64,000 bases of DNA, from NCBI GenBank assembly GCA_964474705.1, contig CAYYUI010000002.1:5-64004 (forward strand), written 5' to 3'. Origin of the DNA: an uncultured bacterium (lineage in GTDB: Bacteria; Muiribacteriota; Ozemobacteria; Ozemobacterales; Ozemobacteraceae). The notes below the pieces were generated by a model, which was given only the letters and a program-made list of their open reading frames with translations, did no database searches and was not told the DNA's origin. Shown here one piece after another: positions 1 through 64,000 of this stretch; position 1 is the stretch's first letter; every line of letters begins with the position of its first letter. The translations under genes were made by a program, and so were the position numbers.

Positions 1-581
1 TCCCGAGATATTCATTTTCAAAATGTTTCGGGGCTTTTATGCGAAAAAATTCAATAGCCTGACATTTCCGCTCACGACTTGCGTTGCGCCCATAGGAAAG
101 TGTTCACATGCTTGATGAATTTGTGAGAATCGTGGCGTTCTGCGTCATGCTCGCCGGAGTCGAAACGCTCCACGGAATTTTCAGGACCACCGTCCTTGTC
201 CCGAAATTGGCAGGAGTCGGGCCCTGAAGTTGAGCCTCGTTACGGGTTCCATGTTGGCCTTCGTCGATTGCTATCTTATGGTTCCTTATATTGGGGCAGT
301 CGAGCCGGTCGGTCTTTGCCATCGGGCTCGTTCTTGCTCTCTTCAAGGCCAGTTTTGATATTGCCCTTGCCAGGATGTTGCTGAGTTGTCCTGGGCGAAG
401 ATTTTTCAAGATTTTGACCCGCGAAGCGGAAACTACCTGTCCTTCAGCCTGTTGCTTCTGGTTATGTTTCCTTCAGCTGTAATGAAGCTGCGTTAAAGCA
501 TTGAGTTCAGCTTTCGATTAGATTAAGGTATACTGGGGTACTTAACAATCTGCCTTGTAATAGACTGAAGAGGGCGACAGA

Positions 582-860
582 ATGATGAAAAGCCGTATCG
601 TTTCCGGAGTAATTGCTTTTGGCTATTTATCAGGCGCGTATTTTGCAGGAGGTCCGCCACTTGCTTTGCGCGTCGCCGCCGGCCTTATTTTGCCGTTGGC
701 CTGCATCTGGTTCAGCGATGCGATGGGCGATTACATTGGTCTGGTCGGACAGATACCAATCTCGAGAAAAACACCAGGTTGTTTTGTCGCATTTGGTGGG
801 TGGCTGCTGCTCGCTTTGCCACTGCTGGCCTTACTGATTATCGGGGTCGGTGGAAGCTGA
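582..860 (+). CDS. small hydrophobic membrane protein (2-3 predicted TM helices), hypothetical
   Basis: 92-aa ORF, strongly hydrophobic (GVIAFGYLSGAYFAGG...LLLALPLLALLIIGVGG). SD-like GAAGAGGG upstream. No recognisable family. Confidence 0.4.
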   Translation: MMKSRIVSGVIAFGYLSGAYFAGGPPLALRVAAGLILPLACIWFSDAMGDYIGLVGQIPISRKTPGCFVAFGGWLLLALPLLALLIIGVGGS

Positions 861-915
861 TGACCAAAGAAAAAAAGTATGGCAACAATATATAATGAAC
901 TGAAGGAGGCAGAAA

Positions 916-1335
916 ATGAACAAAAGAAAATTTCTGTATTTACTAATTTTGCTGCTGGCTGCTTTCTTCTGTCTGTGGCTTTATTGTGGAACTTTTCAAT
1001 TGCAGAATCCCCAATATCTGCTTTGGATATATTCTGGTAATGAATGCCCGGAAGATTATTACGAGAAGTATGTTTTTGCCGATTCCTACAGGTCGCGGAT
1101 CATTCAGGGGCTTTCGACAGCTGAAATAAAAAAGCGCTTTCCAGGCATTGTAGACGGAGATTCCTTTCCTGTTGAATCTTACCGTGGAACTATCTTGCAG
1201 AACTGGCGAAATCATGAAGATTATAAAAACAGAAATCTAAAACTATTCTGGTTTGATAATGCTCCAGATAAAATGGGCTGGGTCATAATCATTTTAAATG
1301 AAAAGGGTTACCAGATTTACCCGATAAAAGGATGA
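916..1335 (+). CDS. hypothetical protein with N-terminal TM/signal anchor
   Basis: 139-aa ORF with GGAGG SD 7 nt upstream of the ATG. N-terminal hydrophobic stretch LYLLILLLAAFFCLWLY followed by a soluble domain. No family recognised. Confidence 0.45.
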   Translation: MNKRKFLYLLILLLAAFFCLWLYCGTFQLQNPQYLLWIYSGNECPEDYYEKYVFADSYRSRIIQGLSTAEIKKRFPGIVDGDSFPVESYRGTILQNWRNHEDYKNRNLKLFWFDNAPDKMGWVIIILNEKGYQIYPIKG

Positions 1336-1548
1336 AATCGCATAACATGCAACTGTCTCGGAATCATGTTCGCGGTCAGTAATAAGCTGCGTGATTTCTT
1401 GTTTGGGTTTATCGCTGCGGTCTTTTCTTCCTCTCGATTGACTGATACCAGACAATGTAGAAGTTGAAAAAGTTGGTTATAATGGTTTCGCTCGCACCCG
1501 TAAATTATGTGAGCCGGTAAGGTTAGAAATAATGAAGCTTGAGATCAA

Positions 1549-1938
1549 ATGAACAACTGGTATCAGAGCCTGCAACGGCCACCGCTTACGCCGCCCAGCT
1601 GGGTTTTCGGCCCAGTCTGGACGGTGCTGTACGTAATGATTGCTGTGGCGATAATTCTATTTTTGAAGAATTACCGTGCGGAAAGCAGAGCGGCAATGTA
1701 TTTGCTGATCGTAACCCATGTGGTTGCCAACTTTGCATGGACCCCTCTATTCTTCGGCCTTCAGAGACCTGGGCTTGCCCTGCTGGACATTGTCTTTCTC
1801 GATACAACCCTGATAATGATGATCTATTGTTTCTGGCAAACGAGCAGGCCGGCATCTGTTTTACTGATGCCTTATCTGGCATGGGTTCTGTTTGCCACCT
1901 ACCTGAATCTGGGTTTTTGGCTGTTGAACCGAACCTGA
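1549..1938 (+). CDS. tspO: TspO/MBR family tryptophan-rich sensory protein
   Basis: N-terminal motif WYQSLQRPPLTPPSWVFGPVWTVLY matches the TspO signature (W-rich, PxWxFxPVW). Five hydrophobic segments are consistent with the ~150-aa TspO fold. Confidence 0.75.
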   Translation: MNNWYQSLQRPPLTPPSWVFGPVWTVLYVMIAVAIILFLKNYRAESRAAMYLLIVTHVVANFAWTPLFFGLQRPGLALLDIVFLDTTLIMMIYCFWQTSRPASVLLMPYLAWVLFATYLNLGFWLLNRT

Positions 1939-2425
1939 AAAGCAGCCGCAACAAAAAAACGACTGGGGTGGTGGAACAGACTCCCGGTCGGGTGGGGCTT
2001 TTTCTGACAATGTATCGACGATTTCCGACGCTACAAATGGCCAGACGAATTTAAACTGGTAAAAATAGTCGAATAGACCTTGCAGATTGGGGCAGTCGGC
2101 GTATCAGCCGGATCAGGCGGCAAAAATTGCCGCTCAGCGAGTTACGCCAGGTTATTTGCCGGAGGGCGGCAGCTTGACCCATACCTGTAGTTTTGACTTT
2201 TCGTCAGTTCTTACAAGCACATAGTCTTTATAGGTTGCGTTGTTCTTTGTCTGCATAAAATTCACCCTTTTGTCGGCTGAAAAATTCAGTTACTGATAGT
2301 TTAGCAAAAAATGTGCCAAGATTGTCTGATAGTCATCGGCTGTCAGGAGGTAAAAGTTTAACTATGTTCTGAATAGCGGATTTGGTGCCGTTTGCCTTGC
2401 CAGATAAACCTTCGTTGGCTGAGTT

Positions 2426-2445
2426 CTGTACATTCGTGTGTACAG
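2426..2445. repeat. perfect 7-bp inverted repeat CTGTACA-N6-TGTACAG in a long convergent intergenic gap
   Basis: Read directly: ctgtaca ttcgtg tgtacag. It lies ~10 bp upstream of a TTGACA hexamer (2455..2460). Confidence 0.5.
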
Positions 2446-2580
2446 AGTCGTTTGTTGACAAAATTTCGGCAGTCTGTGCAAAAAATTAACTTTTGCTCAA
2501 AAATTATACAAAACTTGTAAGGTTACAACAAAATGTTTGTGTGAAATTTGAACATCTTCGAAGCCTGTTGCTTTTAAAAT

Positions 2581-3114
2581 TCAATCCAGGCCTGGAATGT
2601 CGAGCTCTTCGGGTTGATATTTTTCTGATTCGGGTGGCGGTTTTCTTGTTTGCAGATACATCCAGAAAGCGCCACAGACGCCGGCTATGCCCATAAGCAT
2701 CCAGAACAGGCCGAGGTCAAGAAAATTGCTGCCCCCGACACTGATCAGAAAAGAGTATTCATTTTTGCTGATGAATTCCAGTTCCTGGGCTTCGGTATAG
2801 GTGAGAGCCGAAACACCGACCCGCTGCAGTGGTTGCTCGGGGTTTTGCAGTGCTGCCAGAATAGTTTCTGACGAAGATATAGCTGAAGAGGGAAGAAGAA
2901 AAAGGTGATACTGGGTCGAGGTGATGCCAGGAGTGGCGGATTTCCGGATCAGGGTGCCACTGAACTCACGTCCGAGAGATCTGAATGAAGAAATCAGCAT
3001 GCCACAGGAAAGCATGAGAAGAAGCAGAGCAAATACTCTGGTTTTTATCTTTCCGGAATCGCCTCTAAAAAAGTTCATAAGCTTTACTTTAGACCGGGGA
3101 AATGAAAAAAGCAA
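2581..3114 (-). CDS. hypothetical membrane protein
   Basis: 177-aa ORF with two hydrophobic segments (FALLLLMLSCGMLISSF; LGLFWMLMGIAGVCGAFWMYL). No family recognised. Confidence 0.4.
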   Translation of the reverse strand: MLFSFPRSKVKLMNFFRGDSGKIKTRVFALLLLMLSCGMLISSFRSLGREFSGTLIRKSATPGITSTQYHLFLLPSSAISSSETILAALQNPEQPLQRVGVSALTYTEAQELEFISKNEYSFLISVGGSNFLDLGLFWMLMGIAGVCGAFWMYLQTRKPPPESEKYQPEELDIPGLD

Positions 3115-3203
3115 AAAAATATTGCTTTTTTTCTTGCGGTACCCTTACGGCTTGCTAAACTATATGTTATATTTATCCTGTAAGTTTAAGTCTGGAGGGT
3201 TAG

Positions 3204-3827
3204 TTGATGAAAAAGTTTATCATAGGGCTTCTCGCAGTTCTATTGTTTGCTTCAGCACCGGTAATGGCAGGCAATCCATACGGTTCAGGCTATAATAATT
3301 CCGGCCAGAGCGGCAGCAATGGCAGTTACGGCACTGTCGACCCCAATGACAAAGCTGTAGTGACCCTTCTCTGGATGGTCTACTCCGACCTGCAGATGTG
3401 CGGTACTTCTCTTAATCAGTCCGTAATGGATAACGTCTCTGCTATCGGTCATATCAACAACGCTCAATCGGCCCTCCGCAAAAGCGAAATGGATCCGGCT
3501 TACTACAGCCTCATCGGCGAAATCGATCAGCGCCTCAGCAAGATCAAATTCTATCTGGTCATGAATGAAAGAAAAGCAGTTGCTGAACGTCTGCATCAGC
3601 TGATGTCAGTCATCAGAAACGTTCTTGGCGCCGGCAATGGTAATCTTCCCAGCTACGGTGGCTACTCCGGTTACAACCCGAATGCCAACAACGGTTTCAC
3701 AAATCCGACCTCCGGCGGCACTCCGATCGGTTCAGGTTTCGTGCCGACTCAGCCCGAAATCCCCGTAAACGGCGGTCAGGTCAATCCGATGCCGGTTCTT
3801 CCTTCCGGTGTGGTTCCTGTAAGATAA
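3204..3827 (+). CDS. secreted Gly/Asn/Ser-rich protein (signal peptide)
   Basis: N-terminal signal peptide MMKKFIIGLLAVLLFASAPVMAG. Low-complexity GN-rich termini flank a central helical segment. GGAGGG SD upstream. Confidence 0.55.
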   Translation: MMKKFIIGLLAVLLFASAPVMAGNPYGSGYNNSGQSGSNGSYGTVDPNDKAVVTLLWMVYSDLQMCGTSLNQSVMDNVSAIGHINNAQSALRKSEMDPAYYSLIGEIDQRLSKIKFYLVMNERKAVAERLHQLMSVIRNVLGAGNGNLPSYGGYSGYNPNANNGFTNPTSGGTPIGSGFVPTQPEIPVNGGQVNPMPVLPSGVVPVR

Positions 3828-3848
3828 CCTGAATTTCTGCATAGTTTG

Positions 3849-3873
3849 AAACGGCGGTGAAAACCGCCGTTTC
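3849..3873 (+). terminator. putative stem-loop terminator after the secreted-protein gene
   Basis: aaacggcggt-gaaa-accgccgttt is a perfect 10-bp stem with a GAAA loop, followed by a weak T tract (tttcttc). Confidence 0.35.
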
Positions 3874-3893
3874 TTCACTTTAGAGGCAATTAC

Positions 3894-4409
3894 ATGATTT
3901 TTCTGTTGACCGGTTTCATGGCAGCCGGGAAAACTACTGCCGGCGCTGCTGCCGCTGCCAGGCTTGCCATTACCTTCCACGATCTTGATCAGCTGATCGA
4001 GTCGGCAGCCCGGATGAAGATTCGTGACATATTTGCAAGCCTTGGCGAGAGTGGTTTTCGCGCTCTCGAACACGAAGTTTTCAGCGGCCTTGTAAAAAAG
4101 ACCACCCTGCATGCAATAATTGCCGGCGGCGGCGGTCTGCTGACCAATGCGGCCAATCATGGGCTGATGCAGAACTGTTGTGTGATTTTTCTCGATACCC
4201 CTTTTTCGGTAATCGAGCGGCGGCTTGCTGAAGATTCAGGCAGTCGTCCGCTGCTTGCCGGCATGAATGCTTTGCAGATCAGAGCTTTCTGGGAAGCCAG
4301 GCGACAGATCTATTTAAAACATGCCGGTTTTGTGATAGAAGATGGTGATCAGATTTCAGCGTTGATCAGTAAAATAATCGCAGGTGCCAAAAATGAACGC
4401 AAACAATGA
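3894..4409 (+). CDS. aroK: shikimate kinase
   Basis: P-loop GFMAAGKTT near the N-terminus. ~170 aa with typical shikimate-kinase layout (DLDQLIE...G..I..IF...GE.GFR..E). The 3' end overlaps mazG. Confidence 0.8.
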   Translation: MIFLLTGFMAAGKTTAGAAAAARLAITFHDLDQLIESAARMKIRDIFASLGESGFRALEHEVFSGLVKKTTLHAIIAGGGGLLTNAANHGLMQNCCVIFLDTPFSVIERRLAEDSGSRPLLAGMNALQIRAFWEARRQIYLKHAGFVIEDGDQISALISKIIAGAKNERKQ

Positions 4410-5193
4410 ACGTATCAGCAGTGAATTTCTCAGGCTCGTCGAAATCATGCGCACTCTCAGATCGCCGCAGGGCTGTTCCTGGGACCGAAAACAGACCGGC
4501 AGTTCAATGGCGGAGCACATCGCTGAAGAAGCGCGCGAAGTCGTTGAAGCCATCAGCGCCGGTGACCCGCTGCATATAAAAGAAGAACTCGGCGACCTGC
4601 TGATGACAATTGTGTTCAGCGCCCAGATCGCAGCTGAAGCCGGAACTTTCGACATGAGTGACGTCGCCGCCGGTATCTGTGAAAAGCTCATCAATCGCCA
4701 CCCGCATGTTTTCGGTTCTGCCACCCGGGGTGTCGACCCCGAGAAGGTTATCGAAATGTGGGGCGAAATCAAAAAGCAGGAAAAGATCGACCGAAAGCGC
4801 CTGTCAAACCGCATGCGCGAAGCGCTCGACTTTCCGTCTGCTCTGGCCGGAGCTGAGAAAATTCAGGTTGAAGCAGCCAGAGTCGGGTTCGATTTTCCCG
4901 ACGCACATGCAGCACTGGCCAAAATCAAGGAAGAAACCGCCGAAATAGAGACCGCAATTGCCGGCCGAAACCGTGAGGAGCTCGAAGACGAAATCGGTGA
5001 CGTTCTTTTTGCGGTGCTGAACGTTTCGCGCCTGTCGGGCGTCAATGCTGAACAATGTCTACGCCAGGCGACCCGTAAGTTTGTCGATCGCTTCACCAGA
5101 GTGGAAACCCTTGTCGAAGAAGACGGCGGTTTTGACGGCAAGAGTCTCGAAGAACTCGATCGCTACTGGGATCGCGTCAAACTTGAAAAATAG
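4393..5193 (+). CDS. mazG: nucleoside triphosphate pyrophosphohydrolase MazG
   Basis: Two EE..E..E MazG cores: GCSWDRKQT...EEAREVVEAI...EELGDLLMTIVF and RHPHVF, then a second EExxE repeat (EETAEIETAI...ELEDEIGDVLF). A GTG at 4384 or the ATG at 4393 are both possible starts. Confidence 0.85.
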   Translation: MNANNERISSEFLRLVEIMRTLRSPQGCSWDRKQTGSSMAEHIAEEAREVVEAISAGDPLHIKEELGDLLMTIVFSAQIAAEAGTFDMSDVAAGICEKLINRHPHVFGSATRGVDPEKVIEMWGEIKKQEKIDRKRLSNRMREALDFPSALAGAEKIQVEAARVGFDFPDAHAALAKIKEETAEIETAIAGRNREELEDEIGDVLFAVLNVSRLSGVNAEQCLRQATRKFVDRFTRVETLVEEDGGFDGKSLEELDRYWDRVKLEK

Positions 5194-5358
5194 CGCCGGT
5201 CTCTGTGTGCAACTGTGAACATTTTATTGTACACTTTTGCAGAACCAGATAGAGCCGGTTCAAAGTACCGTTTTCTTTCTGTTACAGCCAATAATTTAAC
5301 GGTGGGGTTTTATTGTCGATATCGACAAAAGCTTTTGGTTTCAGGCTGCACTTGAACT

Positions 5359-7206
5359 TTACTGACGCAGGTTTTCTTTGAGCCGGAGCAGCTGTTCGCG
5401 GCGATGCGGATCGCTTTCGACTTCCAGACCGAGGTCGATTTCCTGGAGGGATCTGCGGAAATCACTGTTGCGCGCAAAGACTTCAGCAAGCACCAGTCTG
5501 GCCTCACCATTGTTCGGATTGGCCTTGAGAGCTCCTTCGGCATCGCTCTGGGCCCTGAGAAAATCTCGATTCTGCATGTGGAGAAGGCCTGACAGCGACA
5601 GGGTCTGGCTGTTGTTCGGGTTAACCTTGAGTGCCTGGTCTAGGTAGGCTCGCGCATCGCTGAAGCTTTCTTCAAAGATCAGCACTTTGGCCATCGAATA
5701 GTTGGGTTCGACGAGGTTAGGGTTCAGTCTTATGGCATTGCCGAAGAAGACCTTGGCCGCTTCGAGATGCCCAAGCTTTGCCAGTTCGAGCCCGGCAGTA
5801 TACTGCAATCTCAGATCATTAGGGTTCTGCATGGCCTGTCTTTTGAGCTTGTCGGCCGGGGTGTCGGCATCGAGGCCCGGGGTCGATACTACAGTTTCAA
5901 GCTTTGCCAGGTTTTCGATCTGGCGTTGCTGCTGCAGGCCGGCAACCTGTGAGGCATAGCGGGCGTCCTGCATCGCCAGCAGGTCGCACTCTCTGATGAT
6001 GCGTCGACCGTCATCTTCATATTCGCTGCTTTTCAGCTCTGGCAGAAGGTGAGTGATCTGGTCGCGGGCGATTTTATAATCGCCGTTAATGAAATTCACG
6101 AAGGCCGAAAGAAACTTTTTGTCGCGCTCAGAGCCGCCCGCCTTTACTTTGCGTTCGACTGCCGACATTGTTCCTTTGTCATCGCGGCCGAGCAGGGTAC
6201 GATCCATGGTGACTGCCGATCGGAAGAACTTGTATGCCAGATCGAGGCGGTTCTCTTTTTTAGCGTCGAGGGAGGCTTCAAAGAAAATCTGCGGCAGAAG
6301 GGGGTTGAGGCGGTGATATTTTTCAAGGTCGGCCAGCGCCAGTTCGATATTTTTCTGCGTTTTGAGAATGTTGTAAGTATAGAAATATGGCGTTGAATTG
6401 TCAGGTGCAATCTCGATGCAGCGCCGGAAATGCTTGATGGAATCGTCAAAACGCCCGGCATCGAAGTAGAGAACACCGAGCCAGAAGTTATAATCGAAAT
6501 TTTTGCTGTGATACTTTTCGCCAAGACTGACGAGGCTTTCGAGGCCCTTGAGCTGACCTGCCTGACGCAGCAGTTTGATCAGCGCCACCACTCCTTCCGG
6601 CGAGTCCGGGTAGTTTTTTACCAGTTCAGTGTTGTATTTGAAGGCCAGTTTGATGTCGTTTTCGTAGGAACTGGTGCGCGCCAGCCCTTCGTAAACTGCC
6701 CGGCGCATTTTTGCGGGCAGTTCGGCGCTGATCAACTGTTCGTAAAGCATGCGGGCGACGTTGATGCGGCCTGTTATCTCATACAGATAGGCGAGGGAAT
6801 AGGCGTTTTCCGGGATTTTGCGTGATTCCAGAGTTTTTTCAAAAGCGATGATCGCCGCATCGAAGAATTTCATGCCGGCGAGAGAGTAAGCGAGCATGCG
6901 TTGCAGATCAAAATCGGCCACATCTCTGAACGGTGAGAGAAGCTTGACCACCTTCTCGTAGTCGCCTTTCGCAAATGGCTCGGCGGCAGCCTTTACTGCA
7001 GCAGAACTGTCTGCTGAGCCTGGCTGGCTGGCCTGACCGGAAGCGGCAGCCGGGTCGCGTGCCGGTCGAGTGCGCACCGGCGGCTTGTTTCCGGTGAAGG
7101 GGTTAAACAGGAAGACCCCAAGGGCGAGAACGATTATCAATAAGAAAATGGGTAGTTTTAATCCGTCCATGCACAAAATATAGCATAAATTTTTAGTCAC
7201 AAACAA
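5359..7206 (-). CDS. membrane-anchored TPR repeat protein
   Basis: 615 aa. N-terminal TM (LPIFLLIIVLALGVFLF) followed by many TPR-like repeats (AYSLAYLYEITGR..., ALKANPNNGEARLVLAEVF...). Confidence 0.75.
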   Translation of the reverse strand: MFVTKNLCYILCMDGLKLPIFLLIIVLALGVFLFNPFTGNKPPVRTRPARDPAAASGQASQPGSADSSAAVKAAAEPFAKGDYEKVVKLLSPFRDVADFDLQRMLAYSLAGMKFFDAAIIAFEKTLESRKIPENAYSLAYLYEITGRINVARMLYEQLISAELPAKMRRAVYEGLARTSSYENDIKLAFKYNTELVKNYPDSPEGVVALIKLLRQAGQLKGLESLVSLGEKYHSKNFDYNFWLGVLYFDAGRFDDSIKHFRRCIEIAPDNSTPYFYTYNILKTQKNIELALADLEKYHRLNPLLPQIFFEASLDAKKENRLDLAYKFFRSAVTMDRTLLGRDDKGTMSAVERKVKAGGSERDKKFLSAFVNFINGDYKIARDQITHLLPELKSSEYEDDGRRIIRECDLLAMQDARYASQVAGLQQQRQIENLAKLETVVSTPGLDADTPADKLKRQAMQNPNDLRLQYTAGLELAKLGHLEAAKVFFGNAIRLNPNLVEPNYSMAKVLIFEESFSDARAYLDQALKVNPNNSQTLSLSGLLHMQNRDFLRAQSDAEGALKANPNNGEARLVLAEVFARNSDFRRSLQEIDLGLEVESDPHRREQLLRLKENLRQ

Positions 7207-7286
7207 ATTAAAGAAACTCTGGTCATAAAAAGCTGTGACTTTGCCGATAAAAAATCTGAAATCCCGCTTTATTCAGGAGTCACATC

Positions 7287-7667
7287 ATGAGAGTAGAAAT
7301 CAATGTCAGCGAAAACCAGGCTCACGAAGCTGAAACCACGGCTGCTGCCGTAGAAACAGCCTCAGAAGCGGTCTCATGTGACGTGGCGATCGATATCGGG
7401 CAGGTGCTTGCCGCCAATCAGGCATTGCTGAAAAACATGGCCCGCAAGATGGAAGCCATGGAAAGCAAACTGAACGGTATGGAACGCATTTTCAACGAGC
7501 ATGCCGCAAGAATTGCCGACGAACGCAATACCGTTCTGCTGCTCACCGGCCCGGTCAAAGAAATAAAGCCCTGGGAACCCCCGGCATGTGAAGACGTCGA
7601 CGCACACTGCCGGAAATTTTCGTTTATCGACAGGATTTTCAGACCCTGGCGAATGCGCAGAAACTGA
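7287..7667 (+). CDS. hypothetical protein
   Basis: 126-aa ORF with AGGAG SD upstream. Acidic N-terminus and a coiled-coil-like centre. No family recognised. Confidence 0.4.
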   Translation: MRVEINVSENQAHEAETTAAAVETASEAVSCDVAIDIGQVLAANQALLKNMARKMEAMESKLNGMERIFNEHAARIADERNTVLLLTGPVKEIKPWEPPACEDVDAHCRKFSFIDRIFRPWRMRRN

Positions 7668-7887
7668 GAGTCGTTAATGAGCTGACGAACACAACCATTT
7701 TTCGTTCAGCCCATCTATCTGCCAGTTTGACAAAGCCGGCTCCCGAATTTTTCGGTGATTAACCAGCAGACCGCGCTAAAACTTTCCGGGCAGCACAAAA
7801 TATCTGCCCGGCGTTAGGTTGCCTGCGCCAGAATGTTTTGTCGGGTATTAGGCTTAAAGAAGCACCGAAAAGGTGTTTTAAAGAACC

Positions 7888-8016
7888 TTATTTGTCATCA
7901 TCGATGACGACGATATCTTTAACTTCTTCGAGTTTGAGAGTGCCGGCCTGAAAGGCGAGGTAATGTTTGCAGGTGTCGCACTTTGAGTTGTTGTAGATTT
8001 CCCAGCAGTATGTCAT
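7888..8016 (-). CDS. small Cys-containing protein (42 aa), hypothetical
   Basis: Not in the ORF track because it is shorter than 60 aa. The ATG is preceded by AAGGAG at an ideal 7-nt spacing. Translation: MTYCWEIYNNSKCDTCKHYLAFQAGTLKLEEVKDIVVIDDDK. It lies co-directionally downstream of the 8044..8379 gene. Confidence 0.35.
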   Translation of the reverse strand: MTYCWEIYNNSKCDTCKHYLAFQAGTLKLEEVKDIVVIDDDK

Positions 8017-8043
8017 AGTTCAGCTCCTTGTGAATCAGCCTTG

Positions 8044-8379
8044 TCAGGCTGCTTTTGCCCATGATGCAAAATCCGCGCCGATCACTTCTTCAGCGAGCTC
8101 GTCGGCGATATCGAAGGCCTTGATCAACTCAATTCTGAATGCCGGCTCAAGCCAGATAGCTCTTCGCCAGCATCGAATTGCCTGACCGATTTTGCCGGTC
8201 GTTGCCAGGGTGATACCCAGATTATAGTGCGCCTGGGCATTGCGAGGGCAGGCGACCAGCGACTGCTGATAAGCATCGATTGCTTCAGCGGTCTTGCCTT
8301 CGGCTTCGAGGGCCACGGCCTGATCGAACAGTTCCTGACCCTGCTTTTTTGTCCAGAAATTAGCTGATTCCATATTCAA
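8044..8379 (-). CDS. small TPR-like repeat protein
   Basis: 111 aa. Helical-repeat signature AEAIDAYQQSLVACPRNAQAHYNLGITLATTGKIGQAIRCWRRAI. Confidence 0.5.
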   Translation of the reverse strand: MNMESANFWTKKQGQELFDQAVALEAEGKTAEAIDAYQQSLVACPRNAQAHYNLGITLATTGKIGQAIRCWRRAIWLEPAFRIELIKAFDIADELAEEVIGADFASWAKAA

Positions 8380-8612
8380 CCATATCTATCGGCAAAAAAG
8401 CGAAATCGATGCAGAAACATTGTATCACAAAACATACTTTTCTGCACGGCGCAGCAGAACGCCAGGCTTTAACAGTGGGAAAGCCTGTCATTGGTTAGTT
8501 CGTCAGCACTCCGGCGACTCACCGACACTCGGTCGCACCTGGGTTTCGCGAGCGGCAGGTTGCTTTTTTTCAGGCGCTCCAGTAGATTGCCATGGCAGAA
8601 ATGGAGGCTTGC

Positions 8613-9152
8613 ATGCTTATCGAATATTCAGGAAAAAGGCCGACGGTGCCTGATTCGTGCTTCGTTGCCCGAAGTGCCGAGCTGGTTGGTGAGATTACTC
8701 TCGGTGAAAACGTCAATATCTGGTATGGAACCGTTGTCAGAGGCGATATAAATACGATTGCCATCGGTGACAACACTAATGTGCAGGATGGCTCAGTCGT
8801 TCATGTCGACCGTGCCAACGGCAGCCCCGGCTCAGGGTCAGTTCGCATTGGTCAAAATGTGACTATCGGCCATCGCGCCGTGATTCACGCCTGCGAAATC
8901 GGCGACAACTGCCTGATCGGCATGGGCGCCATCGTTCTTTCGGGCGCTGTGATCGGCACAGGTAGCATTCTTGCGGCCGGCGCGGTAGTCAAAGAAAACG
9001 AGGTCATTCCGCCAGGTTCACTGGTAGCAGGAGTTCCGGCGAAGGTGAAGGCGCCGGTGTCGGCAGAATGGCAGCAGCGTATTCTCGAGTCTGCGCAACA
9101 TTACGTTATGCTTGGGCAGCGGCACAAAACTTCTACAAAGGTCGTAGAATGA
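8613..9152 (+). CDS. gamma-class carbonic anhydrase family / hexapeptide-repeat protein
   Basis: Left-handed beta-helix hexapeptide repeats (VNIWYGTVVRGD...IGDNTNVQDGSVVH...IGHRAVIHACEIGDNCLIGMGAIVLSGAVIG), typical of YrdA/PaaY gamma-CA-like proteins. GGAGG SD precedes the ATG at 8613. The track's start at 8592 is probably too long. Confidence 0.8.
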   Translation: MLIEYSGKRPTVPDSCFVARSAELVGEITLGENVNIWYGTVVRGDINTIAIGDNTNVQDGSVVHVDRANGSPGSGSVRIGQNVTIGHRAVIHACEIGDNCLIGMGAIVLSGAVIGTGSILAAGAVVKENEVIPPGSLVAGVPAKVKAPVSAEWQQRILESAQHYVMLGQRHKTSTKVVE

Positions 9153-9702
9153 CCGCTGGGTCAGGATAAGCCGGGCAGACGGTCAGGCAGGCTCCGCAGC
9201 CGGAACATTTTTCCGGTGCGATGACTGCGGCATGGCCTGTTTCAGGAATAACGACTGCAACCGGATTTGCCGGGCATTTGTCGATACAGGCCCGGCATGG
9301 TTCGCCGCTGCTGCGCAGGCAGTTGCCTGGCTTGATGCCGGCAATGCCGATTTTATGTAACCGGTCGGAATTTTTGATCGACAGTGCGCCGCTCTGACAG
9401 GCTTCAATACATGGAAAAGCTTCACAGAACCGGCACCAGGCCTCGCCGCTGCGCAATGCCGGGGTGCCAAGATCGAATTCGTTGCTCATCGTTACCGGCT
9501 TCAGAGCAAAATGCGGGCAGGCTTTAATGCAGGCACCGCAGCGTCGGCATTTTTCGAGGAATTCTTTTTCGGGGCAGGCACCAGGCGGGCGCACCAGTTC
9601 TGGAAACCTGGCGGCAAAACTGCTCAATTCTTCGTCGAAGGCGGTGTCGATGCCTTCGAGAAGATCGAGAAGATAGTCTTTGAAAAAGCGCTTTCGGTCC
9701 AT
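9133..9702 (-). CDS. 4Fe-4S ferredoxin-type multi-cluster protein
   Basis: Four Cys clusters of CxxCxxCxxxCP type (CRRCGACIKACP, CRFCEAFPCIEAC, CRACIDKCP, CSGCGACLTVCP). Confidence 0.75.
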   Translation of the reverse strand: MDRKRFFKDYLLDLLEGIDTAFDEELSSFAARFPELVRPPGACPEKEFLEKCRRCGACIKACPHFALKPVTMSNEFDLGTPALRSGEAWCRFCEAFPCIEACQSGALSIKNSDRLHKIGIAGIKPGNCLRSSGEPCRACIDKCPANPVAVVIPETGHAAVIAPEKCSGCGACLTVCPAYPDPAVILRPL

Positions 9703-9704
9703 TG

Positions 9705-10553
9705 CTATGGCTTCACTGAACGCTGCCGTTCGGTCAGCAGTTCGATGAGTGTTTTGATTTCAGCCTCATCAGGCTGCCAGCGCCACAGCCACTGGTAGTT
9801 GCCATCGCGGTCGACTTCAATCAAGTATGAGGTGCCGTCCATACCGATTTTACTGACCTGATTGCCAAGGCTTTTAAATTCGGCCGAAGAAACGGTATCG
9901 ATCAATCTTTGCAGGTCGTTGTCGCTGAAAGTGAAAGTTGCGATGCCGTTATTCTGGTGTGTACCGGGGAAAATTCTGCCGATGCCGGTTTTCAGGTTAA
10001 CTTCATACGCCGCTGCTACTATACCCATCGGTTGAATGACGAGACGCAGACTATCTCCGGCAATTGGAAGCCAGTTGTGTTTTCTGGCGTAGTCAGCAAT
10101 GAACGCCAGGCTTGCCGATTGAATTCCGGCAGGAATTTTCGGAAAAATAACCGGCGGTTCGTCATTGTTATCGTTAGTCGAAAAGTTCGGTTTGGCGAAA
10201 GTGGCAATACTTCCCCAATAAGCTTTGCTGAAATTGCCGTTCTGTTGTTTCAGAAAAAAAACGCCGGTATCGCCGATTTTGAGACGCGGGTCAAAATCTT
10301 TGATGCCGCCGCGGGTGCTCAAGGTAAGCCTGATAACCGGGCTGGCTATTTCGCCTTTGATCACTGAATGGACTCTGATGGAAAGATCGTCGAGATTGGC
10401 ATTGTTTTGTTCGGCAACTTCGATTACTTCCCCGAGAATGATCGCGTCTGAGCAGTCTGGCAGCTCACGCAGAGGCAACCGGGCAATGCTCGAAGCGCAG
10501 GCGGGAAGGGCGATCAGGATTGTACAGACCAGCAACAGAATTAACTTTGGCAT
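9705..10553 (-). CDS. secreted hypothetical protein
   Basis: 282 aa. N-terminal signal peptide (LILLLVCTILIALPACASS). Its stop is 2 nt from the downstream ferredoxin start, so the two are probably cotranscribed. Confidence 0.55.
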   Translation of the reverse strand: MPKLILLLVCTILIALPACASSIARLPLRELPDCSDAIILGEVIEVAEQNNANLDDLSIRVHSVIKGEIASPVIRLTLSTRGGIKDFDPRLKIGDTGVFFLKQQNGNFSKAYWGSIATFAKPNFSTNDNNDEPPVIFPKIPAGIQSASLAFIADYARKHNWLPIAGDSLRLVIQPMGIVAAAYEVNLKTGIGRIFPGTHQNNGIATFTFSDNDLQRLIDTVSSAEFKSLGNQVSKIGMDGTSYLIEVDRDGNYQWLWRWQPDEAEIKTLIELLTERQRSVKP

Positions 10554-10706
10554 GATTTTTCCTTTTAAAGCGCAGCTTTGCAGATATGTCTTAAACTGCC
10601 CCGTTTAATTTTTGTAACATGAGAAAATATTATACAACCTGACGATGTTGTACCAAAAGATTTTGCGGCATAAGCTGAATGCCATAGAAAAAAAACGCTT
10701 TATCCA

Positions 10707-10735
10707 TTGACATCAATGGCCGAAATACTTAGAAT
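10707..10735 (+). promoter_or_regulatory. near-consensus sigma70 promoter (TTGACA-17-TAGAAT) upstream of the C25 peptidase gene
   Basis: TTGACA at 10707..10712, a 17-nt spacer, then TAGAAT at 10730..10735. This predicts a ~155-nt 5' leader before the GTG at 10897. Confidence 0.45.
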
Positions 10736-10896
10736 GATTGAATCAAGGCATTCATCCACCCATTTGTACCCTGTGCAAAATTGCTGCAGGCTGATAGTTG
10801 TCTGAATGCCGGCACTCGGGAAGCATCTTTTCCCACGGTGGCTCGGGCCGTTTTCCGGGCGCAGAGTATGAAGTAAAACTGGAAAGGGGACAAGTA

Positions 10897-12717
10897 GTGA
10901 AAAAAATTATTGCGTTACTGGCTATGGTCGTTCTGATCAGTGGAGGGGCTTTTGCAGGTGAGATAGCTCTCGATGGTCAGGGTTGTGGTCTGAAGGTCGT
11001 CTCTCAGAAGGCGGCAGGCAGCAAACTGAATTTGCGCATGAAATGCGCCATTGACAAGCTCTATACCTACGATGCCGAAACACCCAAGGGTGATTTCACC
11101 GTTCTTTATTCGCCCAATTTTTATTTTGGCGGCGAATACGGCGCTCCGCAGCTGCCGGTAATCAATAAGCTCATTCAGGTTCCTTTTGGTGCCAATCTCA
11201 AAATCGAAGTCAAGAGCTACGACACCCGTGAATACAATCTGGCTGATTTCGGCGTTTCGGCTCCGGTTTTCCCCCGCCAGCCATCTGCCCCAAAAGACGG
11301 TTCAGAAGTTCCGTTTGTTTATGAAAAGTCAGCTTACATCAGCAAGGGTTTCAATGGCGTTCAGATGACCTCTATTCAGGATGCCGGCGTAATGCGCCAT
11401 ATGCGCCTTGCCAACCTGACCATCGCTCCGGTTAAATATGATGCCACCTCGAACAAGATCGTTGTGTACAACAACATCGATTTCGAAGTTGTCATGACCG
11501 ATGCCGATATGGACACCACCAAAGCCAAGCATGACGCCCTCTGGTCACCCGCTTTCGCCTGGATGGAAAGAATGGTTACTGTTCCTAACGCTCTCAAATA
11601 TGGCAAAAGAGCCAACAAACAGGGCTATGTAATCGTTTCTGACCCGGCCTTCAAGAAAGAAATCGAAACCTTCGCCGCCTATAAAACCGAAAAAGGTTAT
11701 GCCGTTAAAGTCGTTTATACCGACCAGTTCGGCACTGGCGCAGCAATCACCAATAACCTCAAGACCTATCTGCATGGCCTTTACAACAACCCGACTGCCG
11801 ATTTCCCGGCTCCGAGCTATGTATTGTTCGTCGGCGACCACGAACAGGTTCCGGCTTTCAAAGGCCAGACCGGTTCACACATCACCGAACTTTATTATGT
11901 AGCAGTTACCCCGGGCGATTTCCTCCCCGAAATGCTCACCGGCCGCTTCTCGGCTAAAACCGTCGATCAGCTGATTCCGCAGATCGAAAAGACCATGGAA
12001 TACGAAAAATTCCAGATGCCTGATCCTTCCTTCCTCGACGACGCAGTTCTGGTCGCCGGCTGGGATGGCAGCTGGGCAAGAAGCCATGGCTGGCCCCACA
12101 TCAATTATGCTACCAAGTATTTCTTCAACAAGGAACACGGTTTCAAGAACCTCTATGTTTCTCTGTCAGCCGGTTCGCAGATGAATACCGCCGCAATCCT
12201 GGCTGCTGTAGCCAAAGGCGTTTCATACGTCAACTACACCGCTCACGGTTCAGCAACTTCATGGGCTGACCCCAGCTTCAGCATCAGCAATATCGAAAAG
12301 CTCGGCAACAAAGGCAAATATCCGCTCGTCGTCGGCAACTGCTGTCTGACCAGCAAGTTCGAAACTCCGACCTGCTTTGCCGAAGCATGGCTGAGAACCA
12401 AAGATGCCGGCGCTATCGGTTACATCGGCGGCACCAACAGCACCTACTGGGATGAAGATTTCTGGTGGGGCGTAGGTCTGCACTCAATCGTTAAACCGAA
12501 CAATGACGGCGTTCCTCCGCTGAAGGAAAACACCGGCGTCGGCGCTCTCGACGCCCTGTTCGAAACCAACGGTGGCATCAGCAATGCCGGTTTCATGGTT
12601 GCCGGTAACCTGGCCGTCGAAGCCTCTACATCCAGCCGCAAACAGTACTACTGGGAAGTCTATCACCTCATGGGTGACCCCTCTCTCGTAACTTTTGTCG
12701 GTCATCCCAAAAAATGA
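10897..12717 (+). CDS. secreted cysteine peptidase, family C25 (gingipain-like)
   Basis: Signal peptide VKKIIALLAMVVLISGGAFAG after a GGAAAGGGGA SD. Catalytic His and Cys motifs typical of C25 (YVNYTAHGS...; VVGNCCLTSKF), plus YVLFVGDHEQVP. The track's start at 10798 lies upstream of the RBS. Confidence 0.75.
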   Translation: MKKIIALLAMVVLISGGAFAGEIALDGQGCGLKVVSQKAAGSKLNLRMKCAIDKLYTYDAETPKGDFTVLYSPNFYFGGEYGAPQLPVINKLIQVPFGANLKIEVKSYDTREYNLADFGVSAPVFPRQPSAPKDGSEVPFVYEKSAYISKGFNGVQMTSIQDAGVMRHMRLANLTIAPVKYDATSNKIVVYNNIDFEVVMTDADMDTTKAKHDALWSPAFAWMERMVTVPNALKYGKRANKQGYVIVSDPAFKKEIETFAAYKTEKGYAVKVVYTDQFGTGAAITNNLKTYLHGLYNNPTADFPAPSYVLFVGDHEQVPAFKGQTGSHITELYYVAVTPGDFLPEMLTGRFSAKTVDQLIPQIEKTMEYEKFQMPDPSFLDDAVLVAGWDGSWARSHGWPHINYATKYFFNKEHGFKNLYVSLSAGSQMNTAAILAAVAKGVSYVNYTAHGSATSWADPSFSISNIEKLGNKGKYPLVVGNCCLTSKFETPTCFAEAWLRTKDAGAIGYIGGTNSTYWDEDFWWGVGLHSIVKPNNDGVPPLKENTGVGALDALFETNGGISNAGFMVAGNLAVEASTSSRKQYYWEVYHLMGDPSLVTFVGHPKK

Positions 12718-12739
12718 TCTGAACTCTGTTCAATAAAAA

Positions 12740-12771
12740 GTGCCGTGTCATGTCGACACGGCACTTTTTTT
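12740..12771 (+). terminator. rho-independent terminator
   Basis: gtgccgtgtc-atgtc-gacacggcac forms a perfect 10-bp GC-rich stem, followed by TTTTTTT. Confidence 0.65.
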
Positions 12772-12876
12772 CGATCTTTTTGTAGCGATTAAAACCTCAG
12801 AATGCTAAGATTGATATGTAGGCCAACTCTCCTTTGCTGCCAGCCCGGCAAAAGATAATCAGAGAAGGAGCGAAGC

Positions 12877-14154
12877 TTGGATAACGCTACAAAAATTATT
12901 TCTTCTCTCTACAACCTCTGGGACAGCTACTTTGGCGATCTGCAGGTCACCCGATTCGGCCCCGCTTTCGATCAGACGATGCTTGCCACTCTTGTTTTCA
13001 TCGCGGCATCCATCGTTCTGGCTTCATTGTTCCGCAAGGTGCGCCGCCGGGTTGAAGGCCTCAAAGACCGGGCTGATTTCAATCTGACCCTGGGTGACCT
13101 CACTCTTGTATCCGCTGTTGAACTGACTGATTTTCTACTGCTGGTCAACCGCCTTTTGCGCACCATTCTGCTGCTGTTTGTTTTTTTATGCTACGTAACT
13201 CTGGTAACCGGCTTTTTTAAGGCAACCCGCGGTTTTGCAACCGCTGGACTTCGCTGGATGCTTGGAGCCGTCACCGATCTTGGCCGCACCATCGTTTCAT
13301 GGTTGCCCGGTCTGGCGGCGATTCTGCTGATCGCTTTCATCACCGTTCATGCCGTCAAGCTGATGCACCTGATCATGGGGGCGGTCGAACGCGGCCGGGT
13401 GTCGCTGCCCGGGTTCCATAAAGACTGGGCCAACCCGACCGACAAGCTGATGAGTTTTCTGATCATTGCTCTGGGTATCGTTCTTGCAGCGCCTTTTCTA
13501 CCAGGATTCGATTCTCCGGCTTTTCAGGGAGTCACAGTATTTCTCGGTGTTTTGCTGTCGCTTGGCTCTACCGCTGCTGTGGCCAACGTGGTCGCCGGCG
13601 TGGCGCTCATCTACATGCGGGCCTGTCGTTCAGGTGACCGCGTTAAAATTGGTGATATCGAAGGAATAGTGCTCGAGACCGGGTTGCTGGTCACCCGCGT
13701 TCGCACGATCGAAAATCAGGTGATCACCATTCCAAACGGTCTGGTTCTCGGTCAGCCGGTAGTCAATCTTTCTACCCTCGCCGAAACTGAAGGAGCGGGC
13801 ATGAGTGTTGACATGACCCTTGCCTACAACATTGACTGGCGGGTGGCTCATCGCCTGATGCTGGCTGCGGCTCAAAAGACCGAAGGTATTCTGGCGACAC
13901 CGGCTCCTTTCATAACTCAGCGCGAATTCGGGGAACTGGCGGTCGCGTATCGTCTGCATGCCTATACCCGTGACGCGAACCGGCTTCCAGGCATTCATTC
14001 AAAACTGCGGGCCAACGTGCTTGATGCCTTTTATGAAGCCGGTGTGGAAATACTCGTGCCTGCGTATGAGGCCAGCCGTGACGGCAGCGGGCCAATTCTT
14101 CCCGACGGCCGGCCGGTGGCTGAAGCGGGTCGTAAGGAAGGCAAAGTTTCCTGA
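12877..14154 (+). CDS. mechanosensitive ion channel, MscS family
   Basis: MscS signature GVALIYMRACRSGDRVKIGDIEGIVLETGLLVTRVRTIENQVITIPNGLVLGQPVVNLS. Several N-terminal TM helices. AGGAG SD before the TTG start. Confidence 0.8.
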   Translation: MDNATKIISSLYNLWDSYFGDLQVTRFGPAFDQTMLATLVFIAASIVLASLFRKVRRRVEGLKDRADFNLTLGDLTLVSAVELTDFLLLVNRLLRTILLLFVFLCYVTLVTGFFKATRGFATAGLRWMLGAVTDLGRTIVSWLPGLAAILLIAFITVHAVKLMHLIMGAVERGRVSLPGFHKDWANPTDKLMSFLIIALGIVLAAPFLPGFDSPAFQGVTVFLGVLLSLGSTAAVANVVAGVALIYMRACRSGDRVKIGDIEGIVLETGLLVTRVRTIENQVITIPNGLVLGQPVVNLSTLAETEGAGMSVDMTLAYNIDWRVAHRLMLAAAQKTEGILATPAPFITQREFGELAVAYRLHAYTRDANRLPGIHSKLRANVLDAFYEAGVEILVPAYEASRDGSGPILPDGRPVAEAGRKEGKVS

Positions 14155-14172
14155 TTCTTTAAAGGCTTCGGC

Positions 14173-14466
14173 TCAATACTCTGAATGGTAGCCGGAATCT
14201 ATTTTCTGGCCACACTTCGTACATTGATAGATAATCATGTCGTCGCCATCGCAAATCTCCATGCTGCCGCCGCATTTGCGGCAACTGACCCTGATGAGTT
14301 TACTGAAAATATAGAGCAGGGCGACCCAGACCAGGGCAGCGATACAAATGGTAAGTTCAATATCGTAGCTCCAGGTTATTGCGATCCAGTATGAAACAGC
14401 GAGGGCGGGAAGTGCGGTCAGCATGCCAACCAGTCTGATCAGGCCAATCTTGTTATTGGGACTCAT
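14173..14466 (-). CDS. membrane protein with C-terminal zinc-ribbon (CxxC...CxxC)
   Basis: Two TM helices followed by CRKCGGSMEICDGDDMIIYQCTKCGQKI. Confidence 0.5.
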   Translation of the reverse strand: MSPNNKIGLIRLVGMLTALPALAVSYWIAITWSYDIELTICIAALVWVALLYIFSKLIRVSCRKCGGSMEICDGDDMIIYQCTKCGQKIDSGYHSEY

Positions 14467-14505
14467 CTGATAATTTTCTCTCTTATTCTGGATTTTCGAC
14501 GCTCA

Positions 14506-15099
14506 TTATCGGCACCTTTGCGGCGTAGCAGGGAGATCTTCGAGTTGTTGCAATGCCTGCCGCAGCAGAGGGTCTGAAACAAGTTCCGCCTCATCGATAT
14601 TCAGTTTTGCAGCCAGTGCGGCAAGCAAACATTGGTAAAGCTGTTGGTGGGTAAGCGTCTGCATGCTGGGCTCTGCGCTCATATTACGAAGAACCGTTCT
14701 GGTTATTGTCGAGAATCGTGAATTGGCAAAGGTCAGAGCCAGGCCGCCGATTACCAGGCTGATTGCAATGAAGATGGCGAGGGTGATCAGGTCTTCTTTC
14801 GAATGGATGACCCAGGCGGCGGGAGCGGCAATCAACGTGGTGATCATTAGCAAAAGGTTCTGGGTTCGAAGAGACTTCTGCCTGTTGGTGATTATGGCGT
14901 TTACTGCGCTTTGCAATGCAGGATTGCCTTGAAAATCAGGGGCCGGAGTATCGTTCGGGTTATCTGCATCCGGTGAAGAAGCAGGATCACAAATGTCGAA
15001 GTCTCTGATGCAGTAAGGGCATCTGAGCAAGGTTCCGGTCATGTTATCAGGGACCGTAGTTTCTTTACCGCAAAACTGGCATTTTATCAGCCCTCTCAT
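14506..15099 (-). CDS. membrane protein with N-terminal zinc-ribbon
   Basis: N-terminal CQFCGKETTV...LRCPYCIRDF, then a Pro/Asp-rich linker and two TM helices. Confidence 0.5.
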   Translation of the reverse strand: MRGLIKCQFCGKETTVPDNMTGTLLRCPYCIRDFDICDPASSPDADNPNDTPAPDFQGNPALQSAVNAIITNRQKSLRTQNLLLMITTLIAAPAAWVIHSKEDLITLAIFIAISLVIGGLALTFANSRFSTITRTVLRNMSAEPSMQTLTHQQLYQCLLAALAAKLNIDEAELVSDPLLRQALQQLEDLPATPQRCR

Positions 15100-15423
15100 T
15101 TATTTTCTCCTGAAATCATTATACACGATCTATGCGCCATAATGGCTGTCGGCAAGCAGCGATTATGCCACAAAAACCTTGCTTGTTATGATAAGAATCG
15201 GTTTTAATGTTAGCGCTCAATAAACAGCTTCTTACAATTTTTTGCCAGCCAGGGCTTCTGCCTGAATCAAGCTTCAACAAAGGGGTTTTTATGGCGCGGA
15301 AAAGAGTCAATGACGGAACAGATCGCAACCGCCCGCTGCCGGCCGCGGCACCTACAGATATTGCGCGAGAGTGGTCTTGCCCAGGTAGAAGCATAGCTTG
15401 AAATCAACAGGCGGTTTAGGAAG

Positions 15424-16059
15424 ATGGGAGAAAATATGACAAGAAAAGTTCTGTTTTTTTTGCTGTGTATCGTGACCGGAAGTGTTGCATCTTCTGCAAA
15501 CCCGGCCAGTCGCGCCGAAATGATAAAAAAATATGGCCCGGTTCCTTCTGCCATACTTGAACCATCTGAACGAAGCGACATAACTTCGTTTTATTCAATA
15601 TGTTGGACGGTCATGGAAAAACTGGGAAAGGCAAAGGTCCATCATCAGTACCGGGATAAAACATGCTTTGCCTGTCAGCGGGTATTGAAGGGTGCCATTG
15701 ATTTATATAATCAAGAACACGCTTCACCCGGACAACAGATCGGCAAAATCGACCACAAGGATGTCGTGGATGCAGACAATTCTCTCTACACCCAGAAATA
15801 TTTGAAGAGCGTTCCGCTGATGGCAGATTCAAAATGCCGGATGCACAGTTACGGAGATCTGGCAACAGATGGGATTATTTACTGCGAATATCACGGAACT
15901 GATCCGATGGTGGCAAAAGAACTTCGCGCCCTCAGTGGCTACACTCTAGCTTCCGAAATTCAGCTGCGCAGGCAAATTCTGATCGTCGTTGGAATATTGT
16001 TAGCGGTATTTCTGATGCTGTTCAGCTATTTTCGCGCCCGGGCCAATCGCGTGCAGTAA
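15424..16059 (+). CDS. secreted Cys-containing protein with C-terminal TM anchor
   Basis: Signal peptide (VLFFLLCIVTGSVASSA). C-terminal hydrophobic helix ILIVVGILLAVFLMLFSYF. Confidence 0.5.
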   Translation: MGENMTRKVLFFLLCIVTGSVASSANPASRAEMIKKYGPVPSAILEPSERSDITSFYSICWTVMEKLGKAKVHHQYRDKTCFACQRVLKGAIDLYNQEHASPGQQIGKIDHKDVVDADNSLYTQKYLKSVPLMADSKCRMHSYGDLATDGIIYCEYHGTDPMVAKELRALSGYTLASEIQLRRQILIVVGILLAVFLMLFSYFRARANRVQ

Positions 16060-16307
16060 TGAGCCTCTGAAGCCAGCCATTTCGGCTCGATAGCAGCTGA
16101 AAATCGAATTGAATTTTGTCTGGCCTATAACACATCTACGTTCCAGACTGAAAAATGTAAGCGAAACTTATGAGGAAAATGCCGGGACGTTTCGTTTAGA
16201 ATCAACAGCATGATTCAAAATAATTCGATAAATCAGTCAAAACAAAGTTCATTCTAAATTAACTGCAGAATTGTTCTAAATCAATGTGCGAAGCAACAGA
16301 AGGCATC

Positions 16308-16358
16308 GAAATTAAATGATTAATCATGAATTTTAATTTGCATTGAATGAAATTAAAT
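16308..16358. repeat. 10-bp direct repeat GAAATTAAAT x2 flanking the palindrome ATTAATCATGAATTTTAAT, in an AT-rich promoter region
   Basis: Read directly: copies at 16308..16317 and 16349..16358. A further direct repeat TTCTAAAT x2 lies at 16252..16259 and 16273..16280. Confidence 0.5.
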
Positions 16359-16392
16359 TGTCATTTTGAAGAGTATGCCGGAGGAATTTGTT

Positions 16393-18882
16393 ATGGAAAA
16401 CTGGATCTTTTTGGGAATGTCTCCCGCTATTTTTGCTTCTTACCAAAAGCTTTATCGAAAAATGACTGCAAAAAATGAATTTGCCAGGCCTGATTCCCCG
16501 CAAATTAAATGCTTTAAAGCCTGCTTTCTTATGTGTATTTTTATTTTGATATCGTCTGCAAGCTTCTGTGAATATGCTGATTTTTCAAATTGGCATTTTC
16601 CAAGCCCGCCGCAACAAAGCATAGCCTGGAACCCTGGCGCAACGAATTTGTCTAATGAAGTGATTCTTGCCATGCGACAATTGTTTGAACTTGGTCTGGC
16701 CGACCCGCGCGGCTGTGAATACAAAACGGTTCAGGTAGAAACAGGCAGCGTATGGGCGCATTGCCCAATTATGATCACTACCAGAGGTTGGGTTCTTCCA
16801 GAATCGCCAAATTCAAAATGTTCTGAAAAATGGGTGATCTGCTGGAATGGGCTTTTGTATCCTGTGGCCTCAATGGGACCTTCGATAGACCTGGCTGCAG
16901 ACGTAGAAGAAATGCTGCAAAAGTCCATTGACTTGCCCGAAGATCGCAGAGACATAAGCGTTACCGGAAACATGAATACGGGAGTGACCACAAGATACCG
17001 TGACTTTAGATGTCATTCCATTCCCGAAAAATACGCCATCGATTACCATTTTTTAACACCATTGAAGGCGTTTCTTGTTTACCGGGCTGGTCATGAGAGT
17101 TTGGCGGAAAGAATGTGGCGAGAATATTATCGGTCATGTGATAACGTCGATGAATACCCATTGCTTCCAGTAATCATGGAATGGGTATGGTATCAGTGGG
17201 ATCGGGCAGTCTGTGCACATATGCGCGCCGATGATCGAATTGCATTGCTTACAGCCAGAAAGCTTCTACCAACTCTTAAGGTTGATGAAAGCGGCTGGAA
17301 AGATTGTCGACTTCCAAACTGGCGATTTGGCGGCGGATTGGATTGTTTTTCCAATCCCCGGTTTCTGACATTTGCAACTGGTTGTTCAATGCTTTTAATA
17401 GATCATGAAAGAAGATTGTGGGAAAAAACCATGAAGAATTTCTGGCATGCCGATCTGTGGAAAAAGATCAGCCAGAGTCTTAATCTTCCTTTGGGTGAAA
17501 CAGAACACTCTGAAGTTAAAACGCTGATCAAAAACCTTGAAAATGCACAGATCTGCCAAAGTGGACAACCGGGCTGGCTTGAGTTCGATCAGGCCGAAAC
17601 GGTTAGAAAATTGTCCGAAATTGGTGATGACGCAGTGGAGCCTCTGTTGCAAAGTCTTGAGACTGATGATCGCCTCTCCAGATCAGTATCATTCGGTCGC
17701 GACTTTCATTTCGATCGTAGTTTTTTACCAGTTTCAAGTCTTATTGATTACATCTTAAGTAGAATTTTAAGAACAAATCATAAGTTTCAAAAAGGCAGCA
17801 CAAAGCCTACCAGAAAAGAATATGTAGCCGCGATTCGTTCATACTGGCAGAAATTTAGAAATTGCTCAGTTCCCGAAAGAAGTTTCATAATACTGCAGGA
17901 TGACCATGCTTCAATAGGACAATGGGTAGAAAGTGCAAACGTTTTAACCAAAAGCGTCGATCAGGAGTTAGTTCCAAAAGGCTTTGGCTGGCAGACTGTT
18001 TATCAACCAAAGCCAGGACAACTGCCACCAATGACCGGCGAAAAATTTCGCACTGGTGTGACACCTACTCTGACAGAATTGCTTGAAAAAAGAAGTCAGC
18101 AACTTGCAACGATTATTCAAAATGGGGCTGAAAACCGTTATTCGGCAGAAGAAGCCTATCCCACCATTCTTTACGACAGATGCAAATGGGAACCGGAAAA
18201 AGTATCGCAGATTCTTGATGAATATGCTTCGACAACAAAAAACACAAGAGAAGCATGGGAACCAAACTCTGATTTCTGTCGAAAACTGAACTATATTTTT
18301 GAGATTAGCAAATTGGCCTGGAGAGCAGGCTATGAAGACGGCATTATCTGGACCGTTTCATACATTAGTTCGTTAAAATTTCATCCTGAACTGGCTGAAA
18401 CTATTACTGAGTTTTTTTCAAGCTGCGTTAAATCTAATATTGCAGAAAAATTTCTGAGGGAATCTATTGAAACAGGTAATAACCAATGGTCAGAATATTT
18501 TCGAGCCGATATCTGTCGCGACCTTAGTGTCTGGAGTAATTATTCCCGCTTAATGGTGGGACTATTTTCTCCTTTTTTCAGATATTGGCGTAGCTTATTC
18601 AGCATTTCCAAAATTGCTGGCCATATCAAGCCTCAATTTCTCCCCAGAACTTTTTATCGCGCCGAGGTTTCAATCGGTGAAAATCTAATTTATGTAAAAC
18701 GATATCAGGGCGATGATATTTTCTGGCCTAAGGAAGACACCACCGTCGAGTTCTCTATTGGCGATCTGCTTTGTCAGCTTGTGTGCGAACTTACTTACAC
18801 AGCAAAATTTAGAGTTTTTTGGCCTCAGCCCGTAAAGGAATTTGCAAGAAAACGTTGCTTTGATATCTGGTTTTGGGAATAA
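16393..18882 (+). CDS. large Trp/Cys-rich hypothetical protein with N-terminal signal/TM segment, encoded in a low-GC island
   Basis: Long ORF with GGAGGAA SD 8 nt before the ATG at 16393. GC content is visibly lower than in the flanks. One HEAT-like segment (AVEPLLQSLETDDRLSRSVSFG). No family recognised. Confidence 0.6.
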   Translation: MENWIFLGMSPAIFASYQKLYRKMTAKNEFARPDSPQIKCFKACFLMCIFILISSASFCEYADFSNWHFPSPPQQSIAWNPGATNLSNEVILAMRQLFELGLADPRGCEYKTVQVETGSVWAHCPIMITTRGWVLPESPNSKCSEKWVICWNGLLYPVASMGPSIDLAADVEEMLQKSIDLPEDRRDISVTGNMNTGVTTRYRDFRCHSIPEKYAIDYHFLTPLKAFLVYRAGHESLAERMWREYYRSCDNVDEYPLLPVIMEWVWYQWDRAVCAHMRADDRIALLTARKLLPTLKVDESGWKDCRLPNWRFGGGLDCFSNPRFLTFATGCSMLLIDHERRLWEKTMKNFWHADLWKKISQSLNLPLGETEHSEVKTLIKNLENAQICQSGQPGWLEFDQAETVRKLSEIGDDAVEPLLQSLETDDRLSRSVSFGRDFHFDRSFLPVSSLIDYILSRILRTNHKFQKGSTKPTRKEYVAAIRSYWQKFRNCSVPERSFIILQDDHASIGQWVESANVLTKSVDQELVPKGFGWQTVYQPKPGQLPPMTGEKFRTGVTPTLTELLEKRSQQLATIIQNGAENRYSAEEAYPTILYDRCKWEPEKVSQILDEYASTTKNTREAWEPNSDFCRKLNYIFEISKLAWRAGYEDGIIWTVSYISSLKFHPELAETITEFFSSCVKSNIAEKFLRESIETGNNQWSEYFRADICRDLSVWSNYSRLMVGLFSPFFRYWRSLFSISKIAGHIKPQFLPRTFYRAEVSIGENLIYVKRYQGDDIFWPKEDTTVEFSIGDLLCQLVCELTYTAKFRVFWPQPVKEFARKRCFDIWFWE

Positions 18883-19103
18883 CTCTAGAAAGCTGTTTGG
18901 GCCAAATACCAAAAAAAATGATATTAGAATTTGACGACTGTTACCAATTCTTTGAAAAAAATCGGAGCAAAGGAATTTCGTTCAGGGAAGATTGAAAGAA
19001 TAAAAAAATGTTCATATGGATTTTGGAAACGTACCTACAATGACTATTCATAGAAAAGAGAGAAAGAGCATGATGATGGAATGGTTCTACAATTTGATCA
19101 GCA

Positions 19104-19541
19104 ATGCAGGAGGATACTGTGATTAAAATACTGCTCCTAATTCTAATGGCGCTGCCTTGGCCGGCTAATGCAGAACCTGCGTCCGGTACGATTGCAGCCT
19201 CAGGATCTCAGACGATTGAACTTTCGATGCCTATGCTTCAGCAGGAGGGACCAGTGGTTAAATTTGTGATGAAAAAAATGCGGGTGCCTCATTGCAAACG
19301 GGGCCCACAGCGCTGTGAAATCTGCCGGATCGGGAATGTCGCGAAATGGTGTCTGCTCGACGTTGACCCGCCGGATCAGGACAGGGTGCAGCGCCCGGTA
19401 TTGGAATTCGTCTGTCAGGGCGAGCGTCTGATAAGGGTTTTTGATGTGCTGAAAAGTTTTGTTTCCAAGGAAGAGGCAGAAAAATTTCTTTCTGTGTCTG
19501 ATTATCCAGGTTTGATCTGGGATTCCGCTGAAGACAAATGA
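19104..19541 (+). CDS. secreted hypothetical protein
   Basis: Signal peptide ILLLILMALPWPANA. AGGAGGA SD precedes a GTG at 19119, which may be the true start. Confidence 0.45.
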   Translation: MQEDTVIKILLLILMALPWPANAEPASGTIAASGSQTIELSMPMLQQEGPVVKFVMKKMRVPHCKRGPQRCEICRIGNVAKWCLLDVDPPDQDRVQRPVLEFVCQGERLIRVFDVLKSFVSKEEAEKFLSVSDYPGLIWDSAEDK

Positions 19542-19547
19542 ACCGGA

Positions 19548-20294
19548 TCAGAACCAGCCTGAAGCAATGGCGTAGCGGGCGAGCATGCCGAGGCACATGG
19601 TCACGACCAGAATGCGCAGGTATTTAGCATTGATGCGCAGCAGACACAATGAACCGGCAAAAGCGCCGAGAAACTGCCCGACCATCATGGTCAGCCCTGC
19701 CAGCCAGACAACCTTGCCGGCGGTCAGAAACACCAGCAGCGAGGCAGCGTTGGTCGCAAAGTTAAGGGTTTTGGCAATGGCAGTCGCGTCAATGAGGCCG
19801 TGACCTCTGAGTGAAACGCCGGCAAGAGCGAAGAACGACCCGGTGCCAGGCCCGAACATGCCGTCATACCAGCCGATCAGGGGTACCATGAATCGGCGGT
19901 AACCGTTGTCGGAAATACGGCAGACGCCACTTTCGTGTAGCGGCGGTGCAAATAGAAAGTAGAACGCGATTACTACCAGAACCAGCGGAATTATGAAGTT
20001 CAGCACTCCGGGGTTGATGAATTGAACTGCGACCGTGCCGAGCAGTGAGCCGCAGAATGCAGCCAGCATCAGGTATTTAACCTGTTCCCAGCTGACCCGG
20101 TTTTTCCTGAACATCATGAAAGTTGCGGTTCCTGAGCCCATGGAGCTTTGCAATTTATTAGTACCCAGGGCAAAATGTGGCGGAATCCCGCTCATGATCA
20201 AAGCAGGCAGCGTAATTAACCCGCCACCTCCCGCGAGGGTGTCGATAAAAGCGGCCACTGACGCGGCTCCAAAAAGAAAAAACAATGTTTCCAT
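19548..20294 (-). CDS. TauE/SafE family sulfite/anion exporter (DUF81)
   Basis: Motifs GGGGLITLPALIMSGIPPHFALGTNKL and an internally repeated polytopic membrane architecture. Confidence 0.8.
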   Translation of the reverse strand: METLFFLFGAASVAAFIDTLAGGGGLITLPALIMSGIPPHFALGTNKLQSSMGSGTATFMMFRKNRVSWEQVKYLMLAAFCGSLLGTVAVQFINPGVLNFIIPLVLVVIAFYFLFAPPLHESGVCRISDNGYRRFMVPLIGWYDGMFGPGTGSFFALAGVSLRGHGLIDATAIAKTLNFATNAASLLVFLTAGKVVWLAGLTMMVGQFLGAFAGSLCLLRINAKYLRILVVTMCLGMLARYAIASGWF

Positions 20295-20378
20295 AATTTT
20301 GCTGTATGAGACTGCAGAAGCAAGCTTACCACAAACCAGCCCCGCCTGTAATCTTGCCGCGATTGCGTGAACGGTGGG

Positions 20379-23267
20379 TCAGGCGGAAGGGTGGGTGGTA
20401 ATGGCGGCGACAGTGAGGTCGCAGTCGGAAGGGAACCCGGCCTGGGTGTACAGGCTCGTGAAGGTGGCGAGAAAGGCTTCGGCAGAAATGGCGGCTGAAG
20501 TCTGCAACAGGGCGTTGCCGCCCGCCCCTGAAACGACGAAATCTGCTGCGGGGGCATAGGTTGCCAGTATCAGAGCACAACCATCGTTGAGGTTGATGTG
20601 CAGTCCGGCTATCTTTTGCCCGTGGCCGGCCAGAGGCAGGGAAGGCATCGGCAGAAGGCGCACCGTGCCTGAGTTGCGGTCGATGAGAACCGGGTCGTTC
20701 ATCCCGGCATTGCTGATTTCCAGGCTGGTGTCGTCATGGCACAGTATATATTGCAGGCTGATTTCATGACCTTCTCGACCGGCATTGCTTCGCTGCAGCA
20801 GTTCGTTGAGCTCTTCCATGAAGCGTGCCGGCTGGTCGGTCAGGTCATGAAGCTGCATGGCAGCTGACTTGAGAAAAGCCAGCAGCAGGCAGCGGCTTAT
20901 GCCGGTGCCGCCGACGTTGCCCAGCAGCAGGGCGGGTCGATTGGCAGCGGTGCTGATCAATTCAAAATAGTCGCCACCATTTCCGGCCAGCGACAGGGTT
21001 TTGCCATAAATGCCCAGCCTGCCGGCCAGAAGCGGCTGAGCCATTCTGGTCATCAGCTTTTCCTGAACGATAGAAGCAACGTGCATTTCTTCGAGATCGC
21101 CGAGAATTTCGTTGAAAATACCAGCCAGAGAGCCGAATTCATCGCGGCCCAGGTCTGGCAGGCGATAGGAAAAATTGCGCTTCTGCAGCTCGCCGATGCC
21201 GGTTTGCAGCTCTGACAGCGGCAGTAAAATCCCTGATGACACCTTGAGCCCCAGGGAAACTGAGATTAACAGGCTGACCAGAGCCAGCAGCCAGATCATT
21301 CGACGTTTGGAGCCTATTTGGCTCTCTATCTGCCCGAGCGGATAGAGGGAAAACAGCCTGATAGTCGGCATATGTACGCATTTGTGGCCGGCGAGCATGA
21401 AGTTTTCGTTGTCTATGACACAGAATTCAGGACGGGTGAGAGTTCTGTTTCTGAGTTTGCCGGCGAATTCAGCAAGACGGGCATTCGCGAGCGTTTCCGG
21501 GGGAAAGGCAGTGCTGAACAGATCGTCGGCGGCCATGACTCTGATGCCGTCTTCATTGCGGTTCAGAGCGTGAAAGATGCGCCTGATGAATTCGAGTTCG
21601 AGTTTGCGGCTGTCCCAGACGTAGAGCATGATGTAGTCGAGCAGAGCCGGGTCGAACAGCGAGAAGGTCTCGATGTAGGTCGGGTGTCTGACCTGCCCGA
21701 TGCCCCAATGCCAGAAAGTGCCGCTCTCGTAAAACCTTCGGATCAGCTCGGCAGGCTTTTTCTGCATCAAGCCATCGGAAATGAATTCGACCTCGGCTCC
21801 CTGCTTTCCAGAAATCGGTGTTTTGTTGATGCTCGCCATGATAAATGTCGTCAGCTTGAAAATGGCATTCATGACGTTGGTTTTGACCGGTGAGGTTTTC
21901 AGGCGGCTGTCGAAGGCTTCCTGAATGACACCGTTTTTCATGATTCCGGTATCGCCGGCAATGATCCCGGTGCTGCTCGCTGCGATGAACAACATGTCCG
22001 GGCCAGGGCGTTGCGGGGTGACAAAATTACTGATCGTCTGCCGGTTTACGAGGTTATGCTGCAGGGCGGAGCGCAATTCGGGCAGAGCTCTGGTTATTCG
22101 GCCCTTCTGGACGCTGTATTCATTGTTGAAAAGCTCATCGATGTTCTGCATGCAGGTCATGCTGCGGTTGAACGCCCGGTTCAGCAGGCCGGCGCGGAGT
22201 TGTTGCAGATAGTCACTTCCTGAGACCAGCAGCAGAAAGCCGGGCAGAATGTTTGCGACCACAAAAAGCAGCACCAGCTGAGTTCGTAGGCCGAGCGAAA
22301 GTCTGACGCCGCCAGCCATTACCCGATAGCTCAAAACCGCATAATATACCAGGCATAGATGCAGAAAAACCATTATCAGTCTGGTGAATCCATCGCTGGC
22401 CGGCATGTCGATACTGCTTTTTCTGACGGCGCAGAAACCGGTGAGGCTTTCGTTGATGAAGTTGGTAAAAATGTAGTAATTGGGCAAATCCTGGCAGTCG
22501 CTGAAGCGATGCCGCATGGCCGCTAATCTCGTTTGCAGACTTGCGGCCAGTTCCGGGTCAGCGCAATAAGCCCGGTGGTCGGTCATATAGCCCGAATGCA
22601 GGTCACCACGATATGAATCTAGCATTTTGTCAAGCCCGGGTGTTCGTTTCAGCAGGCCGTAATCGAAGAACACCGCGAGGCCGAAGCGTTCGTCGACTTT
22701 CAGCCAGGTCAGCGGGTATTTCTGGGCCGAATCTGGCCTGATGAGGCTGAGTTCACGCCCTGAATAACAATTGCGGAAGAAAAGCGGAAAAAAGTGTGGC
22801 CCGAAAATCTGCCGCAGGTTTTTCATGACTTCCGGGGGGATATTTTTCTCGTAGTTCTGATAAAACCAGTCGGCAATGCGGCGAAGCTCAAGATAGGCCT
22901 GTTGCCAGTTTCCTGGATTCTGCCGCCAGGAAAAATTGGCCTGATAAATCTCCCCGGATGGCTGCCAGATCAGATAGCGCATTTTCAGCCGGTGCTGTTT
23001 CCCATAGTCGTCGATGGCAGTTCTGAGAGCGGCGCTATTCTGGCTTTCTCTGAAAATTGCATCGAGACTGCTGCAGGTATATTTTTCCGTATCAGCTAGA
23101 GCCCGCATCGTTGCCAGCATTTCATCGGCAGCCGCGGCAAAATTTCTGAAGCGTGTCTCGCGGTCGAGCGTCGCCAGATAATAACCGCCCGCCCAGAAGA
23201 TCAGCAGAGGCAGAAGAACGGTTGCGCCGGCAAGCCTGAGCCAGGCGGTAATGTTTCTGTCAGGCAT
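20379..23267 (-). CDS. membrane sensor phosphatase: periplasmic domain, HAMP, PP2C (SpoIIE/RsbU-type)
   Basis: N-terminal TM, a ~290-aa extracytoplasmic region, a second TM and a HAMP-like linker (LSELQTGIGELQKRNFSYRLPDLGRDEFGSLAGIFNEIL). The C-terminal PP2C domain has GGDYFELI...GNVGGTGIS and a C-terminal DG motif. Confidence 0.8.
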   Translation of the reverse strand: MPDRNITAWLRLAGATVLLPLLIFWAGGYYLATLDRETRFRNFAAAADEMLATMRALADTEKYTCSSLDAIFRESQNSAALRTAIDDYGKQHRLKMRYLIWQPSGEIYQANFSWRQNPGNWQQAYLELRRIADWFYQNYEKNIPPEVMKNLRQIFGPHFFPLFFRNCYSGRELSLIRPDSAQKYPLTWLKVDERFGLAVFFDYGLLKRTPGLDKMLDSYRGDLHSGYMTDHRAYCADPELAASLQTRLAAMRHRFSDCQDLPNYYIFTNFINESLTGFCAVRKSSIDMPASDGFTRLIMVFLHLCLVYYAVLSYRVMAGGVRLSLGLRTQLVLLFVVANILPGFLLLVSGSDYLQQLRAGLLNRAFNRSMTCMQNIDELFNNEYSVQKGRITRALPELRSALQHNLVNRQTISNFVTPQRPGPDMLFIAASSTGIIAGDTGIMKNGVIQEAFDSRLKTSPVKTNVMNAIFKLTTFIMASINKTPISGKQGAEVEFISDGLMQKKPAELIRRFYESGTFWHWGIGQVRHPTYIETFSLFDPALLDYIMLYVWDSRKLELEFIRRIFHALNRNEDGIRVMAADDLFSTAFPPETLANARLAEFAGKLRNRTLTRPEFCVIDNENFMLAGHKCVHMPTIRLFSLYPLGQIESQIGSKRRMIWLLALVSLLISVSLGLKVSSGILLPLSELQTGIGELQKRNFSYRLPDLGRDEFGSLAGIFNEILGDLEEMHVASIVQEKLMTRMAQPLLAGRLGIYGKTLSLAGNGGDYFELISTAANRPALLLGNVGGTGISRCLLLAFLKSAAMQLHDLTDQPARFMEELNELLQRSNAGREGHEISLQYILCHDDTSLEISNAGMNDPVLIDRNSGTVRLLPMPSLPLAGHGQKIAGLHINLNDGCALILATYAPAADFVVSGAGGNALLQTSAAISAEAFLATFTSLYTQAGFPSDCDLTVAAITTHPSA

Positions 23268-26163
23268 CTGAACTGTCCTCCATGCGCAGCATCAGGAAAG
23301 TCAGATCGTCGTCGCGCCTGTCGGTCCAGGCCTTGTGACCTTCGAGAATCCTGCTCCAGTAGGTTTCGAGATCGGCGTGCCAGGCATCGGCAACCATTTT
23401 GAGAAACCTCGGGTAACCCAGCATTTCGCCTGATGGTGCCATTGCCTCGACAATTCCATCGGTATAGAGAATAAGCGTGGCGCCTGGAAGCAGGGCCAGG
23501 GTTTGTTCGACGGCCCGGTTCTTCGTTGAGCTCCCGAGCGGAAACCCATGAATTTCAATGAGTCGGGGGGCATTGCCGCCAGGCCCGATCATTACCGGGT
23601 AGCAATGCCCGGCATTGGCGATTTTGAATGCGCCGCTGCTGCAGTCGAAATCAAGGCACTGAGCGGTCATCATGCGTCGCCAGTCTTTCTTTTTCAATTC
23701 GTTCAGCACGCAGCTGCCACGGTGCAGCACTTCCGCTGGTCCGGGAAAGTCTCTGGAAACGCCTGCAATCATGGCTTTCATCATCGCCATGATCATCGCT
23801 GCCGGAATGCCGTGCCCGGCAACGTCTCCGAAGAAAATTGCCATTCTGTCGTTTGGCAGATCAAAGTAATCATAATAGTCACCACCCATTTTGCTCATAA
23901 ACAGGGAGCGCGCAAAAAGGCTGATCTTGCCGCGGCAGTGATGTTCCGGTGGTAAAAGACTGACTTGAACCGCAGTGCCGACTGCGAGCTCACGCATACC
24001 TTCGACGGTGGTGTTGAAAGCTTCGGTCAGCCGGCCAAGCTCATCGTTGCTTAACGAAGGAACGCGGATAGAATAATCACGTTTTCTCACCTTTTCTATA
24101 CCGGTTGCCAGAGATTCAACCGGTGCCAGCAGCCTGTGTGAAAACAGTATGACCGTCTGCCTGAGGATGATGACGACCAGCAGAAAACCTATACCGATTG
24201 CAAGTTTCAGTCTGAAGATCTGTTGCTCGATTATGGCTTCGGGGTAGAGTGCGACGAGAACTCCCATGCCGATTTCGTTGCCGGCAATCGAGGTGAAGAG
24301 ATAGTTCTTTCCGTCGAGGGCAACGCGTTCGCCGGCAATCATTTTTCGACTGCGGGTCAGGCGCATTAATCTGTTGATCTGCGGGTTGTTGATCTGTGTC
24401 GTCGAGAAAATCTTTTCAGAGTCATTGTCCATGACCGCAAGAATTCGTGGTTTAACCTCTTCAGAGGCTTGTGTGAGACTTGCGCTGATAAAATCTCTTA
24501 GAAAAGTGGCTCTTTCCCATGACAGGAGGAGAATACCCCAGATTTGCCCCTGTTGCTGGGCTCCGGTGAATTTCACGTAAGTCAGGCGTTCACTGTTGCC
24601 GCTGCTCATGAGCGAAAAACGGTCGACGGCCCCGAGGAAGAAATACAGTGATTTGTCGATACTCGAAACCTGTTCCAGTATCGAGGATTGCCCCTTTTTG
24701 CCGGCAGTTTCACCTTTACCTCCGAAGAATAGCAGGGCGTTCTGCATCAGAGAAAGTCCCATCTTCGAGGCACGGTTCGTCGTCTTGGCCATGTAGAAAG
24801 TGTAATTGCCCTCTGGTTCGGCCAGACCGCCTTCTTCCGGGCCTATTTCTGCGACCAGAGCCTGCAGGGCTTCTATTTCCGCATCAGGCCAACGTTTGCC
24901 GCCATATTTTTTGTTTCGTGCATCGATAAAAGCATTCAGACGATCTGCCAGAACCGCTGAGGTCTCCGGAAACCTGACGTCGAATTCCTTTAAAATGCGC
25001 AGGGATTCCTGGTGGGCGGCGTTGAAAAGTTCATCGCGTTTTTCATGAAAGAACTCGTAGCCGGCCGAAATCATCAGCCCAAGGGGCAGACCATTCGAGA
25101 AGATGAAGAGCAGCAACATTTTCTGGCGCACCGAAAGACACCATTCCGGGTGGCGCAGCAGATAGCAGTGCCAGACAAATAATGCCAGCATCAGCGCGAT
25201 GCTTATTCTTCCCAGCATGCGGGCCGAAAGATTATGAGGATCTGGTAAAAAAGTTGCCGGAAGGTAACTGATTAGAATCAGATCAGGAGAAGCCTGCCGG
25301 ATATTGAGCAGATAGTTCCGGCTTTGCCGCTGCGATTGCCCATCTGCCTCGTATTTTTTTACTTCCAGCATGATTTCGGACTGATGGGTGGTTGCAGCAG
25401 GCATGCCGAAACCTTGATAGGAAAGAGTCTTTACAAAAGCGAGGCGTTCAGGTTCAGCGGTTGCGGCTGCCTGTCGAACCATCGATTTTGGGCCGAGATG
25501 CCTGCCGGTCAGGGCAGCATCGAGAAAGCAGGCAAGCGAAAAATTGCTGCCCGGGTAATACCAGAGCAATTTTTGACCTGGTTCGAGGCTGACTGAGAGA
25601 CATTTTCCTTTGGCGCCGGGGCGCAGCGGCTCAAAAAGCTGGTTTTCGAAGAGAAACTGGCCGAAATAACCGCGCAACAGATTCATTTTTTCGACGATCT
25701 TCTGAATGTCGGCCGGATTGGCTGTTTCATCGACTTTAAAAGCATCTGCGAGCATGTGCATGACCTGAAACATGCTTTTCATGACAAACTGAAAACGTTT
25801 TTCGTCACTCAGATTTCTGTTGATGGAACCATCGCTGTTCCAGACGATGAATCTGATTCTGTCGGAAAAAAAACTGCGAACAGCGGCGACTTTCTCGATA
25901 AGTGCCTGCTCAGGGCCTGCCGACCTATCGGCGAGGGTGAAGTTTTTTTGCAGCAATGCATGAAAAAATGCCAGGTCATCATGGTATCTTGCAAAGCGGT
26001 CCAGCTTGATATTCAGGCGATAATGGGCATTTTCGACCGCCTGCTGATACGCGGCGCCAAAAGTTCCGGAAAGAAACAGCCACAAAAGATATAGTGGCAA
26101 AAGCAGCCCCAGCAGCAGCTGAGTAAGCTTGAATCCAATGATGCCGGCAAAGTTTCTGATCAA
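23260..26163 (-). CDS. membrane sensor phosphatase paralogue: periplasmic domain, HAMP, PP2C (SpoIIE/RsbU-type)
   Basis: Same architecture as the downstream gene: HAMP (LATGIEKVRKRDYSIRVPSLSNDELGRLTEAFNTTVEGM) and PP2C (GGDYYDYFDL...FFGDVAGHGIPAAM...YTDGIVEA). Overlaps the downstream paralogue by 8 nt. Confidence 0.8.
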   Translation of the reverse strand: MIRNFAGIIGFKLTQLLLGLLLPLYLLWLFLSGTFGAAYQQAVENAHYRLNIKLDRFARYHDDLAFFHALLQKNFTLADRSAGPEQALIEKVAAVRSFFSDRIRFIVWNSDGSINRNLSDEKRFQFVMKSMFQVMHMLADAFKVDETANPADIQKIVEKMNLLRGYFGQFLFENQLFEPLRPGAKGKCLSVSLEPGQKLLWYYPGSNFSLACFLDAALTGRHLGPKSMVRQAAATAEPERLAFVKTLSYQGFGMPAATTHQSEIMLEVKKYEADGQSQRQSRNYLLNIRQASPDLILISYLPATFLPDPHNLSARMLGRISIALMLALFVWHCYLLRHPEWCLSVRQKMLLLFIFSNGLPLGLMISAGYEFFHEKRDELFNAAHQESLRILKEFDVRFPETSAVLADRLNAFIDARNKKYGGKRWPDAEIEALQALVAEIGPEEGGLAEPEGNYTFYMAKTTNRASKMGLSLMQNALLFFGGKGETAGKKGQSSILEQVSSIDKSLYFFLGAVDRFSLMSSGNSERLTYVKFTGAQQQGQIWGILLLSWERATFLRDFISASLTQASEEVKPRILAVMDNDSEKIFSTTQINNPQINRLMRLTRSRKMIAGERVALDGKNYLFTSIAGNEIGMGVLVALYPEAIIEQQIFRLKLAIGIGFLLVVIILRQTVILFSHRLLAPVESLATGIEKVRKRDYSIRVPSLSNDELGRLTEAFNTTVEGMRELAVGTAVQVSLLPPEHHCRGKISLFARSLFMSKMGGDYYDYFDLPNDRMAIFFGDVAGHGIPAAMIMAMMKAMIAGVSRDFPGPAEVLHRGSCVLNELKKKDWRRMMTAQCLDFDCSSGAFKIANAGHCYPVMIGPGGNAPRLIEIHGFPLGSSTKNRAVEQTLALLPGATLILYTDGIVEAMAPSGEMLGYPRFLKMVADAWHADLETYWSRILEGHKAWTDRRDDDLTFLMLRMEDSSDA

Positions 26164-26311
26164 GCTTGTTTCCTTGTCAGGAACAGCCGGCTGTTTTTAT
26201 GGTCAGCCAGAAGCGATTTTGCAAGTGATCTCCTCGGGAAATGCTGTTTATGGTGCGAACATCGATGTATCAATAATATCAGATTCATCTTCTTTTGTGA
26301 GTTTGCCGCGG

Positions 26312-28063
26312 CTAAAACTTGAACAGGTTTTTCAGGCCTTTTTTGAGGGGGTCTTCTTTTTTGACCGGGGCGGTGTTGGTGGCGGGGGCCAGGTTGTCAC
26401 CAGATGATTTCTTCTTTTTGAAAATGTTCTGAAGATCGCCGAGAATGCCTTTGTTCTTTTTCTGCTGGCCGGAATCAGGGGATTTTGCACCGGGGTTGAT
26501 CATGTCCTGCAGGAGTTTCTGGCCCTGCTTTTTCAAGCCAAATTCAAGCAGACCACCGAGACTGAAACCCGGAAATACAGGCGCCAGAAGCGAGCCTTCA
26601 ACTGTGGTGGGAATTGCCGCGGAAACTCCGTCTGTCGATATCTGCCGCAGGATATCGCTCTTTCTGACCGCAGCCGCAGCAAAACGCAATTCGAGTCGGC
26701 CCTGCAGCGAAGTATCCAGGCCGATATTGCCGCGATAGAAAGCCAGACCGGCCGCGGTGCTGGCGGCAAGGTCGCTGGTCGTAAGAATGCCTTTGTCGAG
26801 AACGAAAGTGCCGCTGGCATCCTGCAGATCGCCAGATGAAAATTCTGCCAGATTGGCAATCTTCAGAAATGGCGAGATGACAGGGGGAGTCTGGTATCTG
26901 CCATTCTGCATCCGGAGATTGCCCTTGCCGTTAAGAGAATTGAGACCGGTCACATCGCCGGAAGCCATGAGGTTGGCGTCGATCGGACCTGAGATTGCCT
27001 GCTGCTGAGTGCTGTTCTGGGCCAGAAAATTTTCGGCCTGAATGCCGCTGCCGGCAGCTTCAAACTCGAAACGCAGCGGCACTTTGTCGGTAAAGACGGT
27101 GCCATCGCCGGAAATTGTACCGCCAAACAGGCTGGTTCTGGCGTTTTCGACTGAGAGCTTGCCGCCGGAAAAGCGTACCGGAGCTACCATATTTGTAAAA
27201 GGAAAAGCAAAAGTGCTTGAACTGCCTGATGCCAGCGCAACTTCAATTTTTCCTGAGGCGGCGAGAATATTGCCGACGATTACCAGGCGGTCAAATTGAC
27301 CTTTGGCGCTCAGGCCGGCTGAGACATTCTGCATGCTCAGCTTTTTATCGGGAATATTGCAGTTGCCGTCGGCGAGTTTCAGATCGATGGTGGTATCAGG
27401 GTTGCGTAGATTGCCGGCAAGGACGAGGGCGAGAGAACAGGAAGCCGATATTTCCGGGGGGGTGCTGGAATTTTTTCTGGAAGTATCGATCATAATCCGG
27501 CCGGCCAGGTTGGCGCGGACTTCTTTGCTGTCTGAAGTTCGGTTGATACTGGTGGCCGGGATTTCCATGACCGACTGCATTCCCGAATCAGCATCGATGA
27601 TGCTGAGATTCAAGTTGAGAACTTTGATCTGACTGAATGGCAGGTCAGCCGGGTGAAGCGGCTGACTGGCTGAAGCCGTCTGCCTTTTCTTACCGCCTGC
27701 CTGTTCAGGCTGCCTTTTGATTGGTAGTCTGGCCTTGCATGATTCGATGCTGATTTCCTTGAGCACGAGATTACCGCCCATCAGGCTCATAAAATCGCAG
27801 GTTGCCGAGAGACTGCCGATGGTGGCAGAAACCTGCTGCGGGTCAGCAGGGTTGCCGATATTGATACCGGTCAGGTGGACGGTTGAATAATCCATGCGGT
27901 AGTCTTTAACCGAGACCGGCATGCCGGCGAGTTTTGATACCATCTGTTCAAACTGCTTCCTGAGCCCCGCATCCCCGGCCGCGGATGCTTCAAGGCAAAC
28001 CGCAATGAACAGTGTCATTATGATTACCACTATGATTCGATTGCCTCTCATTATTCTGGCCAT
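26312..28063 (-). CDS. AsmA-family-like outer-membrane assembly protein
   Basis: N-terminal TM anchor followed by a long beta-rich region with AsmA-like N-terminal motifs. Lys-rich C-terminal tail. Confidence 0.5.
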   Translation of the reverse strand: MARIMRGNRIIVVIIMTLFIAVCLEASAAGDAGLRKQFEQMVSKLAGMPVSVKDYRMDYSTVHLTGINIGNPADPQQVSATIGSLSATCDFMSLMGGNLVLKEISIESCKARLPIKRQPEQAGGKKRQTASASQPLHPADLPFSQIKVLNLNLSIIDADSGMQSVMEIPATSINRTSDSKEVRANLAGRIMIDTSRKNSSTPPEISASCSLALVLAGNLRNPDTTIDLKLADGNCNIPDKKLSMQNVSAGLSAKGQFDRLVIVGNILAASGKIEVALASGSSSTFAFPFTNMVAPVRFSGGKLSVENARTSLFGGTISGDGTVFTDKVPLRFEFEAAGSGIQAENFLAQNSTQQQAISGPIDANLMASGDVTGLNSLNGKGNLRMQNGRYQTPPVISPFLKIANLAEFSSGDLQDASGTFVLDKGILTTSDLAASTAAGLAFYRGNIGLDTSLQGRLELRFAAAAVRKSDILRQISTDGVSAAIPTTVEGSLLAPVFPGFSLGGLLEFGLKKQGQKLLQDMINPGAKSPDSGQQKKNKGILGDLQNIFKKKKSSGDNLAPATNTAPVKKEDPLKKGLKNLFKF

Positions 28064-28306
28064 CAGTTCACCTCGCGAAAATTATTTCTCATCACTCAAA
28101 ATCTAATCCTTTCAGCCCAATGCGTCCACCATATTTTCCTGCGGCTGAACTTTCGAAAAGGCTGGCAATTTTCATCAAAATGCGTGATAATATTGTTGTG
28201 CAAAAATTCACAAACATGAAGCGGGAACTGTTGAAATGACATGCTCTGTCTGAATTGGTCGCGACTGGGCGACACCCGCAGTTGAAATGAAAGGTTGGAA
28301 AAGATA

Positions 28307-29512
28307 ATGCAGGCAACACCCCGTGGAATACGGCCTCATATAGCAATTTTCGGCCGGCGTAATGTGGGCAAGTCATCGTTGATCAATGCTCTGACCGACC
28401 AGGAGATAGCCCTGGTTTCAGCAACAGCCGGAACCACTGCTGATCCGGTTTACAAGAATATTGAACTGCTGCCTTTTGGCCCGGTGGTGCTTATCGATAC
28501 CGCCGGTCTCGACGATGTCGGAGATCTTGGTCGGCTCAGAGTCGAAGCCACCCTCAAGGTCATGAAAAAGACCGATCTGGCCCTGGTGGTGCTCGAACCG
28601 ACCGCAGGTCTTCATGCAACCGAAAAAGAACTGCTCGAGATGCTGAAGAAGCAGAAGGTGGCGTTTCTGACGGTCATGAACAAGTGCGAAACCGGCCCGG
28701 TTCCGCAGAGTCTCAAAGATGAAGTGGCCGCTTTCGGCGCTGAAATAATTCCGGTCAGTACAACGACCCGCGCCGGCATTCTCGAACTCAGATCGATTAA
28801 GATGCAGGAAGGCCTCAAAGGCTTCGATTCAGGAGTCATTCTCGGAGATCTTATCGCGCCGCGCGAAGTGGTGATACTGGTGACGCCGATCGATATTTCC
28901 GCTCCGAAAGGTCGATTGATTCTTCCACAGGTGCAGGCTTTGCGCGATCTTCTCGATGCCGATGCCATAACTCTGGTCGTCAAGGAAACCGAACTGAAGC
29001 CGGCTCTTGCGGTTTTGAGCCGGCCACCAGCTCTGGTGGTGACCGATTCGCAGGTGTTTTTCAAAGTGGCGGCCGATCTGCCTCCCGGTATTCCGTTCAC
29101 GAGCTTTTCGGTGGTATTCGCCCGCTACAAGGGCGACCTCAACGCTTATGTCGAAGGAGTAGCCGCTTTAAAGAAAAAGGGCGGTAATGCCCGGATTCTG
29201 ATTGCCGAGTCATGCACCCACCACCAGATGGAAGACGATATCGGCCGGGTCAAGATTCCGAAATGGGTCAGGCAGAAATACGGCGAAAGTGTGCAGTTCG
29301 ATTTCTGTCAGGGCGTCAGTTTTCCTGACGATCTGAAAAAGTATGATCTGGTCGTGCAATGCGGCGGCTGCATGACCAACCGTCGCGATATCATGGCTCG
29401 CATCGATGCCTGCCGGGCTGTCGGTGTGCCGATAACCAATTACGGTATTCTGATCGGGCATCTGCACGGAGTTCTCGAACAGGCATTGAAGCCTTTCAAC
29501 ATCAATCTGTAA
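28307..29512 (+). CDS. hydF: [FeFe]-hydrogenase H-cluster maturation GTPase HydF
   Basis: N-terminal GTPase (G1 GRRNVGKSSL, G3 DTAGLDD, NKCE). C-terminal HydF cluster-binding motifs ESCTHHQ...CGGC. The track's TTG at 28295 is upstream; the ATG at 28307 follows an AAAGG SD. Confidence 0.85.
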   Translation: MQATPRGIRPHIAIFGRRNVGKSSLINALTDQEIALVSATAGTTADPVYKNIELLPFGPVVLIDTAGLDDVGDLGRLRVEATLKVMKKTDLALVVLEPTAGLHATEKELLEMLKKQKVAFLTVMNKCETGPVPQSLKDEVAAFGAEIIPVSTTTRAGILELRSIKMQEGLKGFDSGVILGDLIAPREVVILVTPIDISAPKGRLILPQVQALRDLLDADAITLVVKETELKPALAVLSRPPALVVTDSQVFFKVAADLPPGIPFTSFSVVFARYKGDLNAYVEGVAALKKKGGNARILIAESCTHHQMEDDIGRVKIPKWVRQKYGESVQFDFCQGVSFPDDLKKYDLVVQCGGCMTNRRDIMARIDACRAVGVPITNYGILIGHLHGVLEQALKPFNINL

Positions 29513-29527
29513 AATTGTAAAAAGTAA

Positions 29528-29562
29528 GGGGCCCGTCGCAAGCTGCGAACGGGCCCCGTTTT
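29528..29562. terminator. bidirectional rho-independent terminator between convergent hydF and fabH
   Basis: ggggcccgt-(cgcaagctgcga)-acgggcccc is a GC-rich stem, flanked by an A tract on the left and GTTTT on the right. Confidence 0.55.
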
Positions 29563-29577
29563 ATGCGGTCGAAAAGA

Positions 29578-30591
29578 TCAGACTTTCGGGCTGGTGTAGC
29601 TTCCCCATCTGACCGGCATGATGCCATAGGTGAGGCCACCGCCGAAACCGACAAAAATGACGATATCGCCTTCCTCGATACGCCCTTCTTTCAGGGCTTC
29701 GTGCAGGGCGATCGGAATCGATGCGGCTACCGTGTTGCCGTAGCGTTCGATATTGATGTAGAACTTGTCGAGCGGGCAGTCGAAACGTTTGGCTGCCGAT
29801 TCGAGAATGCGGATGTTTGCCTGGTGCGGCACGATGAGCTTTACGTCTTCGAGGGTGATGTCGTTGCGTTTGAGAATTTCTTCGATCATGTCGCCGACAA
29901 TTTTCGTCGAGAACTTGAAAACTTCTTTGCCATTGATCTTGAGAAAATGATCGCCCTTCTGCACGCCTTCAATCGTTGGCCGGTAAGCTGAACCGCTCAT
30001 CGGTACAATGATATTTTCGGCACCACTGCCGATAGCCCCGAGCATGAAGTCGAAAGCGCCGGCGTCACCGGTAGCCGGAGTGAATATGGTCGCTCCGACA
30101 CCGTCTCCAAAGAGAACGCAGGAATTGCGGTCGGCAAAGTTGAGTATTCTGGTCGTCACATCGCCGCCGACTACGAGAACATTGTTGTACATTCCGGTGG
30201 CAATCATCTGGCAGGCAACTGTCGATGCGTAGACAAAGCCGGTACAGGCTGCCTGAAGATCGAAGGCGGCGGCTCGCAGGCAGCCGATTTTGTCCTGCAG
30301 GAGGCAGGCGGATGAAGGAACCTGGTAGTCAGGTGAAAAAGTGGCAAAAATGATCAGGTCAATATCTTCAGGTTTGAGGCCGGCATTTTCAATAGCCTGC
30401 AGACAGGCTGGAACGGCGAGATCGACCATGGTGCCACCCTCTTCGATCTGGTGACGTTTTTTGATGCCGGTGCGGGTAATGATCCATTCATCTGTAGTGT
30501 CAACCATTTTCTCGAGGTCGAAATTGGTTAATACTTTGTCGGGCACGCTGAATCCAGTGCCTGAGATCACAGCTTTTCTTAGTGATTTCAT
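29578..30591 (-). CDS. fabH: 3-oxoacyl-ACP synthase III (KAS III)
   Basis: N-terminus AVISGTGFSVPDKVLTNFDLEKMVDTTDEWIITRTGIKKRH plus the catalytic Cys region (ACTGFVYA) and the His/Asn region (VPHQANIRI). AAGGAG SD 6 nt before the ATG at 30591. The track's start at 30621 is too long. Confidence 0.85.
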   Translation of the reverse strand: MKSLRKAVISGTGFSVPDKVLTNFDLEKMVDTTDEWIITRTGIKKRHQIEEGGTMVDLAVPACLQAIENAGLKPEDIDLIIFATFSPDYQVPSSACLLQDKIGCLRAAAFDLQAACTGFVYASTVACQMIATGMYNNVLVVGGDVTTRILNFADRNSCVLFGDGVGATIFTPATGDAGAFDFMLGAIGSGAENIIVPMSGSAYRPTIEGVQKGDHFLKINGKEVFKFSTKIVGDMIEEILKRNDITLEDVKLIVPHQANIRILESAAKRFDCPLDKFYINIERYGNTVAASIPIALHEALKEGRIEEGDIVIFVGFGGGLTYGIMPVRWGSYTSPKV

Positions 30592-30653
30592 GTGACTCCT
30601 TAAGGGTGCAGAAGCTCGCAAATATTACTTGATTATTCCCTGCAAGTCAAGGT

Positions 30654-33600
30654 TTATGACTCCTGCAGATTATGGCTGGTCAGGGTCTCTCCGTGCAGGG
30701 TTATCGAGCCCTGATCAGATTTGACACAGCCGGTGATTTCGACTACCGAGGAATGGTCGAGCAGCTGGCGGCATTTTTCCCAGGCGCGCGGGAACATTAC
30801 CACCTCGATCAGCCCGGTGCGATCTTCGAGGGTTAAAAATTTCATTCTTTCGTTTCTGGAAGTGGTAACCGACTTGGCCGCTATGAGCAGGCCGTAGATT
30901 TTGACCTTCTTTCCTGTCATGGTCGGCAGTTTTTCCGCCGGGCAGAAATTTATCGGTGGTTTAATGAGTTCAAGCGGGTGACCGGAAACGCTGAAACCCA
31001 TGGAACGGATCTCGGCTGCGATATTTTCAGCGCGCGTTTCCGTTTTCATTGCCATTGGAGGCAGGGCAGGGGAGGGTTCGCTGAACAGACTGCCTGTGTT
31101 CGTCAGTTTTGCCTGCCAGCGGAGAGCGGCTCTGGAACCGAAACAGTGCAGGGCGCCGCTGTCGGTCATGGCTTCTAGCTCGTCGGCAGCAGGTCTGGTT
31201 CTGGCGATGAAATCGGCAAACGAGGCAAAAGCCGTCTTACTTCGTTCGGAAATGATTCGGGCGATGGTTGCCTGTTTGAGCCCGTTGATGAAACCAAGAC
31301 CTGTGAGAATCTGCCCGTTTTTCCAGGTGAATTCTGTCTCGCTGTGGCTGATTTCAGGTGGCAATGTCTGCAGGCCAAGGCGGCGGGCTTCGGAAATATA
31401 AGCCTGCAGTCCGTAGAAACCGCCGCGATTGTTGATTACCGCTGCCATGAAGGGCCCGGGAAAATGCACCTTGAACCAGAGAAGTTCCATTGACAGAACC
31501 GCGTAGGCGGCGCTGTGTGCCTTGCAGAAAGCATAGCCGCAGAAACTGTCGATCTGACGCCAGATTTCGCCTGCAGTTGCAGCTGGAATGTTTCTGACGG
31601 CAGCTCCGTCGAGAAATCGCTGCCTGGTTGCCGCCATCCGGTCATGACTGCGTTCCTTACCGCTCATGGCGCGGCGCAGCACATCGGCTTCCGCAAGAGA
31701 AAAGCCGGCGATATGGTGGGCAACCTTCATGACGTCTTCCTGGTAGACCATGACTCCATATGTTTCGGCAAGCAGTTCTCCCATTATCGGGTGAAGGGGT
31801 TGCCAGCTGCCATGATGATGACGCCTGATGTATTCCTGCATCATGCCGCTTTCGGCCACGCCAGGTCTGATTATCGAACTGGCGGCCACCAGGCCGAGGT
31901 AGGTTCTGCAGCCAAGTTTTTGCAGCAGACCGCGCATGCCGGGTGATTCAATATAGAAAACTCCCATCGTTCGCCCGTCAGCGAGTGCCGAGGCAATCTG
32001 CGGGTCATTTTCTATCAGTTCAGGATCTGACGGTGGCATCGTGATTGCAGGAGCGCAGCCCGAGAATCGACCGCTTCCAGTTGATATTTCGGAACGATCG
32101 TCGGAGTTTGCTGCCGCTGCCAGGTCAGAATAGACGCCAAGCGACCGCTGCGAAAGCAGGTCCAGTTTTACGAGACCGAATCTCTCGATGCCGCGCATTT
32201 CCAGCTGAGTAATCGGCAGAGCTTTGCTCGATGGCATGGTGGGTGTGAATTCATGTATGCTGCCAGGCGCAATAACGATGCCGCCGGCATGAATGGAAAA
32301 ATGGGTTGGAATGCCCTCGATCTGCGCTGCGAGTTTGAACAGCGGGTTGAGGATTTTCCTGCGCTCGTCTGGCATTTTGAAGCGGGCCCCTCGCTCCGGA
32401 TCTGCAAGAAACTGTGCCAGAGAAGAATGCCCGATAAGCGCGGTCGCGGCGTCGAGGTCGGCCTTTTTTATTCCGAGAGTTTTGCCGGTTTCGCGCAGGG
32501 CGGCCCGACCGCGCAGACTGATGTGAGTGCAGATCATGGCAACCTTGTCACTGCCCCAGCGTTCGAGAAGATGCTGGTAGATCTGGTCGCGGATGCGCCA
32601 TGAAAAATCGAGATCGACATCGGGCGGTGATTTTCTGGCTGAATTGAGAAACCGTTCGAAGTAGAGGTTGTATTTGAGCGGGTCTACCTGGGTAAAATCA
32701 AGTGCATAGCTGATCAGACTGTTGGCGGCCGAACCGCGGCCGAGCACCCGGTGGCCGAGTTCGCGCGCCTTGATGGTGATGTCGTTGACGACGAGAAAAT
32801 AGTCAGCGAAGCCAAGCTTTTCGATGACTTCGAGTTCACCGGCAAAGCGGTTCTCTATTTCTGAATTCAGCTTGCCGTAACGGCGTTGCAGGCCCTCGGA
32901 AGCCAACTGGCGCAACAGGCGCACCGATTCGGCACTGTTTGGGCAGAATTGCGGCATATGCAACCTGCCTTCGCCTGGAATCCAGGTCGGTTGTGAGCAG
33001 AATTTCCGGTTTTCAGCTGCGGCTTCCGGGAAGCGGGCGGCCATATCGGCGCATCTTTTCAACTCAACCGGCATTGCCGATTCTTCAGTCGGAACATCAT
33101 TCAACAGGGCCCCGGAATCAATAGCTCTTATCAGGCGGTTCAGGCTGAGATCGTCGGTTGTGGTCGCGGTCAGATGGGGGGCGATGATCATCGGCAGGTT
33201 ATGGTGACGGGCAAGAGAAGCTGTTTCCTCATGTCTGGCGAGCGAAAGGCTGTCTTCAAGAGCGAGAAAGCACTTCCAGCCGGTGGAGATCAGAAGGGCG
33301 GTAAGCTCCCGGTCGATATGGCCGCCGATAACGATTCGCCCGCTTCCCTTTATTTTGAGCCAGATGGCAGGATCGGGACTGAAACCGGCTGTTTGTCCCC
33401 GCAGGTGGTGGTAGTGCGAAATGGAAGCGTTCAGGCTGGTAAAGGCCTGGTGATCGTCGGGATAAAACCTCAGGCTGGTTCGGCCGGCCGTTACGCAGGA
33501 GACGCCGACAAGAAGAGATAATTCGAGGTTTTGGGTAGCGGAAAGGGCTTCTGGAAGCCCTGCCAGCGACATTATGTCGGTAAGCGGCAGGGTGGCGAGT

Positions 33601-33698
33601 CCCGCGGTCTTCAAGGCTGCAGCCATTTTTGCGGGAGTGACCGCCCCATGGCCAAAACTGTAGCAGCTCGAAAAAGATATTGGACTAATCAGAATCAT
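30654..33698 (-). CDS. dnaE2: DNA polymerase III alpha-subunit family, DnaE2/ImuC-like (error-prone type) with degenerate PHP domain
   Basis: 1014 aa, which is shorter than replicative DnaE1. Polymerase core motifs are present (GYAFCKAHSAAYAVLSMELLWFKVHFPGPFMAAV). The N-terminal PHP metal ligands are replaced (ISPISFSSCYSFGHG instead of HxHSxYS), as in ImuC. Confidence 0.7.
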   Translation of the reverse strand: MILISPISFSSCYSFGHGAVTPAKMAAALKTAGLATLPLTDIMSLAGLPEALSATQNLELSLLVGVSCVTAGRTSLRFYPDDHQAFTSLNASISHYHHLRGQTAGFSPDPAIWLKIKGSGRIVIGGHIDRELTALLISTGWKCFLALEDSLSLARHEETASLARHHNLPMIIAPHLTATTTDDLSLNRLIRAIDSGALLNDVPTEESAMPVELKRCADMAARFPEAAAENRKFCSQPTWIPGEGRLHMPQFCPNSAESVRLLRQLASEGLQRRYGKLNSEIENRFAGELEVIEKLGFADYFLVVNDITIKARELGHRVLGRGSAANSLISYALDFTQVDPLKYNLYFERFLNSARKSPPDVDLDFSWRIRDQIYQHLLERWGSDKVAMICTHISLRGRAALRETGKTLGIKKADLDAATALIGHSSLAQFLADPERGARFKMPDERRKILNPLFKLAAQIEGIPTHFSIHAGGIVIAPGSIHEFTPTMPSSKALPITQLEMRGIERFGLVKLDLLSQRSLGVYSDLAAAANSDDRSEISTGSGRFSGCAPAITMPPSDPELIENDPQIASALADGRTMGVFYIESPGMRGLLQKLGCRTYLGLVAASSIIRPGVAESGMMQEYIRRHHHGSWQPLHPIMGELLAETYGVMVYQEDVMKVAHHIAGFSLAEADVLRRAMSGKERSHDRMAATRQRFLDGAAVRNIPAATAGEIWRQIDSFCGYAFCKAHSAAYAVLSMELLWFKVHFPGPFMAAVINNRGGFYGLQAYISEARRLGLQTLPPEISHSETEFTWKNGQILTGLGFINGLKQATIARIISERSKTAFASFADFIARTRPAADELEAMTDSGALHCFGSRAALRWQAKLTNTGSLFSEPSPALPPMAMKTETRAENIAAEIRSMGFSVSGHPLELIKPPINFCPAEKLPTMTGKKVKIYGLLIAAKSVTTSRNERMKFLTLEDRTGLIEVVMFPRAWEKCRQLLDHSSVVEITGCVKSDQGSITLHGETLTSHNLQES

Positions 33699-33911
33699 GG
33701 GAATATAATAAAATAATCAGGGAAAAAAAAGAACCGGGTACATTAAGTACACCGGCCTGAAAAATAGGAGGCAAACAAATCCAGGGTCTTTTTCGACACA
33801 TGTTGCATAATATTTAACTATTTTTGTAACGAACGGGTGGAGCTTTACGTATGTAGAGTAGAACAGTGCAGAACCGCCCTTTTATGGTTTAAATAGCGAG
33901 AAATTATTCCT

Positions 33912-35261
33912 TTGGAGGGAAATATGAAAAAACTTACCGGTTTTCTGATGGTTGTTGCGGTGCTTTTCTCTTTTGCAGTGATGATCACTGCTGAAGAAAC
34001 CGCAACCTCGACCGAGACTGCGACCACAACCGCAACTGGCACTGAAACGACAGCTGCCGCTCCTGAAGAAAAACCAATTCCAGATAATGCCGATATGACC
34101 CTTGGCATGCAGTCACAGGACAATGTCATGCCTGCCACTTTCCGTGGCGGCGACCCCGACAACAGCCTCGTTCACTGCCTTGAAGACGTCTATTACGAAA
34201 AGCAGGAACATTCTCTGATCTACAAAGAAGACGCCAGTGAACTCAAAGAAGGCGCCAAATTTGAAACCGACCCCAATATCACCTGGGATACCAAAGTCAA
34301 AGATGCCGATGGTAACTGGAAGACCCTGCAGAGTGCCAATACCAACGTCGCCAGAGACGGCGGTTATTTCTATGCTCCAGGCGAATACCAGATCGGCAAC
34401 AGTGGTGCCCGTCAGGTTGGTGCCAGCACTGCCGGTGCTGACAATGTCGGCGAAGGCGATGATCCGACCGATGACGAAGAAGCTGCCGGTGGCGACAAGA
34501 CCGATACCGCTCTGGTCGGTGCAGACGGCAAAACCGAAGCCGAAACCAAAACCGTTACTGCTCAGCAGTCAATGGGTGTTCAGGTTCACGACGTTACCTC
34601 TCCTGACCTGTGGGTAGCCTTCCAGGAAGGCGCCGGCACTGTAGACATGGCCGCCACCGAACAGGAACTCAAGAACAAAATGATGGAAAAGATCGTTTCC
34701 ACTCTTGGCCGCCCGTTCTCGACCAAAGGCGAAGACTATGAAGAAGCCAGCTACATGTTTATCGACGAAGGCGATGAAGGCGAACGCGATCTTGAACCTT
34801 TCAAGAAAACCGCAAGACTGTCAGTTGCCGGTGCTCTGTTCAACGAACGCGGCGCTCCCAAATTTGAAACCAAGACTGTTGAATCCAAGACTCTCGACAA
34901 AGAAGCCATGACCCGCCAGGTTCATGTCTCCGGCGGCGACAACAGCGCTCTCAAGGGCGTTTTCGTCAGACGCAACGTTCCGTTCATTTTTGCCTCCATG
35001 GCTATCGACAATGGCGACCTGCGCGCCTCAGCCGGCGAAGTTGCCTGCAGAATCGAAAAAGCCGACGGCACTGAAGTTGAAAAAGAAGGTAACAGCTACC
35101 TGTTCCGCGTTCCGAACTTTCCTCGCGACAACTATGCTGACCAGCCCGAATATTTCTTCGTCGCCAAGGGCAGCGACAAATCAGGTAACCTCACTACCGT
35201 AAGAACTCCTCTCTATATCGTTAACACTCAGGCAGCCTTCGAGGGCGGCAGCAACCAGTAA
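33912..35261 (+). CDS. secreted acidic Thr/Ala-rich protein
   Basis: Signal peptide LTGFLMVVAVLFSFAVMITA. A TETATTTATGTETT low-complexity tract, then an acidic globular region. GGAGGG SD. Confidence 0.55.
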   Translation: MEGNMKKLTGFLMVVAVLFSFAVMITAEETATSTETATTTATGTETTAAAPEEKPIPDNADMTLGMQSQDNVMPATFRGGDPDNSLVHCLEDVYYEKQEHSLIYKEDASELKEGAKFETDPNITWDTKVKDADGNWKTLQSANTNVARDGGYFYAPGEYQIGNSGARQVGASTAGADNVGEGDDPTDDEEAAGGDKTDTALVGADGKTEAETKTVTAQQSMGVQVHDVTSPDLWVAFQEGAGTVDMAATEQELKNKMMEKIVSTLGRPFSTKGEDYEEASYMFIDEGDEGERDLEPFKKTARLSVAGALFNERGAPKFETKTVESKTLDKEAMTRQVHVSGGDNSALKGVFVRRNVPFIFASMAIDNGDLRASAGEVACRIEKADGTEVEKEGNSYLFRVPNFPRDNYADQPEYFFVAKGSDKSGNLTTVRTPLYIVNTQAAFEGGSNQ

Positions 35262-35277
35262 GGCTACAGCCCAAGTC

Positions 35278-36303
35278 ATGAAAAAATTCCTGATAAATGC
35301 TGTTGCCGCTGTTATGGTAATCGGTTCGATGGTATCAGCTCAGGAGCCCCAGACAGGGGCTCCTGCCGCTGCTTCTGAGAATCTTGAAAAAACTCCCTGG
35401 CTGAAGGGTGTCACAATCAGTCCTTATCCGGTTGACCTCAGTCCGGTTCTGCCGCTGAAAATTTCCGCTGATAATGGTGAGCCACTTGCTGCCACGATGA
35501 CCGAAGATATGCCGTTTATGGTTCAAGCCGATACGGCTATTTTTGAGGATGCACCGCCGGCAGAATACAAAGGACAGCCTATTCCCAACCCCCGCTGGGA
35601 AGAAAACCCAGCTGTATCCTGGTTCTTCATCGACTGGGAGAAAAACAAAAATCACATGGCATCGGTTTCTCAGCCTCTGGCGCTTAACCAGATGGTTGTA
35701 ATCCCGACCATGCCGACCGGAAAGGGTGCAGTCACCTGCCACATTGCCCGCAAGATGCGCTACGATCTCGCTGAACCCGGACGCACCAAGTCGACCTACG
35801 CAAACTCAAGCGGCGCAAAAGATGTGAGAGTTCTCGATATCACTCCTCCGTTGTGCGGTCTCGAAATTTCGATCGAAAACGGTGGTTCCGGCGCCTGCTG
35901 GCCGGTCGAAAACCCGCCCGACAAATATCCGCTTCCGAAACAGGCCGATGTTTATCTGAATGGCTCGTTGTTTAACGCCATTGATCAGGATATCGTGGTT
36001 TCCGGGCTGGAGCTTGGCGGCAACATGGTTATTCCTGCCGAACAGGCTGCCCTGAGTGTTTCTGCCCAGGATAAACTTCACATCAAGGTTATCGGTGGCG
36101 ACAACTACAAGCTCGATAACGCTAAACTCAAATACGGTATCTGCAATGGCGCCGGCGGTGAACCGGCCCCGGCAGGTCCGGTGAACGAAGAGACTCTTGA
36201 CCTGAGCAAGCTCAAGCTTCCTGAAGCGCCGTATCTGTATCTTGACGCCACAGATGTAGCCGGCAACCGTCAGGTGATGTACATTGCGATCAAAGTGAAA
36301 TGA
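35278..36303 (+). CDS. secreted hypothetical protein
   Basis: Signal peptide LINAVAAVMVIGSMVSAQ. Its start is 17 nt after the upstream gene, so the two are probably cotranscribed. Confidence 0.55.
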   Translation: MKKFLINAVAAVMVIGSMVSAQEPQTGAPAAASENLEKTPWLKGVTISPYPVDLSPVLPLKISADNGEPLAATMTEDMPFMVQADTAIFEDAPPAEYKGQPIPNPRWEENPAVSWFFIDWEKNKNHMASVSQPLALNQMVVIPTMPTGKGAVTCHIARKMRYDLAEPGRTKSTYANSSGAKDVRVLDITPPLCGLEISIENGGSGACWPVENPPDKYPLPKQADVYLNGSLFNAIDQDIVVSGLELGGNMVIPAEQAALSVSAQDKLHIKVIGGDNYKLDNAKLKYGICNGAGGEPAPAGPVNEETLDLSKLKLPEAPYLYLDATDVAGNRQVMYIAIKVK

Positions 36304-36325
36304 CCTGACCGTCTGAAGTTGCAAA

Positions 36326-36366
36326 GAAGCCAGGAGAGCGTGCTCCTCTGGCTTCTTATTTTATTT
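36326..36366 (+). terminator. putative rho-independent terminator
   Basis: gaagccagg-agagcgtgc-tcctctggcttc stem followed by TTATTTTATTT. Confidence 0.45.
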
Positions 36367-36413
36367 CTGTGCTTTGCCTGCGGTGTGTGTTATTCTATAA
36401 ATGAAAGACACGA

Positions 36414-37094
36414 ATGATGAAGATGATCAGGCATAAAAGAAAAGATGGCATCACCTTTGTCGAGGTAATGCTTGCATTTCTAATTCTCGGGCTGCTTTTT
36501 CTGCCGGTTTTCTTTTTTCTGACCGGCGCGGTTCGTGATACCGAGAAATTTTACACCGAAACCGTCGCGATTTCGCGGGCAAAATTCATCATGGATTCAC
36601 TGATGTTCCAGTTTCCATGGTGGTCTATCAAGGCAGGCAATCCCTGCGAGTTCACTTCATACAACAGTGTTACCAAAAAATCTGTGAATGGGGTCAGTTC
36701 ACTGCTCGATAAAGCCATACCGGCAATGCTTGGTCAGGATGGCGAACCGGCTGAAATGCTGAAGATTTCCGCCAGCCCGCTCAAATACAGAGGTGAAGGT
36801 CTGTACCGATGTCGCAAAGGCTTTCTCTTCAGAGCCCGTGTTAAGGTTGTCGATCTCGATTACGATTCGACCTCGGCCAATCCGGTCATGTTCTCGATTC
36901 CGATCCCGGGTTCGCCGAACAAGCATGAGTTTCAGATCAACCAGCTTGTCTCGAAGCGTGATGATAAGTTCAATCTGATCAAAAAGATCATCGTTCAGGT
37001 CAAATGGTCAAATAACAAGGGCAAAGATCCAAAAGACGACAAGGGAGCGAAAAGCATTTTTCTTGTTGCCTTCAAATCTGATCTGGAAGGTTGA
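36414..37094 (+). CDS. pseudopilin-like protein (prepilin-type N-terminal motif)
   Basis: N-terminus KDGITFVEVMLAFLILGLLFLPVFFFL matches the class III signal / N-methylation motif (G|FTxxE + hydrophobic helix). Confidence 0.6.
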   Translation: MMKMIRHKRKDGITFVEVMLAFLILGLLFLPVFFFLTGAVRDTEKFYTETVAISRAKFIMDSLMFQFPWWSIKAGNPCEFTSYNSVTKKSVNGVSSLLDKAIPAMLGQDGEPAEMLKISASPLKYRGEGLYRCRKGFLFRARVKVVDLDYDSTSANPVMFSIPIPGSPNKHEFQINQLVSKRDDKFNLIKKIIVQVKWSNNKGKDPKDDKGAKSIFLVAFKSDLEG

Positions 37095-37097
37095 AGC

Positions 37098-37631
37098 ATG
37101 AAAAGACATGGCGTAGCAATAGTTGTGGTGCTGTTTTTCGCGTTTTCAATCGCGATAATTCTATTTTTCATGCTTCACTCGAATACCAATCTGGCCTATC
37201 AGAACAAGCAGACGCTCTATCAGATGCAGGCTTATTACCTGGCACATTCGGCCATGCAGCACGCTAAACTGCAGCTGCGCCTGCTTCCGAAAGAAACCTA
37301 CGAATTTTTCGCCAAGAATGGTACAGGCAATCCTTATGCCGACATCGACAGCTCCAACTATCCTCCGACCGCCATGGGGGTTTTCAGCAATAAAAATGCC
37401 GGTTATGACCTGTTCAAACCCGACAAATGCAGTGACGAAAAGTTTCCCTACGGCGGAAAATACCATGTTGAAACTCTTGAGCTACAGGGCTCGCACGACC
37501 GGATGAAAATGGTTCAGGATGGCTACAAAGTGGTGGTCAAGGCTGAAATTGACGGCGGTCGCGGCAAAACCTTCTCTGAAGAGCTGGCCGAAGAAATGAT
37601 CGTATCGCGATACACAGGGGGCCTCAAATGA
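37098..37631 (+). CDS. membrane-anchored pseudopilin-like protein (GspK/I-like N-terminus)
   Basis: N-terminus RHGVAIVVVLFFAFSIAIILFFM with no Glu at +5, as in GspK-type minor pseudopilins. Tightly linked to the flanking pseudopilin genes. Confidence 0.45.
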   Translation: MKRHGVAIVVVLFFAFSIAIILFFMLHSNTNLAYQNKQTLYQMQAYYLAHSAMQHAKLQLRLLPKETYEFFAKNGTGNPYADIDSSNYPPTAMGVFSNKNAGYDLFKPDKCSDEKFPYGGKYHVETLELQGSHDRMKMVQDGYKVVVKAEIDGGRGKTFSEELAEEMIVSRYTGGLK

Positions 37632-38671
37632 ATAGATGCTCCCGTAAAGGGGTAACCCTTGTCGAAGTCATGTTGACGGTGGCAATGCTCAGTCTGCTTT
37701 TTGGGGCGGCCAACGGCGTCATGACCTATTCGCGACGCGAGACCGAAAAGGGCTTCTGGATTCAGCAGGCGATCACGCAGCTGCGCAATACGACGCGCGC
37801 CATTTCCATGAAATTGAAGCAGACTTCTTACCCCTCGACCCTGATAAGAACGGCAACGGGTGATGAAAAGGTAATGTCCTTCAAGGAACGCCGCGAATAC
37901 GATGCCAGCGGCCGCCTGCGCAAGCTTGACATCAACCCGAGCGATGCCTATGAGCTGCGTTCGGTAATCAGCGGTTCAGGGGCGCTCATTCCTTCTTTTG
38001 AGGATCAGACGATCATGTATTTTCCGATCTGTGAGCCCGAAAAAGATTATGATACCGGTTACACCGCCGGCACGATAACCTGGGTTCATCTGGTGCTGCG
38101 CCCGGCCAAAGATTACCGGAGCAGCGGTCTTGGCAGCATTCACATGGTCGAGCATCAGGAAACCTACGATACCCGCGCTTACCCGCTCAAAAGAGCGTTT
38201 GGTCTCAACAAGACCTTCAGCAAAAGTGTTCCGATTCTGCGCACCAAAGAGCTGATAACCGATGTGCGCGAGATCAAGATCGATTTTTACGATATCGATG
38301 AATTGAGAGGCTCATACGTCGATAAAGATGGCAAACTGTCCGATGAAAAGATGGTGAAGCGCACCTTGATTTCACTGGGTATCAGCTGCTGTCACCCCAG
38401 AGACAAAAAAATCTGGATGAGCGACCAGTGTTCGGTAATCAACAATGTTGAACTGGTCGAGCTGCCAAGTCCGGCGACCATGGAACTGGTCAAGGTCATT
38501 TCCACCGGCCCATCCGGTTCGGCGCAGGTAAAGCTTGCAGGAGTCTCTCAGACGGTGAACGTCGGCAGCATGATGAATACCTACAAGGTAAAAGAGATTC
38601 TCAGTGACGCTCTGGTGCTTCTCGACCCGGCAACCGGCATCGAATCATATCTGACGAAGCTGGACGAATAA
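37628..38671 (+). CDS. pseudopilin-like protein (prepilin-type N-terminal motif)
   Basis: N-terminus RKGVTLVEVMLTVAMLSLLFGAANG is a canonical G|VTLVE prepilin motif. Overlaps the upstream gene by 4 nt. Confidence 0.6.
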   Translation: MNRCSRKGVTLVEVMLTVAMLSLLFGAANGVMTYSRRETEKGFWIQQAITQLRNTTRAISMKLKQTSYPSTLIRTATGDEKVMSFKERREYDASGRLRKLDINPSDAYELRSVISGSGALIPSFEDQTIMYFPICEPEKDYDTGYTAGTITWVHLVLRPAKDYRSSGLGSIHMVEHQETYDTRAYPLKRAFGLNKTFSKSVPILRTKELITDVREIKIDFYDIDELRGSYVDKDGKLSDEKMVKRTLISLGISCCHPRDKKIWMSDQCSVINNVELVELPSPATMELVKVISTGPSGSAQVKLAGVSQTVNVGSMMNTYKVKEILSDALVLLDPATGIESYLTKLDE

Positions 38672-38716
38672 TTTTTTTTTCCTTAATAAAATTCCCGGTC
38701 TTTCACGATAGTTAAG

Positions 38717-39277
38717 GTGAAATCACCAAATATGGGGAATATGATGAAGGAAAAGCGTTATTCAATCAGCAATGTTCAGCAGATGATCAATATCAGTCCG
38801 GCAGAACTGCAGAAAATGCTGCGCCGGAATGCGAATTTGCTTACGGTTTTCAAGGAAGACCTCGGCAATGGAAAACCCGAAATCTGCATTGATGAAGAAT
38901 CACTTCAGAAACTTATTTTCATCAGGCAACTCGGCAGCGGCAGCAAGCTTACCGGCAAAGAAGCGTGCGAAATGATCAGGGTGCCTGAGCTCAACTCTTT
39001 AAAAACCTGTGCCAGCAGCGAAAAAGAAGTTGTGGCGAGGCTGCAGAAAATTCTGGAAAGCGTTTCAGCTGAAGCCAGTGATCTGAAAAATCAGCTGGAT
39101 GGACTGTTGATCAAACACGAGCATCTGGTGAAGATGCTTAATGTGTCGCAGGCAAAGAACATTACTCTTGAAAAGGAAATCGGCATCCTGCGCAATCGTC
39201 AGGCCGCTTTGATGGGCCAGCTCAGGCAGAATGCCGAAAATTCCGATGAGGATCTGGAAATCCGTCTGGTTAACTGA
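38717..39277 (+). CDS. coiled-coil protein, hypothetical
   Basis: 186 aa. The C-terminal half is heptad-like (LQKILESVSAEASDLKNQLDGLLIKHEHLVKMLNVSQAKNITLEKEIGILRNRQAALMGQL). Confidence 0.4.
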   Translation: MKSPNMGNMMKEKRYSISNVQQMINISPAELQKMLRRNANLLTVFKEDLGNGKPEICIDEESLQKLIFIRQLGSGSKLTGKEACEMIRVPELNSLKTCASSEKEVVARLQKILESVSAEASDLKNQLDGLLIKHEHLVKMLNVSQAKNITLEKEIGILRNRQAALMGQLRQNAENSDEDLEIRLVN

Positions 39278-39968
39278 TTTTCTCAGATTCCTTGCCGGTA
39301 ATTCTGTCTTTGATCTTTCTCGACAGAATTGTAACGGTTTCAAGATGTGATGCCGGGTCGAGCTTGGCTGCAATTTCAGCATGCTGCTGGGCATCGGCGA
39401 ATTCACCGGTTTCGAAAAGTGCATTGGCCAGGTTGAAGTGGGCCAGTGCATAATTCTTGTCGGCTTTGACCGCTTTTCTGTACCAGACTGCGGCTTTGCC
39501 GAAGCTGCGCAGGGTCGCGTAAGCCACCCCGATGTTGTTCATGACTTCAACATTGTGGGGCTTGAATTTCAGTGCCTGTTTCCACCATCTGATGGCTGAG
39601 TGCAGGCGCCCTTCGTCTCTGGCAATCTGACCGAGGTTGAAGTAGACTTCTGAATCTTCAGGGTTCAGTCTGAGAGCCTTTTTCCAGTAGGTGCGGGCCA
39701 TGTAGAGATTACCCTGCAGATAATGAGCCAGGGCGTAGTTATAGAGCAGGTCGACATTTTCTGGAAACTTGCGCAGTGCGTCGTGCCAGATCTTTTTGGC
39801 TTTGCCGAGAAAACCGGTATAAGCGAAAGTATTGCCATACAGGCGCAGCGCCAGTACATCGTTCGGGTTGGCTGCAAGGTATTCTTTGAGCAGAGGACGG
39901 GCTTCATCGTAATTGCCGTTACTCATTATCTGCTGAATCCTTGTTAAATCAACAGTCATATCTCCCAT
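39270..39968 (-). CDS. TPR repeat protein
   Basis: Consecutive 34-aa TPR units (ALRLYGNTFAYTGFLGKAKKIWHDALRKFPEN...; AHFNLANALFETGEFADAQQHAEIAAKLDP). Confidence 0.7.
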   Translation of the reverse strand: MGDMTVDLTRIQQIMSNGNYDEARPLLKEYLAANPNDVLALRLYGNTFAYTGFLGKAKKIWHDALRKFPENVDLLYNYALAHYLQGNLYMARTYWKKALRLNPEDSEVYFNLGQIARDEGRLHSAIRWWKQALKFKPHNVEVMNNIGVAYATLRSFGKAAVWYRKAVKADKNYALAHFNLANALFETGEFADAQQHAEIAAKLDPASHLETVTILSRKIKDRITGKESEKIS

Positions 39969-40001
39969 AATCTTTCCTTTCAGGTATGTAAGACCAGTAT
40001 A

Positions 40002-41141
40002 TCAGAAAGTCGTCCCAAAAATAAACCCACTCAACGCACTGAATAATACCACAAGCGCCAGAAAAGCGGCTGCCTTTTTTGTGCCGACGATCGGAATCAG
40101 GGCGATAATTCCGGGAAGACTGACGGCTGGCCCTGACAGCAACAGAGTTAGCGCCGGGCCAGGATGCATGCCGAAGTCTTTTAGAGTAGATACGATGCTG
40201 ACTCCGACGATGGTGCCGAAATACATCAGGGCTCCGATTATTGCCGAAACCAGGTTGCTTTCGATGCCATTGCTGTCAAAAAATTGCATGAAGCTGGTAA
40301 GCGGGAAAAAGGTTGCCAGCATTCCAGATAGGAAGATGCCTCCAAGTACCTTTGGAAAGATCAGAACAAACAGGCTCCATGACTTTTTCAGCCAGAGAAT
40401 CAGTTCGCTGCGATAAAACCACTTTAACGAAAGCGCGGCCAGCAGCGTTATTTCGCCGGCAAGGGTCAGGATGCGCGGCAGCAGAGCTCCTTCGATGCCT
40501 GCGAGTGTAGAAATTTTCAGGATGACTGGGTCGAGGACTCCGGTGGCCGTTATCATGATCAATACCTGCAGCAAAAAGAAGATCAGAGTCTGCAGGTCGG
40601 TGCGGTCCGCATCTTCTTCAACGATTATGACTCCGGAAGGGGCTTCCTGAGGCTTTTCTTCACCGGCAAAAATCAGACGCATGCAGAAACCGATGATTAT
40701 GGCGCAGACCATTACCATTACCGCGCGGCCGACAAGAAATTTCGTGCCCAGAAGCGTATAGGTGTAAGAAAGTGCGATCAGATTGATGGCCGGGGAAGCG
40801 AAAAGAAAAGTAAAAGCCGGCCCAATACCGGCACCCTGCTGCATAATGCCTGTAAAAATCGGGATAACTCCGCAGGAGCAGACGGTCAGAATAGCTCCGG
40901 AAAAGGCGGCCACCGGGTAAGCGATCAGGGGGTTGGCATCGGCACCCATCAATCTGGTTATTCGTTGTTTGTCGAGAAAAACCGATAAGGCACCGGCGAA
41001 GAAAAAAGCTGGAACCATGCCGGAAATAAGGTGGGTTCCGAGAAATTTGCCGGCCTCGGCAAGCCCGGGCCATATCCAGGTGTCGCGCAGCGGCTCGAAA
41101 AGATTGAGAAAAGCGATGAAGAAGGCGTTGAACTGGTTCAT
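40002..41141 (-). CDS. permease of the COG0701 / ArsP-like family
   Basis: Polytopic membrane protein with the vicinal-Cys motif TVCSCGVIP in a TM helix, as in ArsP-type permeases. Internally duplicated halves. Confidence 0.65.
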   Translation of the reverse strand: MNQFNAFFIAFLNLFEPLRDTWIWPGLAEAGKFLGTHLISGMVPAFFFAGALSVFLDKQRITRLMGADANPLIAYPVAAFSGAILTVCSCGVIPIFTGIMQQGAGIGPAFTFLFASPAINLIALSYTYTLLGTKFLVGRAVMVMVCAIIIGFCMRLIFAGEEKPQEAPSGVIIVEEDADRTDLQTLIFFLLQVLIMITATGVLDPVILKISTLAGIEGALLPRILTLAGEITLLAALSLKWFYRSELILWLKKSWSLFVLIFPKVLGGIFLSGMLATFFPLTSFMQFFDSNGIESNLVSAIIGALMYFGTIVGVSIVSTLKDFGMHPGPALTLLLSGPAVSLPGIIALIPIVGTKKAAAFLALVVLFSALSGFIFGTTF

Positions 41142-41146
41142 CTGGG

Positions 41147-41401
41147 TCAGCTGCCAAGTTCTTTACGTATCCAGCCTTCGACCTTTTCGCGAATGACCGG
41201 TTTGCCCATCGAATAAATCTTTTTGCCCAGCGCGACGACCGGGGTTGAGATGATGCCAAATTCTTTTGCTTCGGGAACACCATTGATCAGAAGCCGGAAT
41301 TCAACCTCAGGAAATTTACGGGCGATTTCTTCGACGATCAGCTGGGTTTCATCACAGGTGGAGCATTTGGAAGGACTCTTTATTACGGTGACGATGAGCA
41401 T
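41147..41401 (-). CDS. thioredoxin-fold small redox-active disulfide protein
   Basis: 84 aa with CxxC (KCSTCDE) near the N-terminus and a thioredoxin-like beta-alpha-beta layout. Its stop is 3 nt before the ArsP-like permease start. Confidence 0.65.
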   Translation of the reverse strand: MLIVTVIKSPSKCSTCDETQLIVEEIARKFPEVEFRLLINGVPEAKEFGIISTPVVALGKKIYSMGKPVIREKVEGWIRKELGS

Positions 41402-41407
41402 TTTTTT

Positions 41408-42184
41408 TCATTTCTCCTGGTTCTGCTGGTTGAGAGCCGGAAACCATTCCAGCATAAGGATGTGCGATCTGAGGGCTTCAAATGAGACTTTAAGACCCTG
41501 AACTTTATTGTCGAGATCGCTGGTGGACAATTTGCTGCTGATGCCGGCTTCTAAATCGCTGATGAGACTGCCGGTTTTTTCGACGGCGGTAGAAAATGAT
41601 GCCGGAAGCATTGGAGCGAAATCGGTCAGATTGAGTCGGAGTTCGGCAGTCAATGATGCGGCGCCCAGGTAGTCGGAATTGAGCAAAAGACGTTCGAGAT
41701 TGGTAAGATTGGTGGAAGTTTTGATAAAAAGCTGCTTTTCATCACTTACGCCGAAAGCATCGAAAAACATGCCGATACGGCCGCTGAGATCAAGAACCCG
41801 GTCATGGGCTTCGTTAAATTGGCCACTGCTGACAAGTTTGCGGATTTCGCCGATATAGCGGGCGGTGTCGCTGGTCTTTTTCACCCAGTTCAGGTCGTTA
41901 CGGGCTTCTTCCGGGGGGCTGGTCATATATTTCTGGGAAAACTCGAGCCATGAATCCATGACCTGGTTCATTTCAGATTCAAAAGAGCTTTTCTGGCGAC
42001 TTTTTAGAGCTGACCCCAGATTGGTAAGCGAAGTTGTGAAGCTTCTGATTGCTTTAGAAAACTCACTGGCCGGATTTTTGGCGGTCAGCAACATGACGAG
42101 AGTGTCATCGCATGCCAGAAGAAGCGCCGGGGAGGTAAAAATGCCGACAAGAAGCAACCCTGCTATCATGTGTCTGATTTTCAT
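41408..42184 (-). CDS. secreted hypothetical protein
   Basis: Signal peptide MIAGLLLVGIFTSPALLLAC. The rest is helical; no family recognised. Confidence 0.5.
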   Translation of the reverse strand: MKIRHMIAGLLLVGIFTSPALLLACDDTLVMLLTAKNPASEFSKAIRSFTTSLTNLGSALKSRQKSSFESEMNQVMDSWLEFSQKYMTSPPEEARNDLNWVKKTSDTARYIGEIRKLVSSGQFNEAHDRVLDLSGRIGMFFDAFGVSDEKQLFIKTSTNLTNLERLLLNSDYLGAASLTAELRLNLTDFAPMLPASFSTAVEKTGSLISDLEAGISSKLSTSDLDNKVQGLKVSFEALRSHILMLEWFPALNQQNQEK

Positions 42185-42185
42185 A

Positions 42186-43424
42186 TCAGCCTTTCAGGTA
42201 AAAACAGCGGACTTTGTGGCCGACTTCGAGAGGGCCGGCCTCGGCGGGATGCAGAAACAACAGATCAGCACCGGCCAGGCTCGTCAGCATATGGGATTCC
42301 TGAGATTCAAGTGGTTCGATCATCAGTCGGCCGTTCTGGTAAACAGGGCGGCCGCGTTTGAAAAAGTCGCGCCCACCATCGTTGAAGCTTGGGCGGGTCA
42401 GCTCGAGGTCGAGAATTAGACGTTCAACCGGTGCTCCGAGCATCTTCCTGATAAAGGGTCTGACAAAAAGCTCAAAACAAACTGAGGTTGAAACCTGGTT
42501 TCCAGGAAGAGCGAAGAGAGCCCGGTCTGCATGAACGCTAAAAAACAGGGGTTTTCCGGGTTTTATTCTGACGCCATAGAATATCGGTTTTATTTCGAGG
42601 TCAATGAAAACTTGCTTGAATGGATCGCATCGCCCCATGGAAATTCCGCCGCTGGTAACGATGATGTCGGCGACTGCAGCGGCTCTGGTGAAAATATCGC
42701 GGGCATGAGTACCCCGATCGCGGGCAATGCCGAAATCAAGTACGGCAGCACCGGCTTCTTCGGCCTGAAACCTCAGCATCGTCGTGTTGGAATTGCGAAC
42801 CTGCCAGGGCTGCGGGCTTTCAAACGGCATGAGAACTTCGTCGCCAGAGGCAATAATCGCGACTACCGGCTTGCGGAAAACCTTGACGGCCGTTAACCCT
42901 GCCGAGGCCAGCTGCCCGGCAATCGGTGGGGTTATCAGAGCCGGAGCACCGACCATGGTATCGCCGCGGCGCATTTCTGACGCCTTTTTTCTGACAAAAT
43001 TTCCGGGTTGAACGTCGGTTAAAAAGCTTATCATCTGCCGGTTTTCGTCATGAAGCGTATCTTCAAGTCTGATTACGGAATCGGCACCGGATGGCAGCAT
43101 CGCGCCGGTCGCTATATAGGCACATCGCCCGGCCGGCAGACTGTCGATATGGTGGCCGGCATCGACACCTGCAATACTTCTGAGTGTCACTGGATTCTCG
43201 GTGGAGGCACCCCTGACGTCTTCTGAGCGAAGGCAATAACCATCCATGGATGAGCTGTCGGCTCCTGGCAGGTCGATGTCAGAGATGACATCTTCGGCAA
43301 GAACTCTGTTGATTGCCGAGGTGAGACAGACTGATTCGATGCCGGGTTTGAATTGACCGGCCTGTTCTAATACCAGCTCCAGGGCTCTGTCGTAACTGAC
43401 GGGTTGCTGAGACAATTTATTCAT
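42186..43424 (-). CDS. moeA: molybdopterin molybdenumtransferase MoeA
   Basis: ~410 aa. N-terminal MoeA domain (DYPPFDRSAMDGY-type: LPGADSSSMDGYCL), a central MoCF-binding domain (GGISMGRCD) and a C-terminal beta-barrel. Confidence 0.85.
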   Translation of the reverse strand: MNKLSQQPVSYDRALELVLEQAGQFKPGIESVCLTSAINRVLAEDVISDIDLPGADSSSMDGYCLRSEDVRGASTENPVTLRSIAGVDAGHHIDSLPAGRCAYIATGAMLPSGADSVIRLEDTLHDENRQMISFLTDVQPGNFVRKKASEMRRGDTMVGAPALITPPIAGQLASAGLTAVKVFRKPVVAIIASGDEVLMPFESPQPWQVRNSNTTMLRFQAEEAGAAVLDFGIARDRGTHARDIFTRAAAVADIIVTSGGISMGRCDPFKQVFIDLEIKPIFYGVRIKPGKPLFFSVHADRALFALPGNQVSTSVCFELFVRPFIRKMLGAPVERLILDLELTRPSFNDGGRDFFKRGRPVYQNGRLMIEPLESQESHMLTSLAGADLLFLHPAEAGPLEVGHKVRCFYLKG

Positions 43425-43637
43425 ACCGGAATTGTATCATATCGTCGATTTCGATTCAATGACGGTCTGGAAACTGTCGCTGCAAAGAATTTCGTATCGC
43501 GTTGGTGAAGCAGAACGACACGGCAGCCGTTGCTGTGACAAATATAAATTTCGATCTACCGTGTCAGAGTGAACTTACGATTGCTTCGCACTGCTCGCAA
43601 TGACAGTCGGGGCACGACAGTCGCTACCATGACAAAT

Positions 43638-45629
43638 TCAATAGGTGTCGGGGTCGGTAAAATCGAGCTCGACGATTACCGGAATGGAGCGCAGATTCAT
43701 CAGGCGTTCGAGGCGACTTTCCTGACCAGGCTGATTTTTCGCGCCATAAATGGCAGCATTACCGCTCAAAATCATGGGAATTACGCGCTCGCCCGTATGC
43801 AATCCGACTTTTCCGCCTGGTTTCAGGGCAGTCATCAGCTTTTCAAGGCTTATCTCGCCAGGAAGAACCGGACTGAACGGTCCGATTTTGTTGTCCTTAT
43901 CGGTCTGAAAGCGGGTTGCTCCTCGAATACTTTCCGGAACGTGTGTCAGGCCGCTCAGGCGACGAATTGCCCTGGCAAGCGTTGGTGCCCATTCTGTGGC
44001 TGCCTTGGGTCTGGCTGAGGCAAGATCATTCAATTCGGCAAGAATTCCCAGAAGACCTTCAAGCCGTTCAAGTTCTGCAGCCTGGTCTTCTATTCCGATC
44101 AGACCGAAGCGGCTGGCCCGGCATTCGGCCTCTCCGATTATGAAGTCAATACCAGCATTCTTGCTGCGCAGAGCAGAAATGACGCTGGTAAAAAATGCCG
44201 CCGGTTCCAGCCAGATTTTCATAGTTGAGAAACGGTATTTGCCAAGATTCAGCTCGTTCTCGATCAGGAAAAAGCGTTTATGTGACTGGGCGCATAAATT
44301 GTCTGCTGCGAGCCATCTTTCCGGATTATGTTCAAATGCATATCTGGAGGGTTCAAGCAGTTGTAGAGCCGGAGGTTGCAGGCTGGTGAGATTTTCAACG
44401 GTGAAAGAACCGCTGACCGATGTCAGTCCGGGGCGGGAAAAAAACAGACTGCAGAAATCGTCGTCTGATGGAGATTGAGTCTGTGCCGGCGTGTCCCGCA
44501 AAATGGCAATTGCCGGGGTAAACCGTTTATCTGATGGCAATATTGCCTGCTCCTGAATTCCAAGAGTTCGGCCGGTAAGCTGCCAGAGGCGAAAAACGAG
44601 AGGCTGCGCCTGTTCTATCGGACGAGGAAAGGGAATGGAGATTCTGCCTGCAGGGAGTTGCAGGTCGCTGGTGTAGATGATGCTTCCGTTCTGCCAGACT
44701 TCTATCTGTCGATGTTCTGACCCGGGACAATTGTATGTTAGAAAGGCCTGACCGGCTTCATGCCTGATATCTGAAAGTAGCGGCCGATCTGAAGACCGTG
44801 CTCTGGCAATTATATAGGCGGGTGGTGAAGCAAGCGCGGTAACTCGCAGAAAATGAGGCGCCAATGGCTGAATCAGGCCGGGTCTGCTGCTGAAAAACTG
44901 GTTCAGCAGCTGCAGCTGATCAGGGCGGTTGAAGACGGGTATTTCAAGCATTTGCATTGCATCGCCATGGGAAAATTCGAATTTATACAGACCTGGAGCA
45001 GCATGTTCATGAATATGAGTCGTAAAAACAGCTGTTCCATGAATATCAGTCTGAACTACGCGATTCACTGTCTGATGGCCTGCAGGTGTCTGCATTTTCA
45101 CCCTGACCGGTTGTCTGAATATTCCGTATGCGGTTTTACGGTTGATCAGGGCAATGCGAAAACTGAGCCAGTTGCCCGGCTGAATAGGAGCTGTAGGTGG
45201 AAGGACTGCCAGCCCGTTGTCGGCGGCTATCTTCAGGTCGCAGGAAAAAGCATGATTCTGTCGGGCACCGGCCGGGAATATTTTCAGCACCGCCTTGCCG
45301 GAGCAGTTTTCGGGAATATTGAAGCCGGTGGAATATGAACCGTCAGGCAATAGCTGCAGACTGGCATGTTCAAGAAACTGCGTGGTCGAAGCCACAGTTA
45401 TTTCGAGGCTTGCCGAAAGCTGCAACTGGTTTTCTCTGACCAGTCTCTTCTGATTACGGCTGAAAGCGGCGACGACTATTTCCTGACGCTGACCGGGCTG
45501 AGCCGGGCCATCAGCCGAAACCACGAAGAACACACTTTCAGGAATTGCGGACACAGAATCAGGATGACGGAAAAACCACCATGTGGCAGGCAGAAGGATA
45601 ATAATTAAAGCGAAAACAAATTTACGCAT
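43638..45629 (-). CDS. large secreted hypothetical protein
   Basis: 663 aa. Signal peptide FVFALIIILLPATWWFF. Beta-rich; no family recognised. Confidence 0.55.
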   Translation of the reverse strand: MRKFVFALIIILLPATWWFFRHPDSVSAIPESVFFVVSADGPAQPGQRQEIVVAAFSRNQKRLVRENQLQLSASLEITVASTTQFLEHASLQLLPDGSYSTGFNIPENCSGKAVLKIFPAGARQNHAFSCDLKIAADNGLAVLPPTAPIQPGNWLSFRIALINRKTAYGIFRQPVRVKMQTPAGHQTVNRVVQTDIHGTAVFTTHIHEHAAPGLYKFEFSHGDAMQMLEIPVFNRPDQLQLLNQFFSSRPGLIQPLAPHFLRVTALASPPAYIIARARSSDRPLLSDIRHEAGQAFLTYNCPGSEHRQIEVWQNGSIIYTSDLQLPAGRISIPFPRPIEQAQPLVFRLWQLTGRTLGIQEQAILPSDKRFTPAIAILRDTPAQTQSPSDDDFCSLFFSRPGLTSVSGSFTVENLTSLQPPALQLLEPSRYAFEHNPERWLAADNLCAQSHKRFFLIENELNLGKYRFSTMKIWLEPAAFFTSVISALRSKNAGIDFIIGEAECRASRFGLIGIEDQAAELERLEGLLGILAELNDLASARPKAATEWAPTLARAIRRLSGLTHVPESIRGATRFQTDKDNKIGPFSPVLPGEISLEKLMTALKPGGKVGLHTGERVIPMILSGNAAIYGAKNQPGQESRLERLMNLRSIPVIVELDFTDPDTY

Positions 45630-45680
45630 TGGCGCAAATTAGCATTAGAAGCGTAGAATTGTCAAACTGCCGCCCTGCGG

Positions 45681-47891
45681 GTGTTCAATATTGCGCGGAA
45701 TAATGTTATAAATACAGGCGTGGAAAATGAATGCATAACCGTCACCATCGACCGGGTAACCTTCTGCAATGAGCAGACAGGCTATTACGTGCTGCGTGCA
45801 TCCGGTCGTCAGCATCCGCAGGGGGTGACGGTGGTGGGCAATTTCGGTTACATACAACCAGGCGAAGAAATTCGGGTATATGGCACCTGGGCCTGCCACC
45901 CAAACTTCGGCATGCAGTTTCAGGCGATGAAATTCACGGTTCTCAAACCAGCAACGCTTAAAGGCATCGAAAAATATCTGGGTTCGGGTATGATCAAGGG
46001 TATTGGCCCGGTTACCGCCCGGCGTCTCGTTGAAACATTTGGAATCGATACGCTCGAGGTGATTGAAAGCAATCCTGAACGACTTGCGGAATGCCCGGGA
46101 ATCGGACCGGGAAAAGCTGAAAAAATCGCCAGTGGCTGGTTTTTGCAGCGTTCGATTCAGGATATCATGATTTTTCTGCAGGGACATGGCATTTCGCCTG
46201 CATATGCCACCAGAATCTATCGCAAATACGACCGGGAAGCGGTGCGAAAAATTTCTGAGAATCCCTATATTCTTGCACACGAAGTCCCGGGTATGGGTTT
46301 TAAAAAGGCTGACAGCATAGCTGCCGAGTTCGGAATCACCGGAAACGATCCGCGTCGGGTCAAGGCCGGCATTCTTTTTCTCATGAGCAGCATTACCAAA
46401 GACGGGCATCTGTTTCTTCGCGGGGAGGAAATGTCGAGGATGGCGGCCGAAATGCTCGCAACCGGCGAACCTGGCGATGTCGCTTCTGCCCTTGAGGCTC
46501 TTACCCGCGAGAAGAAGCTGCTGGTTAGAGAATACCGGCAGCAGCATCTGTTTTATCTGCCATCCAGTTACCGGGCTGAAGAGGGAAGCGCGACCCTTGT
46601 CAAAGCGCTGGCCGGGCGTACCCGTGAAATTCCGAGGGAAAAACTCCTTGTCGTTCTGGAAAAGGCTCTGGCAAACCAGGGCATGCAGCTGAGCGAAGTG
46701 CAGCAGGTGGCGGTCGAGACCTCTCTCAAAAAGGGCTTTTTGATTATAACCGGCGGCCCGGGAACAGGAAAAACAACGACTCTCAAGGCGGTAGTCAGCG
46801 CACATCGGGCTCTCGGTAATCGCGTTCTGCTGGCGAGTCCCACCGGGCGCGCGGCGAAGCGCCTTGCTGAAGTTTCAGGTTTTCCGGCGCTGACCATTCA
46901 CAGGCTGCTTGAATTTTCGCCCCAGGAGAAAGGTTTCCGACGAAACCGCCAGTTGCCGCTCGATTGCGATACTCTTGTCGTCGACGAAGCGTCGATGGTT
47001 GACATGAATCTCTTTTTCAGTCTGGTACAGGCGGTCCCCGATCAGGCCACTCTTATACTGGTTGGCGATGCCGATCAGTTGCCATCGGTAGGCCCTGGGC
47101 TGGTGTTGAACGAGCTGATAAATTCAGGCGCTGTGCCGGTGGTGACGCTGGATGCTATTTTCAGACAGGCTGAAACCTCGAGTATCGTTAAAAATGCGCA
47201 TCTGATCAACCATGGCCAGATGCCGCAACTGACGGTGCCAGATGGGCACAATCAGTCGGACTGTTATCTGGTAGCGGCTGAAGAGCCTGACAAAGTGATT
47301 TCTCTGCTGAAAAATGTTGTTCAGAAGAGTTTGCCGGCGCGTTTCAATTATGACCCGATCAATGATATTCAGGTGTTGACGCCAATGAACCGAGGCAAAC
47401 TGGGTGCAGCCAGCCTGAATGGCATTCTTCAGGAAATTCTCAACCCGCCGGCACCGGAGCGCAATGAAATTCAGCACCTTGATCGGGTTTTTCGCACCGG
47501 CGACAAGGTCATTCAGCTGCGCAACAACTATGATCTCGAGGTTTTCAATGGTGATATCGGGCTGATTGCAGAAATAATGCCGGAAGACCAGGAGGCAGCG
47601 ATCGATTTTCCCCAGGGGCGGGTGGTTTTTCAGGCGGCTGATTTCGTCGATCTGGCACACGCCTACGCGGTAACGGTTCATAAGTCTCAGGGCAGTGAAT
47701 ACCCGGCGGTAATCATGATCGCCTCCACCCAGCACTATATGATGCTGCAGCGAAATCTCATTTATACCGGTCTGACCAGAGCAAGGCGCACGATGGTGTT
47801 TCTCGGCAGCCGCAAGGCTATAGCCATGGCGGTCAGAAATAACCGCATCAAAATGCGCAACACAGTATTTGCCAGTCTTTTGAGCCAATAG
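45681..47891 (+). CDS. recD2: ATP-dependent RecD-like helicase (RecD2 family, SF1)
   Basis: N-terminal domain ERVTFRNE..GYxVLR-like (DRVTFCNEQTGYYVLRA) and HhH region. Walker A GGPGTGKTTT, Walker B LVVDEASMVD, motifs V/VI (HKSQGSEY...GLTRAR). The real start may be the internal GTG at 45720. Confidence 0.85.
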   Translation: MFNIARNNVINTGVENECITVTIDRVTFCNEQTGYYVLRASGRQHPQGVTVVGNFGYIQPGEEIRVYGTWACHPNFGMQFQAMKFTVLKPATLKGIEKYLGSGMIKGIGPVTARRLVETFGIDTLEVIESNPERLAECPGIGPGKAEKIASGWFLQRSIQDIMIFLQGHGISPAYATRIYRKYDREAVRKISENPYILAHEVPGMGFKKADSIAAEFGITGNDPRRVKAGILFLMSSITKDGHLFLRGEEMSRMAAEMLATGEPGDVASALEALTREKKLLVREYRQQHLFYLPSSYRAEEGSATLVKALAGRTREIPREKLLVVLEKALANQGMQLSEVQQVAVETSLKKGFLIITGGPGTGKTTTLKAVVSAHRALGNRVLLASPTGRAAKRLAEVSGFPALTIHRLLEFSPQEKGFRRNRQLPLDCDTLVVDEASMVDMNLFFSLVQAVPDQATLILVGDADQLPSVGPGLVLNELINSGAVPVVTLDAIFRQAETSSIVKNAHLINHGQMPQLTVPDGHNQSDCYLVAAEEPDKVISLLKNVVQKSLPARFNYDPINDIQVLTPMNRGKLGAASLNGILQEILNPPAPERNEIQHLDRVFRTGDKVIQLRNNYDLEVFNGDIGLIAEIMPEDQEAAIDFPQGRVVFQAADFVDLAHAYAVTVHKSQGSEYPAVIMIASTQHYMMLQRNLIYTGLTRARRTMVFLGSRKAIAMAVRNNRIKMRNTVFASLLSQ

Positions 47892-48029
47892 TCAGTTTTT
47901 TCGGGTTTGTCATGTTGACGTGAAAAAAAATCTTCAGGTGCCTTGACGCTTTGGCAACCCATCATTAAACTTGTAAGTAATTCTGAAGGTACACAACTCT
48001 TCTTTCGACTACTATCAGGGGGTTAGATT

Positions 48030-48914
48030 ATGATAAAGCGCTATGAATTTCGAGTAACACTCTGCATTGTTCTCTCGTTGCTCATGCTGGTAGACTTCAC
48101 GGTATTCAATCCGGCTCCGGCATTCGCTCTTGACAAGAAAAGCGTTCTGATCGGCGCAGGCGTTGGCGCTGCTGCCGGTGCTGGTATCGTTCTTGCCGCA
48201 CCTGCTATTGGTGCAGCTATCGGTGCAGCCGGTGGTATCGCCGGGGTCGGCACTGCAGTCGTCGGTGGCGTCGCCGCAGTTGGCGGTGGTGTAGTCGGCG
48301 CTCTGGCCGCTTTTGGTGGTGCAATAGCCTCTGCTCTTGGCGCAGTGGGTGGCTTCATCGTCGGTATCTTTACCAGCCCGCTGTTCATTCCGGCGTTGAT
48401 TCTGGTAGGTGCTGCAGTAGCCGGTTATTTCCTCTACAAGAGATACAAAGCCAAAAAGAATGCTTCTTCAACAGCCTCTGGCGCTTCTGACGAAGTAATT
48501 CCTTCCTCTGACGAAATCTACGTTACCCCCGGTGACTACGAAATGAGCGGTGGCGTTGTTCCGTCAGGCGACCAGGATGCCGCGATCAGCGTTGGCGACA
48601 CTATCTCGATCGGTGGCGGCGACAGTGTAGTAGTATCCAACGAAGTTCCGGTAACGAACACTACTACTACAACCTCTGCTGAAGCTCCGACCGTCAGCAC
48701 CTCGACTACTACCGAAACAGCCACAACCGGTATCGCAACTTCAAGCGATGCACTCAAAGCCGCTCATGACCGCTATATCTCATGCTACCAGAAGTATACC
48801 ACTCTGGTTACCAACAGTGGCGGTGCCGATCCTGCTGAAATCAAAGCCGCTCTGGCTGAATACCGGGCCGCTTACAATGACTATCAGAATCTGCGCATGT
48901 CTGGCAGCAAATAA
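48030..48914 (+). CDS. glycine-zipper membrane protein with Thr-rich acidic C-terminal region
   Basis: GxxxG/AxxxA-rich hydrophobic core (GAGVGAAAGAGIVLAAPAIGAAIGAAGGIAGVG...). GGGG SD upstream. Confidence 0.5.
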   Translation: MIKRYEFRVTLCIVLSLLMLVDFTVFNPAPAFALDKKSVLIGAGVGAAAGAGIVLAAPAIGAAIGAAGGIAGVGTAVVGGVAAVGGGVVGALAAFGGAIASALGAVGGFIVGIFTSPLFIPALILVGAAVAGYFLYKRYKAKKNASSTASGASDEVIPSSDEIYVTPGDYEMSGGVVPSGDQDAAISVGDTISIGGGDSVVVSNEVPVTNTTTTTSAEAPTVSTSTTTETATTGIATSSDALKAAHDRYISCYQKYTTLVTNSGGADPAEIKAALAEYRAAYNDYQNLRMSGSK

Positions 48915-48937
48915 CCCCCCGAATAACCTATAAAAAA

Positions 48938-48969
48938 ATCACCACCCGAGAGGGTGGTGATTTTTTTTC
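48938..48969. terminator. bidirectional rho-independent terminator between convergent genes
   Basis: AAAAAAA-tcaccaccc-gaga-gggtggtga-TTTTTTTTT is a perfect 9-bp stem flanked by an A tract and a T tract. Confidence 0.65.
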
Positions 48970-48984
48970 TCCGCAGTTATGGTT

Positions 48985-49545
48985 TCAGGACTGATCTGCA
49001 CTTAGCCTGAAAAAGGTGATGACGGTATCGCCGAAAGTGCGTTCATCGAGAAGTCGATAGGCAGGCAGGTTTTCAAGACCGAGCAGATCTTTTTTCTGGC
49101 GCTCGATTATGAACAGGGTTTCTGGTGAGAACATGTCGCAGGCAGGAATATACTTCAACAAGGGCTCGAGCAGCCCCTTGAGGTAAGGAGGGTCGATGAA
49201 AACGATGTCGAATCTCGGCAAATGCATGGTCTGGAGGAATTTGAGGCAATCCATGGTAAAAACTTCACCGCGATCGGCAAGGTTGGTTATTTCAAGGTTT
49301 TCACGAATGGTTCTGGTGCATTCCCGTGAGGCATCGACAAAAGCGGCGTAACTGCCCCCCCGGCTGAGAGCTTCGATACCCAGGTTTCCTGAACCGGCGA
49401 ATAGATCGAGAAAGCGCGCATCGTCTACCATCGCCGCAATGATGTTGAAAGTCGAACCCTTGACTTTGTCCATGGCCGGGCGGGTTTTGCCGCCTCCAGG
49501 CATTTTGAGATGTCTGCCCTTGGCAGAACCGGTAATTATGCGCAT
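48985..49545 (-). CDS. rsmD: 16S rRNA (guanine966-N2)-methyltransferase RsmD
   Basis: MRIITGSAKGRHLKMP...TRPAMDKVKGSTFNII...LDLFAGSGNLGIEALSRGG...IDPPY. The start at 49545 is 2 nt after the recG stop. The track's start at 49614 would overlap recG. Confidence 0.8.
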   Translation of the reverse strand: MRIITGSAKGRHLKMPGGGKTRPAMDKVKGSTFNIIAAMVDDARFLDLFAGSGNLGIEALSRGGSYAAFVDASRECTRTIRENLEITNLADRGEVFTMDCLKFLQTMHLPRFDIVFIDPPYLKGLLEPLLKYIPACDMFSPETLFIIERQKKDLLGLENLPAYRLLDERTFGDTVITFFRLSADQS

Positions 49546-49547
49546 GT

Positions 49548-51644
49548 TCAACCGCCTTCCATGAATGTCCGGTAGCTGTCTCCGAATGATCTGATCATCT
49601 GGCCATAAAACCATTCGCGAATTTCAGCCGGTTCTGAAGTCAGTATCGCGAAGGCGCGGGTGCGCGCGGTCTCGACAAGTTTCTGCGGTATGCGATGCGA
49701 AAAACATGGGTGGGAAAGGCCGCTCTGCCTGGTTCCTACCAGATCGCCCGGACCGCGCATTCTCAGGTCTTCGAGTGACAGTTCGAAGCCGTCATTTGTC
49801 GAAGCCAGAGCGGCCAGTCGCTCATTTTCGGCGGCAACATGCGAAACCAGCAGGCAGGTTGAAGCGTCAGAGCCTCGGCCAACGCGGCCGCGCAGCTGAT
49901 GTAATTGCGAAAGGCCAAAACAGTCGGCGTTCTCAATTATCATCAATGTGGCATTCGGATTGTCGACGCCGACTTCAACTACGGTTGTGGCAATGACTAT
50001 GTCGAGTTCGCCGGCTTTGAAACGCTGCATCGTCTGTTCTTTTTCTTCCCAGGTCTGAGCGCCGGTCAGACAGGCAAAAGTGGCATCGGGCAGGCAATCG
50101 CTGATGCGGTCGGCCGCTTCTTCAACCGACAGCCATTCTTTGTTTTCAGAAACTTCGATCAGCGGACAGACGATATAAATCTGCTTTTTTAGACGCAAAG
50201 CGCTTTCCATTGCCGGCAGCACCTCGGAAAAGCCTGAGCAGACCCTGGTGGTCACGGGCTGCCGCCCGGGAGGCAGCTCGTTGATGACACTGGTGTCCAT
50301 GTCGCCGAAAATTGTCAATGACAGGGTTCTCGGTATCGGAGTCGCAGACAGAAGCAGCTGGTGCGGATTCGTGCCTTTGCGGAACAGCTGCCGGCGATGG
50401 TTGACGCCGAACCTCTGTTGCTCGTCGATGATGCAGAAATCGAGGCGGTTGAACTGCGTCTGATCCTGAAAAAGTGCGTGGGTGCCGAAAACGAATCTGG
50501 CATTGCCGGCGGCGGTCGCGGCATTGGCATCTTTTCGTCCCGCCCCCTTCATGCTGCCGGTGACAATCGTTGCCAGATGAGCGAATTTGGGAAAAAACCG
50601 CGTGAAACTCTGCAGATGCTGCCGTGCCAGTATCTCAGTCGGAGCCATGAAGGCGCATTGTGAGCCGGGAGAAAGCTCCAGCGCAAAATGCAGCATTGCC
50701 AGAAAGGCAACCATGGTTTTGCCTGAGCCGACATCGCCCTGTAGAAGTCTGTTCATGGGAGGGCGGTCAGGGCCCGGCTGCAGATCGAAAATTATTTCGC
50801 CGAGTGCCTGCTTTTGCCCGCCGGTCAGGTCGAATGGCAGCGGGAAAGGTGAATCACATGGCCTGGCATTGCCGGCGTCAGGCAGGGTAAGAAAACCCGT
50901 GAGGTTTTCGCGACGTTTGAGAACGCCCATCTGAAACAGAACCTGATCGAAGAAGGCGAGGGTGTTGCGTGCTTTTTTTAATTCTTCGTCCGATTCAGGG
51001 CGGTGGATGTCTTCGATGGCTTCGGCGATGACGTTGAAAGATGAAGATCTTATTGCTTCAGGAAAAGACGAAGCCCAGTCAACCTGATCAAGAACGCTGT
51101 CAATAAGCTTGCGCAGCGAAAGCGGCGAAATTTTAGCTTCAGAGAGCCGGGCATTCGAAGGATATACCGGGGTCAGCTGCGCCCGGCAGGCAGTCAGCAC
51201 TTCATTATCGACCGGCTCGATTTCGGGGTTGGCAAGAACCGACTGGCCTTTTCCGGTGGTGAAGGTGCCGAAGAGCCAATAGTCACAACCGGTTTTCAAC
51301 TGCTTTACCAGGTAAACCCGATTGAACCATCTTGCCACTATTTTACCCGTTGCATCGGAAAACTCTGCATTGATTACAGTTAACCCGCGTCTGGCATGAT
51401 ATGATTTTACGGATTCAAGCCGGGCTTTGATTAAACTCTGGGCCTGAGGCTGGAGGTCGATAATTTTGACGGCCTGACGGCGGTCCTGGTATCTGACCGG
51501 GTAAATGCGCAGCAGATCGAATACGCTTGTGAAGCCCGCTTTTTCGAGGGTTTCGGATTTTTTCGGCCCGATGCCCTGAATGATGCCGACATGGTCGTCG
51601 AGACGGATCTTTACCGGAACCCGGACTTTTCTGGGGGCAGTCAT
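49548..51644 (-). CDS. recG: ATP-dependent DNA helicase RecG
   Basis: N-terminal wedge domain, helicase motif I GDVGSGKT, DEQQRFG (motif II) and the C-terminal QLRGRVGRG motif VI. Confidence 0.9.
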   Translation of the reverse strand: MTAPRKVRVPVKIRLDDHVGIIQGIGPKKSETLEKAGFTSVFDLLRIYPVRYQDRRQAVKIIDLQPQAQSLIKARLESVKSYHARRGLTVINAEFSDATGKIVARWFNRVYLVKQLKTGCDYWLFGTFTTGKGQSVLANPEIEPVDNEVLTACRAQLTPVYPSNARLSEAKISPLSLRKLIDSVLDQVDWASSFPEAIRSSSFNVIAEAIEDIHRPESDEELKKARNTLAFFDQVLFQMGVLKRRENLTGFLTLPDAGNARPCDSPFPLPFDLTGGQKQALGEIIFDLQPGPDRPPMNRLLQGDVGSGKTMVAFLAMLHFALELSPGSQCAFMAPTEILARQHLQSFTRFFPKFAHLATIVTGSMKGAGRKDANAATAAGNARFVFGTHALFQDQTQFNRLDFCIIDEQQRFGVNHRRQLFRKGTNPHQLLLSATPIPRTLSLTIFGDMDTSVINELPPGRQPVTTRVCSGFSEVLPAMESALRLKKQIYIVCPLIEVSENKEWLSVEEAADRISDCLPDATFACLTGAQTWEEKEQTMQRFKAGELDIVIATTVVEVGVDNPNATLMIIENADCFGLSQLHQLRGRVGRGSDASTCLLVSHVAAENERLAALASTNDGFELSLEDLRMRGPGDLVGTRQSGLSHPCFSHRIPQKLVETARTRAFAILTSEPAEIREWFYGQMIRSFGDSYRTFMEGG

Positions 51645-51657
51645 GTTAAGGAGCTTT

Positions 51658-51843
51658 TCAGTCCTTTGCGAAGTAAAGCTGTTTGAGGATCATGTAGTCC
51701 TGGCACATGTAGGCGAGATCCCAGCCGTTGCGGCCGGCTTCGTCAAGTAATGAACCGAGGCGTTCAAGAAATTCGGGGCCCTGCATTGGTGTGAGATCGA
51801 GGGTTTTATAATTCCAGCGCTGTGGTGATTTTTCAAGCATCAT
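51658..51843 (-). CDS. small DUF4177-like protein
   Basis: 61 aa with W(N)YKTL...LGSLLDEAGRNGWDL, resembling the DUF4177 WEYK...GWEL pattern. This is an inference from a remembered family profile. Confidence 0.4.
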   Translation of the reverse strand: MMLEKSPQRWNYKTLDLTPMQGPEFLERLGSLLDEAGRNGWDLAYMCQDYMILKQLYFAKD

Positions 51844-54220
51844 GATTTTTCTCCTGGCCTGGGTGCTGATCCTGCAGGATCGAGTTCAAATAGAGGTAGC
51901 CTTTGAGCATCTGTCTGAGCGAGGCATCCTGTTGCGGTGACTGAGCGCAGGCACGCAAAGTCAGATCGATGGCACTGAAGCCCTTCTGATGCTGACCGGT
52001 AAGATTGAAGCAGTAAGCAAGCAAAAGGTTGGATTCTACGTCTACCGGCGAAATGTCGACCGCTTTCAGCAGAACTTCAATTGCCTTGTCGTATTGCTTC
52101 AGCTGAATGTGCAGGGTGGCGAGTTTCTGATAGATTACCGGGTTGCGGGGCGAAAGCGCTGCCGCATGGGTGAGCAGTTTAACGCTCTCATTGAACTTGC
52201 CGGCGATCTGGTATATCTGACCGAGAATCAGGTAAGCGCCGAGAATTTTCGGGTAAATGCTCAGAGCTTTGACCAGATGCTTTACTGCGTCTTCATATTT
52301 TCGGCTGTAAAAATAGATGGTGCCGAGATTGAAATGGGCTTTGACCAGATTGGGGTTGATTTTGATCGCTTCGAGATAGAGCTTGGCCGCCTCATTGTTC
52401 TTTTTCTGCAGAAAGCAGAGGTTGGCAAACCCGAGCAGGGCCTTGAGATGCTGCGGGTCTTTCTGATAGATCATCTTGAAGATTTTTTCAGCGGCAGTGA
52501 AATTTTTAGCGGTAATAAAGCGGTTGGCGCTTTCAATTTCCTCATCATAGCTGTTGTCTGGCAGTATCTGGCTGGTGAGGACGACTGGTTTCGGCGCGAC
52601 TTCTTCATCTTCAGGCTGCTGTGTATGGGAATCCTTGCCTGGCGGGGCAGCGGGTGTGTCAGTAATCGGCGTTGCCGGAACGACGATCGAGGCCACCGGA
52701 GCAGCCACACCCCCGTCGGCGGCTATTTGTCGGTTGATGGCATCTGGGTTGCCGATCAATTCAGCGAGCAGGTTGTTGATCTGTTTGAGAAGCACTTCGT
52801 CATGGCTGATTTCTTTGCCGATTTCACCGAGAACGAAGGTTGCCGACTGGATGCGGCGCTTGTCTTCGCTTTTAAACAGTTCGCGGAGGTTGTCGAGAAC
52901 GCTGTATTCGCCCCACACCCAGAGGGTTCTGATCGCAGTACTTTTTACCCGGTTGTCTTCATGCTGCAGCAGATCCGTTAATTTGTTTATCAGCTCCGGG
53001 GCAGGCTTTCTCGATATCCTGACCATAGCATCGATGGTATTTGAAACAACTCTTGGATCTTCGCTGCCGAGGAATGGGCTGATGATGGCAATGACATCGG
53101 CTTTGGCGGTCTGCCCCAGGCAGGAAATGAGGGTTGCCTGCACGATAAAATTTTCTTCGCGCTGCAGTTTTTCTTTAAACATCGGCAGGGCGGCTTCAGG
53201 GGCGCAGCGTGCAATAGCCAGGGCCGCTTCAACCCTGACATCGAAATTCGGGTCGTCGAGCATCGGCTTCAAATGAGGCAGGGCGTCTTTCATTTCGATT
53301 TTACGCAGGGCATTGGTGGCATTGCGTCTGACATCGGGGTCTTCGTCTTTAAGGGCCCGGCCGAGCTCACGTATGAATCGCGAATCTTTAATTTCGCCGA
53401 TGGCGTAGGCGGCTGAGGCCCGATACCACTTGTCGGCGTGTTCCAGCATCTGGCGCAGGGTTTCTGAAACATCGAAGTCACCGTATTTCCAGATTGCCTT
53501 GGCTACATTCGCTCTGACGCGGTTACTGGGGTCTTCGAGATATGGCTGCAGAATGCCCACGATTGAGCCCGATTTGATGGTTTCGATGGCTTCGATGGCA
53601 TTGGCGCGAACACGCGGGTCTTCATCGCGCAGCGCCGCCTGGAAAACCGGCATAAGCTTGTCTGAGGCCATGTTGCCGAGAGCCATAATAATGGAAGCTC
53701 TGATCCTGGCACTTTTCTCCTGGGCAAGAAGCTTTTTCAACAGTGAGATAGCCCGCCAGTTTTTGATTTTGCCGACTGCGATGATGGCGCTGATAATGGC
53801 GTCTTCTTCGAAAAATATCTGGGAAGCATGTTCTTCGAGGGCCTGGGTGCTGGCGCCGACGTTTGCTTCCGAATAGGTGTTGAGAGCTTCCATCAGAATG
53901 TCGAAGGCCTCGGGGTTCTCGAGCATTCCAAGTGCCTGGGCGGCATTGAAGCGTACTTCCTGCTGGGAATCATTGAGAGCGTTTATAAGAAGTCCGATAG
54001 CCTTGTGGTTGTCTATGTTTCCCAGTGCCAGGGCCATGAAATCCTGAATATTGTCACTTTCGTAGGTCTGCAGCAGAAAATCGGTCGCCTTTTCACCTTT
54101 GAATTTTGAGAGGGCAATGGCGGCTTCGCGGCGTTGATCGTAGTCGCCGGCGACAAAATTATGAATAAGCCTGGCAATAAGTGGCTTGATGCTGGTAAGG
54201 ACTACATTGTTGGCGGTCAT
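51833..54220 (-). CDS. HEAT (PBS-lyase-type) repeat plus TPR repeat protein
   Basis: N-terminal 30-aa HEAT-like units (DEDPRVRANAIEAIETI; DPSNRVRANVAKAI; DEDPDVRRNATNAL; DPNFDVRVEAALAI). A Pro/Thr linker precedes C-terminal TPR units. Divergent from the pilT operon. Confidence 0.75.
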   Translation of the reverse strand: MTANNVVLTSIKPLIARLIHNFVAGDYDQRREAAIALSKFKGEKATDFLLQTYESDNIQDFMALALGNIDNHKAIGLLINALNDSQQEVRFNAAQALGMLENPEAFDILMEALNTYSEANVGASTQALEEHASQIFFEEDAIISAIIAVGKIKNWRAISLLKKLLAQEKSARIRASIIMALGNMASDKLMPVFQAALRDEDPRVRANAIEAIETIKSGSIVGILQPYLEDPSNRVRANVAKAIWKYGDFDVSETLRQMLEHADKWYRASAAYAIGEIKDSRFIRELGRALKDEDPDVRRNATNALRKIEMKDALPHLKPMLDDPNFDVRVEAALAIARCAPEAALPMFKEKLQREENFIVQATLISCLGQTAKADVIAIISPFLGSEDPRVVSNTIDAMVRISRKPAPELINKLTDLLQHEDNRVKSTAIRTLWVWGEYSVLDNLRELFKSEDKRRIQSATFVLGEIGKEISHDEVLLKQINNLLAELIGNPDAINRQIAADGGVAAPVASIVVPATPITDTPAAPPGKDSHTQQPEDEEVAPKPVVLTSQILPDNSYDEEIESANRFITAKNFTAAEKIFKMIYQKDPQHLKALLGFANLCFLQKKNNEAAKLYLEAIKINPNLVKAHFNLGTIYFYSRKYEDAVKHLVKALSIYPKILGAYLILGQIYQIAGKFNESVKLLTHAAALSPRNPVIYQKLATLHIQLKQYDKAIEVLLKAVDISPVDVESNLLLAYCFNLTGQHQKGFSAIDLTLRACAQSPQQDASLRQMLKGYLYLNSILQDQHPGQEKNHDA

Positions 54221-54328
54221 CGGTTTTCCCCGGCAAATAAGGCTTCAGCAGAAATTTTAGCAGAAACGCGAACAAATTAGAATACTGCAAACATTAAGAA
54301 AAGTTAAAGCAAATTTTATTTTGTTTGG

Positions 54329-54357
54329 TTGAACAGCGGGGTTTTTGTGCTTATAAT
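54329..54357 (+). promoter_or_regulatory. near-consensus sigma70 promoter TTGAAC-17-TATAAT, positioned for a leaderless pilT transcript
   Basis: TTGAAC at 54329..54334, a 17-nt spacer, then TATAAT at 54352..54357. The predicted TSS at ~54364/54365 coincides with the PilT ATG at 54365. The track's TTG 'start' at 54329 is the -35 box. Confidence 0.5.
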
Positions 54358-54364
54358 GACTGAC

Positions 54365-55438
54365 ATGGCAGACGCAAAAAGCTTGTTCAGATTACTAAAA
54401 CTGACTTTTGATGAGAACGCCTCCGACCTGCACCTGAAAATCGGCAAATCGGCCGCAATCAGGGTCGATGGGCACATTCGTCATCTTGAAGATTTTAAAT
54501 TCAACAAACATGATTTCGACCGGATTATCGAGGTGTTGTTGACCCCTGACCAGCAGGACCAGTTCCGCAAAAACCGCGAAATTGACTTTGCCTATTCCCT
54601 CGAAGGAGTATGCAGATTCAGGGTGAACCTCTACCAGGACCTGAACGGCGCCGGAGCCGTCTTCAGGGTGATTCCATACCGGGTTATGGAATTCGACGAA
54701 ATCGGCCTGCCCTTCGCCGCGCGTCGGCTGATCGAGCAACCCAATGGCCTGATTCTCATCACCGGGCCGACCGGGGCCGGCAAAACGTCGACGATGGCCA
54801 GTTATCTGAGCTATGTCAATCGCAATGCCCGTCGCCATGTGGTGACGCTCGAAGACCCGATCGAATATCAGTTCGAAGATGGCAACAGTTTCTTCAACCA
54901 GCGTCAGGTCGGCATCGACTGTTTGAGTTTTTATGACGGTCTGCTGACTGTTCTCCGCCAGGACCCCGACATAATCGTCGTCGGTGAAATGCGCGAACCT
55001 GAAACGATTTCTCTGACACTTAACGCCGCCGAAACCGGGAAACTGGTCATCGCGACTCTGCATACCAGCTCGGCGGTCAGTACCGCTGAGCGCATTGTCA
55101 ACGTTTTTCCCGAGGCCAGGCATCATCAGATTTTTCTGCAGCTGTCGATGGTGCTGCGCGGAGTCGTTTCACAGACGTTGCTGCCAAAAGTCGAAGGCGG
55201 CCGGGTCGCGGCTTTCGAAATACTGCTGAATACTTCGGCGGTTCGGTCTCTGATTGCCGACGGCAAGATTCACATGTTGCCGTCTTATCTTGAAACCGGA
55301 ACCGAATTCGGCATGACCACCATGGAAATGTCACTGGCACAGCTGGTTAAAGACCGGGTTGTCAGAAAAGAAGATGCATATTCGGTGGCGCCTAATCCGG
55401 CGGCACTGCGCAAGATCCTCAACGAACCGCCAGTCTGA
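54365..55438 (+). CDS. pilT: type IV pilus retraction ATPase PilT (canonical motifs)
   Basis: N-terminal ASDLHL...IRVDG domain. Walker A GPTGAGKTST, Asp box LEDPIEY, Walker B DPDIIVVGEMRE, His box IATLHTSSA. Confidence 0.85.
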   Translation: MADAKSLFRLLKLTFDENASDLHLKIGKSAAIRVDGHIRHLEDFKFNKHDFDRIIEVLLTPDQQDQFRKNREIDFAYSLEGVCRFRVNLYQDLNGAGAVFRVIPYRVMEFDEIGLPFAARRLIEQPNGLILITGPTGAGKTSTMASYLSYVNRNARRHVVTLEDPIEYQFEDGNSFFNQRQVGIDCLSFYDGLLTVLRQDPDIIVVGEMREPETISLTLNAAETGKLVIATLHTSSAVSTAERIVNVFPEARHHQIFLQLSMVLRGVVSQTLLPKVEGGRVAAFEILLNTSAVRSLIADGKIHMLPSYLETGTEFGMTTMEMSLAQLVKDRVVRKEDAYSVAPNPAALRKILNEPPV

Positions 55439-55451
55439 CGGGGTAACCAGC

Positions 55452-56489
55452 ATGCTGAGAATTCACCGCTTTTTTGAAATTGCCATCGAACGCCAGGCCT
55501 CAGATCTTCATCTCAAGGCCGGGGCGCCGCCGATCATCAGGGTCGGAGGGCGACTTATTCAACTTCCTGAAGAACCGCTGGCTTATCAGGAAATGCCGAA
55601 TCTCTTTTTGCCGTTGATGGATGTTAAAGCACAGAGCGATCTACGTGCCCAGCATGAAGCGAACTTCATGGCCAGATACAAGAACCGCTGGCGGGTGCGC
55701 GCCTGCATTTTCAGCCAGCGCGGCTGCCTTTCCGGGGCTTTCCGTTTCATTCCCCTCTCGACGCCATCGATCGATGGTCTTGGCCTGCCACCGCTGCTCA
55801 AGGAAATAGCAGCGCGGCCGCGCGGCCTGTTTCTGGTAACCGGGCCGGCCAACTCGGGCAAAACCCATACTCTTGCAGCAATCGTCAACGAGATCAACCG
55901 TATCTCAGCCCGACACGTCATCACTATCGAAGACCCTATCGAATTTGTCTACCGCGAACGCAAGTCGATATTTACCCAGCGCGAAATCGGGGTAACCGCC
56001 AACGATTACCACAGCGCCCTGATGAATGCGCTACGAGAAGACCCCGACGTAATTCTGGTCGGTGAAATGCGTGATGTCGATACCATTGAAATGGTACTGA
56101 CTGCTGCCGAAACCGGTCATCTGGTCTTGTCGACCCTGCATACGGTCGGGGCGGTGCAGACTATCGATCGCATTATCAACATGTTTCCGGGGCATCGCCA
56201 CGAAGAAATCCGTACCCAGGTTTCGATGTCGCTGATCGGAATAATTTCGCAGATACTTCTGCCCAGTCTGCACAAGAAAGAACGGGTCATGGCTTATGAG
56301 CTGATGATAATGAACTCGGCCATGCGGAACCTGATCCGTGAAAAGAAGACCAACCAGCTTAAGTCTGCTCTGATGCTGGCGCGCAAGGACGGCTGCAAAA
56401 CCCTCAAAGACTCGCTCAACGAAATGCTCAAAGATGAACGTGTCGATGGCCGGCTGGTTTCGACGGTCATGAAGGAGATAGTAGAATGA
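55452..56489 (+). CDS. PilT/PilU-family retraction ATPase (canonical motifs), second copy
   Basis: Walker A GPANSGKTHT, Asp box IEDPIEF, Walker B DPDVILVGEMRD, His box LSTLHTVGA. The ATG at 55452 lies 13 nt after the pilT stop. Confidence 0.85.
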   Translation: MLRIHRFFEIAIERQASDLHLKAGAPPIIRVGGRLIQLPEEPLAYQEMPNLFLPLMDVKAQSDLRAQHEANFMARYKNRWRVRACIFSQRGCLSGAFRFIPLSTPSIDGLGLPPLLKEIAARPRGLFLVTGPANSGKTHTLAAIVNEINRISARHVITIEDPIEFVYRERKSIFTQREIGVTANDYHSALMNALREDPDVILVGEMRDVDTIEMVLTAAETGHLVLSTLHTVGAVQTIDRIINMFPGHRHEEIRTQVSMSLIGIISQILLPSLHKKERVMAYELMIMNSAMRNLIREKKTNQLKSALMLARKDGCKTLKDSLNEMLKDERVDGRLVSTVMKEIVE

Positions 56490-58633
56490 GTCACCATGAA
56501 ATCGAATCCTTCAGATATGTCAAAGCGGCCCGCCGCCTGATGAAACCTTCGACTGAACGACTCGAAGCGATGATCTACGAAGATTTTTCCGACGAACTCA
56601 AGTTTGAAGCATTACTGAGCCTCGGCAGAATCGGCGACCAGGATTCTTTGCAGACCCTGACTCGCGCGTTCAACGATTACCCGGATTACATCGAACCGGT
56701 AACTGCGCTGGGCCATTATCGAAGCAGTACCCCGGTGGCGAAACTTCTCGAACGTCTCCAGGACCCAGATTCATTGTTTAAAGAAGAAATTGTCAGGGTG
56801 CTGGGTGAAATCGGTGACCCGATGGCCACCCGGTCGCTAATGGAACTCCTGCATGACGAGGACCGCATGGTTCGCTACTATTCGGCACGGGCTCTGCATA
56901 AAATGGGGGGGCGCGATGTCGTTCAGGCTCTCTGCAGCCTTTTGAACGACCCGGATGAATGGATCGTCATCAACGTTCTCGAGATTCTTTCCAGTATGCG
57001 TGATCCTGAGGCAATTCCAGCCCTGGTGGGGCAATTTGAAATAGCCCGTGACTCGCGATTGAAGGCAATCATCATCTCGTCACTGGCAACGTTCTCAGAA
57101 GGTCGTCTGCTCAAAACCTTCGAAAGCGGCCTTGGGTCATTTGACCCACGTATTCAGGCCAATTCCGTCGAAGCGGTGTCGATGCTGAAAATTCCGGCGC
57201 TTGAAATGAAGCGCAAATTGAAAAAATTCTATGGGCATCCGAACAATCGGGTCAGGGCCAATCTATGTATTGCTCTTGCCAATGCCGATGCCGAGGCGGT
57301 TACCGAAGAACTTGCCGCGATGATGCAGAGTCGTGACGCACCGACCAGACGTTCGGCTGCCTATGTGCTGGCCCGCATCAACAACCCGAAGCGTGAAGAA
57401 TACGTGCACAAACTTCTGGCTGATGAAAATTTCGGGGTTAGAAAAATGGCTCTCAAAGCAGCTCTTGAACTCGGCGATCTGGTAGGAGCCCGTGAGATTC
57501 AGCCGCTTCTGGCTGATGAAAACCAGTGGGTGCGCCGTGAAGCTGTAGAATGTGCGACCCGCATCGACGATTTTCCTGATGATGCGGTGCTTGGCCTGTT
57601 TAAAAAGGAAGAAACGCCGCCGGTTATCGAAGTGCTGTTGAAATATATAGTAAAACGCAGGCTGGTTGCGGCAATACCGCAGATTTTCGAAAGAATCCGC
57701 AAGGAACCGGAAGAGGAAATGCCCTGGCTGATTGCGGCTCTTGGTCATCTGGGCGCACGCGAAGAGCTTGGCAAAGTCAAAAAGTTTCTTGGCGCGGTGC
57801 GCTCGAATGTTTACTCTGAATATTATCAGGCTTTGATGCTTAATGGCGAGTTGACGGTATTTGAAGAAATCGCCGGCGGCCTCAAAGACAGGAAACGTGA
57901 AAACGAGCTGATGGTTTGGGTTAAGATTTCCGGAGTCATCGGCGGTTTCATGCAGAGAACCGATGAGTTTTCCCGGGCTCTTTTGACATCGCTCGCCGAT
58001 GAGGTGCAGCGAGACATGGATGGAGTAACCGTTTTTGCCGATGCCGAAAAGGAAACTCCAGACCATAAGGCTCAGATGCAGGAGGGCCTGGCTCTGTTCG
58101 ACAGCCGTGATTTCAGCCGGGCCCGTGAAATTTTCGAGAAGGTTTATAAGGCGAGGCCGAAAGATTTCGAAGCCGGGTTCCATCTGGCGAACTGCTTGTA
58201 CAATCTAGGTGAAATGCCCCGTTCCCAGGAAATCCTCGAGAAGATCATTCACCACAATCATGGGCAGGTTGAAGCGGGAATTCTACTTGGGCAGATCTAC
58301 TTCAGGCGCAAGGAATGGGCCAAACTTGCCGGTTGCTACGAAAAACTCAGGAAGCATGTTCAGGCCGACGACAAAAAGAACATCATCAAGGTCTATGGGG
58401 CTCTCGGGCTTGCCTATTTCAACCAGAAAAAATACGTCGAGGCGATCGAGGCTCTCAATCTCGGTTTGCAGGCAAATCCGCGTGATCTGTCGTCTTCTTA
58501 TCATCTCGCTCTCTGTTACTACTCGGTTGGCGAAACTGAAAAAGCCCGGCGTATTCTCGAAACGCTGCGCAAAACACTTCCCGCCGACAGCCAGGTGCTC
58601 AAGAACGTCATCGAGCTGCTGCAGCGCATTTAA
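56486..58633 (+). CDS. HEAT (PBS-lyase-type) repeat plus TPR repeat protein, paralogue of 51833..54220
   Basis: HEAT-like units (DPRIQANSVEAV; NNRVRANLCIALA; DAPTRRSAAYVLARI; DENQWVRREAVEC), then C-terminal TPR units. Its ATG overlaps the stop of the upstream ATPase (ATGA). Confidence 0.75.
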   Translation: MSHHEIESFRYVKAARRLMKPSTERLEAMIYEDFSDELKFEALLSLGRIGDQDSLQTLTRAFNDYPDYIEPVTALGHYRSSTPVAKLLERLQDPDSLFKEEIVRVLGEIGDPMATRSLMELLHDEDRMVRYYSARALHKMGGRDVVQALCSLLNDPDEWIVINVLEILSSMRDPEAIPALVGQFEIARDSRLKAIIISSLATFSEGRLLKTFESGLGSFDPRIQANSVEAVSMLKIPALEMKRKLKKFYGHPNNRVRANLCIALANADAEAVTEELAAMMQSRDAPTRRSAAYVLARINNPKREEYVHKLLADENFGVRKMALKAALELGDLVGAREIQPLLADENQWVRREAVECATRIDDFPDDAVLGLFKKEETPPVIEVLLKYIVKRRLVAAIPQIFERIRKEPEEEMPWLIAALGHLGAREELGKVKKFLGAVRSNVYSEYYQALMLNGELTVFEEIAGGLKDRKRENELMVWVKISGVIGGFMQRTDEFSRALLTSLADEVQRDMDGVTVFADAEKETPDHKAQMQEGLALFDSRDFSRAREIFEKVYKARPKDFEAGFHLANCLYNLGEMPRSQEILEKIIHHNHGQVEAGILLGQIYFRRKEWAKLAGCYEKLRKHVQADDKKNIIKVYGALGLAYFNQKKYVEAIEALNLGLQANPRDLSSSYHLALCYYSVGETEKARRILETLRKTLPADSQVLKNVIELLQRI

Positions 58634-58649
58634 TTAAAGAGGTCGCAAA

Positions 58650-59696
58650 ATGTCAGAATTGTTGAAAGTATGTCAGCTGGTCAAGGTTAAGGGGGCTTCA
58701 GATATCCACCTCTACCCGGATCAGCCGGTGTTTTACCGCCTGTACGGCCAGATCGAAAAGCTCGATACGGTGCAGCTCAGCGAAGACCAGATAAAGAAGA
58801 TCATTCTCGAAACCAGCACCCCGAAAGCCCGTGAAATTCTCGGTAAGCAACGCCAGGTAACTTATGCCGAAGAAGTGCCTACCGTTGGGCGCCTCAGGTT
58901 TTCAGTGTTTCTCGACAAAGGAAAGTTTGCCATCGCCATACGTTTTATCAGCGAGAAATTTTTCGAACTCGATGAGCTTGGCTTTGCCGAGGGAATCCGC
59001 AAGGTGATTTCGCAGCCATCTGGTCTGGTGCTGGTGGGCAGCCCTTCCGGGGAAGGAAAAACCACAACCATTGCTGCGATGCTCAATTTTATCAACCGGC
59101 ATTTCGAAAAAAGCATTTTTACCATCGAGAATCCCGTAGAATACGTGTTCTCAGATGATAAGGCCGCTTTCATCCAGCGTAGTATTCCGGTCGATATTTC
59201 AAATTTTTACAACGGTCTCTGCGAAGCCTATCGGGTTGATCCCGACGTCGTCGTATCTGATTCCATCAATTATTCCGATGCCATGGATCAGGCCCTGACC
59301 CTTTGCGAGTCCGGCTGCATGGTAATCGGTTCCACTGAAGGTGGGGACTGTCAGCAGATTCTCGAGCGTCTGATCAACTGCCGTGAGCCGGCAGGCCGTG
59401 AAGCTTTGCGGGCAAGAATCGCCGCGCAACTGAAGATGATTGTCAGTCAGCGCCTGATTCCGCGCGAAGATAAGACCGGCAGAGTTGCCATCTTCGATAT
59501 CATGATCAACACGCCGCAGATGAAAGCCCTGGTTCGCAACAATAACATGAGCATGTTTCGTGCTCTGCAGGGGCAGGGAGAAATCGCCGGCATGAAGACC
59601 TTCGATTCACAGCTGGCGCACCTGGTGAGAAAACGCATTATCAGTCAGAGAGTTGGGGCCGAATACGCGATCGATAAGTCGCGGATTAACAGTTAA
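58650..59696 (+). CDS. PilT-like ATPase paralogue with degenerate catalytic motifs (probable pseudo-ATPase)
   Basis: PilT N-domain is retained (ASDIHLYPDQPVFYRLYG). The P-loop is GSPSGEGKTTT, with the first Gly shifted. The Asp box is IENPVEY (D to N). Walker B is DPDVVVSDSINY, with the catalytic Glu and the Arg lost. The His box is GSTEGG, with His lost. AAAGAGG SD. Confidence 0.75.
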   Translation: MSELLKVCQLVKVKGASDIHLYPDQPVFYRLYGQIEKLDTVQLSEDQIKKIILETSTPKAREILGKQRQVTYAEEVPTVGRLRFSVFLDKGKFAIAIRFISEKFFELDELGFAEGIRKVISQPSGLVLVGSPSGEGKTTTIAAMLNFINRHFEKSIFTIENPVEYVFSDDKAAFIQRSIPVDISNFYNGLCEAYRVDPDVVVSDSINYSDAMDQALTLCESGCMVIGSTEGGDCQQILERLINCREPAGREALRARIAAQLKMIVSQRLIPREDKTGRVAIFDIMINTPQMKALVRNNNMSMFRALQGQGEIAGMKTFDSQLAHLVRKRIISQRVGAEYAIDKSRINS

Positions 59697-59709
59697 AGGG
59701 GACTGCAGC

Positions 59710-60750
59710 ATGGATATCCGCAAAATGATCGAAAAAGTAAAGACCGCAGGCGGCACCGAGCTGCATCTTAAGGTTGGTGCCAAACCCCTGATGCGCCGCA
59801 ACAAGTTTCTCCGCCACATGGAACTGCCGATTCTGCACGAAGACGATATGTCAACTCTGATCAAAGATCTCCTCAACGATGAAGACCGCCAGAAATTCGC
59901 CAGACTCAGTTCTTTCGAAGCGAACTTCTTTGGCAAACCGCCCTGTAACTTTCGTCTTACCCTTTTTCATTCGCAACAGAAGCCGGTCGCCCTGATCAAA
60001 ATCATCAACAACAAGATTCCCAGTCTCGAAGAAATCAGGTTTCCTGACGCTCTTACACCGATTATCGATGCCCGCAAGGGTATTTTCATAATCGCAGGGC
60101 CTGCCAGATCAGGCATTTCAACCTCGCTTGCCGCAATCGTGGAGCGCATTAACCAGATGCATCCACGGCATGTGCTGATCATCGAAGATCCGATCGAATT
60201 CAACTTTGAACCCAAGCGCTGCCGCATTTCTCAGAGGCAGTTCCGCAAGGATATCAACCAGATCGAGCAGGGCATCAACTTTGCCAAGCGTATGGATGTG
60301 GATGTCCTGGTGATTGGCGATCTCAAACGGGAAATTCCATTTCGGAACATTGTGGAATACGTTGCCGGCGGTCATTTTGTCATTCTGAGCATGCAGACGC
60401 TTGGAATTGTCAACACTCTCGAAAAATTCATCTTCTCATTTCCCGAGCCTGACCGTGAATATGTCTGTCAGGTGCTGGCTGAAAATCTGCAGGGAATCTG
60501 TTCGCAGATGCTGATTGCCGATATGGGCGGCAAGCGCGTGGTGCCTGTTCACGAGACTCTGGTAATGAACAACACTGCGATGAGCATTGTTCAGAAAGGC
60601 AAAATTTCACAGCTTGAACCCAATATCACCAGTGTCGGGCCGGGTAGCCAGCTGTTTGCGCAGGTCGTTCAGAAGCTCTATCTCAAAAACGATCTCGAGC
60701 GCACCGCCGGCGAAGATTTTCTCGATTTCTACCGTGGGGCCAGGGGGTAA
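59710..60750 (+). CDS. PilT-like ATPase paralogue with P-loop Lys lost (probable pseudo-ATPase)
   Basis: Walker A is AGPARSGISTS, with the Lys replaced by Ile. Walker B is DVDVLVIGDLKR, with Glu lost. The His box is LSMQTLG, with His replaced by Gln. The Asp box IEDPIEF is retained. AAAGGGGA SD before the ATG at 59710. Confidence 0.75.
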   Translation: MDIRKMIEKVKTAGGTELHLKVGAKPLMRRNKFLRHMELPILHEDDMSTLIKDLLNDEDRQKFARLSSFEANFFGKPPCNFRLTLFHSQQKPVALIKIINNKIPSLEEIRFPDALTPIIDARKGIFIIAGPARSGISTSLAAIVERINQMHPRHVLIIEDPIEFNFEPKRCRISQRQFRKDINQIEQGINFAKRMDVDVLVIGDLKREIPFRNIVEYVAGGHFVILSMQTLGIVNTLEKFIFSFPEPDREYVCQVLAENLQGICSQMLIADMGGKRVVPVHETLVMNNTAMSIVQKGKISQLEPNITSVGPGSQLFAQVVQKLYLKNDLERTAGEDFLDFYRGARG

Positions 60751-60752
60751 TT

Positions 60753-61133
60753 ATGAACAGCAGCCGTGGCAGAAGAGGTTTCACGCTTGTCGAAATGAGC
60801 GTCGTCGTGGCCATAATCGGGGTGCTTTATGCAACCGTGGTGCCTGTTTATGGCAAAACAATTATGCGTGCCCGTGAAACAGCGCTTAAAAACAGCCTGC
60901 ATACCTTCCGCATTACCCTCAACAATTATTACAAAGATCACGAAAAATGGCCTGAAAAACTCGATGTGCTGGTGACTGAAGGTTACATCCGGGCTGTTCC
61001 GGCAGACCCTTTTACGGATCGCAGTGATACCTGGTTGGTTGTGCCCTCTGAACCCGGTTTGTCAGATGTTTACGACATCAAATCGGGTGCTGAAGGTGCC
61101 AGTCTCGATGGTGTACCTTATGCAGATTTCTGA
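60753..61133 (+). CDS. GspG-like major pseudopilin (type II secretion / type IV pilin fold)
   Basis: N-terminus RRGFTLVEMSVVVAIIGVLYATVVPVY is a class III signal with Glu at +5. Length 126 aa. The C-terminal region resembles GspG (ITLNNYYKDHEKWPEKLDVLV...PADPFTD). AGGGGG SD. Confidence 0.75.
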   Translation: MNSSRGRRGFTLVEMSVVVAIIGVLYATVVPVYGKTIMRARETALKNSLHTFRITLNNYYKDHEKWPEKLDVLVTEGYIRAVPADPFTDRSDTWLVVPSEPGLSDVYDIKSGAEGASLDGVPYADF

Positions 61134-61500
61134 GCGTTCCGGAATTTCACTGCTGGTGCTGACGGTTGCTCTGGTTCTTATGGCTATTGGTCTTTCAGTC
61201 GTCATTCCGCGTGCTGATCTTGAGGTCAGACGCAGTCACGAAGAAGATCTGCGCTTCAAGCTCGGTGAATTCCGCCGGGCGGTAAGCAAATTTGCCAGAT
61301 GCAATGGCCGGCAGCCTGCCAATCTTGATGAACTGCTATGCGATGCTGGTGGGCGAAAGTTTCTGCGCCGGGCTTATGTCGATCCGATGACCGGTGCCTT
61401 CGACTGGCAGTGGGGTATTGCTTCCGATGGGGTGTTTGCGGTGCATTCTGCAAGCCAGCAGCCAGGAATCAACGGCGTGCCTTACAGCGCTTTTCGTTAA
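61120..61500 (+). CDS. minor pseudopilin-like protein
   Basis: N-terminus ERSGISLLVLTVALVLMAIGLSVV (G|ISLLV + hydrophobic helix). Its ATG at 61120 overlaps the GspG-like stop. The track's start at 61024 lies inside the upstream gene. Confidence 0.55.
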   Translation: MQISERSGISLLVLTVALVLMAIGLSVVIPRADLEVRRSHEEDLRFKLGEFRRAVSKFARCNGRQPANLDELLCDAGGRKFLRRAYVDPMTGAFDWQWGIASDGVFAVHSASQQPGINGVPYSAFR

Positions 61501-61503
61501 CCG

Positions 61504-63186
61504 TCAGGCAGCCGCGCGTTTTTCGAGCAGACTGCGGGCGAATTCGCGGCCCTGACTGTCGGTCTGACCAAGCATACGGGCAATTTCCTCAACCCGCTCT
61601 GCATTTTCAACGCGCCTGATCATGACGGTCGTCTGGTCATTTTCGACACTTTTGCTGACCGTAAAATGGTGGTTGCCTTCTTTGGCGATCTGATGCAGAT
61701 GAGTGACGAGCAAAACCTGCTTTTCGTTGCCGAGGCTGCGCAGGCTTTCGGCAACAGCTTCAGCAGTCTTTCCCCCGATCCCGGCGTCGATTTCGTCGAA
61801 TACCAGAGTCGGCAGGGCATCACAACTGGCCAGAACCTTCTTTATCGCCAGAGCAACTCTTGAGAGTTCCCCGCCGGAAGCGATTTTGCGCAGAGGGCCG
61901 CCCGGCGAACCGGGGTTGAGAGAAACCATAAATTCGATGCTTTCGGCACCCGAAGCGCCGGGGGTAACCGGCATGAGTTCGGCTTTGAAAACCGCAGCGT
62001 TGAAGCCGAGACTTGCCATTTCACGCGATACCTTTTTATTGAGGGCTTCAGCAAGTTTCTGGCGTTCACGGCTTGTCGTGCTGACGAGTTCCTGGAAACG
62101 GCGATCGACGGCGCTGAGCTCTTTTTTCAAACGATCGCGGGTGAGATCGGGTGCGAGTAATTCTTCAAGTTCAGCGCTGATGGTGTTCTTGAGATCAAAC
62201 AAGCCGGCAAAATCTGTGGCATATTTCCGGCAGGCTTTCGAAATGGCGGCCAGTCTTTCCTGAATCTGGTTGAGGCGCTCTGGGTCGAGATCAGTGTTTT
62301 CGGCAAGGGCCTCGAGATCGCCTTCGAGAGCTTTCAGTTCATAATAAGCATTATTACAGCGCTGATAGGCATCTTCAAAGTCCCGGTCGAGACCGGCTAT
62401 CTTTTTAAGCTGTTCGGCGGCCCGGTAGGACTGCATGGTCGCACCGGTCTGCTCTTCGCTGCCTGTAAGAATGCCGACGGCTGTCTGCAGGCTGTTGATG
62501 ATAGCCTCTGAATTACTCAGTTTTTTCAGATGCTCTTTGAGTTTTGCCTCTTCGTCGGGATCGCTAAGGTTCAGGGCACTGAGTTCCTGCATGGAAGCCT
62601 GCAGTTCGTCGATACGGTTGGCAGACTGCTGCTGGCGGTTTTCGAGGTCAAGAAGTTTTTCGGTGAGGGTCTGACGCTCGTGATGGACGCGACGCAATTC
62701 GGCAAGACTGCTGCGAAACTGTGAAGACCCGGTTCGGTCGAGAAGCTGCTTCTGAACATCCGGCAGCAGCAGGGTCTGGTGCTCATTCTGCCCGTGGATT
62801 TCCATGAGGAAAGGGCCGAGCTGCTTGAGGAAGGCGGCGGTGGTCAGGATTCCGTTTACCAGAACACGCCCGGTTCCTTCTTCTTTGAATGTCCGGCTGA
62901 TGGCAAGCGTCTGCGGTTCTTCTTCATTGCGAAAACCTGATTCCTCGAGAAAGGCGGCCAGCTCAGCGTGCCCTGAGATGTCGAATTCGGCACCGATTTT
63001 TGCAGATGTCTGGCCGGGTAAAACAAGCCCGGTGCGGGCCTTTTTCCCGAGGAGCAGCTTGACTGCTTCGAGAAGGACGCTTTTTCCGGCTCCGGTTTCA
63101 CCGGTGATGACGTTGAGGCCGGGCGAAAAAGCCAGTTCGGCTTTGGGCATGAAAAGAAAGTTTTCAAGAAGAATGGCTCGGATCAT
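61504..63186 (-). CDS. recN: DNA repair protein RecN
   Basis: N-terminal Walker A NVITGETGAGKS. Long central coiled coil. C-terminal signature GELSRVALA and Walker B LVFDEIDAGIGG. Confidence 0.9.
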   Translation of the reverse strand: MIRAILLENFLFMPKAELAFSPGLNVITGETGAGKSVLLEAVKLLLGKKARTGLVLPGQTSAKIGAEFDISGHAELAAFLEESGFRNEEEPQTLAISRTFKEEGTGRVLVNGILTTAAFLKQLGPFLMEIHGQNEHQTLLLPDVQKQLLDRTGSSQFRSSLAELRRVHHERQTLTEKLLDLENRQQQSANRIDELQASMQELSALNLSDPDEEAKLKEHLKKLSNSEAIINSLQTAVGILTGSEEQTGATMQSYRAAEQLKKIAGLDRDFEDAYQRCNNAYYELKALEGDLEALAENTDLDPERLNQIQERLAAISKACRKYATDFAGLFDLKNTISAELEELLAPDLTRDRLKKELSAVDRRFQELVSTTSRERQKLAEALNKKVSREMASLGFNAAVFKAELMPVTPGASGAESIEFMVSLNPGSPGGPLRKIASGGELSRVALAIKKVLASCDALPTLVFDEIDAGIGGKTAEAVAESLRSLGNEKQVLLVTHLHQIAKEGNHHFTVSKSVENDQTTVMIRRVENAERVEEIARMLGQTDSQGREFARSLLEKRAAA

Positions 63187-63188
63187 GA

Positions 63189-64000
63189 TCAGAAAATTCT
63201 GCGGTTGCGCGATATGCCCGGGTCTGCCGGAGTCCAGAAAACTTTTCTGACGCCGAGAGCGGTATTACCGGCTCTGACGGTGGAAATTTCCTTGAGGGTG
63301 GTAAGAATATTTTTTTTGCGAGCTTCAGAAGGCGTATTTTTTCGCATCAGGGCGCTGATCTGAGTCGGGTTGATCGGCCCTTCAAGCGGCAGCAGATTCT
63401 TCTCTGGCGGTGGAGCGACTACCGTAACCGCTTCAGGAGTTGCTGCAACTATGATCGGTTTCTGGTCGGGTTCTGGTGGAACCTGAATGCCGGGGCCTGC
63501 GTAGCCGAGGGATTCAAGACGGGTGCCGGGGTAGTAAAAAGCAAGAATCTGGCGGGCACTGTAACCAGCCAGGGCCATGCCGATCGCGCCATCCTGGCAC
63601 ATGCCGACGCGGTGCCCGTAATTTTTGCTGACAAGTTTGCGGGCATTCCAGGGCAGAGGCTTCACCTTCAACTGTGGATCAGGCTTGGGAAATTTTCCGG
63701 TCGGTTTGTTCTGGCGATAGCGGTTGCCGTATGAGCAGAATGGGTCTTCGCCTGGAGGCCCGTCGAAATGACTGACCAGGTATGGAATCTCACTGCCGGA
63801 CCAGGCAGCTTTGCTGCTGATAAGATAGCCGCCGCAGTTAGAATGATAAACGGTATTTGCAGGAGCTTTGGCGAAGGAAAGAATCTGCCCCTCGGTCTTT
63901 TTTACTGCTTTTGAGGCCAGTTGCGTTTCTCTGAGGATGCCGGTGTAAACCTGGCAGTGAACTGTGTCGCAGACCTGGTAGCGCTGATCTTTTCCATGAC
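63189..64000 (-). CDS. SpoIID/LytB-domain protein, 5'-truncated at the window edge
   Basis: The frame is open to position 64000 with no stops in my manual translation of 63672..64000. SpoIID-type motifs YHSNCGG and HRVGMCQDGA are present. The track's TTG start at 63671 is internal. Confidence 0.7.
   Translation of the reverse strand, partial: HGKDQRYQVCDTVHCQVYTGILRETQLASKAVKKTEGQILSFAKAPANTVYHSNCGGYLISSKAAWSGSEIPYLVSHFDGPPGEDPFCSYGNRYRQNKPTGKFPKPDPQLKVKPLPWNARKLVSKNYGHRVGMCQDGAIGMALAGYSARQILAFYYPGTRLESLGYAGPGIQVPPEPDQKPIIVAATPEAVTVVAPPPEKNLLPLEGPINPTQISALMRKNTPSEARKKNILTTLKEISTVRAGNTALGVRKVFWTPADPGISRNRRIF

Follow-up and report, generated by a model that had tools for sequence, protein, structure and literature searches.

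A recurring gene triad, consisting of two PilT-family ATPase genes (T1 and T2) and a HEAT-TPR gene (B) translationally coupled to the second of them, points to an undescribed, phylum-specific partner protein of the PilT motor. This concerns the downstream gene B only and not A, a second HEAT-TPR gene on the other side of the ATPase pair. Both were analyzed in a stretch of 64,000 nucleotides (the window) whose host belongs to Candidatus Rifleibacteriota (Riflebacteria). We define a triad as two PilT-family genes followed by a HEAT-TPR gene for a protein of 700–1100 aa, the start of which overlaps the stop of the second ATPase gene, with an AIRNLIRE-like motif and an EIxE C-terminal tail in the second ATPase. 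T1-T2-B shows all of these features; A is transcribed divergently and is not coupled to any ATPase gene, which places it outside the definition. We give a probability of roughly 55% to the reading that B would serve the T1/T2 motors specifically, as their scaffold or adaptor.

Table 1. Features of the locus, with positions in the window.
Feature	Position	Strand	Characteristics
rsmD-like methyltransferase	48985–49614	minus	Pfam Cons_hypoth95; conserved neighbour downstream of A
recG	49548–51644	minus	Pfam RecG_wedge/DEAD/Helicase_C; conserved neighbour downstream of A
A, HEAT(PBS-type)-linker-TPR solenoid	51833–54220	minus	795 aa, cytoplasmic, A/C subfamily; ORF and translation
Divergent intergenic region	54221–54364		sigma-70-like promoter, 10/12 positions in promoter scan
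T1, PilT/PilU-family ATPase	54365–55438	plus	TIGR01420 405.3 bits; start codon inferred from conservation
T2, canonical-looking PilT	55452–56489	plus	TIGR01420 384.5 bits; stop overlaps B start
B, HEAT(PBS-type)-linker-TPR solenoid	56486–58633	plus	715 aa, cytoplasmic, B/D subfamily; ORF and translation
T3, PilT-like pseudo-ATPase	58650–59696	plus	TIGR01420 275.8 bits
T4, PilT-like pseudo-ATPase	59710–60750	plus	TIGR01420 217.9 bits
GspG-like prepilin	60753–61133	plus	GFTLVE methylation motif; Pfam N_methyl, TIGR02532, GspG below cut-off
Second, degenerate pseudopilin-like paralogue	61120–61500	plus	hydrophobic N-terminal helix; shared C-terminal GVPY(A/S)xF

The order rsmD-recG-A, divergent from T1-T2-B-T3-T4-pilin, is kept in most species, and no other layout is as frequent in the phylum. 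Deep lineages have A-recG-rsmD, T1-T2-B and T3-T4-pilin as three separate modules. The sequence-only reading had described two paralogous HEAT-TPR genes bracketing the active PilT pair, one of them divergent and the other embedded between the active and the degenerate ATPase genes. ORFs and translations agree with the positions and lengths given there: A and T1 lie head-to-head across about 140 bp, and B has the catalytically intact T1/T2 on one side and the degenerate T3/T4 on the other. The flanking of the PilT pair therefore stands, whereas an equal relation of both genes to this pair does not, since B is coupled to T2 throughout the phylum and A stays with recG-rsmD where the cluster is split. 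The bracketing is three adjacent modules lying side by side. The promoter of T1 consists of TTGAAC at 54329, a 17-nt spacer and TATAAT ending at 54357; a TATAAT/TATACT hexamer directly upstream of ATGGCAGAC is conserved in about 20 species. Since this promoter lies just 7–9 nt upstream of the conserved start codon, T1 is probably transcribed without a leader. Scanning the window for Rfam families and tRNAs gave no match.

A and B share the same layout, in which PBS-type HEAT repeats take up about 500 aa and are followed by a disordered linker and C-terminal TPRs. In A the Pfam models HEAT_2 (PF13646, gathering cut-off 27.7 bits) and HEAT_PBS (PF03130, 20.9 bits) match with 224.6 bits (1.2e-67) and 83.4 bits (2.6e-24), in B with 164.1 bits (9.4e-49) and 67.1 bits (4.7e-19). 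TPRs follow at residues 560–760 of A (TPR_2 78.9 bits, TPR_1 75.8 bits; ~1e-22) and 530–700 of B (TPR_19 75.7 bits, TPR_2 53.5 bits). All of these HEAT and TPR matches exceed the Pfam gathering scores, which bears out the earlier description of N-terminal HEAT and C-terminal TPR units in both proteins. The AlphaFold2 models are all-helical, with a pLDDT of 81 and a disordered linker at 506–544 for A and a pLDDT of 90 and a linker at 514–525 for B, and are built of helix-turn-helix pairs throughout, giving an alpha-alpha solenoid. Neither N-terminus (MTANNVVLTSIKPLIARLIHNF... in A and MSHHEIESFRYVKAARRL... in B) contains a signal peptide or lipobox, there being no hydrophobic signal segment and no Cys in the first 30 residues, and the N-terminal helix of each protein is part of the solenoid in the models. 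A and B are accordingly cytoplasmic. Foldseek returned alphaRep and HEAT proteins as top matches for both models. Since Foldseek against the PDB and the PDB sequence-profile search yielded just generic or designed HEAT, ARM and TPR solenoids and no functional lead, the fold is uninformative on the client.

Automatic annotation would make A and B ordinary members of named families, either PilF/PilW/Tgl pilotins or phycobilin lyase/NblB proteins. The name 'Tfp pilus assembly protein PilF' comes from JGI labels and 'phycocyanin operon protein Z' from a single NCBI label, and weak NCBIfam matches to NblB, CpcE and PilW exist next to Pfam HEAT_PBS. However, all matches are far under the curated cut-offs: for the pilotin model TIGR02521 A reaches 55.8 and B 43.5 bits (cut-off 154), for Tgl (NF033762) the score is 27 bits (cut-off 225), and for the phycobilin lyase/NblB models (NF058502, NF045915) A and B reach 110.9 and 69.1 bits with NblB (cut-off 300) and 94.6 and 47.3 bits with CpcE (cut-off 330). 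Each match spans a single repeat region only, and the signal peptide or lipobox needed by an outer-membrane pilotin lipoprotein is missing. We therefore assign a practically negligible probability to membership in these families; the automatic labels 'PilF' and 'PBS lyase' for proteins of this type are both wrong. The earlier statement that HEAT-TPR proteins are not canonical type IV pilus components is in agreement with our searches, as no family model, structure or paper ties them to pili. A literature search on Riflebacteria, pili, PilT, HEAT/TPR and pseudo-ATPases gave nothing relevant; in the literature covered, and to our knowledge, neither PilT nor PilU has a reported partner with HEAT repeats. 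PADLOC gave no specific defence-system match, only generic HEAT-ARM/TPR and weak P-loop matches, and none for T3, T4 and the pilin.

We also compared A and B with each other. BLASTP produced a single collinear alignment of 741 columns with 22% identity (E 6e-29), and hhalign of the two ortholog families gave a probability of 100 and an E-value of 1.4e-47 over 656 collinear columns (A 11–757, B 18–693), running from the HEAT array across the linker position into the TPRs. The motif pairs previously noticed by eye are real: BLASTP aligns DPRVRANAIEAI at A201 to DPRIQANSVEAV at B220 and NRVRANVAKAI at A232 to NRVRANLCIAL at B253. In a profile dot-plot A151–255 pairs uniquely with B170–276 (z up to 9.6, next-best about 5), and the first and last TPRs also lie on the collinear diagonal. 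Most HEAT units outside this block match several units of B about equally and are generic. This last observation, together with the identity of a mere 22% and the many long generic HEAT proteins that score above A with the B profile, would fit two unrelated repeat proteins resembling each other by HEAT and TPR consensus alone. That explanation is very improbable, given the collinearity with its E-values, the register-specific block, the terminal TPRs on the same diagonal and the common architecture, and also because the best-scoring full-length matches with a named source in an exhaustive profile search all come from Riflebacteria. The similarity thus exceeds both chance and the generic repeat consensus. 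Judged from these alignments, A and B are old, distant paralogues and no recent pair: of the earlier claim of paralogy, homology holds over the full length, whereas a simple duplicated pair does not, the two being members of separate subfamilies that split long ago.

At least four HEAT-TPR subfamilies are present in Candidatus Rifleibacteriota, falling into two old clades, B with D and A with C. The nearest paralogue of A is C (320–430 BLAST bits) and that of B is D (195–250 bits); A and B reach merely about 100–150 bits with each other. Orthologues of A (46–95% identity) are found across Riflebacteria, orthologues of B (38–100% identity) in Riflebacteria only; beyond the orthologues the scores fall off sharply. 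This is a HEAT-TPR family expanded in Rifleibacteriota, whose proteins of about 700–830 aa combine some 15 PBS-type HEAT repeats with 5–7 TPRs, joined by a flexible linker. Between B and D the core of HEAT repeats 4–9 is near-invariant (DPDEW, D.R(I/L).AN, NNRxRAN, RRSAAY) and little of the TPR part is conserved; the register-specific HEAT block is present in A as in B. The surroundings of A and C differ: A adjoins recG-rsmD, C adjoins SpoIIE phosphatases (HAMP-SpoIIE pairs) and not PilT. An 838-aa ORF at 16366–18882, which has no Pfam match and lies near the SpoIIE pair of the window, was considered as a diverged C-type protein and rejected at an hhalign probability of 0.2. The phylum is uncultured and has been described as comprising anaerobic organotrophs.

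Genes of the B/D clade are always third in a triad, after a T1-type PilT and a T2-type PilT with the AIRNLIRE motif. T2 is located directly upstream of B at every locus with upstream DNA; its stop and the start of B share a 4-nt ATGA overlap at 40 of 44 loci, with a 1-nt overlap at two and a gap at the remaining two. A Shine-Dalgarno sequence, AAGGAG, lies about 10 nt upstream of the B start, within the last codons of T2. In deep lineages T1-T2-B is intact without A, T3 or T4 nearby. At all five D loci examined, the HEAT-TPR gene follows a pair of T2SSE ATPase genes and again has the 4-nt overlap. T1' is closest to T1 (46%), T2' to T2 (50–54%) and D to B, which indicates that the module was duplicated as a whole: the triad has duplicated at least once, into T1-T2-B and T1'-T2'-D. 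T2' proteins keep an AIRNLIRE-like motif and tails of the form (Q/E)EI(V/I/E)E (5/5); in their His box Pro replaces His. In T2 itself the C-terminal tail (K/R)EI(V/I)E is near-invariant, with KGIVE as an exception in a single species. Conservation of this tail could partly reflect constraints at the nucleotide level, as the Shine-Dalgarno sequence lies in this stretch of T2 and the start codon of B overlaps it.

T1 and T2 pass the TIGR01420 cut-off of the PilT/PilU family (319.1 bits) and T3 and T4 are below it. PilT chains of the PDB match T1 at 1e-90, T2 at 1e-84 and T3 at 5e-52. T1 and T2 have an intact Walker A Lys, Walker B Glu and His box across 41–45 orthologues, 41–42 in the case of T1; the AIRNLIRE motif is degenerate in T1 (AVRSLIAD) and reads AMRNLIRE in T2. 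T3 has retained Walker A and has lost the Walker B Glu and the His box in all orthologues, with (S/T)DS(I/L)NY and TEGG/TDGG in place of the catalytic motifs. T4 has Ile in place of the Walker A Lys (GxxxSGIS) in 39/39 orthologues, its Walker B reads GDLKR and the His box is absent; a word-seeded search found the T4 family in Riflebacteria only. Judged by these motifs, T3 and T4 are PilT paralogues that are catalytically dead and yet conserved. The conserved part of the T3-T4 module ends with the GspG-like prepilin, which follows T4 in most loci and also in a split module (L058). A second pilin match (about 27% identity) follows the first pilin in nine other loci; the corresponding pseudopilin-like paralogue of the window has no family-model match. 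Support for a pilus context comes from the PilT-family membership of T1 and T2, from the pilin genes in the operon and from the PilB-like and pilin genes beside D triads. Since none of the pilus assembly genes PilB, PilC and PilM-Q was found within the window, the tie to an actual pilus is one of family membership alone.

On the scaffold reading, B would be made in fixed proportion with T2 and would bind the T1/T2 retraction-ATPase hexamers. The HEAT core that hardly differs between B and D is the putative binding surface. B could position, couple or gate PilT motors at the base of a type IV pilus, where it might also recruit inactive T3/T4 rings; docking of other partners would fall to the more variable TPR end. 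A shares part of the HEAT core and usually the divergent promoter region, and these motors may be its target too. We also considered that the TPRs of B clamp the acidic tail of T2 in the way Hop and CHIP bind EEVD. This idea was downgraded, since the divergence of the TPRs between B and D, with a conserved tail, argues against such a clamp and the tail is encoded where the Shine-Dalgarno sequence and the start of B lie.

The link of A to PilT is much weaker than that of B, and A may serve another client. B could then be the sole partner of PilT, A acting for instance with recG-rsmD or, like C, with a signalling phosphatase, and the order of A and T1 being merely inherited. A adjoins recG-rsmD at nearly all loci; the A-recG-rsmD block persists at least 75 kb away from T1-T2-B on the same contig, and in one locus (L014) it is inverted as a unit. 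No A is found upstream of T1 in 5 of the 35 informative species loci (L017, L029, L030, L042, L045), L014 with its inverted block being a sixth that departs from the usual order. The HAMP-SpoIIE neighbours of C and the missing translational coupling of A to any ATPase gene point in the same direction. On the other hand, 29 of these 35 loci have A divergent from T1 at a distance of no more than about 2 kb, including two (L025, L026) in which recG-rsmD does not adjoin A, and A retains the HEAT block in common with B. An A-recG operon is moreover not established, as recG may use a promoter-like site of its own at 51836–51808. Taken together we regard a role of A apart from PilT as a serious possibility, though short of an even chance.

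A further question is whether the triads serve pilus retraction at all, or whether motors, scaffolds and pseudo-ATPase rings form a separate machine for DNA uptake or processing, secretion or gliding. Several PilT-like pairs occur per genome, far beyond the need of one pilus, and the Pro in the His box of T2', the conservation of the dead T3 and T4 and the missing pilus assembly genes of the window would all fit such a machine. A DNA role is suggested by recG, recN, HU and RecD2 neighbours, with recG and recN flanks conserved in many species. Yet T1 and T2 are well above the PilT/PilU cut-off and T2 keeps the PilT-specific AIRNLIRE motif, prepilin genes close the operon, PilB-like (MshEN+T2SSE) and pilin genes adjoin the D triads, and the rec flanks are lost in split arrangements and in D triads. 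We consider a separate machine unlikely. DNA repair, proposed from the recG/recN flanks and a marginal PINA match (E 9e-4), was not adopted as the main reading, since there are triads with no rec genes nearby. Somewhat more doubtful still is a wider proposal that the triads and T3/T4 represent a new class of PilT-derived motor assembly in which a solenoid would hold stacked or mixed active and inactive hexamers, diversified within Rifleibacteriota into several machines and not simply retraction motors.

PilT-family hexamers are among the strongest molecular motors known, and the known regulators of PilT are small: PilZ-type proteins, c-di-GMP and polar landmark proteins. The locus bears on the question of how PilT motors are recruited, switched and coordinated with PilU-like partners. 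Here a large solenoid protein is genetically locked to a PilT pair throughout a phylum and was duplicated along with this pair, and two PilT paralogues were kept for long despite the loss of catalytic residues. If B and D bind the ATPases, this would represent a new mode of motor scaffolding and a bacterial case of the HEAT-scaffold principle known from eukaryotic PP2A, condensin and karyopherins.

Of the known systems, the PilT/PilU tandem of type IVa pili in Pseudomonas and Vibrio resembles T1/T2 in having adjacent PilT-family genes above the TIGR01420 cut-off, one with the AIRNLIRE motif (T2) and one without (T1). Unlike in this tandem, solved PilT chains give better scores than PilU for both T1 and T2, the pair is followed by a translationally coupled 715-aa HEAT-TPR gene and two dead PilT paralogues, and the entire triad is duplicated within genomes. 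The cytoplasmic TPR regulators of type IV pili, SgmX of Myxococcus and Bd2492 of Bdellovibrio, are likewise large repeat proteins proposed to position or activate pilus motors, which makes them an analogy only; they consist of TPRs alone and are not known to be encoded in a PilT operon. PilF/PilW/Tgl pilotins have TPRs in common with A and B, which differ from them by an extra HEAT array of 500 aa and by the lack of a signal peptide or lipobox. CpcE/NblB and the natural family behind alphaRep use the same type of HEAT unit (HEAT_PBS/HEAT_2), and alphaRep proteins are the best structure and sequence matches of A and B in the PDB; compared to CpcE/NblB, however, A and B are far longer, fused to TPRs and below the lyase cut-offs. 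The A subunit of PP2A, a HEAT solenoid holding an enzyme and its regulators, is among the Foldseek matches of A, a generic likeness of fold (TM about 0.3) that implies no evolutionary or client relation.

The two HEAT(PBS-type)-TPR proteins bracketing the PilT genes of the window, here A and B, were confirmed as a real feature. The more interesting object is a recurring PilT-PilT-HEAT/TPR triad together with a conserved pair of pseudo-PilT genes. BLASTP placed A and B in a single collinear alignment of 741 columns with 22% identity (E 6e-29), which also aligned with each other the repeat pairs matched by eye in the sequence-only reading. Comparison of the families by hhalign, using ortholog alignments of 23 A and 21 B sequences, gave a probability of 100 and an E of 1.4e-47 over 656 aligned columns, which begin at the first HEAT units and extend to the last TPR. 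Since repeat proteins can be aligned by consensus alone, a profile dot-plot was added. Residues 151-255 of A found a unique match in residues 170-276 of B (z up to 9.6, next-best placement about 5) and the first and last TPRs also fell on the collinear diagonal; the remaining HEAT units mostly had several about equally good matches each. The collinear alignments and the unique block rule out unrelated repeat proteins, the case against which the sequence-only reading had proposed alignment and dot-plot, and indicate that A and B are homologous, but distantly.

The predicted domain architecture was borne out by Pfam for both proteins: many PBS-type HEAT repeats occupy the N-terminal ~500 residues and TPRs the C-terminal 170–230 residues. 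AlphaFold2 models made with the family alignments are all-helical solenoids with a disordered HEAT/TPR linker at residues 506-544 in A (pLDDT 81) and 514-525 in B (pLDDT 90). Within A, residues 361-465 resemble residues 196-300, an internal duplicate. Neither N-terminus shows an apparent signal peptide or lipobox, so that both proteins should be cytoplasmic. Structure searches with A and B returned generic solenoids only, tests for membership of the PilF/PilW pilotins and of the bilin lyases were negative, and no defence-system membership was found.

Features of the window and, in the last three lines, loci of other genomes carrying the D triad T1'-T2'-D
Feature	Coordinates	Strand	Remarks
Gingipain-like C25 peptidase	10798-12714
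ORFs, several	14509-18882 and 33912-39274		186-838 aa; no Pfam match at E 1e-5
ORF near the phosphatase pair	16366-18882		838 aa
HAMP-SpoIIE (PP2C-type) phosphatases	20382-26163	minus	tandem pair, ~965 aa
HydF	28295-29509
DnaE	30657-33698
A	51833-54220	minus	795 aa
A/T1 intergenic region			about 140 bp
Sigma-70-like promoter	54329-54367		upstream of T1
T1, PilT-family ATPase	54365-55438	plus
T2, PilT-family ATPase	55452-56489	plus
B	56486-58633	plus	715 aa
T3, degenerate PilT paralogue	58650-59696	plus
T4, degenerate PilT paralogue	59710-60750	plus
Pilin-like 1	60753-61133	plus
Pilin-like 2	61120-61500	plus
L059	7885-12337
L061	7876-12487
L062-L064

From T1 to the pilins the plus-strand genes are tightly spaced, with gaps of ≤16 nt and a T2/B overlap of 4 nt. 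On the minus strand A is followed by recG and an rsmD-like gene, and recN is convergent with the far end of the T1 operon. Pilin-like 1 is a GspG-like prepilin with a GFTLVE motif; the overlapping terminal gene of the operon, pilin-like 2, is a degenerate pseudopilin-like paralogue found as a second copy in only some species, and both share a C-terminal GVPY(A/S)xF. The promoter upstream of T1 consists of TTGAAC, a 17-nt spacer and TATAAT, which ends 7 nt before the conserved ATG at 54365. Since a TATAAT/TATACT hexamer recurs 7–9 nt before the T1 ATG in about 20 Riflebacteria species, the mRNA of the T1 operon is probably leaderless. The mechanical ORF starts assigned to T1, 54329 and 54356, are likely to be incorrect.

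Among the ATPases, T1 (405 bits) and T2 (384 bits) both pass the PilT/PilU family cut-off of 319, and in the PDB they are matched best by solved PilT chains (1e-90 and 1e-84). Walker A, Asp box, Walker B and His box are intact in both (41–45 orthologues); at the position of AIRNLIRE, T2 has AMRNLIRE and T1 AVRSLIAD. T3 (276 bits) and T4 (218 bits) fall below the cut-off. In T3 neither the Walker B Glu nor the His box survives in any orthologue; T4 has no His box and its Walker A Lys is replaced by Ile in 39/39 orthologues, in agreement with the degenerate pair noticed earlier downstream of B. Both are conserved at 43–95% identity across the phylum; the T4 family was found in Riflebacteria only, though the word-seeded search used would not detect distant relatives. 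Because the catalytic residues are lost across orthologues, T3 and T4 are old, conserved pseudo-ATPases.

Orthologues of A and B are confined to Candidatus Riflebacteria/Rifleibacteriota (Rifleibacterium, Ozemobacteraceae), with identities down to 46% for A and 38% for B, followed by a sharp score drop to generic HEAT proteins. A scan of GTDB species genomes gave 48 loci, 47 of them with a B orthologue; the remaining one (L053, Bryobacteraceae) has a weak partial match only. Named records among these loci are Riflebacteria except for a few bins with other labels. The contigs of L011, L015, L039 and L023 contain the full Riflebacteria cluster at 67–74% identity but belong to MAGs with the labels Erysipelotrichia, Candidatus Avigastranaerophilus and Candidatus Methylomirabilis; they are probably mis-binned or mislabelled.

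Synteny was determined by tblastn of all window proteins against the 48 loci. Most species keep the order rsmD-recG-A, then divergently T1-T2-B-T3-T4-pilin, usually with recN nearby; the full order is present in Ca. Ozemobacter sibiricus, whose A and B are 55% and 54% identical to those of the window. T2 is the immediate upstream neighbour of B at every locus with upstream DNA, T3 follows B in 40 of the 42 loci with enough downstream DNA, T4 follows T3 in 39/40, and 29 of 35 informative loci have A in divergent orientation to T1. T1-T2-B stands alone in two deep-branching genomes, with A-recG-rsmD elsewhere on the same contig in one and T3-T4-pilin on a separate contig in the other; the small GspG-like pilin travels with T3-T4 in such split genomes. 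At L014 A-recG-rsmD is inverted as a block, and three rumen-clade loci have no A upstream of T1. Since these parts separate in the exceptional genomes, the window layout is that of three adjacent modules, [A-recG-rsmD], [T1-T2-B] and [T3-T4-pilin]. The bracketing of the PilT pair by A and B is a real arrangement, but it comes from modules lying side by side, and A and B are not equivalent partners of the pair.

An exhaustive B-family profile search against 1.84 billion representative proteins returned further full-length or HEAT-wide collinear relatives, the named ones being Riflebacteria proteins. Genes of one subfamily, D, were preceded by two T2SSE/PilT-like genes in 5/5 contexts examined, and in all five there is a 4-nt overlap between the stop codon of the second ATPase and the start codon of D. 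T1' is closest to T1 (46% identity), T2' to T2 (50–54%) and D to B (195–250 bits, against about 60–130 bits to A); this one-to-one pairing indicates duplication of the whole triad. In GCA_015233565.1, T1-T2-B, T1'-T2'-D and A-recG-rsmD lie at three separate places. PilB-like (MshEN+T2SSE) and pilin genes are found near D triads, some of which have additional HEAT-only genes (about 500 aa) downstream. T2' retains the AIRNLIRE-like motif. In four of the five D triads it has (S/T)LPT in place of the TLHT of the PilT His box, and in the fifth no such motif was picked up; with Pro replacing His, these T2' proteins may be catalytically altered.

The fourth subfamily, C, is 32–33% identical to A, and its genes adjoin HAMP-SpoIIE phosphatase pairs, not PilT genes. 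A pair of the same kind is present in the window with no C-type gene beside it; the nearby 838-aa ORF, considered as a C-type relative, is unrelated. An all-against-all score matrix separates two clades, {A, C} and {B, D}. The interpretation given in the sequence-only reading is thus partly supported: A and B are homologs flanking the PilT pair, but the term paralogous has to be qualified, as they are not a recent pair.

The junction between T2 and B is itself conserved. Stop and start overlap as ATGA in 40 of 44 B loci and by 1 nt in two more, with AAGGAG about 10 nt upstream within the last T2 codons. T2 ends in (K/R)EI(V/I)E in all species but one (KGIVE), with synonymous variation in the Ile and Val codons, unlike the variable tails of T1, T3 and T4; T2' likewise has a conserved tail, (Q/E)EI(V/I/E)E, and its junction with D is again GAATGA. 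A HEAT core (B residues about 120-295 and 344-353; DPDEW, D.R(I/L).AN, NNRxRAN, RRSAAY, D.N.W.RK) is near-invariant between B and D, and part of it is also common to A and B (DPRxxAN, NNRVRAN, SAAY). The TPR parts of B and D are poorly conserved.

We propose, with a probability of roughly 0.55, that B is a translationally coupled scaffold or adaptor of the T1/T2 motors. B, like D, would be made in fixed proportion with its T2-type PilT, would bind T1/T2 hexamers via the conserved HEAT core and would position, couple or gate the retraction motors at the type IV pilus base, possibly together with inactive T3/T4 rings; the variable TPR end would dock other partners. A may also act on these motors, because it shares a core block with B and usually the divergent promoter region with T1. 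Its linkage to PilT is weaker than that of B, which leaves an appreciable though lesser chance that A serves another client. An unlikely, though more novel, possibility is that the triads are machines derived from PilT whose function is not pilus retraction.

The genomic signal of the triad is solid and phylum-wide, and the organisms are uncultured. In the literature searched we found neither a HEAT-repeat protein linked to PilT nor a description of pili in Riflebacteria. The closest known system to the T1-T2 locus is the PilT/PilU tandem, from which the locus differs in having a coupled solenoid gene and catalytically dead paralogues and in the duplication of its module.

What the first reader, a model, noticed from the sequence alone, without database searches (positions are those of the whole stretch)
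58650..60750. Two tandem PilT paralogues with systematically degenerate catalytic motifs
In copy 3 the P-loop is GSPSGEGKTT (register shifted), the Asp box is IENPVEY (D to N), Walker B is DPDVVVSDSIN (the GEMRD catalytic Glu and Arg are lost) and the His box is STEG (His lost). In copy 4 Walker A is GPARSGIST (the essential Lys is replaced by Ile), Walker B is IGDLKR (Glu lost) and the His box is SMQT (His replaced by Gln). Both keep the PilT N-terminal domain (ASDIHL / GTELHLKVG). Retention under selection of two different inactive versions suggests regulatory protomers rather than pseudogenes; both ORFs are intact and SD-preceded.
Basis: seen in the sequence. Interest (0 to 1): 0.7.

Follow-up and report, generated by a model that had tools for sequence, protein, structure and literature searches.

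The report
Conserved pair of non-catalytic PilT paralogues
Two neighbouring genes in a Riflebacteria genome encode pilus-retraction-motor (PilT) look-alikes whose ATP-burning residues have been replaced by other, equally conserved residues, so they are probably non-motor partner subunits of a four-PilT pilus apparatus and not dead genes.

Summary
Window 58650-59696 (T3) and 59710-60750 (T4) are intact, SD-preceded, PilT-fold genes (AF2 pLDDT about 90, TM 0.8-0.9 to solved PilT/PilU). Both lack canonical catalytic residues.

There are three corrections:
- T3's P-loop is not register-shifted. It aligns ungapped and keeps Lys136/Thr137, and only Gly130 becomes Ser.
- T4's catalytic Glu is replaced conservatively by Asp.
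- T3 and T4 are not recent duplicates. They share about 20% identity and are not sister clades.

The replacement motifs are themselves almost invariant across about 110 T3 and 82 T4 orthologues, down to 43-47% identity, all from the candidate phylum Riflebacteria. dN/dS is about 0.01 for the closest pair. The former active-site windows are twice as conserved as the rest of each protein.

T3 always sits directly upstream of T4. In most species they lie in an operon T1-T2-HEAT/TPR-T3-T4-pilin-pilin, where T1 and T2 have intact ATPase motifs.

Best reading, which is inferred: T3 binds ATP but does not hydrolyse it, T4 does not bind nucleotide in the usual way, and both serve as structural or regulatory rings or protomers for the active motors. 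ATPase loss, oligomeric state and partners are untested. I rate this a new variant of a known kind, of moderate interest.

The parts
58650..59696 (+). T3: PilT-fold protein, 348 aa. Keeps Walker A Lys/Thr, both Arg fingers and the Mg-binding Glu. Lacks the catalytic Glu (DS in place of GE) and both His-box histidines.
   Evidence: TIGR01420 score is 276 bits against a cutoff of 319. AF2 pLDDT is 89.7. TM is up to 0.92 to PilT4 6OJX.
59040..59066 (+). T3 Walker A, SPSGEGKTT. Gly130 becomes Ser. Lys136 is invariant and position 137 is Thr or Ser (PaPilT numbering).
   Evidence: S130 is 110/110 and K136 is 110/110.
59124..59144 (+). T3 Asp box, IENPVEY. D160N. E159 and E163 are kept.
   Evidence: N160 is 110/110.
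59238..59273 (+). T3 Walker B region, DPDVVVSDSINY. G203D, E204S, R206N and D207Y.
   Evidence: D203, S204 and Y207 are each 110/110.
59307..59345 (+). T3 His box, ESGCMVIGSTEGG. H222C and H229E.
   Evidence: Position 229 is E in 72 and D in 33 of 110. G230 and G231 are 109/110.
59710..60750 (+). T4: PilT-fold protein, 346 aa. The Walker A Lys is replaced by Ile and there is a new P-loop Arg. The other catalytic residues are replaced conservatively.
   Evidence: TIGR01420 score is 218 bits against a cutoff of 319. AF2 pLDDT is 90.6.
60097..60123 (+). T4 Walker A, GPARSGIST. G133R and K136I.
   Evidence: I136 is 81/82 and R133 is 78/82.
60181..60201 (+). T4 Asp box, IEDPIEF, intact.
60295..60330 (+). 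T4 Walker B region, DVDVLVIGDLKR. E204D and R206K.
   Evidence: D204 is 82/82 and K206 is 81/82.
60364..60402 (+). T4 His box, AGGHFVILSMQTL. E219A, T220G, H222 kept, H229Q.
   Evidence: Q229 is 74/82.
54356..55438 (+). T1: PilT-family ATPase with intact Walker A and B, Asp box and H229. Conserved H222K. No AIRNLIRE motif (AVRSLIAD instead).
   Evidence: (405 bits, above cutoff).
55452..56489 (+). T2: canonical PilT with all catalytic motifs and AMRNLIRE. In V. cholerae PilT an AF3 model places this motif at the PilC interface.
   Evidence: (384 bits). Motif role from bioRxiv 10.1101/2025.10.30.685630.
56486..58633 (+). HEAT + TPR protein of 715 aa, with no signal-peptide-like N-terminus by eye. 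Its start overlaps the T2 stop (ATGA). It sits between the active and degenerate PilT pairs.
51833..54220 (-). Paralogous HEAT + TPR protein of 795 aa, transcribed divergently from T1. Conserved next to the cluster.
60753..61133 (+). Small prepilin-type (GspG-like) protein starting 3 nt after T4. It stays linked to T3-T4 even in a deep lineage that lacks T1/T2 nearby.
   Evidence: L001.
61120..61500 (+). Second small pilin-like protein. N-terminus is G|ISLLVLTV, with no Glu5. It is the last gene of the operon, and a weak terminator-like site lies at 61474-61491.

Best explanation
T3 and T4 are ancient PilT-family proteins specific to Riflebacteria and under strong selection. They have given up the canonical ATP-hydrolysis chemistry but keep the PilT fold and a tightly conserved, remodelled nucleotide pocket.

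**T3.** It retains the P-loop Lys/Thr, both Arg fingers and the Mg-binding Asp-box Glu. It has regained a classical Walker-B Asp (hhhhD). It lacks the water-activating Glu and the gamma-phosphate His. It most likely binds Mg-ATP and holds it without turnover, which is an 'ATP-state' subunit.

**T4.** It lacks the P-loop Lys (K136I, with a co-conserved Arg133). It most likely cannot bind nucleotide in the normal way, which is an 'apo-state' subunit.

**Joint role.** The two are made together from adjacent genes 0-14 nt apart. They probably assemble into non-motor rings, either a mixed T3/T4 hexamer or two stacked homohexamers. These rings would dock on the pilus platform and/or on the active motors T1 and T2, possibly organised by the HEAT/TPR proteins. 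They would act as an adaptor, a placeholder or a brake that tunes extension and retraction of a type IV pilus built from the co-encoded small pilins.

**What is shown.** Fold, residue replacements, their conservation, purifying selection, gene linkage and restriction to one phylum.

**What is inferred.** Loss of hydrolysis, the nucleotide-binding states, the oligomeric form, the partners and the effect on the pilus.
For: **Fold and family**
- PF00437 and TIGR01420 are the best hits for both proteins.
- The AF2 models have pLDDT of about 90. Their best Foldseek hits are PilT, PilT4 and PilU, with TM 0.8-0.92.

**Residue equivalences**
- Ungapped alignment to 3JVU gives the equivalences.
- E204A and H229A abolish PilT function in P. 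aeruginosa. ATP binding correlates with closed interfaces (PMC6858323).
- The Asp-box Glu coordinates Mg, and the Walker B Gly is the family's atypical feature (PMC5424180).

**Alternative motifs are fixed**
- T3: S130, K136, N160, D203, S204 and Y207 are each 110/110.
- T4: I136 is 81/82, D204 82/82, K206 81/82 and R133 78/82.
- Pocket windows are at least 90% conserved at 59% of positions in T3 and 63% in T4. Elsewhere the figures are 29% and 27%.

**Selection**
- dN/dS is about 0.01 for the closest pair and 0.02-0.07 for most others.

**Linkage**
- T3 is immediately upstream of T4 in all 44 complete pairs.
- The full T1-T2-HEAT/TPR-T3-T4-pilin-pilin cluster is present in most of the 45 Riflebacteria species loci.
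- T3-T4, with or without the pilin, persists alone in two deep lineages.

**Experimental precedent**
- V. cholerae PilT K136A, E204A and the double mutant still support retraction through PilU (PMC6821130).
- Walker-A-dead PilT and PilU dwell stably on the machine as stacked rings, and PilT bridges PilU to the machine (bioRxiv 10.1101/2025.10.30.685630).
- FlaH binds ATP, does not hydrolyse it, and regulates the FlaI motor inside a scaffold ring (PMC5019145).

**Independent parallel**
- Tandem fused double-PilT proteins occur in other lineages. Some carry one degenerate half that is not orthologous to T3 or T4.
Against: - No biochemical or structural data exist for these proteins.
- The strong conservation of the pocket is equally compatible with retained catalysis through relocated residues. 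T3 loses two acidic residues (D160, E204) and gains two (D203, E/D229).
- T4's changes are largely conservative (E to D, R to K, H to Q), with a new P-loop Arg.
- No PilB, PilC or PilMNOPQ genes lie in the window, so the link to a particular pilus machine is indirect.
- T3 and T4 lack a canonical AIRNLIRE motif, so direct platform binding is uncertain.
- Hetero-oligomerisation was not modelled.
- T4 has no PilU-type C-terminal extension.
Confidence: 0.5

Rival explanations
1. T3, and possibly T4, is still an active ATPase with a rewired catalytic site. In T3, the new Walker-B Asp203 would coordinate Mg, and Glu/Asp229, sitting where the gamma-phosphate His normally is, would activate water. 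In T4, Arg133 would replace Lys136 and Asp204 would replace Glu204. Under this reading they are divergent motors, not pseudo-ATPases.
For: - Pocket motifs are the most conserved parts of both proteins.
- In T3, two acidic residues are lost and two are gained around the pocket. The P-loop Lys/Thr, both Arg fingers and E163 are kept.
- T4's substitutions are conservative and co-conserved: R133 with I136, D204, K206, and K97 in 34 of 44 genomes.
Against: - E204A and H229A abolish PilT function in P. aeruginosa (PMC6858323).
- A Walker A lysine is held to be essential for nucleotide binding in P-loop NTPases (general knowledge; treated as such in PMC6821130).
- No precedent for such a rewired PilT-like site was found in the literature searched.
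- Both proteins score below the curated family cutoff.
Confidence: 0.2
2. The remodelled pockets bind a different small ligand, for example another nucleotide or a second messenger. T3 and T4 would then be sensor subunits that couple a signal to the T1/T2 motors.
For: - The alternative pocket residues are invariant, and the pocket is more conserved than the protein surface.
- Charged or polar residues have been introduced at the gamma-phosphate position (E/D229 in T3, Q229 in T4) and in the P-loop (E134 in T3, R133 in T4).
Against: - There is no direct evidence for any ligand.
- T3's retained GK[ST], Arg fingers and Mg-Glu fit ordinary ATP or ADP best.
- No signalling gene is conserved in the cluster.
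Confidence: 0.15
3. T3-T4 work in a process other than type IV pilus dynamics, such as another secretion or uptake device or a purely cytoplasmic role with the HEAT/TPR proteins. Their placement next to T1/T2 would then be incidental.
For: - In two deep lineages T3-T4 lie away from T1/T2 and next to radical-SAM genes.
- No core pilus machinery genes are in the window.
Against: - The seven-gene order, with two prepilin-type genes directly after T4, is conserved across most of the phylum.
- One deep lineage keeps T3-T4-pilin together (L001).
- The closest structural relatives are all PilT or PilU.
Confidence: 0.1
4. T3 and T4 are decaying duplicates, that is, pseudogenes or genes on their way to loss.
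For: - They evolve about twice as fast as T1 and T2. Mean pairwise identity is 0.64 and 0.61 against 0.78 and 0.81.
- They fall below the NCBIfam cutoff.
Against: - ORFs are intact in all 44 genomes.
- dN/dS is about 0.01-0.07.
- The substituted residues are invariant across orthologues down to 43-47% identity.
- Both fold with high confidence.
Confidence: 0.01

Closest known systems
PilT retraction ATPases (P. aeruginosa 3JVU/3JVV, G. metallireducens PilT4 6OJX, A. aeolicus 2EWV, T. thermophilus PilT2 5FL3)
   Same: - Same two-domain fold and length of about 345 aa, with no N1 or zinc domain.
- These are the best sequence and structure matches.
- T3 keeps K136, T137, R82, R97, E163, R194, E219 and R239.
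- T4 keeps the Asp box, H222 and R82.
   Different: - T3 lacks the catalytic Glu, H222, H229 and D160.
- T4 lacks K136, H229, E219, T220 and R80.
- Neither has AIRNLIRE.
- Both score below the TIGR01420 cutoff.
PilU, the PilT-dependent accessory retraction ATPase (P. aeruginosa 9N32; V. cholerae)
   Same: - It is a second PilT paralogue encoded next to another one.
- It lacks AIRNLIRE.
- It works only through another PilT-family ring, as stacked hexamers (PMC6821130; bioRxiv 10.1101/2025.10.30.685630).
   Different: - PilU has intact ATPase motifs and a C-terminal extension that contacts PilT.
- T3 and T4 have neither.
- They are not closer to PilU than to PilT.
Engineered ATPase-dead PilT (V. 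cholerae K136A, E204A)
   Same: - T4 carries a natural K136 substitution and T3 a natural E204 substitution.
- The engineered mutants remain functional as adaptors for PilU and dwell on the machine.
   Different: - Those are laboratory point mutants of an otherwise canonical PilT.
- T3 and T4 carry many additional fixed changes and are separate, ancient genes that coexist with two intact PilTs.
FlaH/ArlH of the archaellum motor
   Same: - It is a RecA-fold protein that binds ATP without hydrolysing it.
- Its nucleotide state controls binding to the motor ATPase FlaI, within a scaffold ring of FlaX (PMC5019145).
- This is a functional analogy to T3 plus the HEAT/TPR scaffold.
   Different: - FlaH is a KaiC/RecA-type protein, not a PilT-family paralogue.
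- It is archaeal, and it does not come as a pair of two different degenerate forms.
Tandem-fused double PilT proteins (for example P0214, P0222 and P0259; P0259 is labelled Verrucomicrobiota)
   Same: - Two PilT-like modules are obligatorily paired.
- In some, one module has lost the Walker A Lys, the catalytic Glu or the His-box His.
   Different: - They are single polypeptides.
- Their degenerate halves are not orthologous to T3 or T4, at no more than 30% identity.
- They are uncharacterised.

Membership tests
PilT/PilU family type IVa pilus ATPase (NCBIfam TIGR01420; Pfam PF00437 T2SSE) | Significant match to the family models, above the curated cutoff | tested here: not met
   PF00437 is passed, with T3 at 81.8 and T4 at 47.7 bits against a cutoff of 24.9. 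For TIGR01420, T3 scores 275.8 and T4 217.6 bits against a cutoff of 319.1. T1 scores 405 and T2 384, and both pass. T3 and T4 are therefore homologues, but outside the curated family boundary.
PilT/PilU family type IVa pilus ATPase | PilT fold: N-terminal PAS-like domain plus RecA-like C-terminal domain, about 345 aa | tested here: met
   AF2 pLDDT is 89.7 and 90.6. Foldseek gives TM 0.8-0.92 to PilT, PilT4 and PilU.
PilT/PilU family type IVa pilus ATPase | Walker A G-x4-G-K-[ST] | tested here: not met
   T3 is S-PSGE-G-K-T, so the first Gly is lost but GK[ST] is kept. T4 is G-PARS-G-I-S, so the Lys is lost. Both states are fixed in the orthologues.
PilT/PilU family type IVa pilus ATPase | Atypical Walker B (hhhhG) followed by the catalytic Glu (PaPilT E204) | tested here: not met
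   T3 has D203-S204 in 110/110. T4 has G203-D204, with D204 in 82/82 and G203 in 77/82.
PilT/PilU family type IVa pilus ATPase | Asp box E-D-P-I-E | tested here: inconclusive
   T4 is intact. T3 is E-N-P-V-E, so the Mg-binding E163 is kept and D160 is lost.
PilT/PilU family type IVa pilus ATPase | His box histidines (PaPilT H222 and H229) | tested here: not met
   T3 has C222 and E/D229. T4 keeps H222 but has Q229.
PilT/PilU family type IVa pilus ATPase | Two arginine fingers. PaPilT R82 and R97 are assigned by spacing analogy with PilB R271 and R286. | tested here: inconclusive
   T3 keeps both in 44/44. T4 keeps R82, and position 97 is Lys in 34/44. The assignment of the fingers is by analogy and was not checked on a structure.
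PilT/PilU family type IVa pilus ATPase | ATP hydrolysis and hexamer formation | not testable with these tools
   Needs purified protein or multimer modelling.
PilT proper (platform-engaging retraction motor) | C-terminal AIRNLIRE motif | tested here: not met
   T3 has a conserved variant, NTPQMKxL[IV][RK]N. T4 has AMSIVQKG, which is poorly conserved. T2 has AMRNLIRE. An AF3 model places the motif at the PilC interface, but this has not been tested by experiment.
PilU (PilT-dependent accessory motor) | Intact ATPase motifs plus a C-terminal extension that contacts PilT, with no AIRNLIRE | tested here: not met
   AIRNLIRE is absent, but the ATPase motifs are not intact. T3 and T4 are 348 and 346 aa, with no extension.
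Pseudoenzyme (pseudo-ATPase) in the general sense | Homologue of an enzyme that lacks canonical catalytic residues yet is kept under purifying selection | tested here: met
   Loss of activity itself was not measured.

The most novel reading that the evidence does not exclude
T3 and T4 form an obligate alternating heterohexamer, (T3·ATP-T4·apo)3. This would be a ring permanently locked in the C3 'OCOCOC' pattern of closed and open interfaces that real PilT motors only visit transiently. The frozen ring would act as a static stator, plug or adaptor on the pilus platform, or stacked under the T2/T1 motors and held by the HEAT/TPR scaffolds. It would be the first natural heteromeric, non-catalytic member of the PilT/VirB11 ATPase superfamily.
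Probability: 0.2. Interest if true: 0.8.

Novelty: new variant of a known kind. Interest (0 to 1): 0.55.

Why it matters
Current work on type IV pilus motors asks how several PilT-family rings cooperate. It has shown, with engineered mutants, that a PilT ring can be useful without burning ATP, by acting as an adaptor that bridges PilU to the machine.

The Riflebacteria locus suggests that evolution has fixed this idea in dedicated genes. One PilT paralogue looks locked in an ATP-bound-like state and one in an apo-like state. Both are conserved across a phylum, next to two intact motors and two large repeat scaffolds.

If this is confirmed, the proteins would be ready-made natural probes for three questions:
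- which PilT functions need hydrolysis;
- how open and closed interfaces set ring conformation;
- how rings stack.

It would also extend the pseudoenzyme concept to the PilT/VirB11 secretion-ATPase superfamily. On the practical side, these genes are currently annotated as 'twitching motility protein PilT' or 'TadA', which overstates what they can do.

Tried and rejected
1. **Pseudogene or decay hypothesis.** Rejected on intact ORFs, dN/dS and invariant substitutions.
2. **Recent tandem duplication of one degenerate ancestor.** Rejected. T3 and T4 are 20% identical, and a T3+T4 clade gets 3/50 bootstraps.
3. **'Register-shifted' P-loop in T3.** Rejected. The alignment is ungapped and K136 is retained.
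4. **Apparent T3-like fusion proteins.** The profile search against 1.84 billion representatives returned high-scoring proteins of 660-1024 aa. Inspection showed they are double-PilT fusions whose scores sum two domains. Most have canonical motifs, and none is a T3 or T4 orthologue. Only P0213, P0112 and P0113 are of T3 type.
5. **Pairwise dN/dS among species representatives.** dS was saturated, above 1. I therefore used the closest genome, L004, for a usable estimate.
6. **First bootstrap tree script.** It timed out and was redone with vectorised distances.
7. **Literature searches for naturally degenerate PilT paralogues or pseudo-ATPases in pilus systems.** These found nothing relevant. M. 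xanthus PilT paralogues all have intact motifs. The library is partial, so absence is weak evidence.
8. **Search for other pilus genes (PilB, PilC, PilMNOPQ) in the window.** None were found. The neighbours are housekeeping genes: RecG, RecN, DnaE, FabH, HydF and MoeA.
9. **PilU identity for T1, T3 or T4.** Not supported. All score better against PilT than against PilU, and none has a C-terminal extension.
10. **Hetero-oligomer modelling and inspection of pocket geometry.** Neither could be done. The predictor takes a single chain, and no coordinates are exposed.
Full report
**What is there.** The region holds a tight, same-strand run of genes:
- T1, 54356-55438
- T2, 55452-56489
- a 715-aa HEAT+TPR protein, 56486-58633, whose start overlaps the T2 stop
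- T3, 58650-59696
- T4, 59710-60750
- two small prepilin-like genes, 60753-61133 and 61120-61500

A second HEAT+TPR protein (51833-54220) is transcribed divergently upstream, and recN converges downstream. Both have SD sequences, and T4 starts at the ATG 59710. Nothing else in the window is pilus-related; the neighbours are housekeeping genes. Names attached to near-identical proteins and contigs place the window in the candidate phylum Riflebacteria (Rifleibacteriota, Ozemobacteraceae/Rifleibacterium).

**Checking the observation.** All four proteins hit Pfam T2SSE and NCBIfam TIGR01420 (PilT/PilU family) as their best family. T1 (405 bits) and T2 (384 bits) pass the curated cutoff of 319, whereas T3 (276) and T4 (218) do not. 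HMMER alignments to solved PilTs are essentially ungapped, so residue equivalences are secure. In P. aeruginosa PilT numbering:
- T3 has G130S, K136 kept, S137T, D160N, E163 kept, G203D, E204S, R206N, H222C and H229E.
- T4 has G133R, K136I, an intact Asp box, E204D, R206K, H222 kept and H229Q.

However, T3's P-loop is not shifted and keeps the Lys and Thr, and T4's Glu is replaced by Asp. AF2 models built on orthologue alignments are confident (pLDDT 89.7 and 90.6). They superpose on PilT, PilT4 and PilU with TM 0.8-0.92.

**Conservation and selection.**
- *Orthologue recovery.* Searches recovered about 114 T3-type and 89 T4-type proteins, running continuously from 100% down to 47% and 43% identity. 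After that there is a gap to ordinary PilTs at no more than 35% and 29%.
- *Fixed substitutions.* Across 110 full-length T3 and 82 T4 sequences the 'degenerate' residues are fixed. In T3, S130, K136, N160, D203, S204 and Y207 are 110/110, G230 and G231 are 109/110, and position 229 is always acidic or small (E 72, D 33). In T4, I136 is 81/82, R133 78/82, D204 82/82, K206 81/82 and Q229 74/82.
- *Pocket versus surface.* In 44 genome-derived pairs, the four motif windows are at least 90% conserved at 59% (T3) and 63% (T4) of positions. Elsewhere the figures are 29% and 27%. The old active site is therefore the most constrained part of each protein.
- *dN/dS.* Against the closest genome (L004), T3 shows 112 synonymous and 6 non-synonymous differences, and T4 shows 115 and 5, giving dN/dS of about 0.01. 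More distant pairs give 0.02-0.07, with one T4 pair at 0.15, but dS is saturated. T1 and T2 give 0.02-0.05 on the same pairs.
- *Rate.* T3 and T4 evolve roughly twice as fast as T1 and T2. Mean pairwise identity is 0.64 and 0.61 against 0.78 and 0.81 in the same 31 genomes.

**Distribution and linkage.**
- A scan of one genome per species (GTDB r232) with T4 patterns found 45 Riflebacteria loci. Outside them it found only canonical PilTs at no more than 30% identity.
- A few MAGs labelled Methylomirabilis, Avigastranaerophilus or Erysipelotrichia carry the same cluster. They are probably mis-binned.
- An exhaustive profile search with T3 against 1.84 billion cluster representatives found only three T3-type representatives.
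- Gene-order mapping shows the whole cluster (HEAT/TPR on the minus strand, then T1 T2 HEAT/TPR T3 T4 pilin pilin, then recN on the minus strand) in most loci long enough to see it, down to about 50% protein identity.
- Two deep lineages have only T3-T4, one of them with the first pilin gene.
- T3 is immediately upstream of T4 in every complete case, 0-14 nt apart.

**Relationship among the four paralogues.** Each of T1-T4 forms a 50/50-bootstrap clade. T3+T4 are sisters in only 3/50 replicates, and no other pairing is supported. T3 and T4 are further from each other (distance 2.54) than either is from canonical PilTs (1.71 and 2.03). They are ancient, independently diverged lineages, not a recent tandem duplication. 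T2 is the textbook PilT, with all motifs plus AMRNLIRE. T1 has intact catalytic motifs but a fixed H222K and no AIRNLIRE. T3 has a conserved variant (NTPQMKxL[IV][RK]N), and T4 has none.

**Reading the residues against known mechanism.**
- *Known roles.* In PilT-like ATPases, the Walker B acidic residue is replaced by Gly. The following Glu positions the hydrolytic water. An Asp-box Glu coordinates Mg. A His-box His contacts the gamma-phosphate. Two Arg fingers complete the site (PMC5424180).
- *Known mutants.* E204A and H229A abolish PilT function in vivo, ATP binding closes the inter-subunit interface, and hexamers adopt patterns such as OCOCOC or CCOCCO (PMC6858323).
- *T3.* It keeps everything needed to bind Mg-ATP: GK[ST], R82, R97, E163, and also R194, E219 and R239. 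It has regained a classical Walker-B Asp. It lacks the catalytic Glu and the gamma-phosphate His. I infer binding without hydrolysis.
- *T4.* It lacks the P-loop Lys and several interface residues (R80N, E219A, T220G). Other residues are swapped conservatively. I infer no normal nucleotide binding. These are inferences from sequence.
- *Alternatives left open.* The high pocket conservation, and the 'two acids lost, two gained' pattern in T3, leave room for a rewired active site or a new ligand.

**Why a non-motor role is plausible.**
- In V. cholerae, PilT K136A, E204A and the double mutant still support near-normal retraction and transformation, because PilU does the work through them. PilU is useless without a PilT protein (PMC6821130).
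- Walker-A-dead PilT and PilU dwell stably on the machine. PilT bridges PilU to the machine, and a separate in situ cryo-ET preprint cited there reports two stacked densities in such mutants. An AF3 model places AIRNLIRE at the PilC interface (bioRxiv 10.1101/2025.10.30.685630).
- The archaellum offers a functional analogue. FlaH binds but does not hydrolyse ATP and regulates FlaI within the FlaX scaffold ring (PMC5019145).
- In other lineages, two PilT-like modules are fused in one polypeptide. Some of these fusions carry one independently degenerated half. This suggests that pairing a PilT module with a non-catalytic PilT module has arisen more than once.
- T3's most conserved non-pocket stretch is residues 45-73 of the N-domain. 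This aligns with the part of PilT that contains E53, one of the V. cholerae PilT residues (D2, R35, K36, E53) studied as contacts for PilU's C-terminus. That is a lead, not a test.

**Proposed mechanism and its status.**
- *Shown:* a phylum-wide, co-inherited, strongly selected pair of PilT-fold proteins with fixed non-canonical pockets, embedded with two intact PilTs, two HEAT/TPR proteins and two pilin-like genes.
- *Inferred:* T3 is an ATP-holding subunit and T4 an apo-like subunit. They form rings, either mixed or stacked, that dock to the platform and/or the T1/T2 motors. These rings act as an adaptor, placeholder or brake, and the HEAT/TPR proteins act as scaffolds.
- *Most novel reading not excluded:* an alternating T3/T4 heterohexamer frozen in an OCOCOC-like state.

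**Comparison and novelty.** T3 and T4 are homologues of PilT but fail several family-defining features: the curated score, Walker A (T4), the catalytic Glu, the His box and AIRNLIRE. They should not be filed as PilT or PilU motors. I found no description of naturally non-catalytic PilT paralogues, and the five M. xanthus paralogues all keep the motifs. The paper library is incomplete, so this absence is provisional. I rate the finding a new variant of a known kind. It is of moderate interest, because it speaks directly to the open question of how multiple PilT-family rings cooperate. Function remains entirely inferential, and the organisms are uncultured.

Noticed in passing
P0214-P0225, P0231 and P0259 (proteins, outside the window): Many proteins of 660-1024 aa in other lineages are tandem fusions of two PilT-like domains. 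One, P0259, is labelled Verrucomicrobiota. Several have one or both halves degenerate. For example, the N-half of P0222 has K136R, E163R and G203D and has lost both His-box histidines (E204 is kept), and it is fused to a canonical C-half with AVRNLIRE. The degenerate halves are not orthologous to T3 or T4.
   Followed up: partly
window 54356-55438 (T1) and 55452-56489 (T2): The two 'intact' PilTs also have fixed peculiarities. T1 has H222K and R123N and lacks AIRNLIRE. T2 has the P-loop GPANSGKT and D31G but keeps AMRNLIRE. This may be a PilT/PilU-like division of labour, although both match PilT better than PilU.
   Followed up: partly
window 51833-54220 (-) and 56486-58633 (+): Two paralogous large proteins have N-terminal HEAT repeats and C-terminal TPRs, with a Pro-rich linker in the 795-aa one. 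Neither has an obvious signal peptide. Both are conserved beside or inside the PilT cluster across the phylum. No characterised pilus regulator with this architecture was identified.
   Followed up: partly
window 61120-61500: The second pilin-like gene overlaps the first by 14 nt. Its N-terminus is MQISERSG|ISLLVLTV, with no Glu at +5, and it hits no Pfam or NCBIfam model. It is conserved (45-76% identity) after the GspG-like gene.
   Followed up: no
L020, L026, L028, L040; P0047: MAGs named Candidatus Methylomirabilis, Candidatus Avigastranaerophilus, Erysipelotrichia and Clostridiales carry the Riflebacteria-type seven-gene cluster at 55-88% identity. They are probably mis-binned or mis-classified contigs.
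   Followed up: no
L001 12586-13368; L002 12142-12990: In the two deep lineages where T3-T4 stand apart from T1/T2, a radical-SAM gene follows the pair, directly or after the pilin gene. Its significance is unknown.
   Followed up: no
window 20379-26163 (-): Two adjacent proteins of about 965 aa each carry HAMP plus a SpoIIE-type PP2C phosphatase domain. The second has a weak phosphatase match. They may be another active/degenerate paralogue pair.
   Followed up: no
window 54329-54357 (+): The best sigma-70-like match in the region (TTGAAC-17-TATAAT, 10/12) lies directly at or over the T1 start. If it is real, T1 would start at a later Met (54365) or be leaderless.
   Followed up: no
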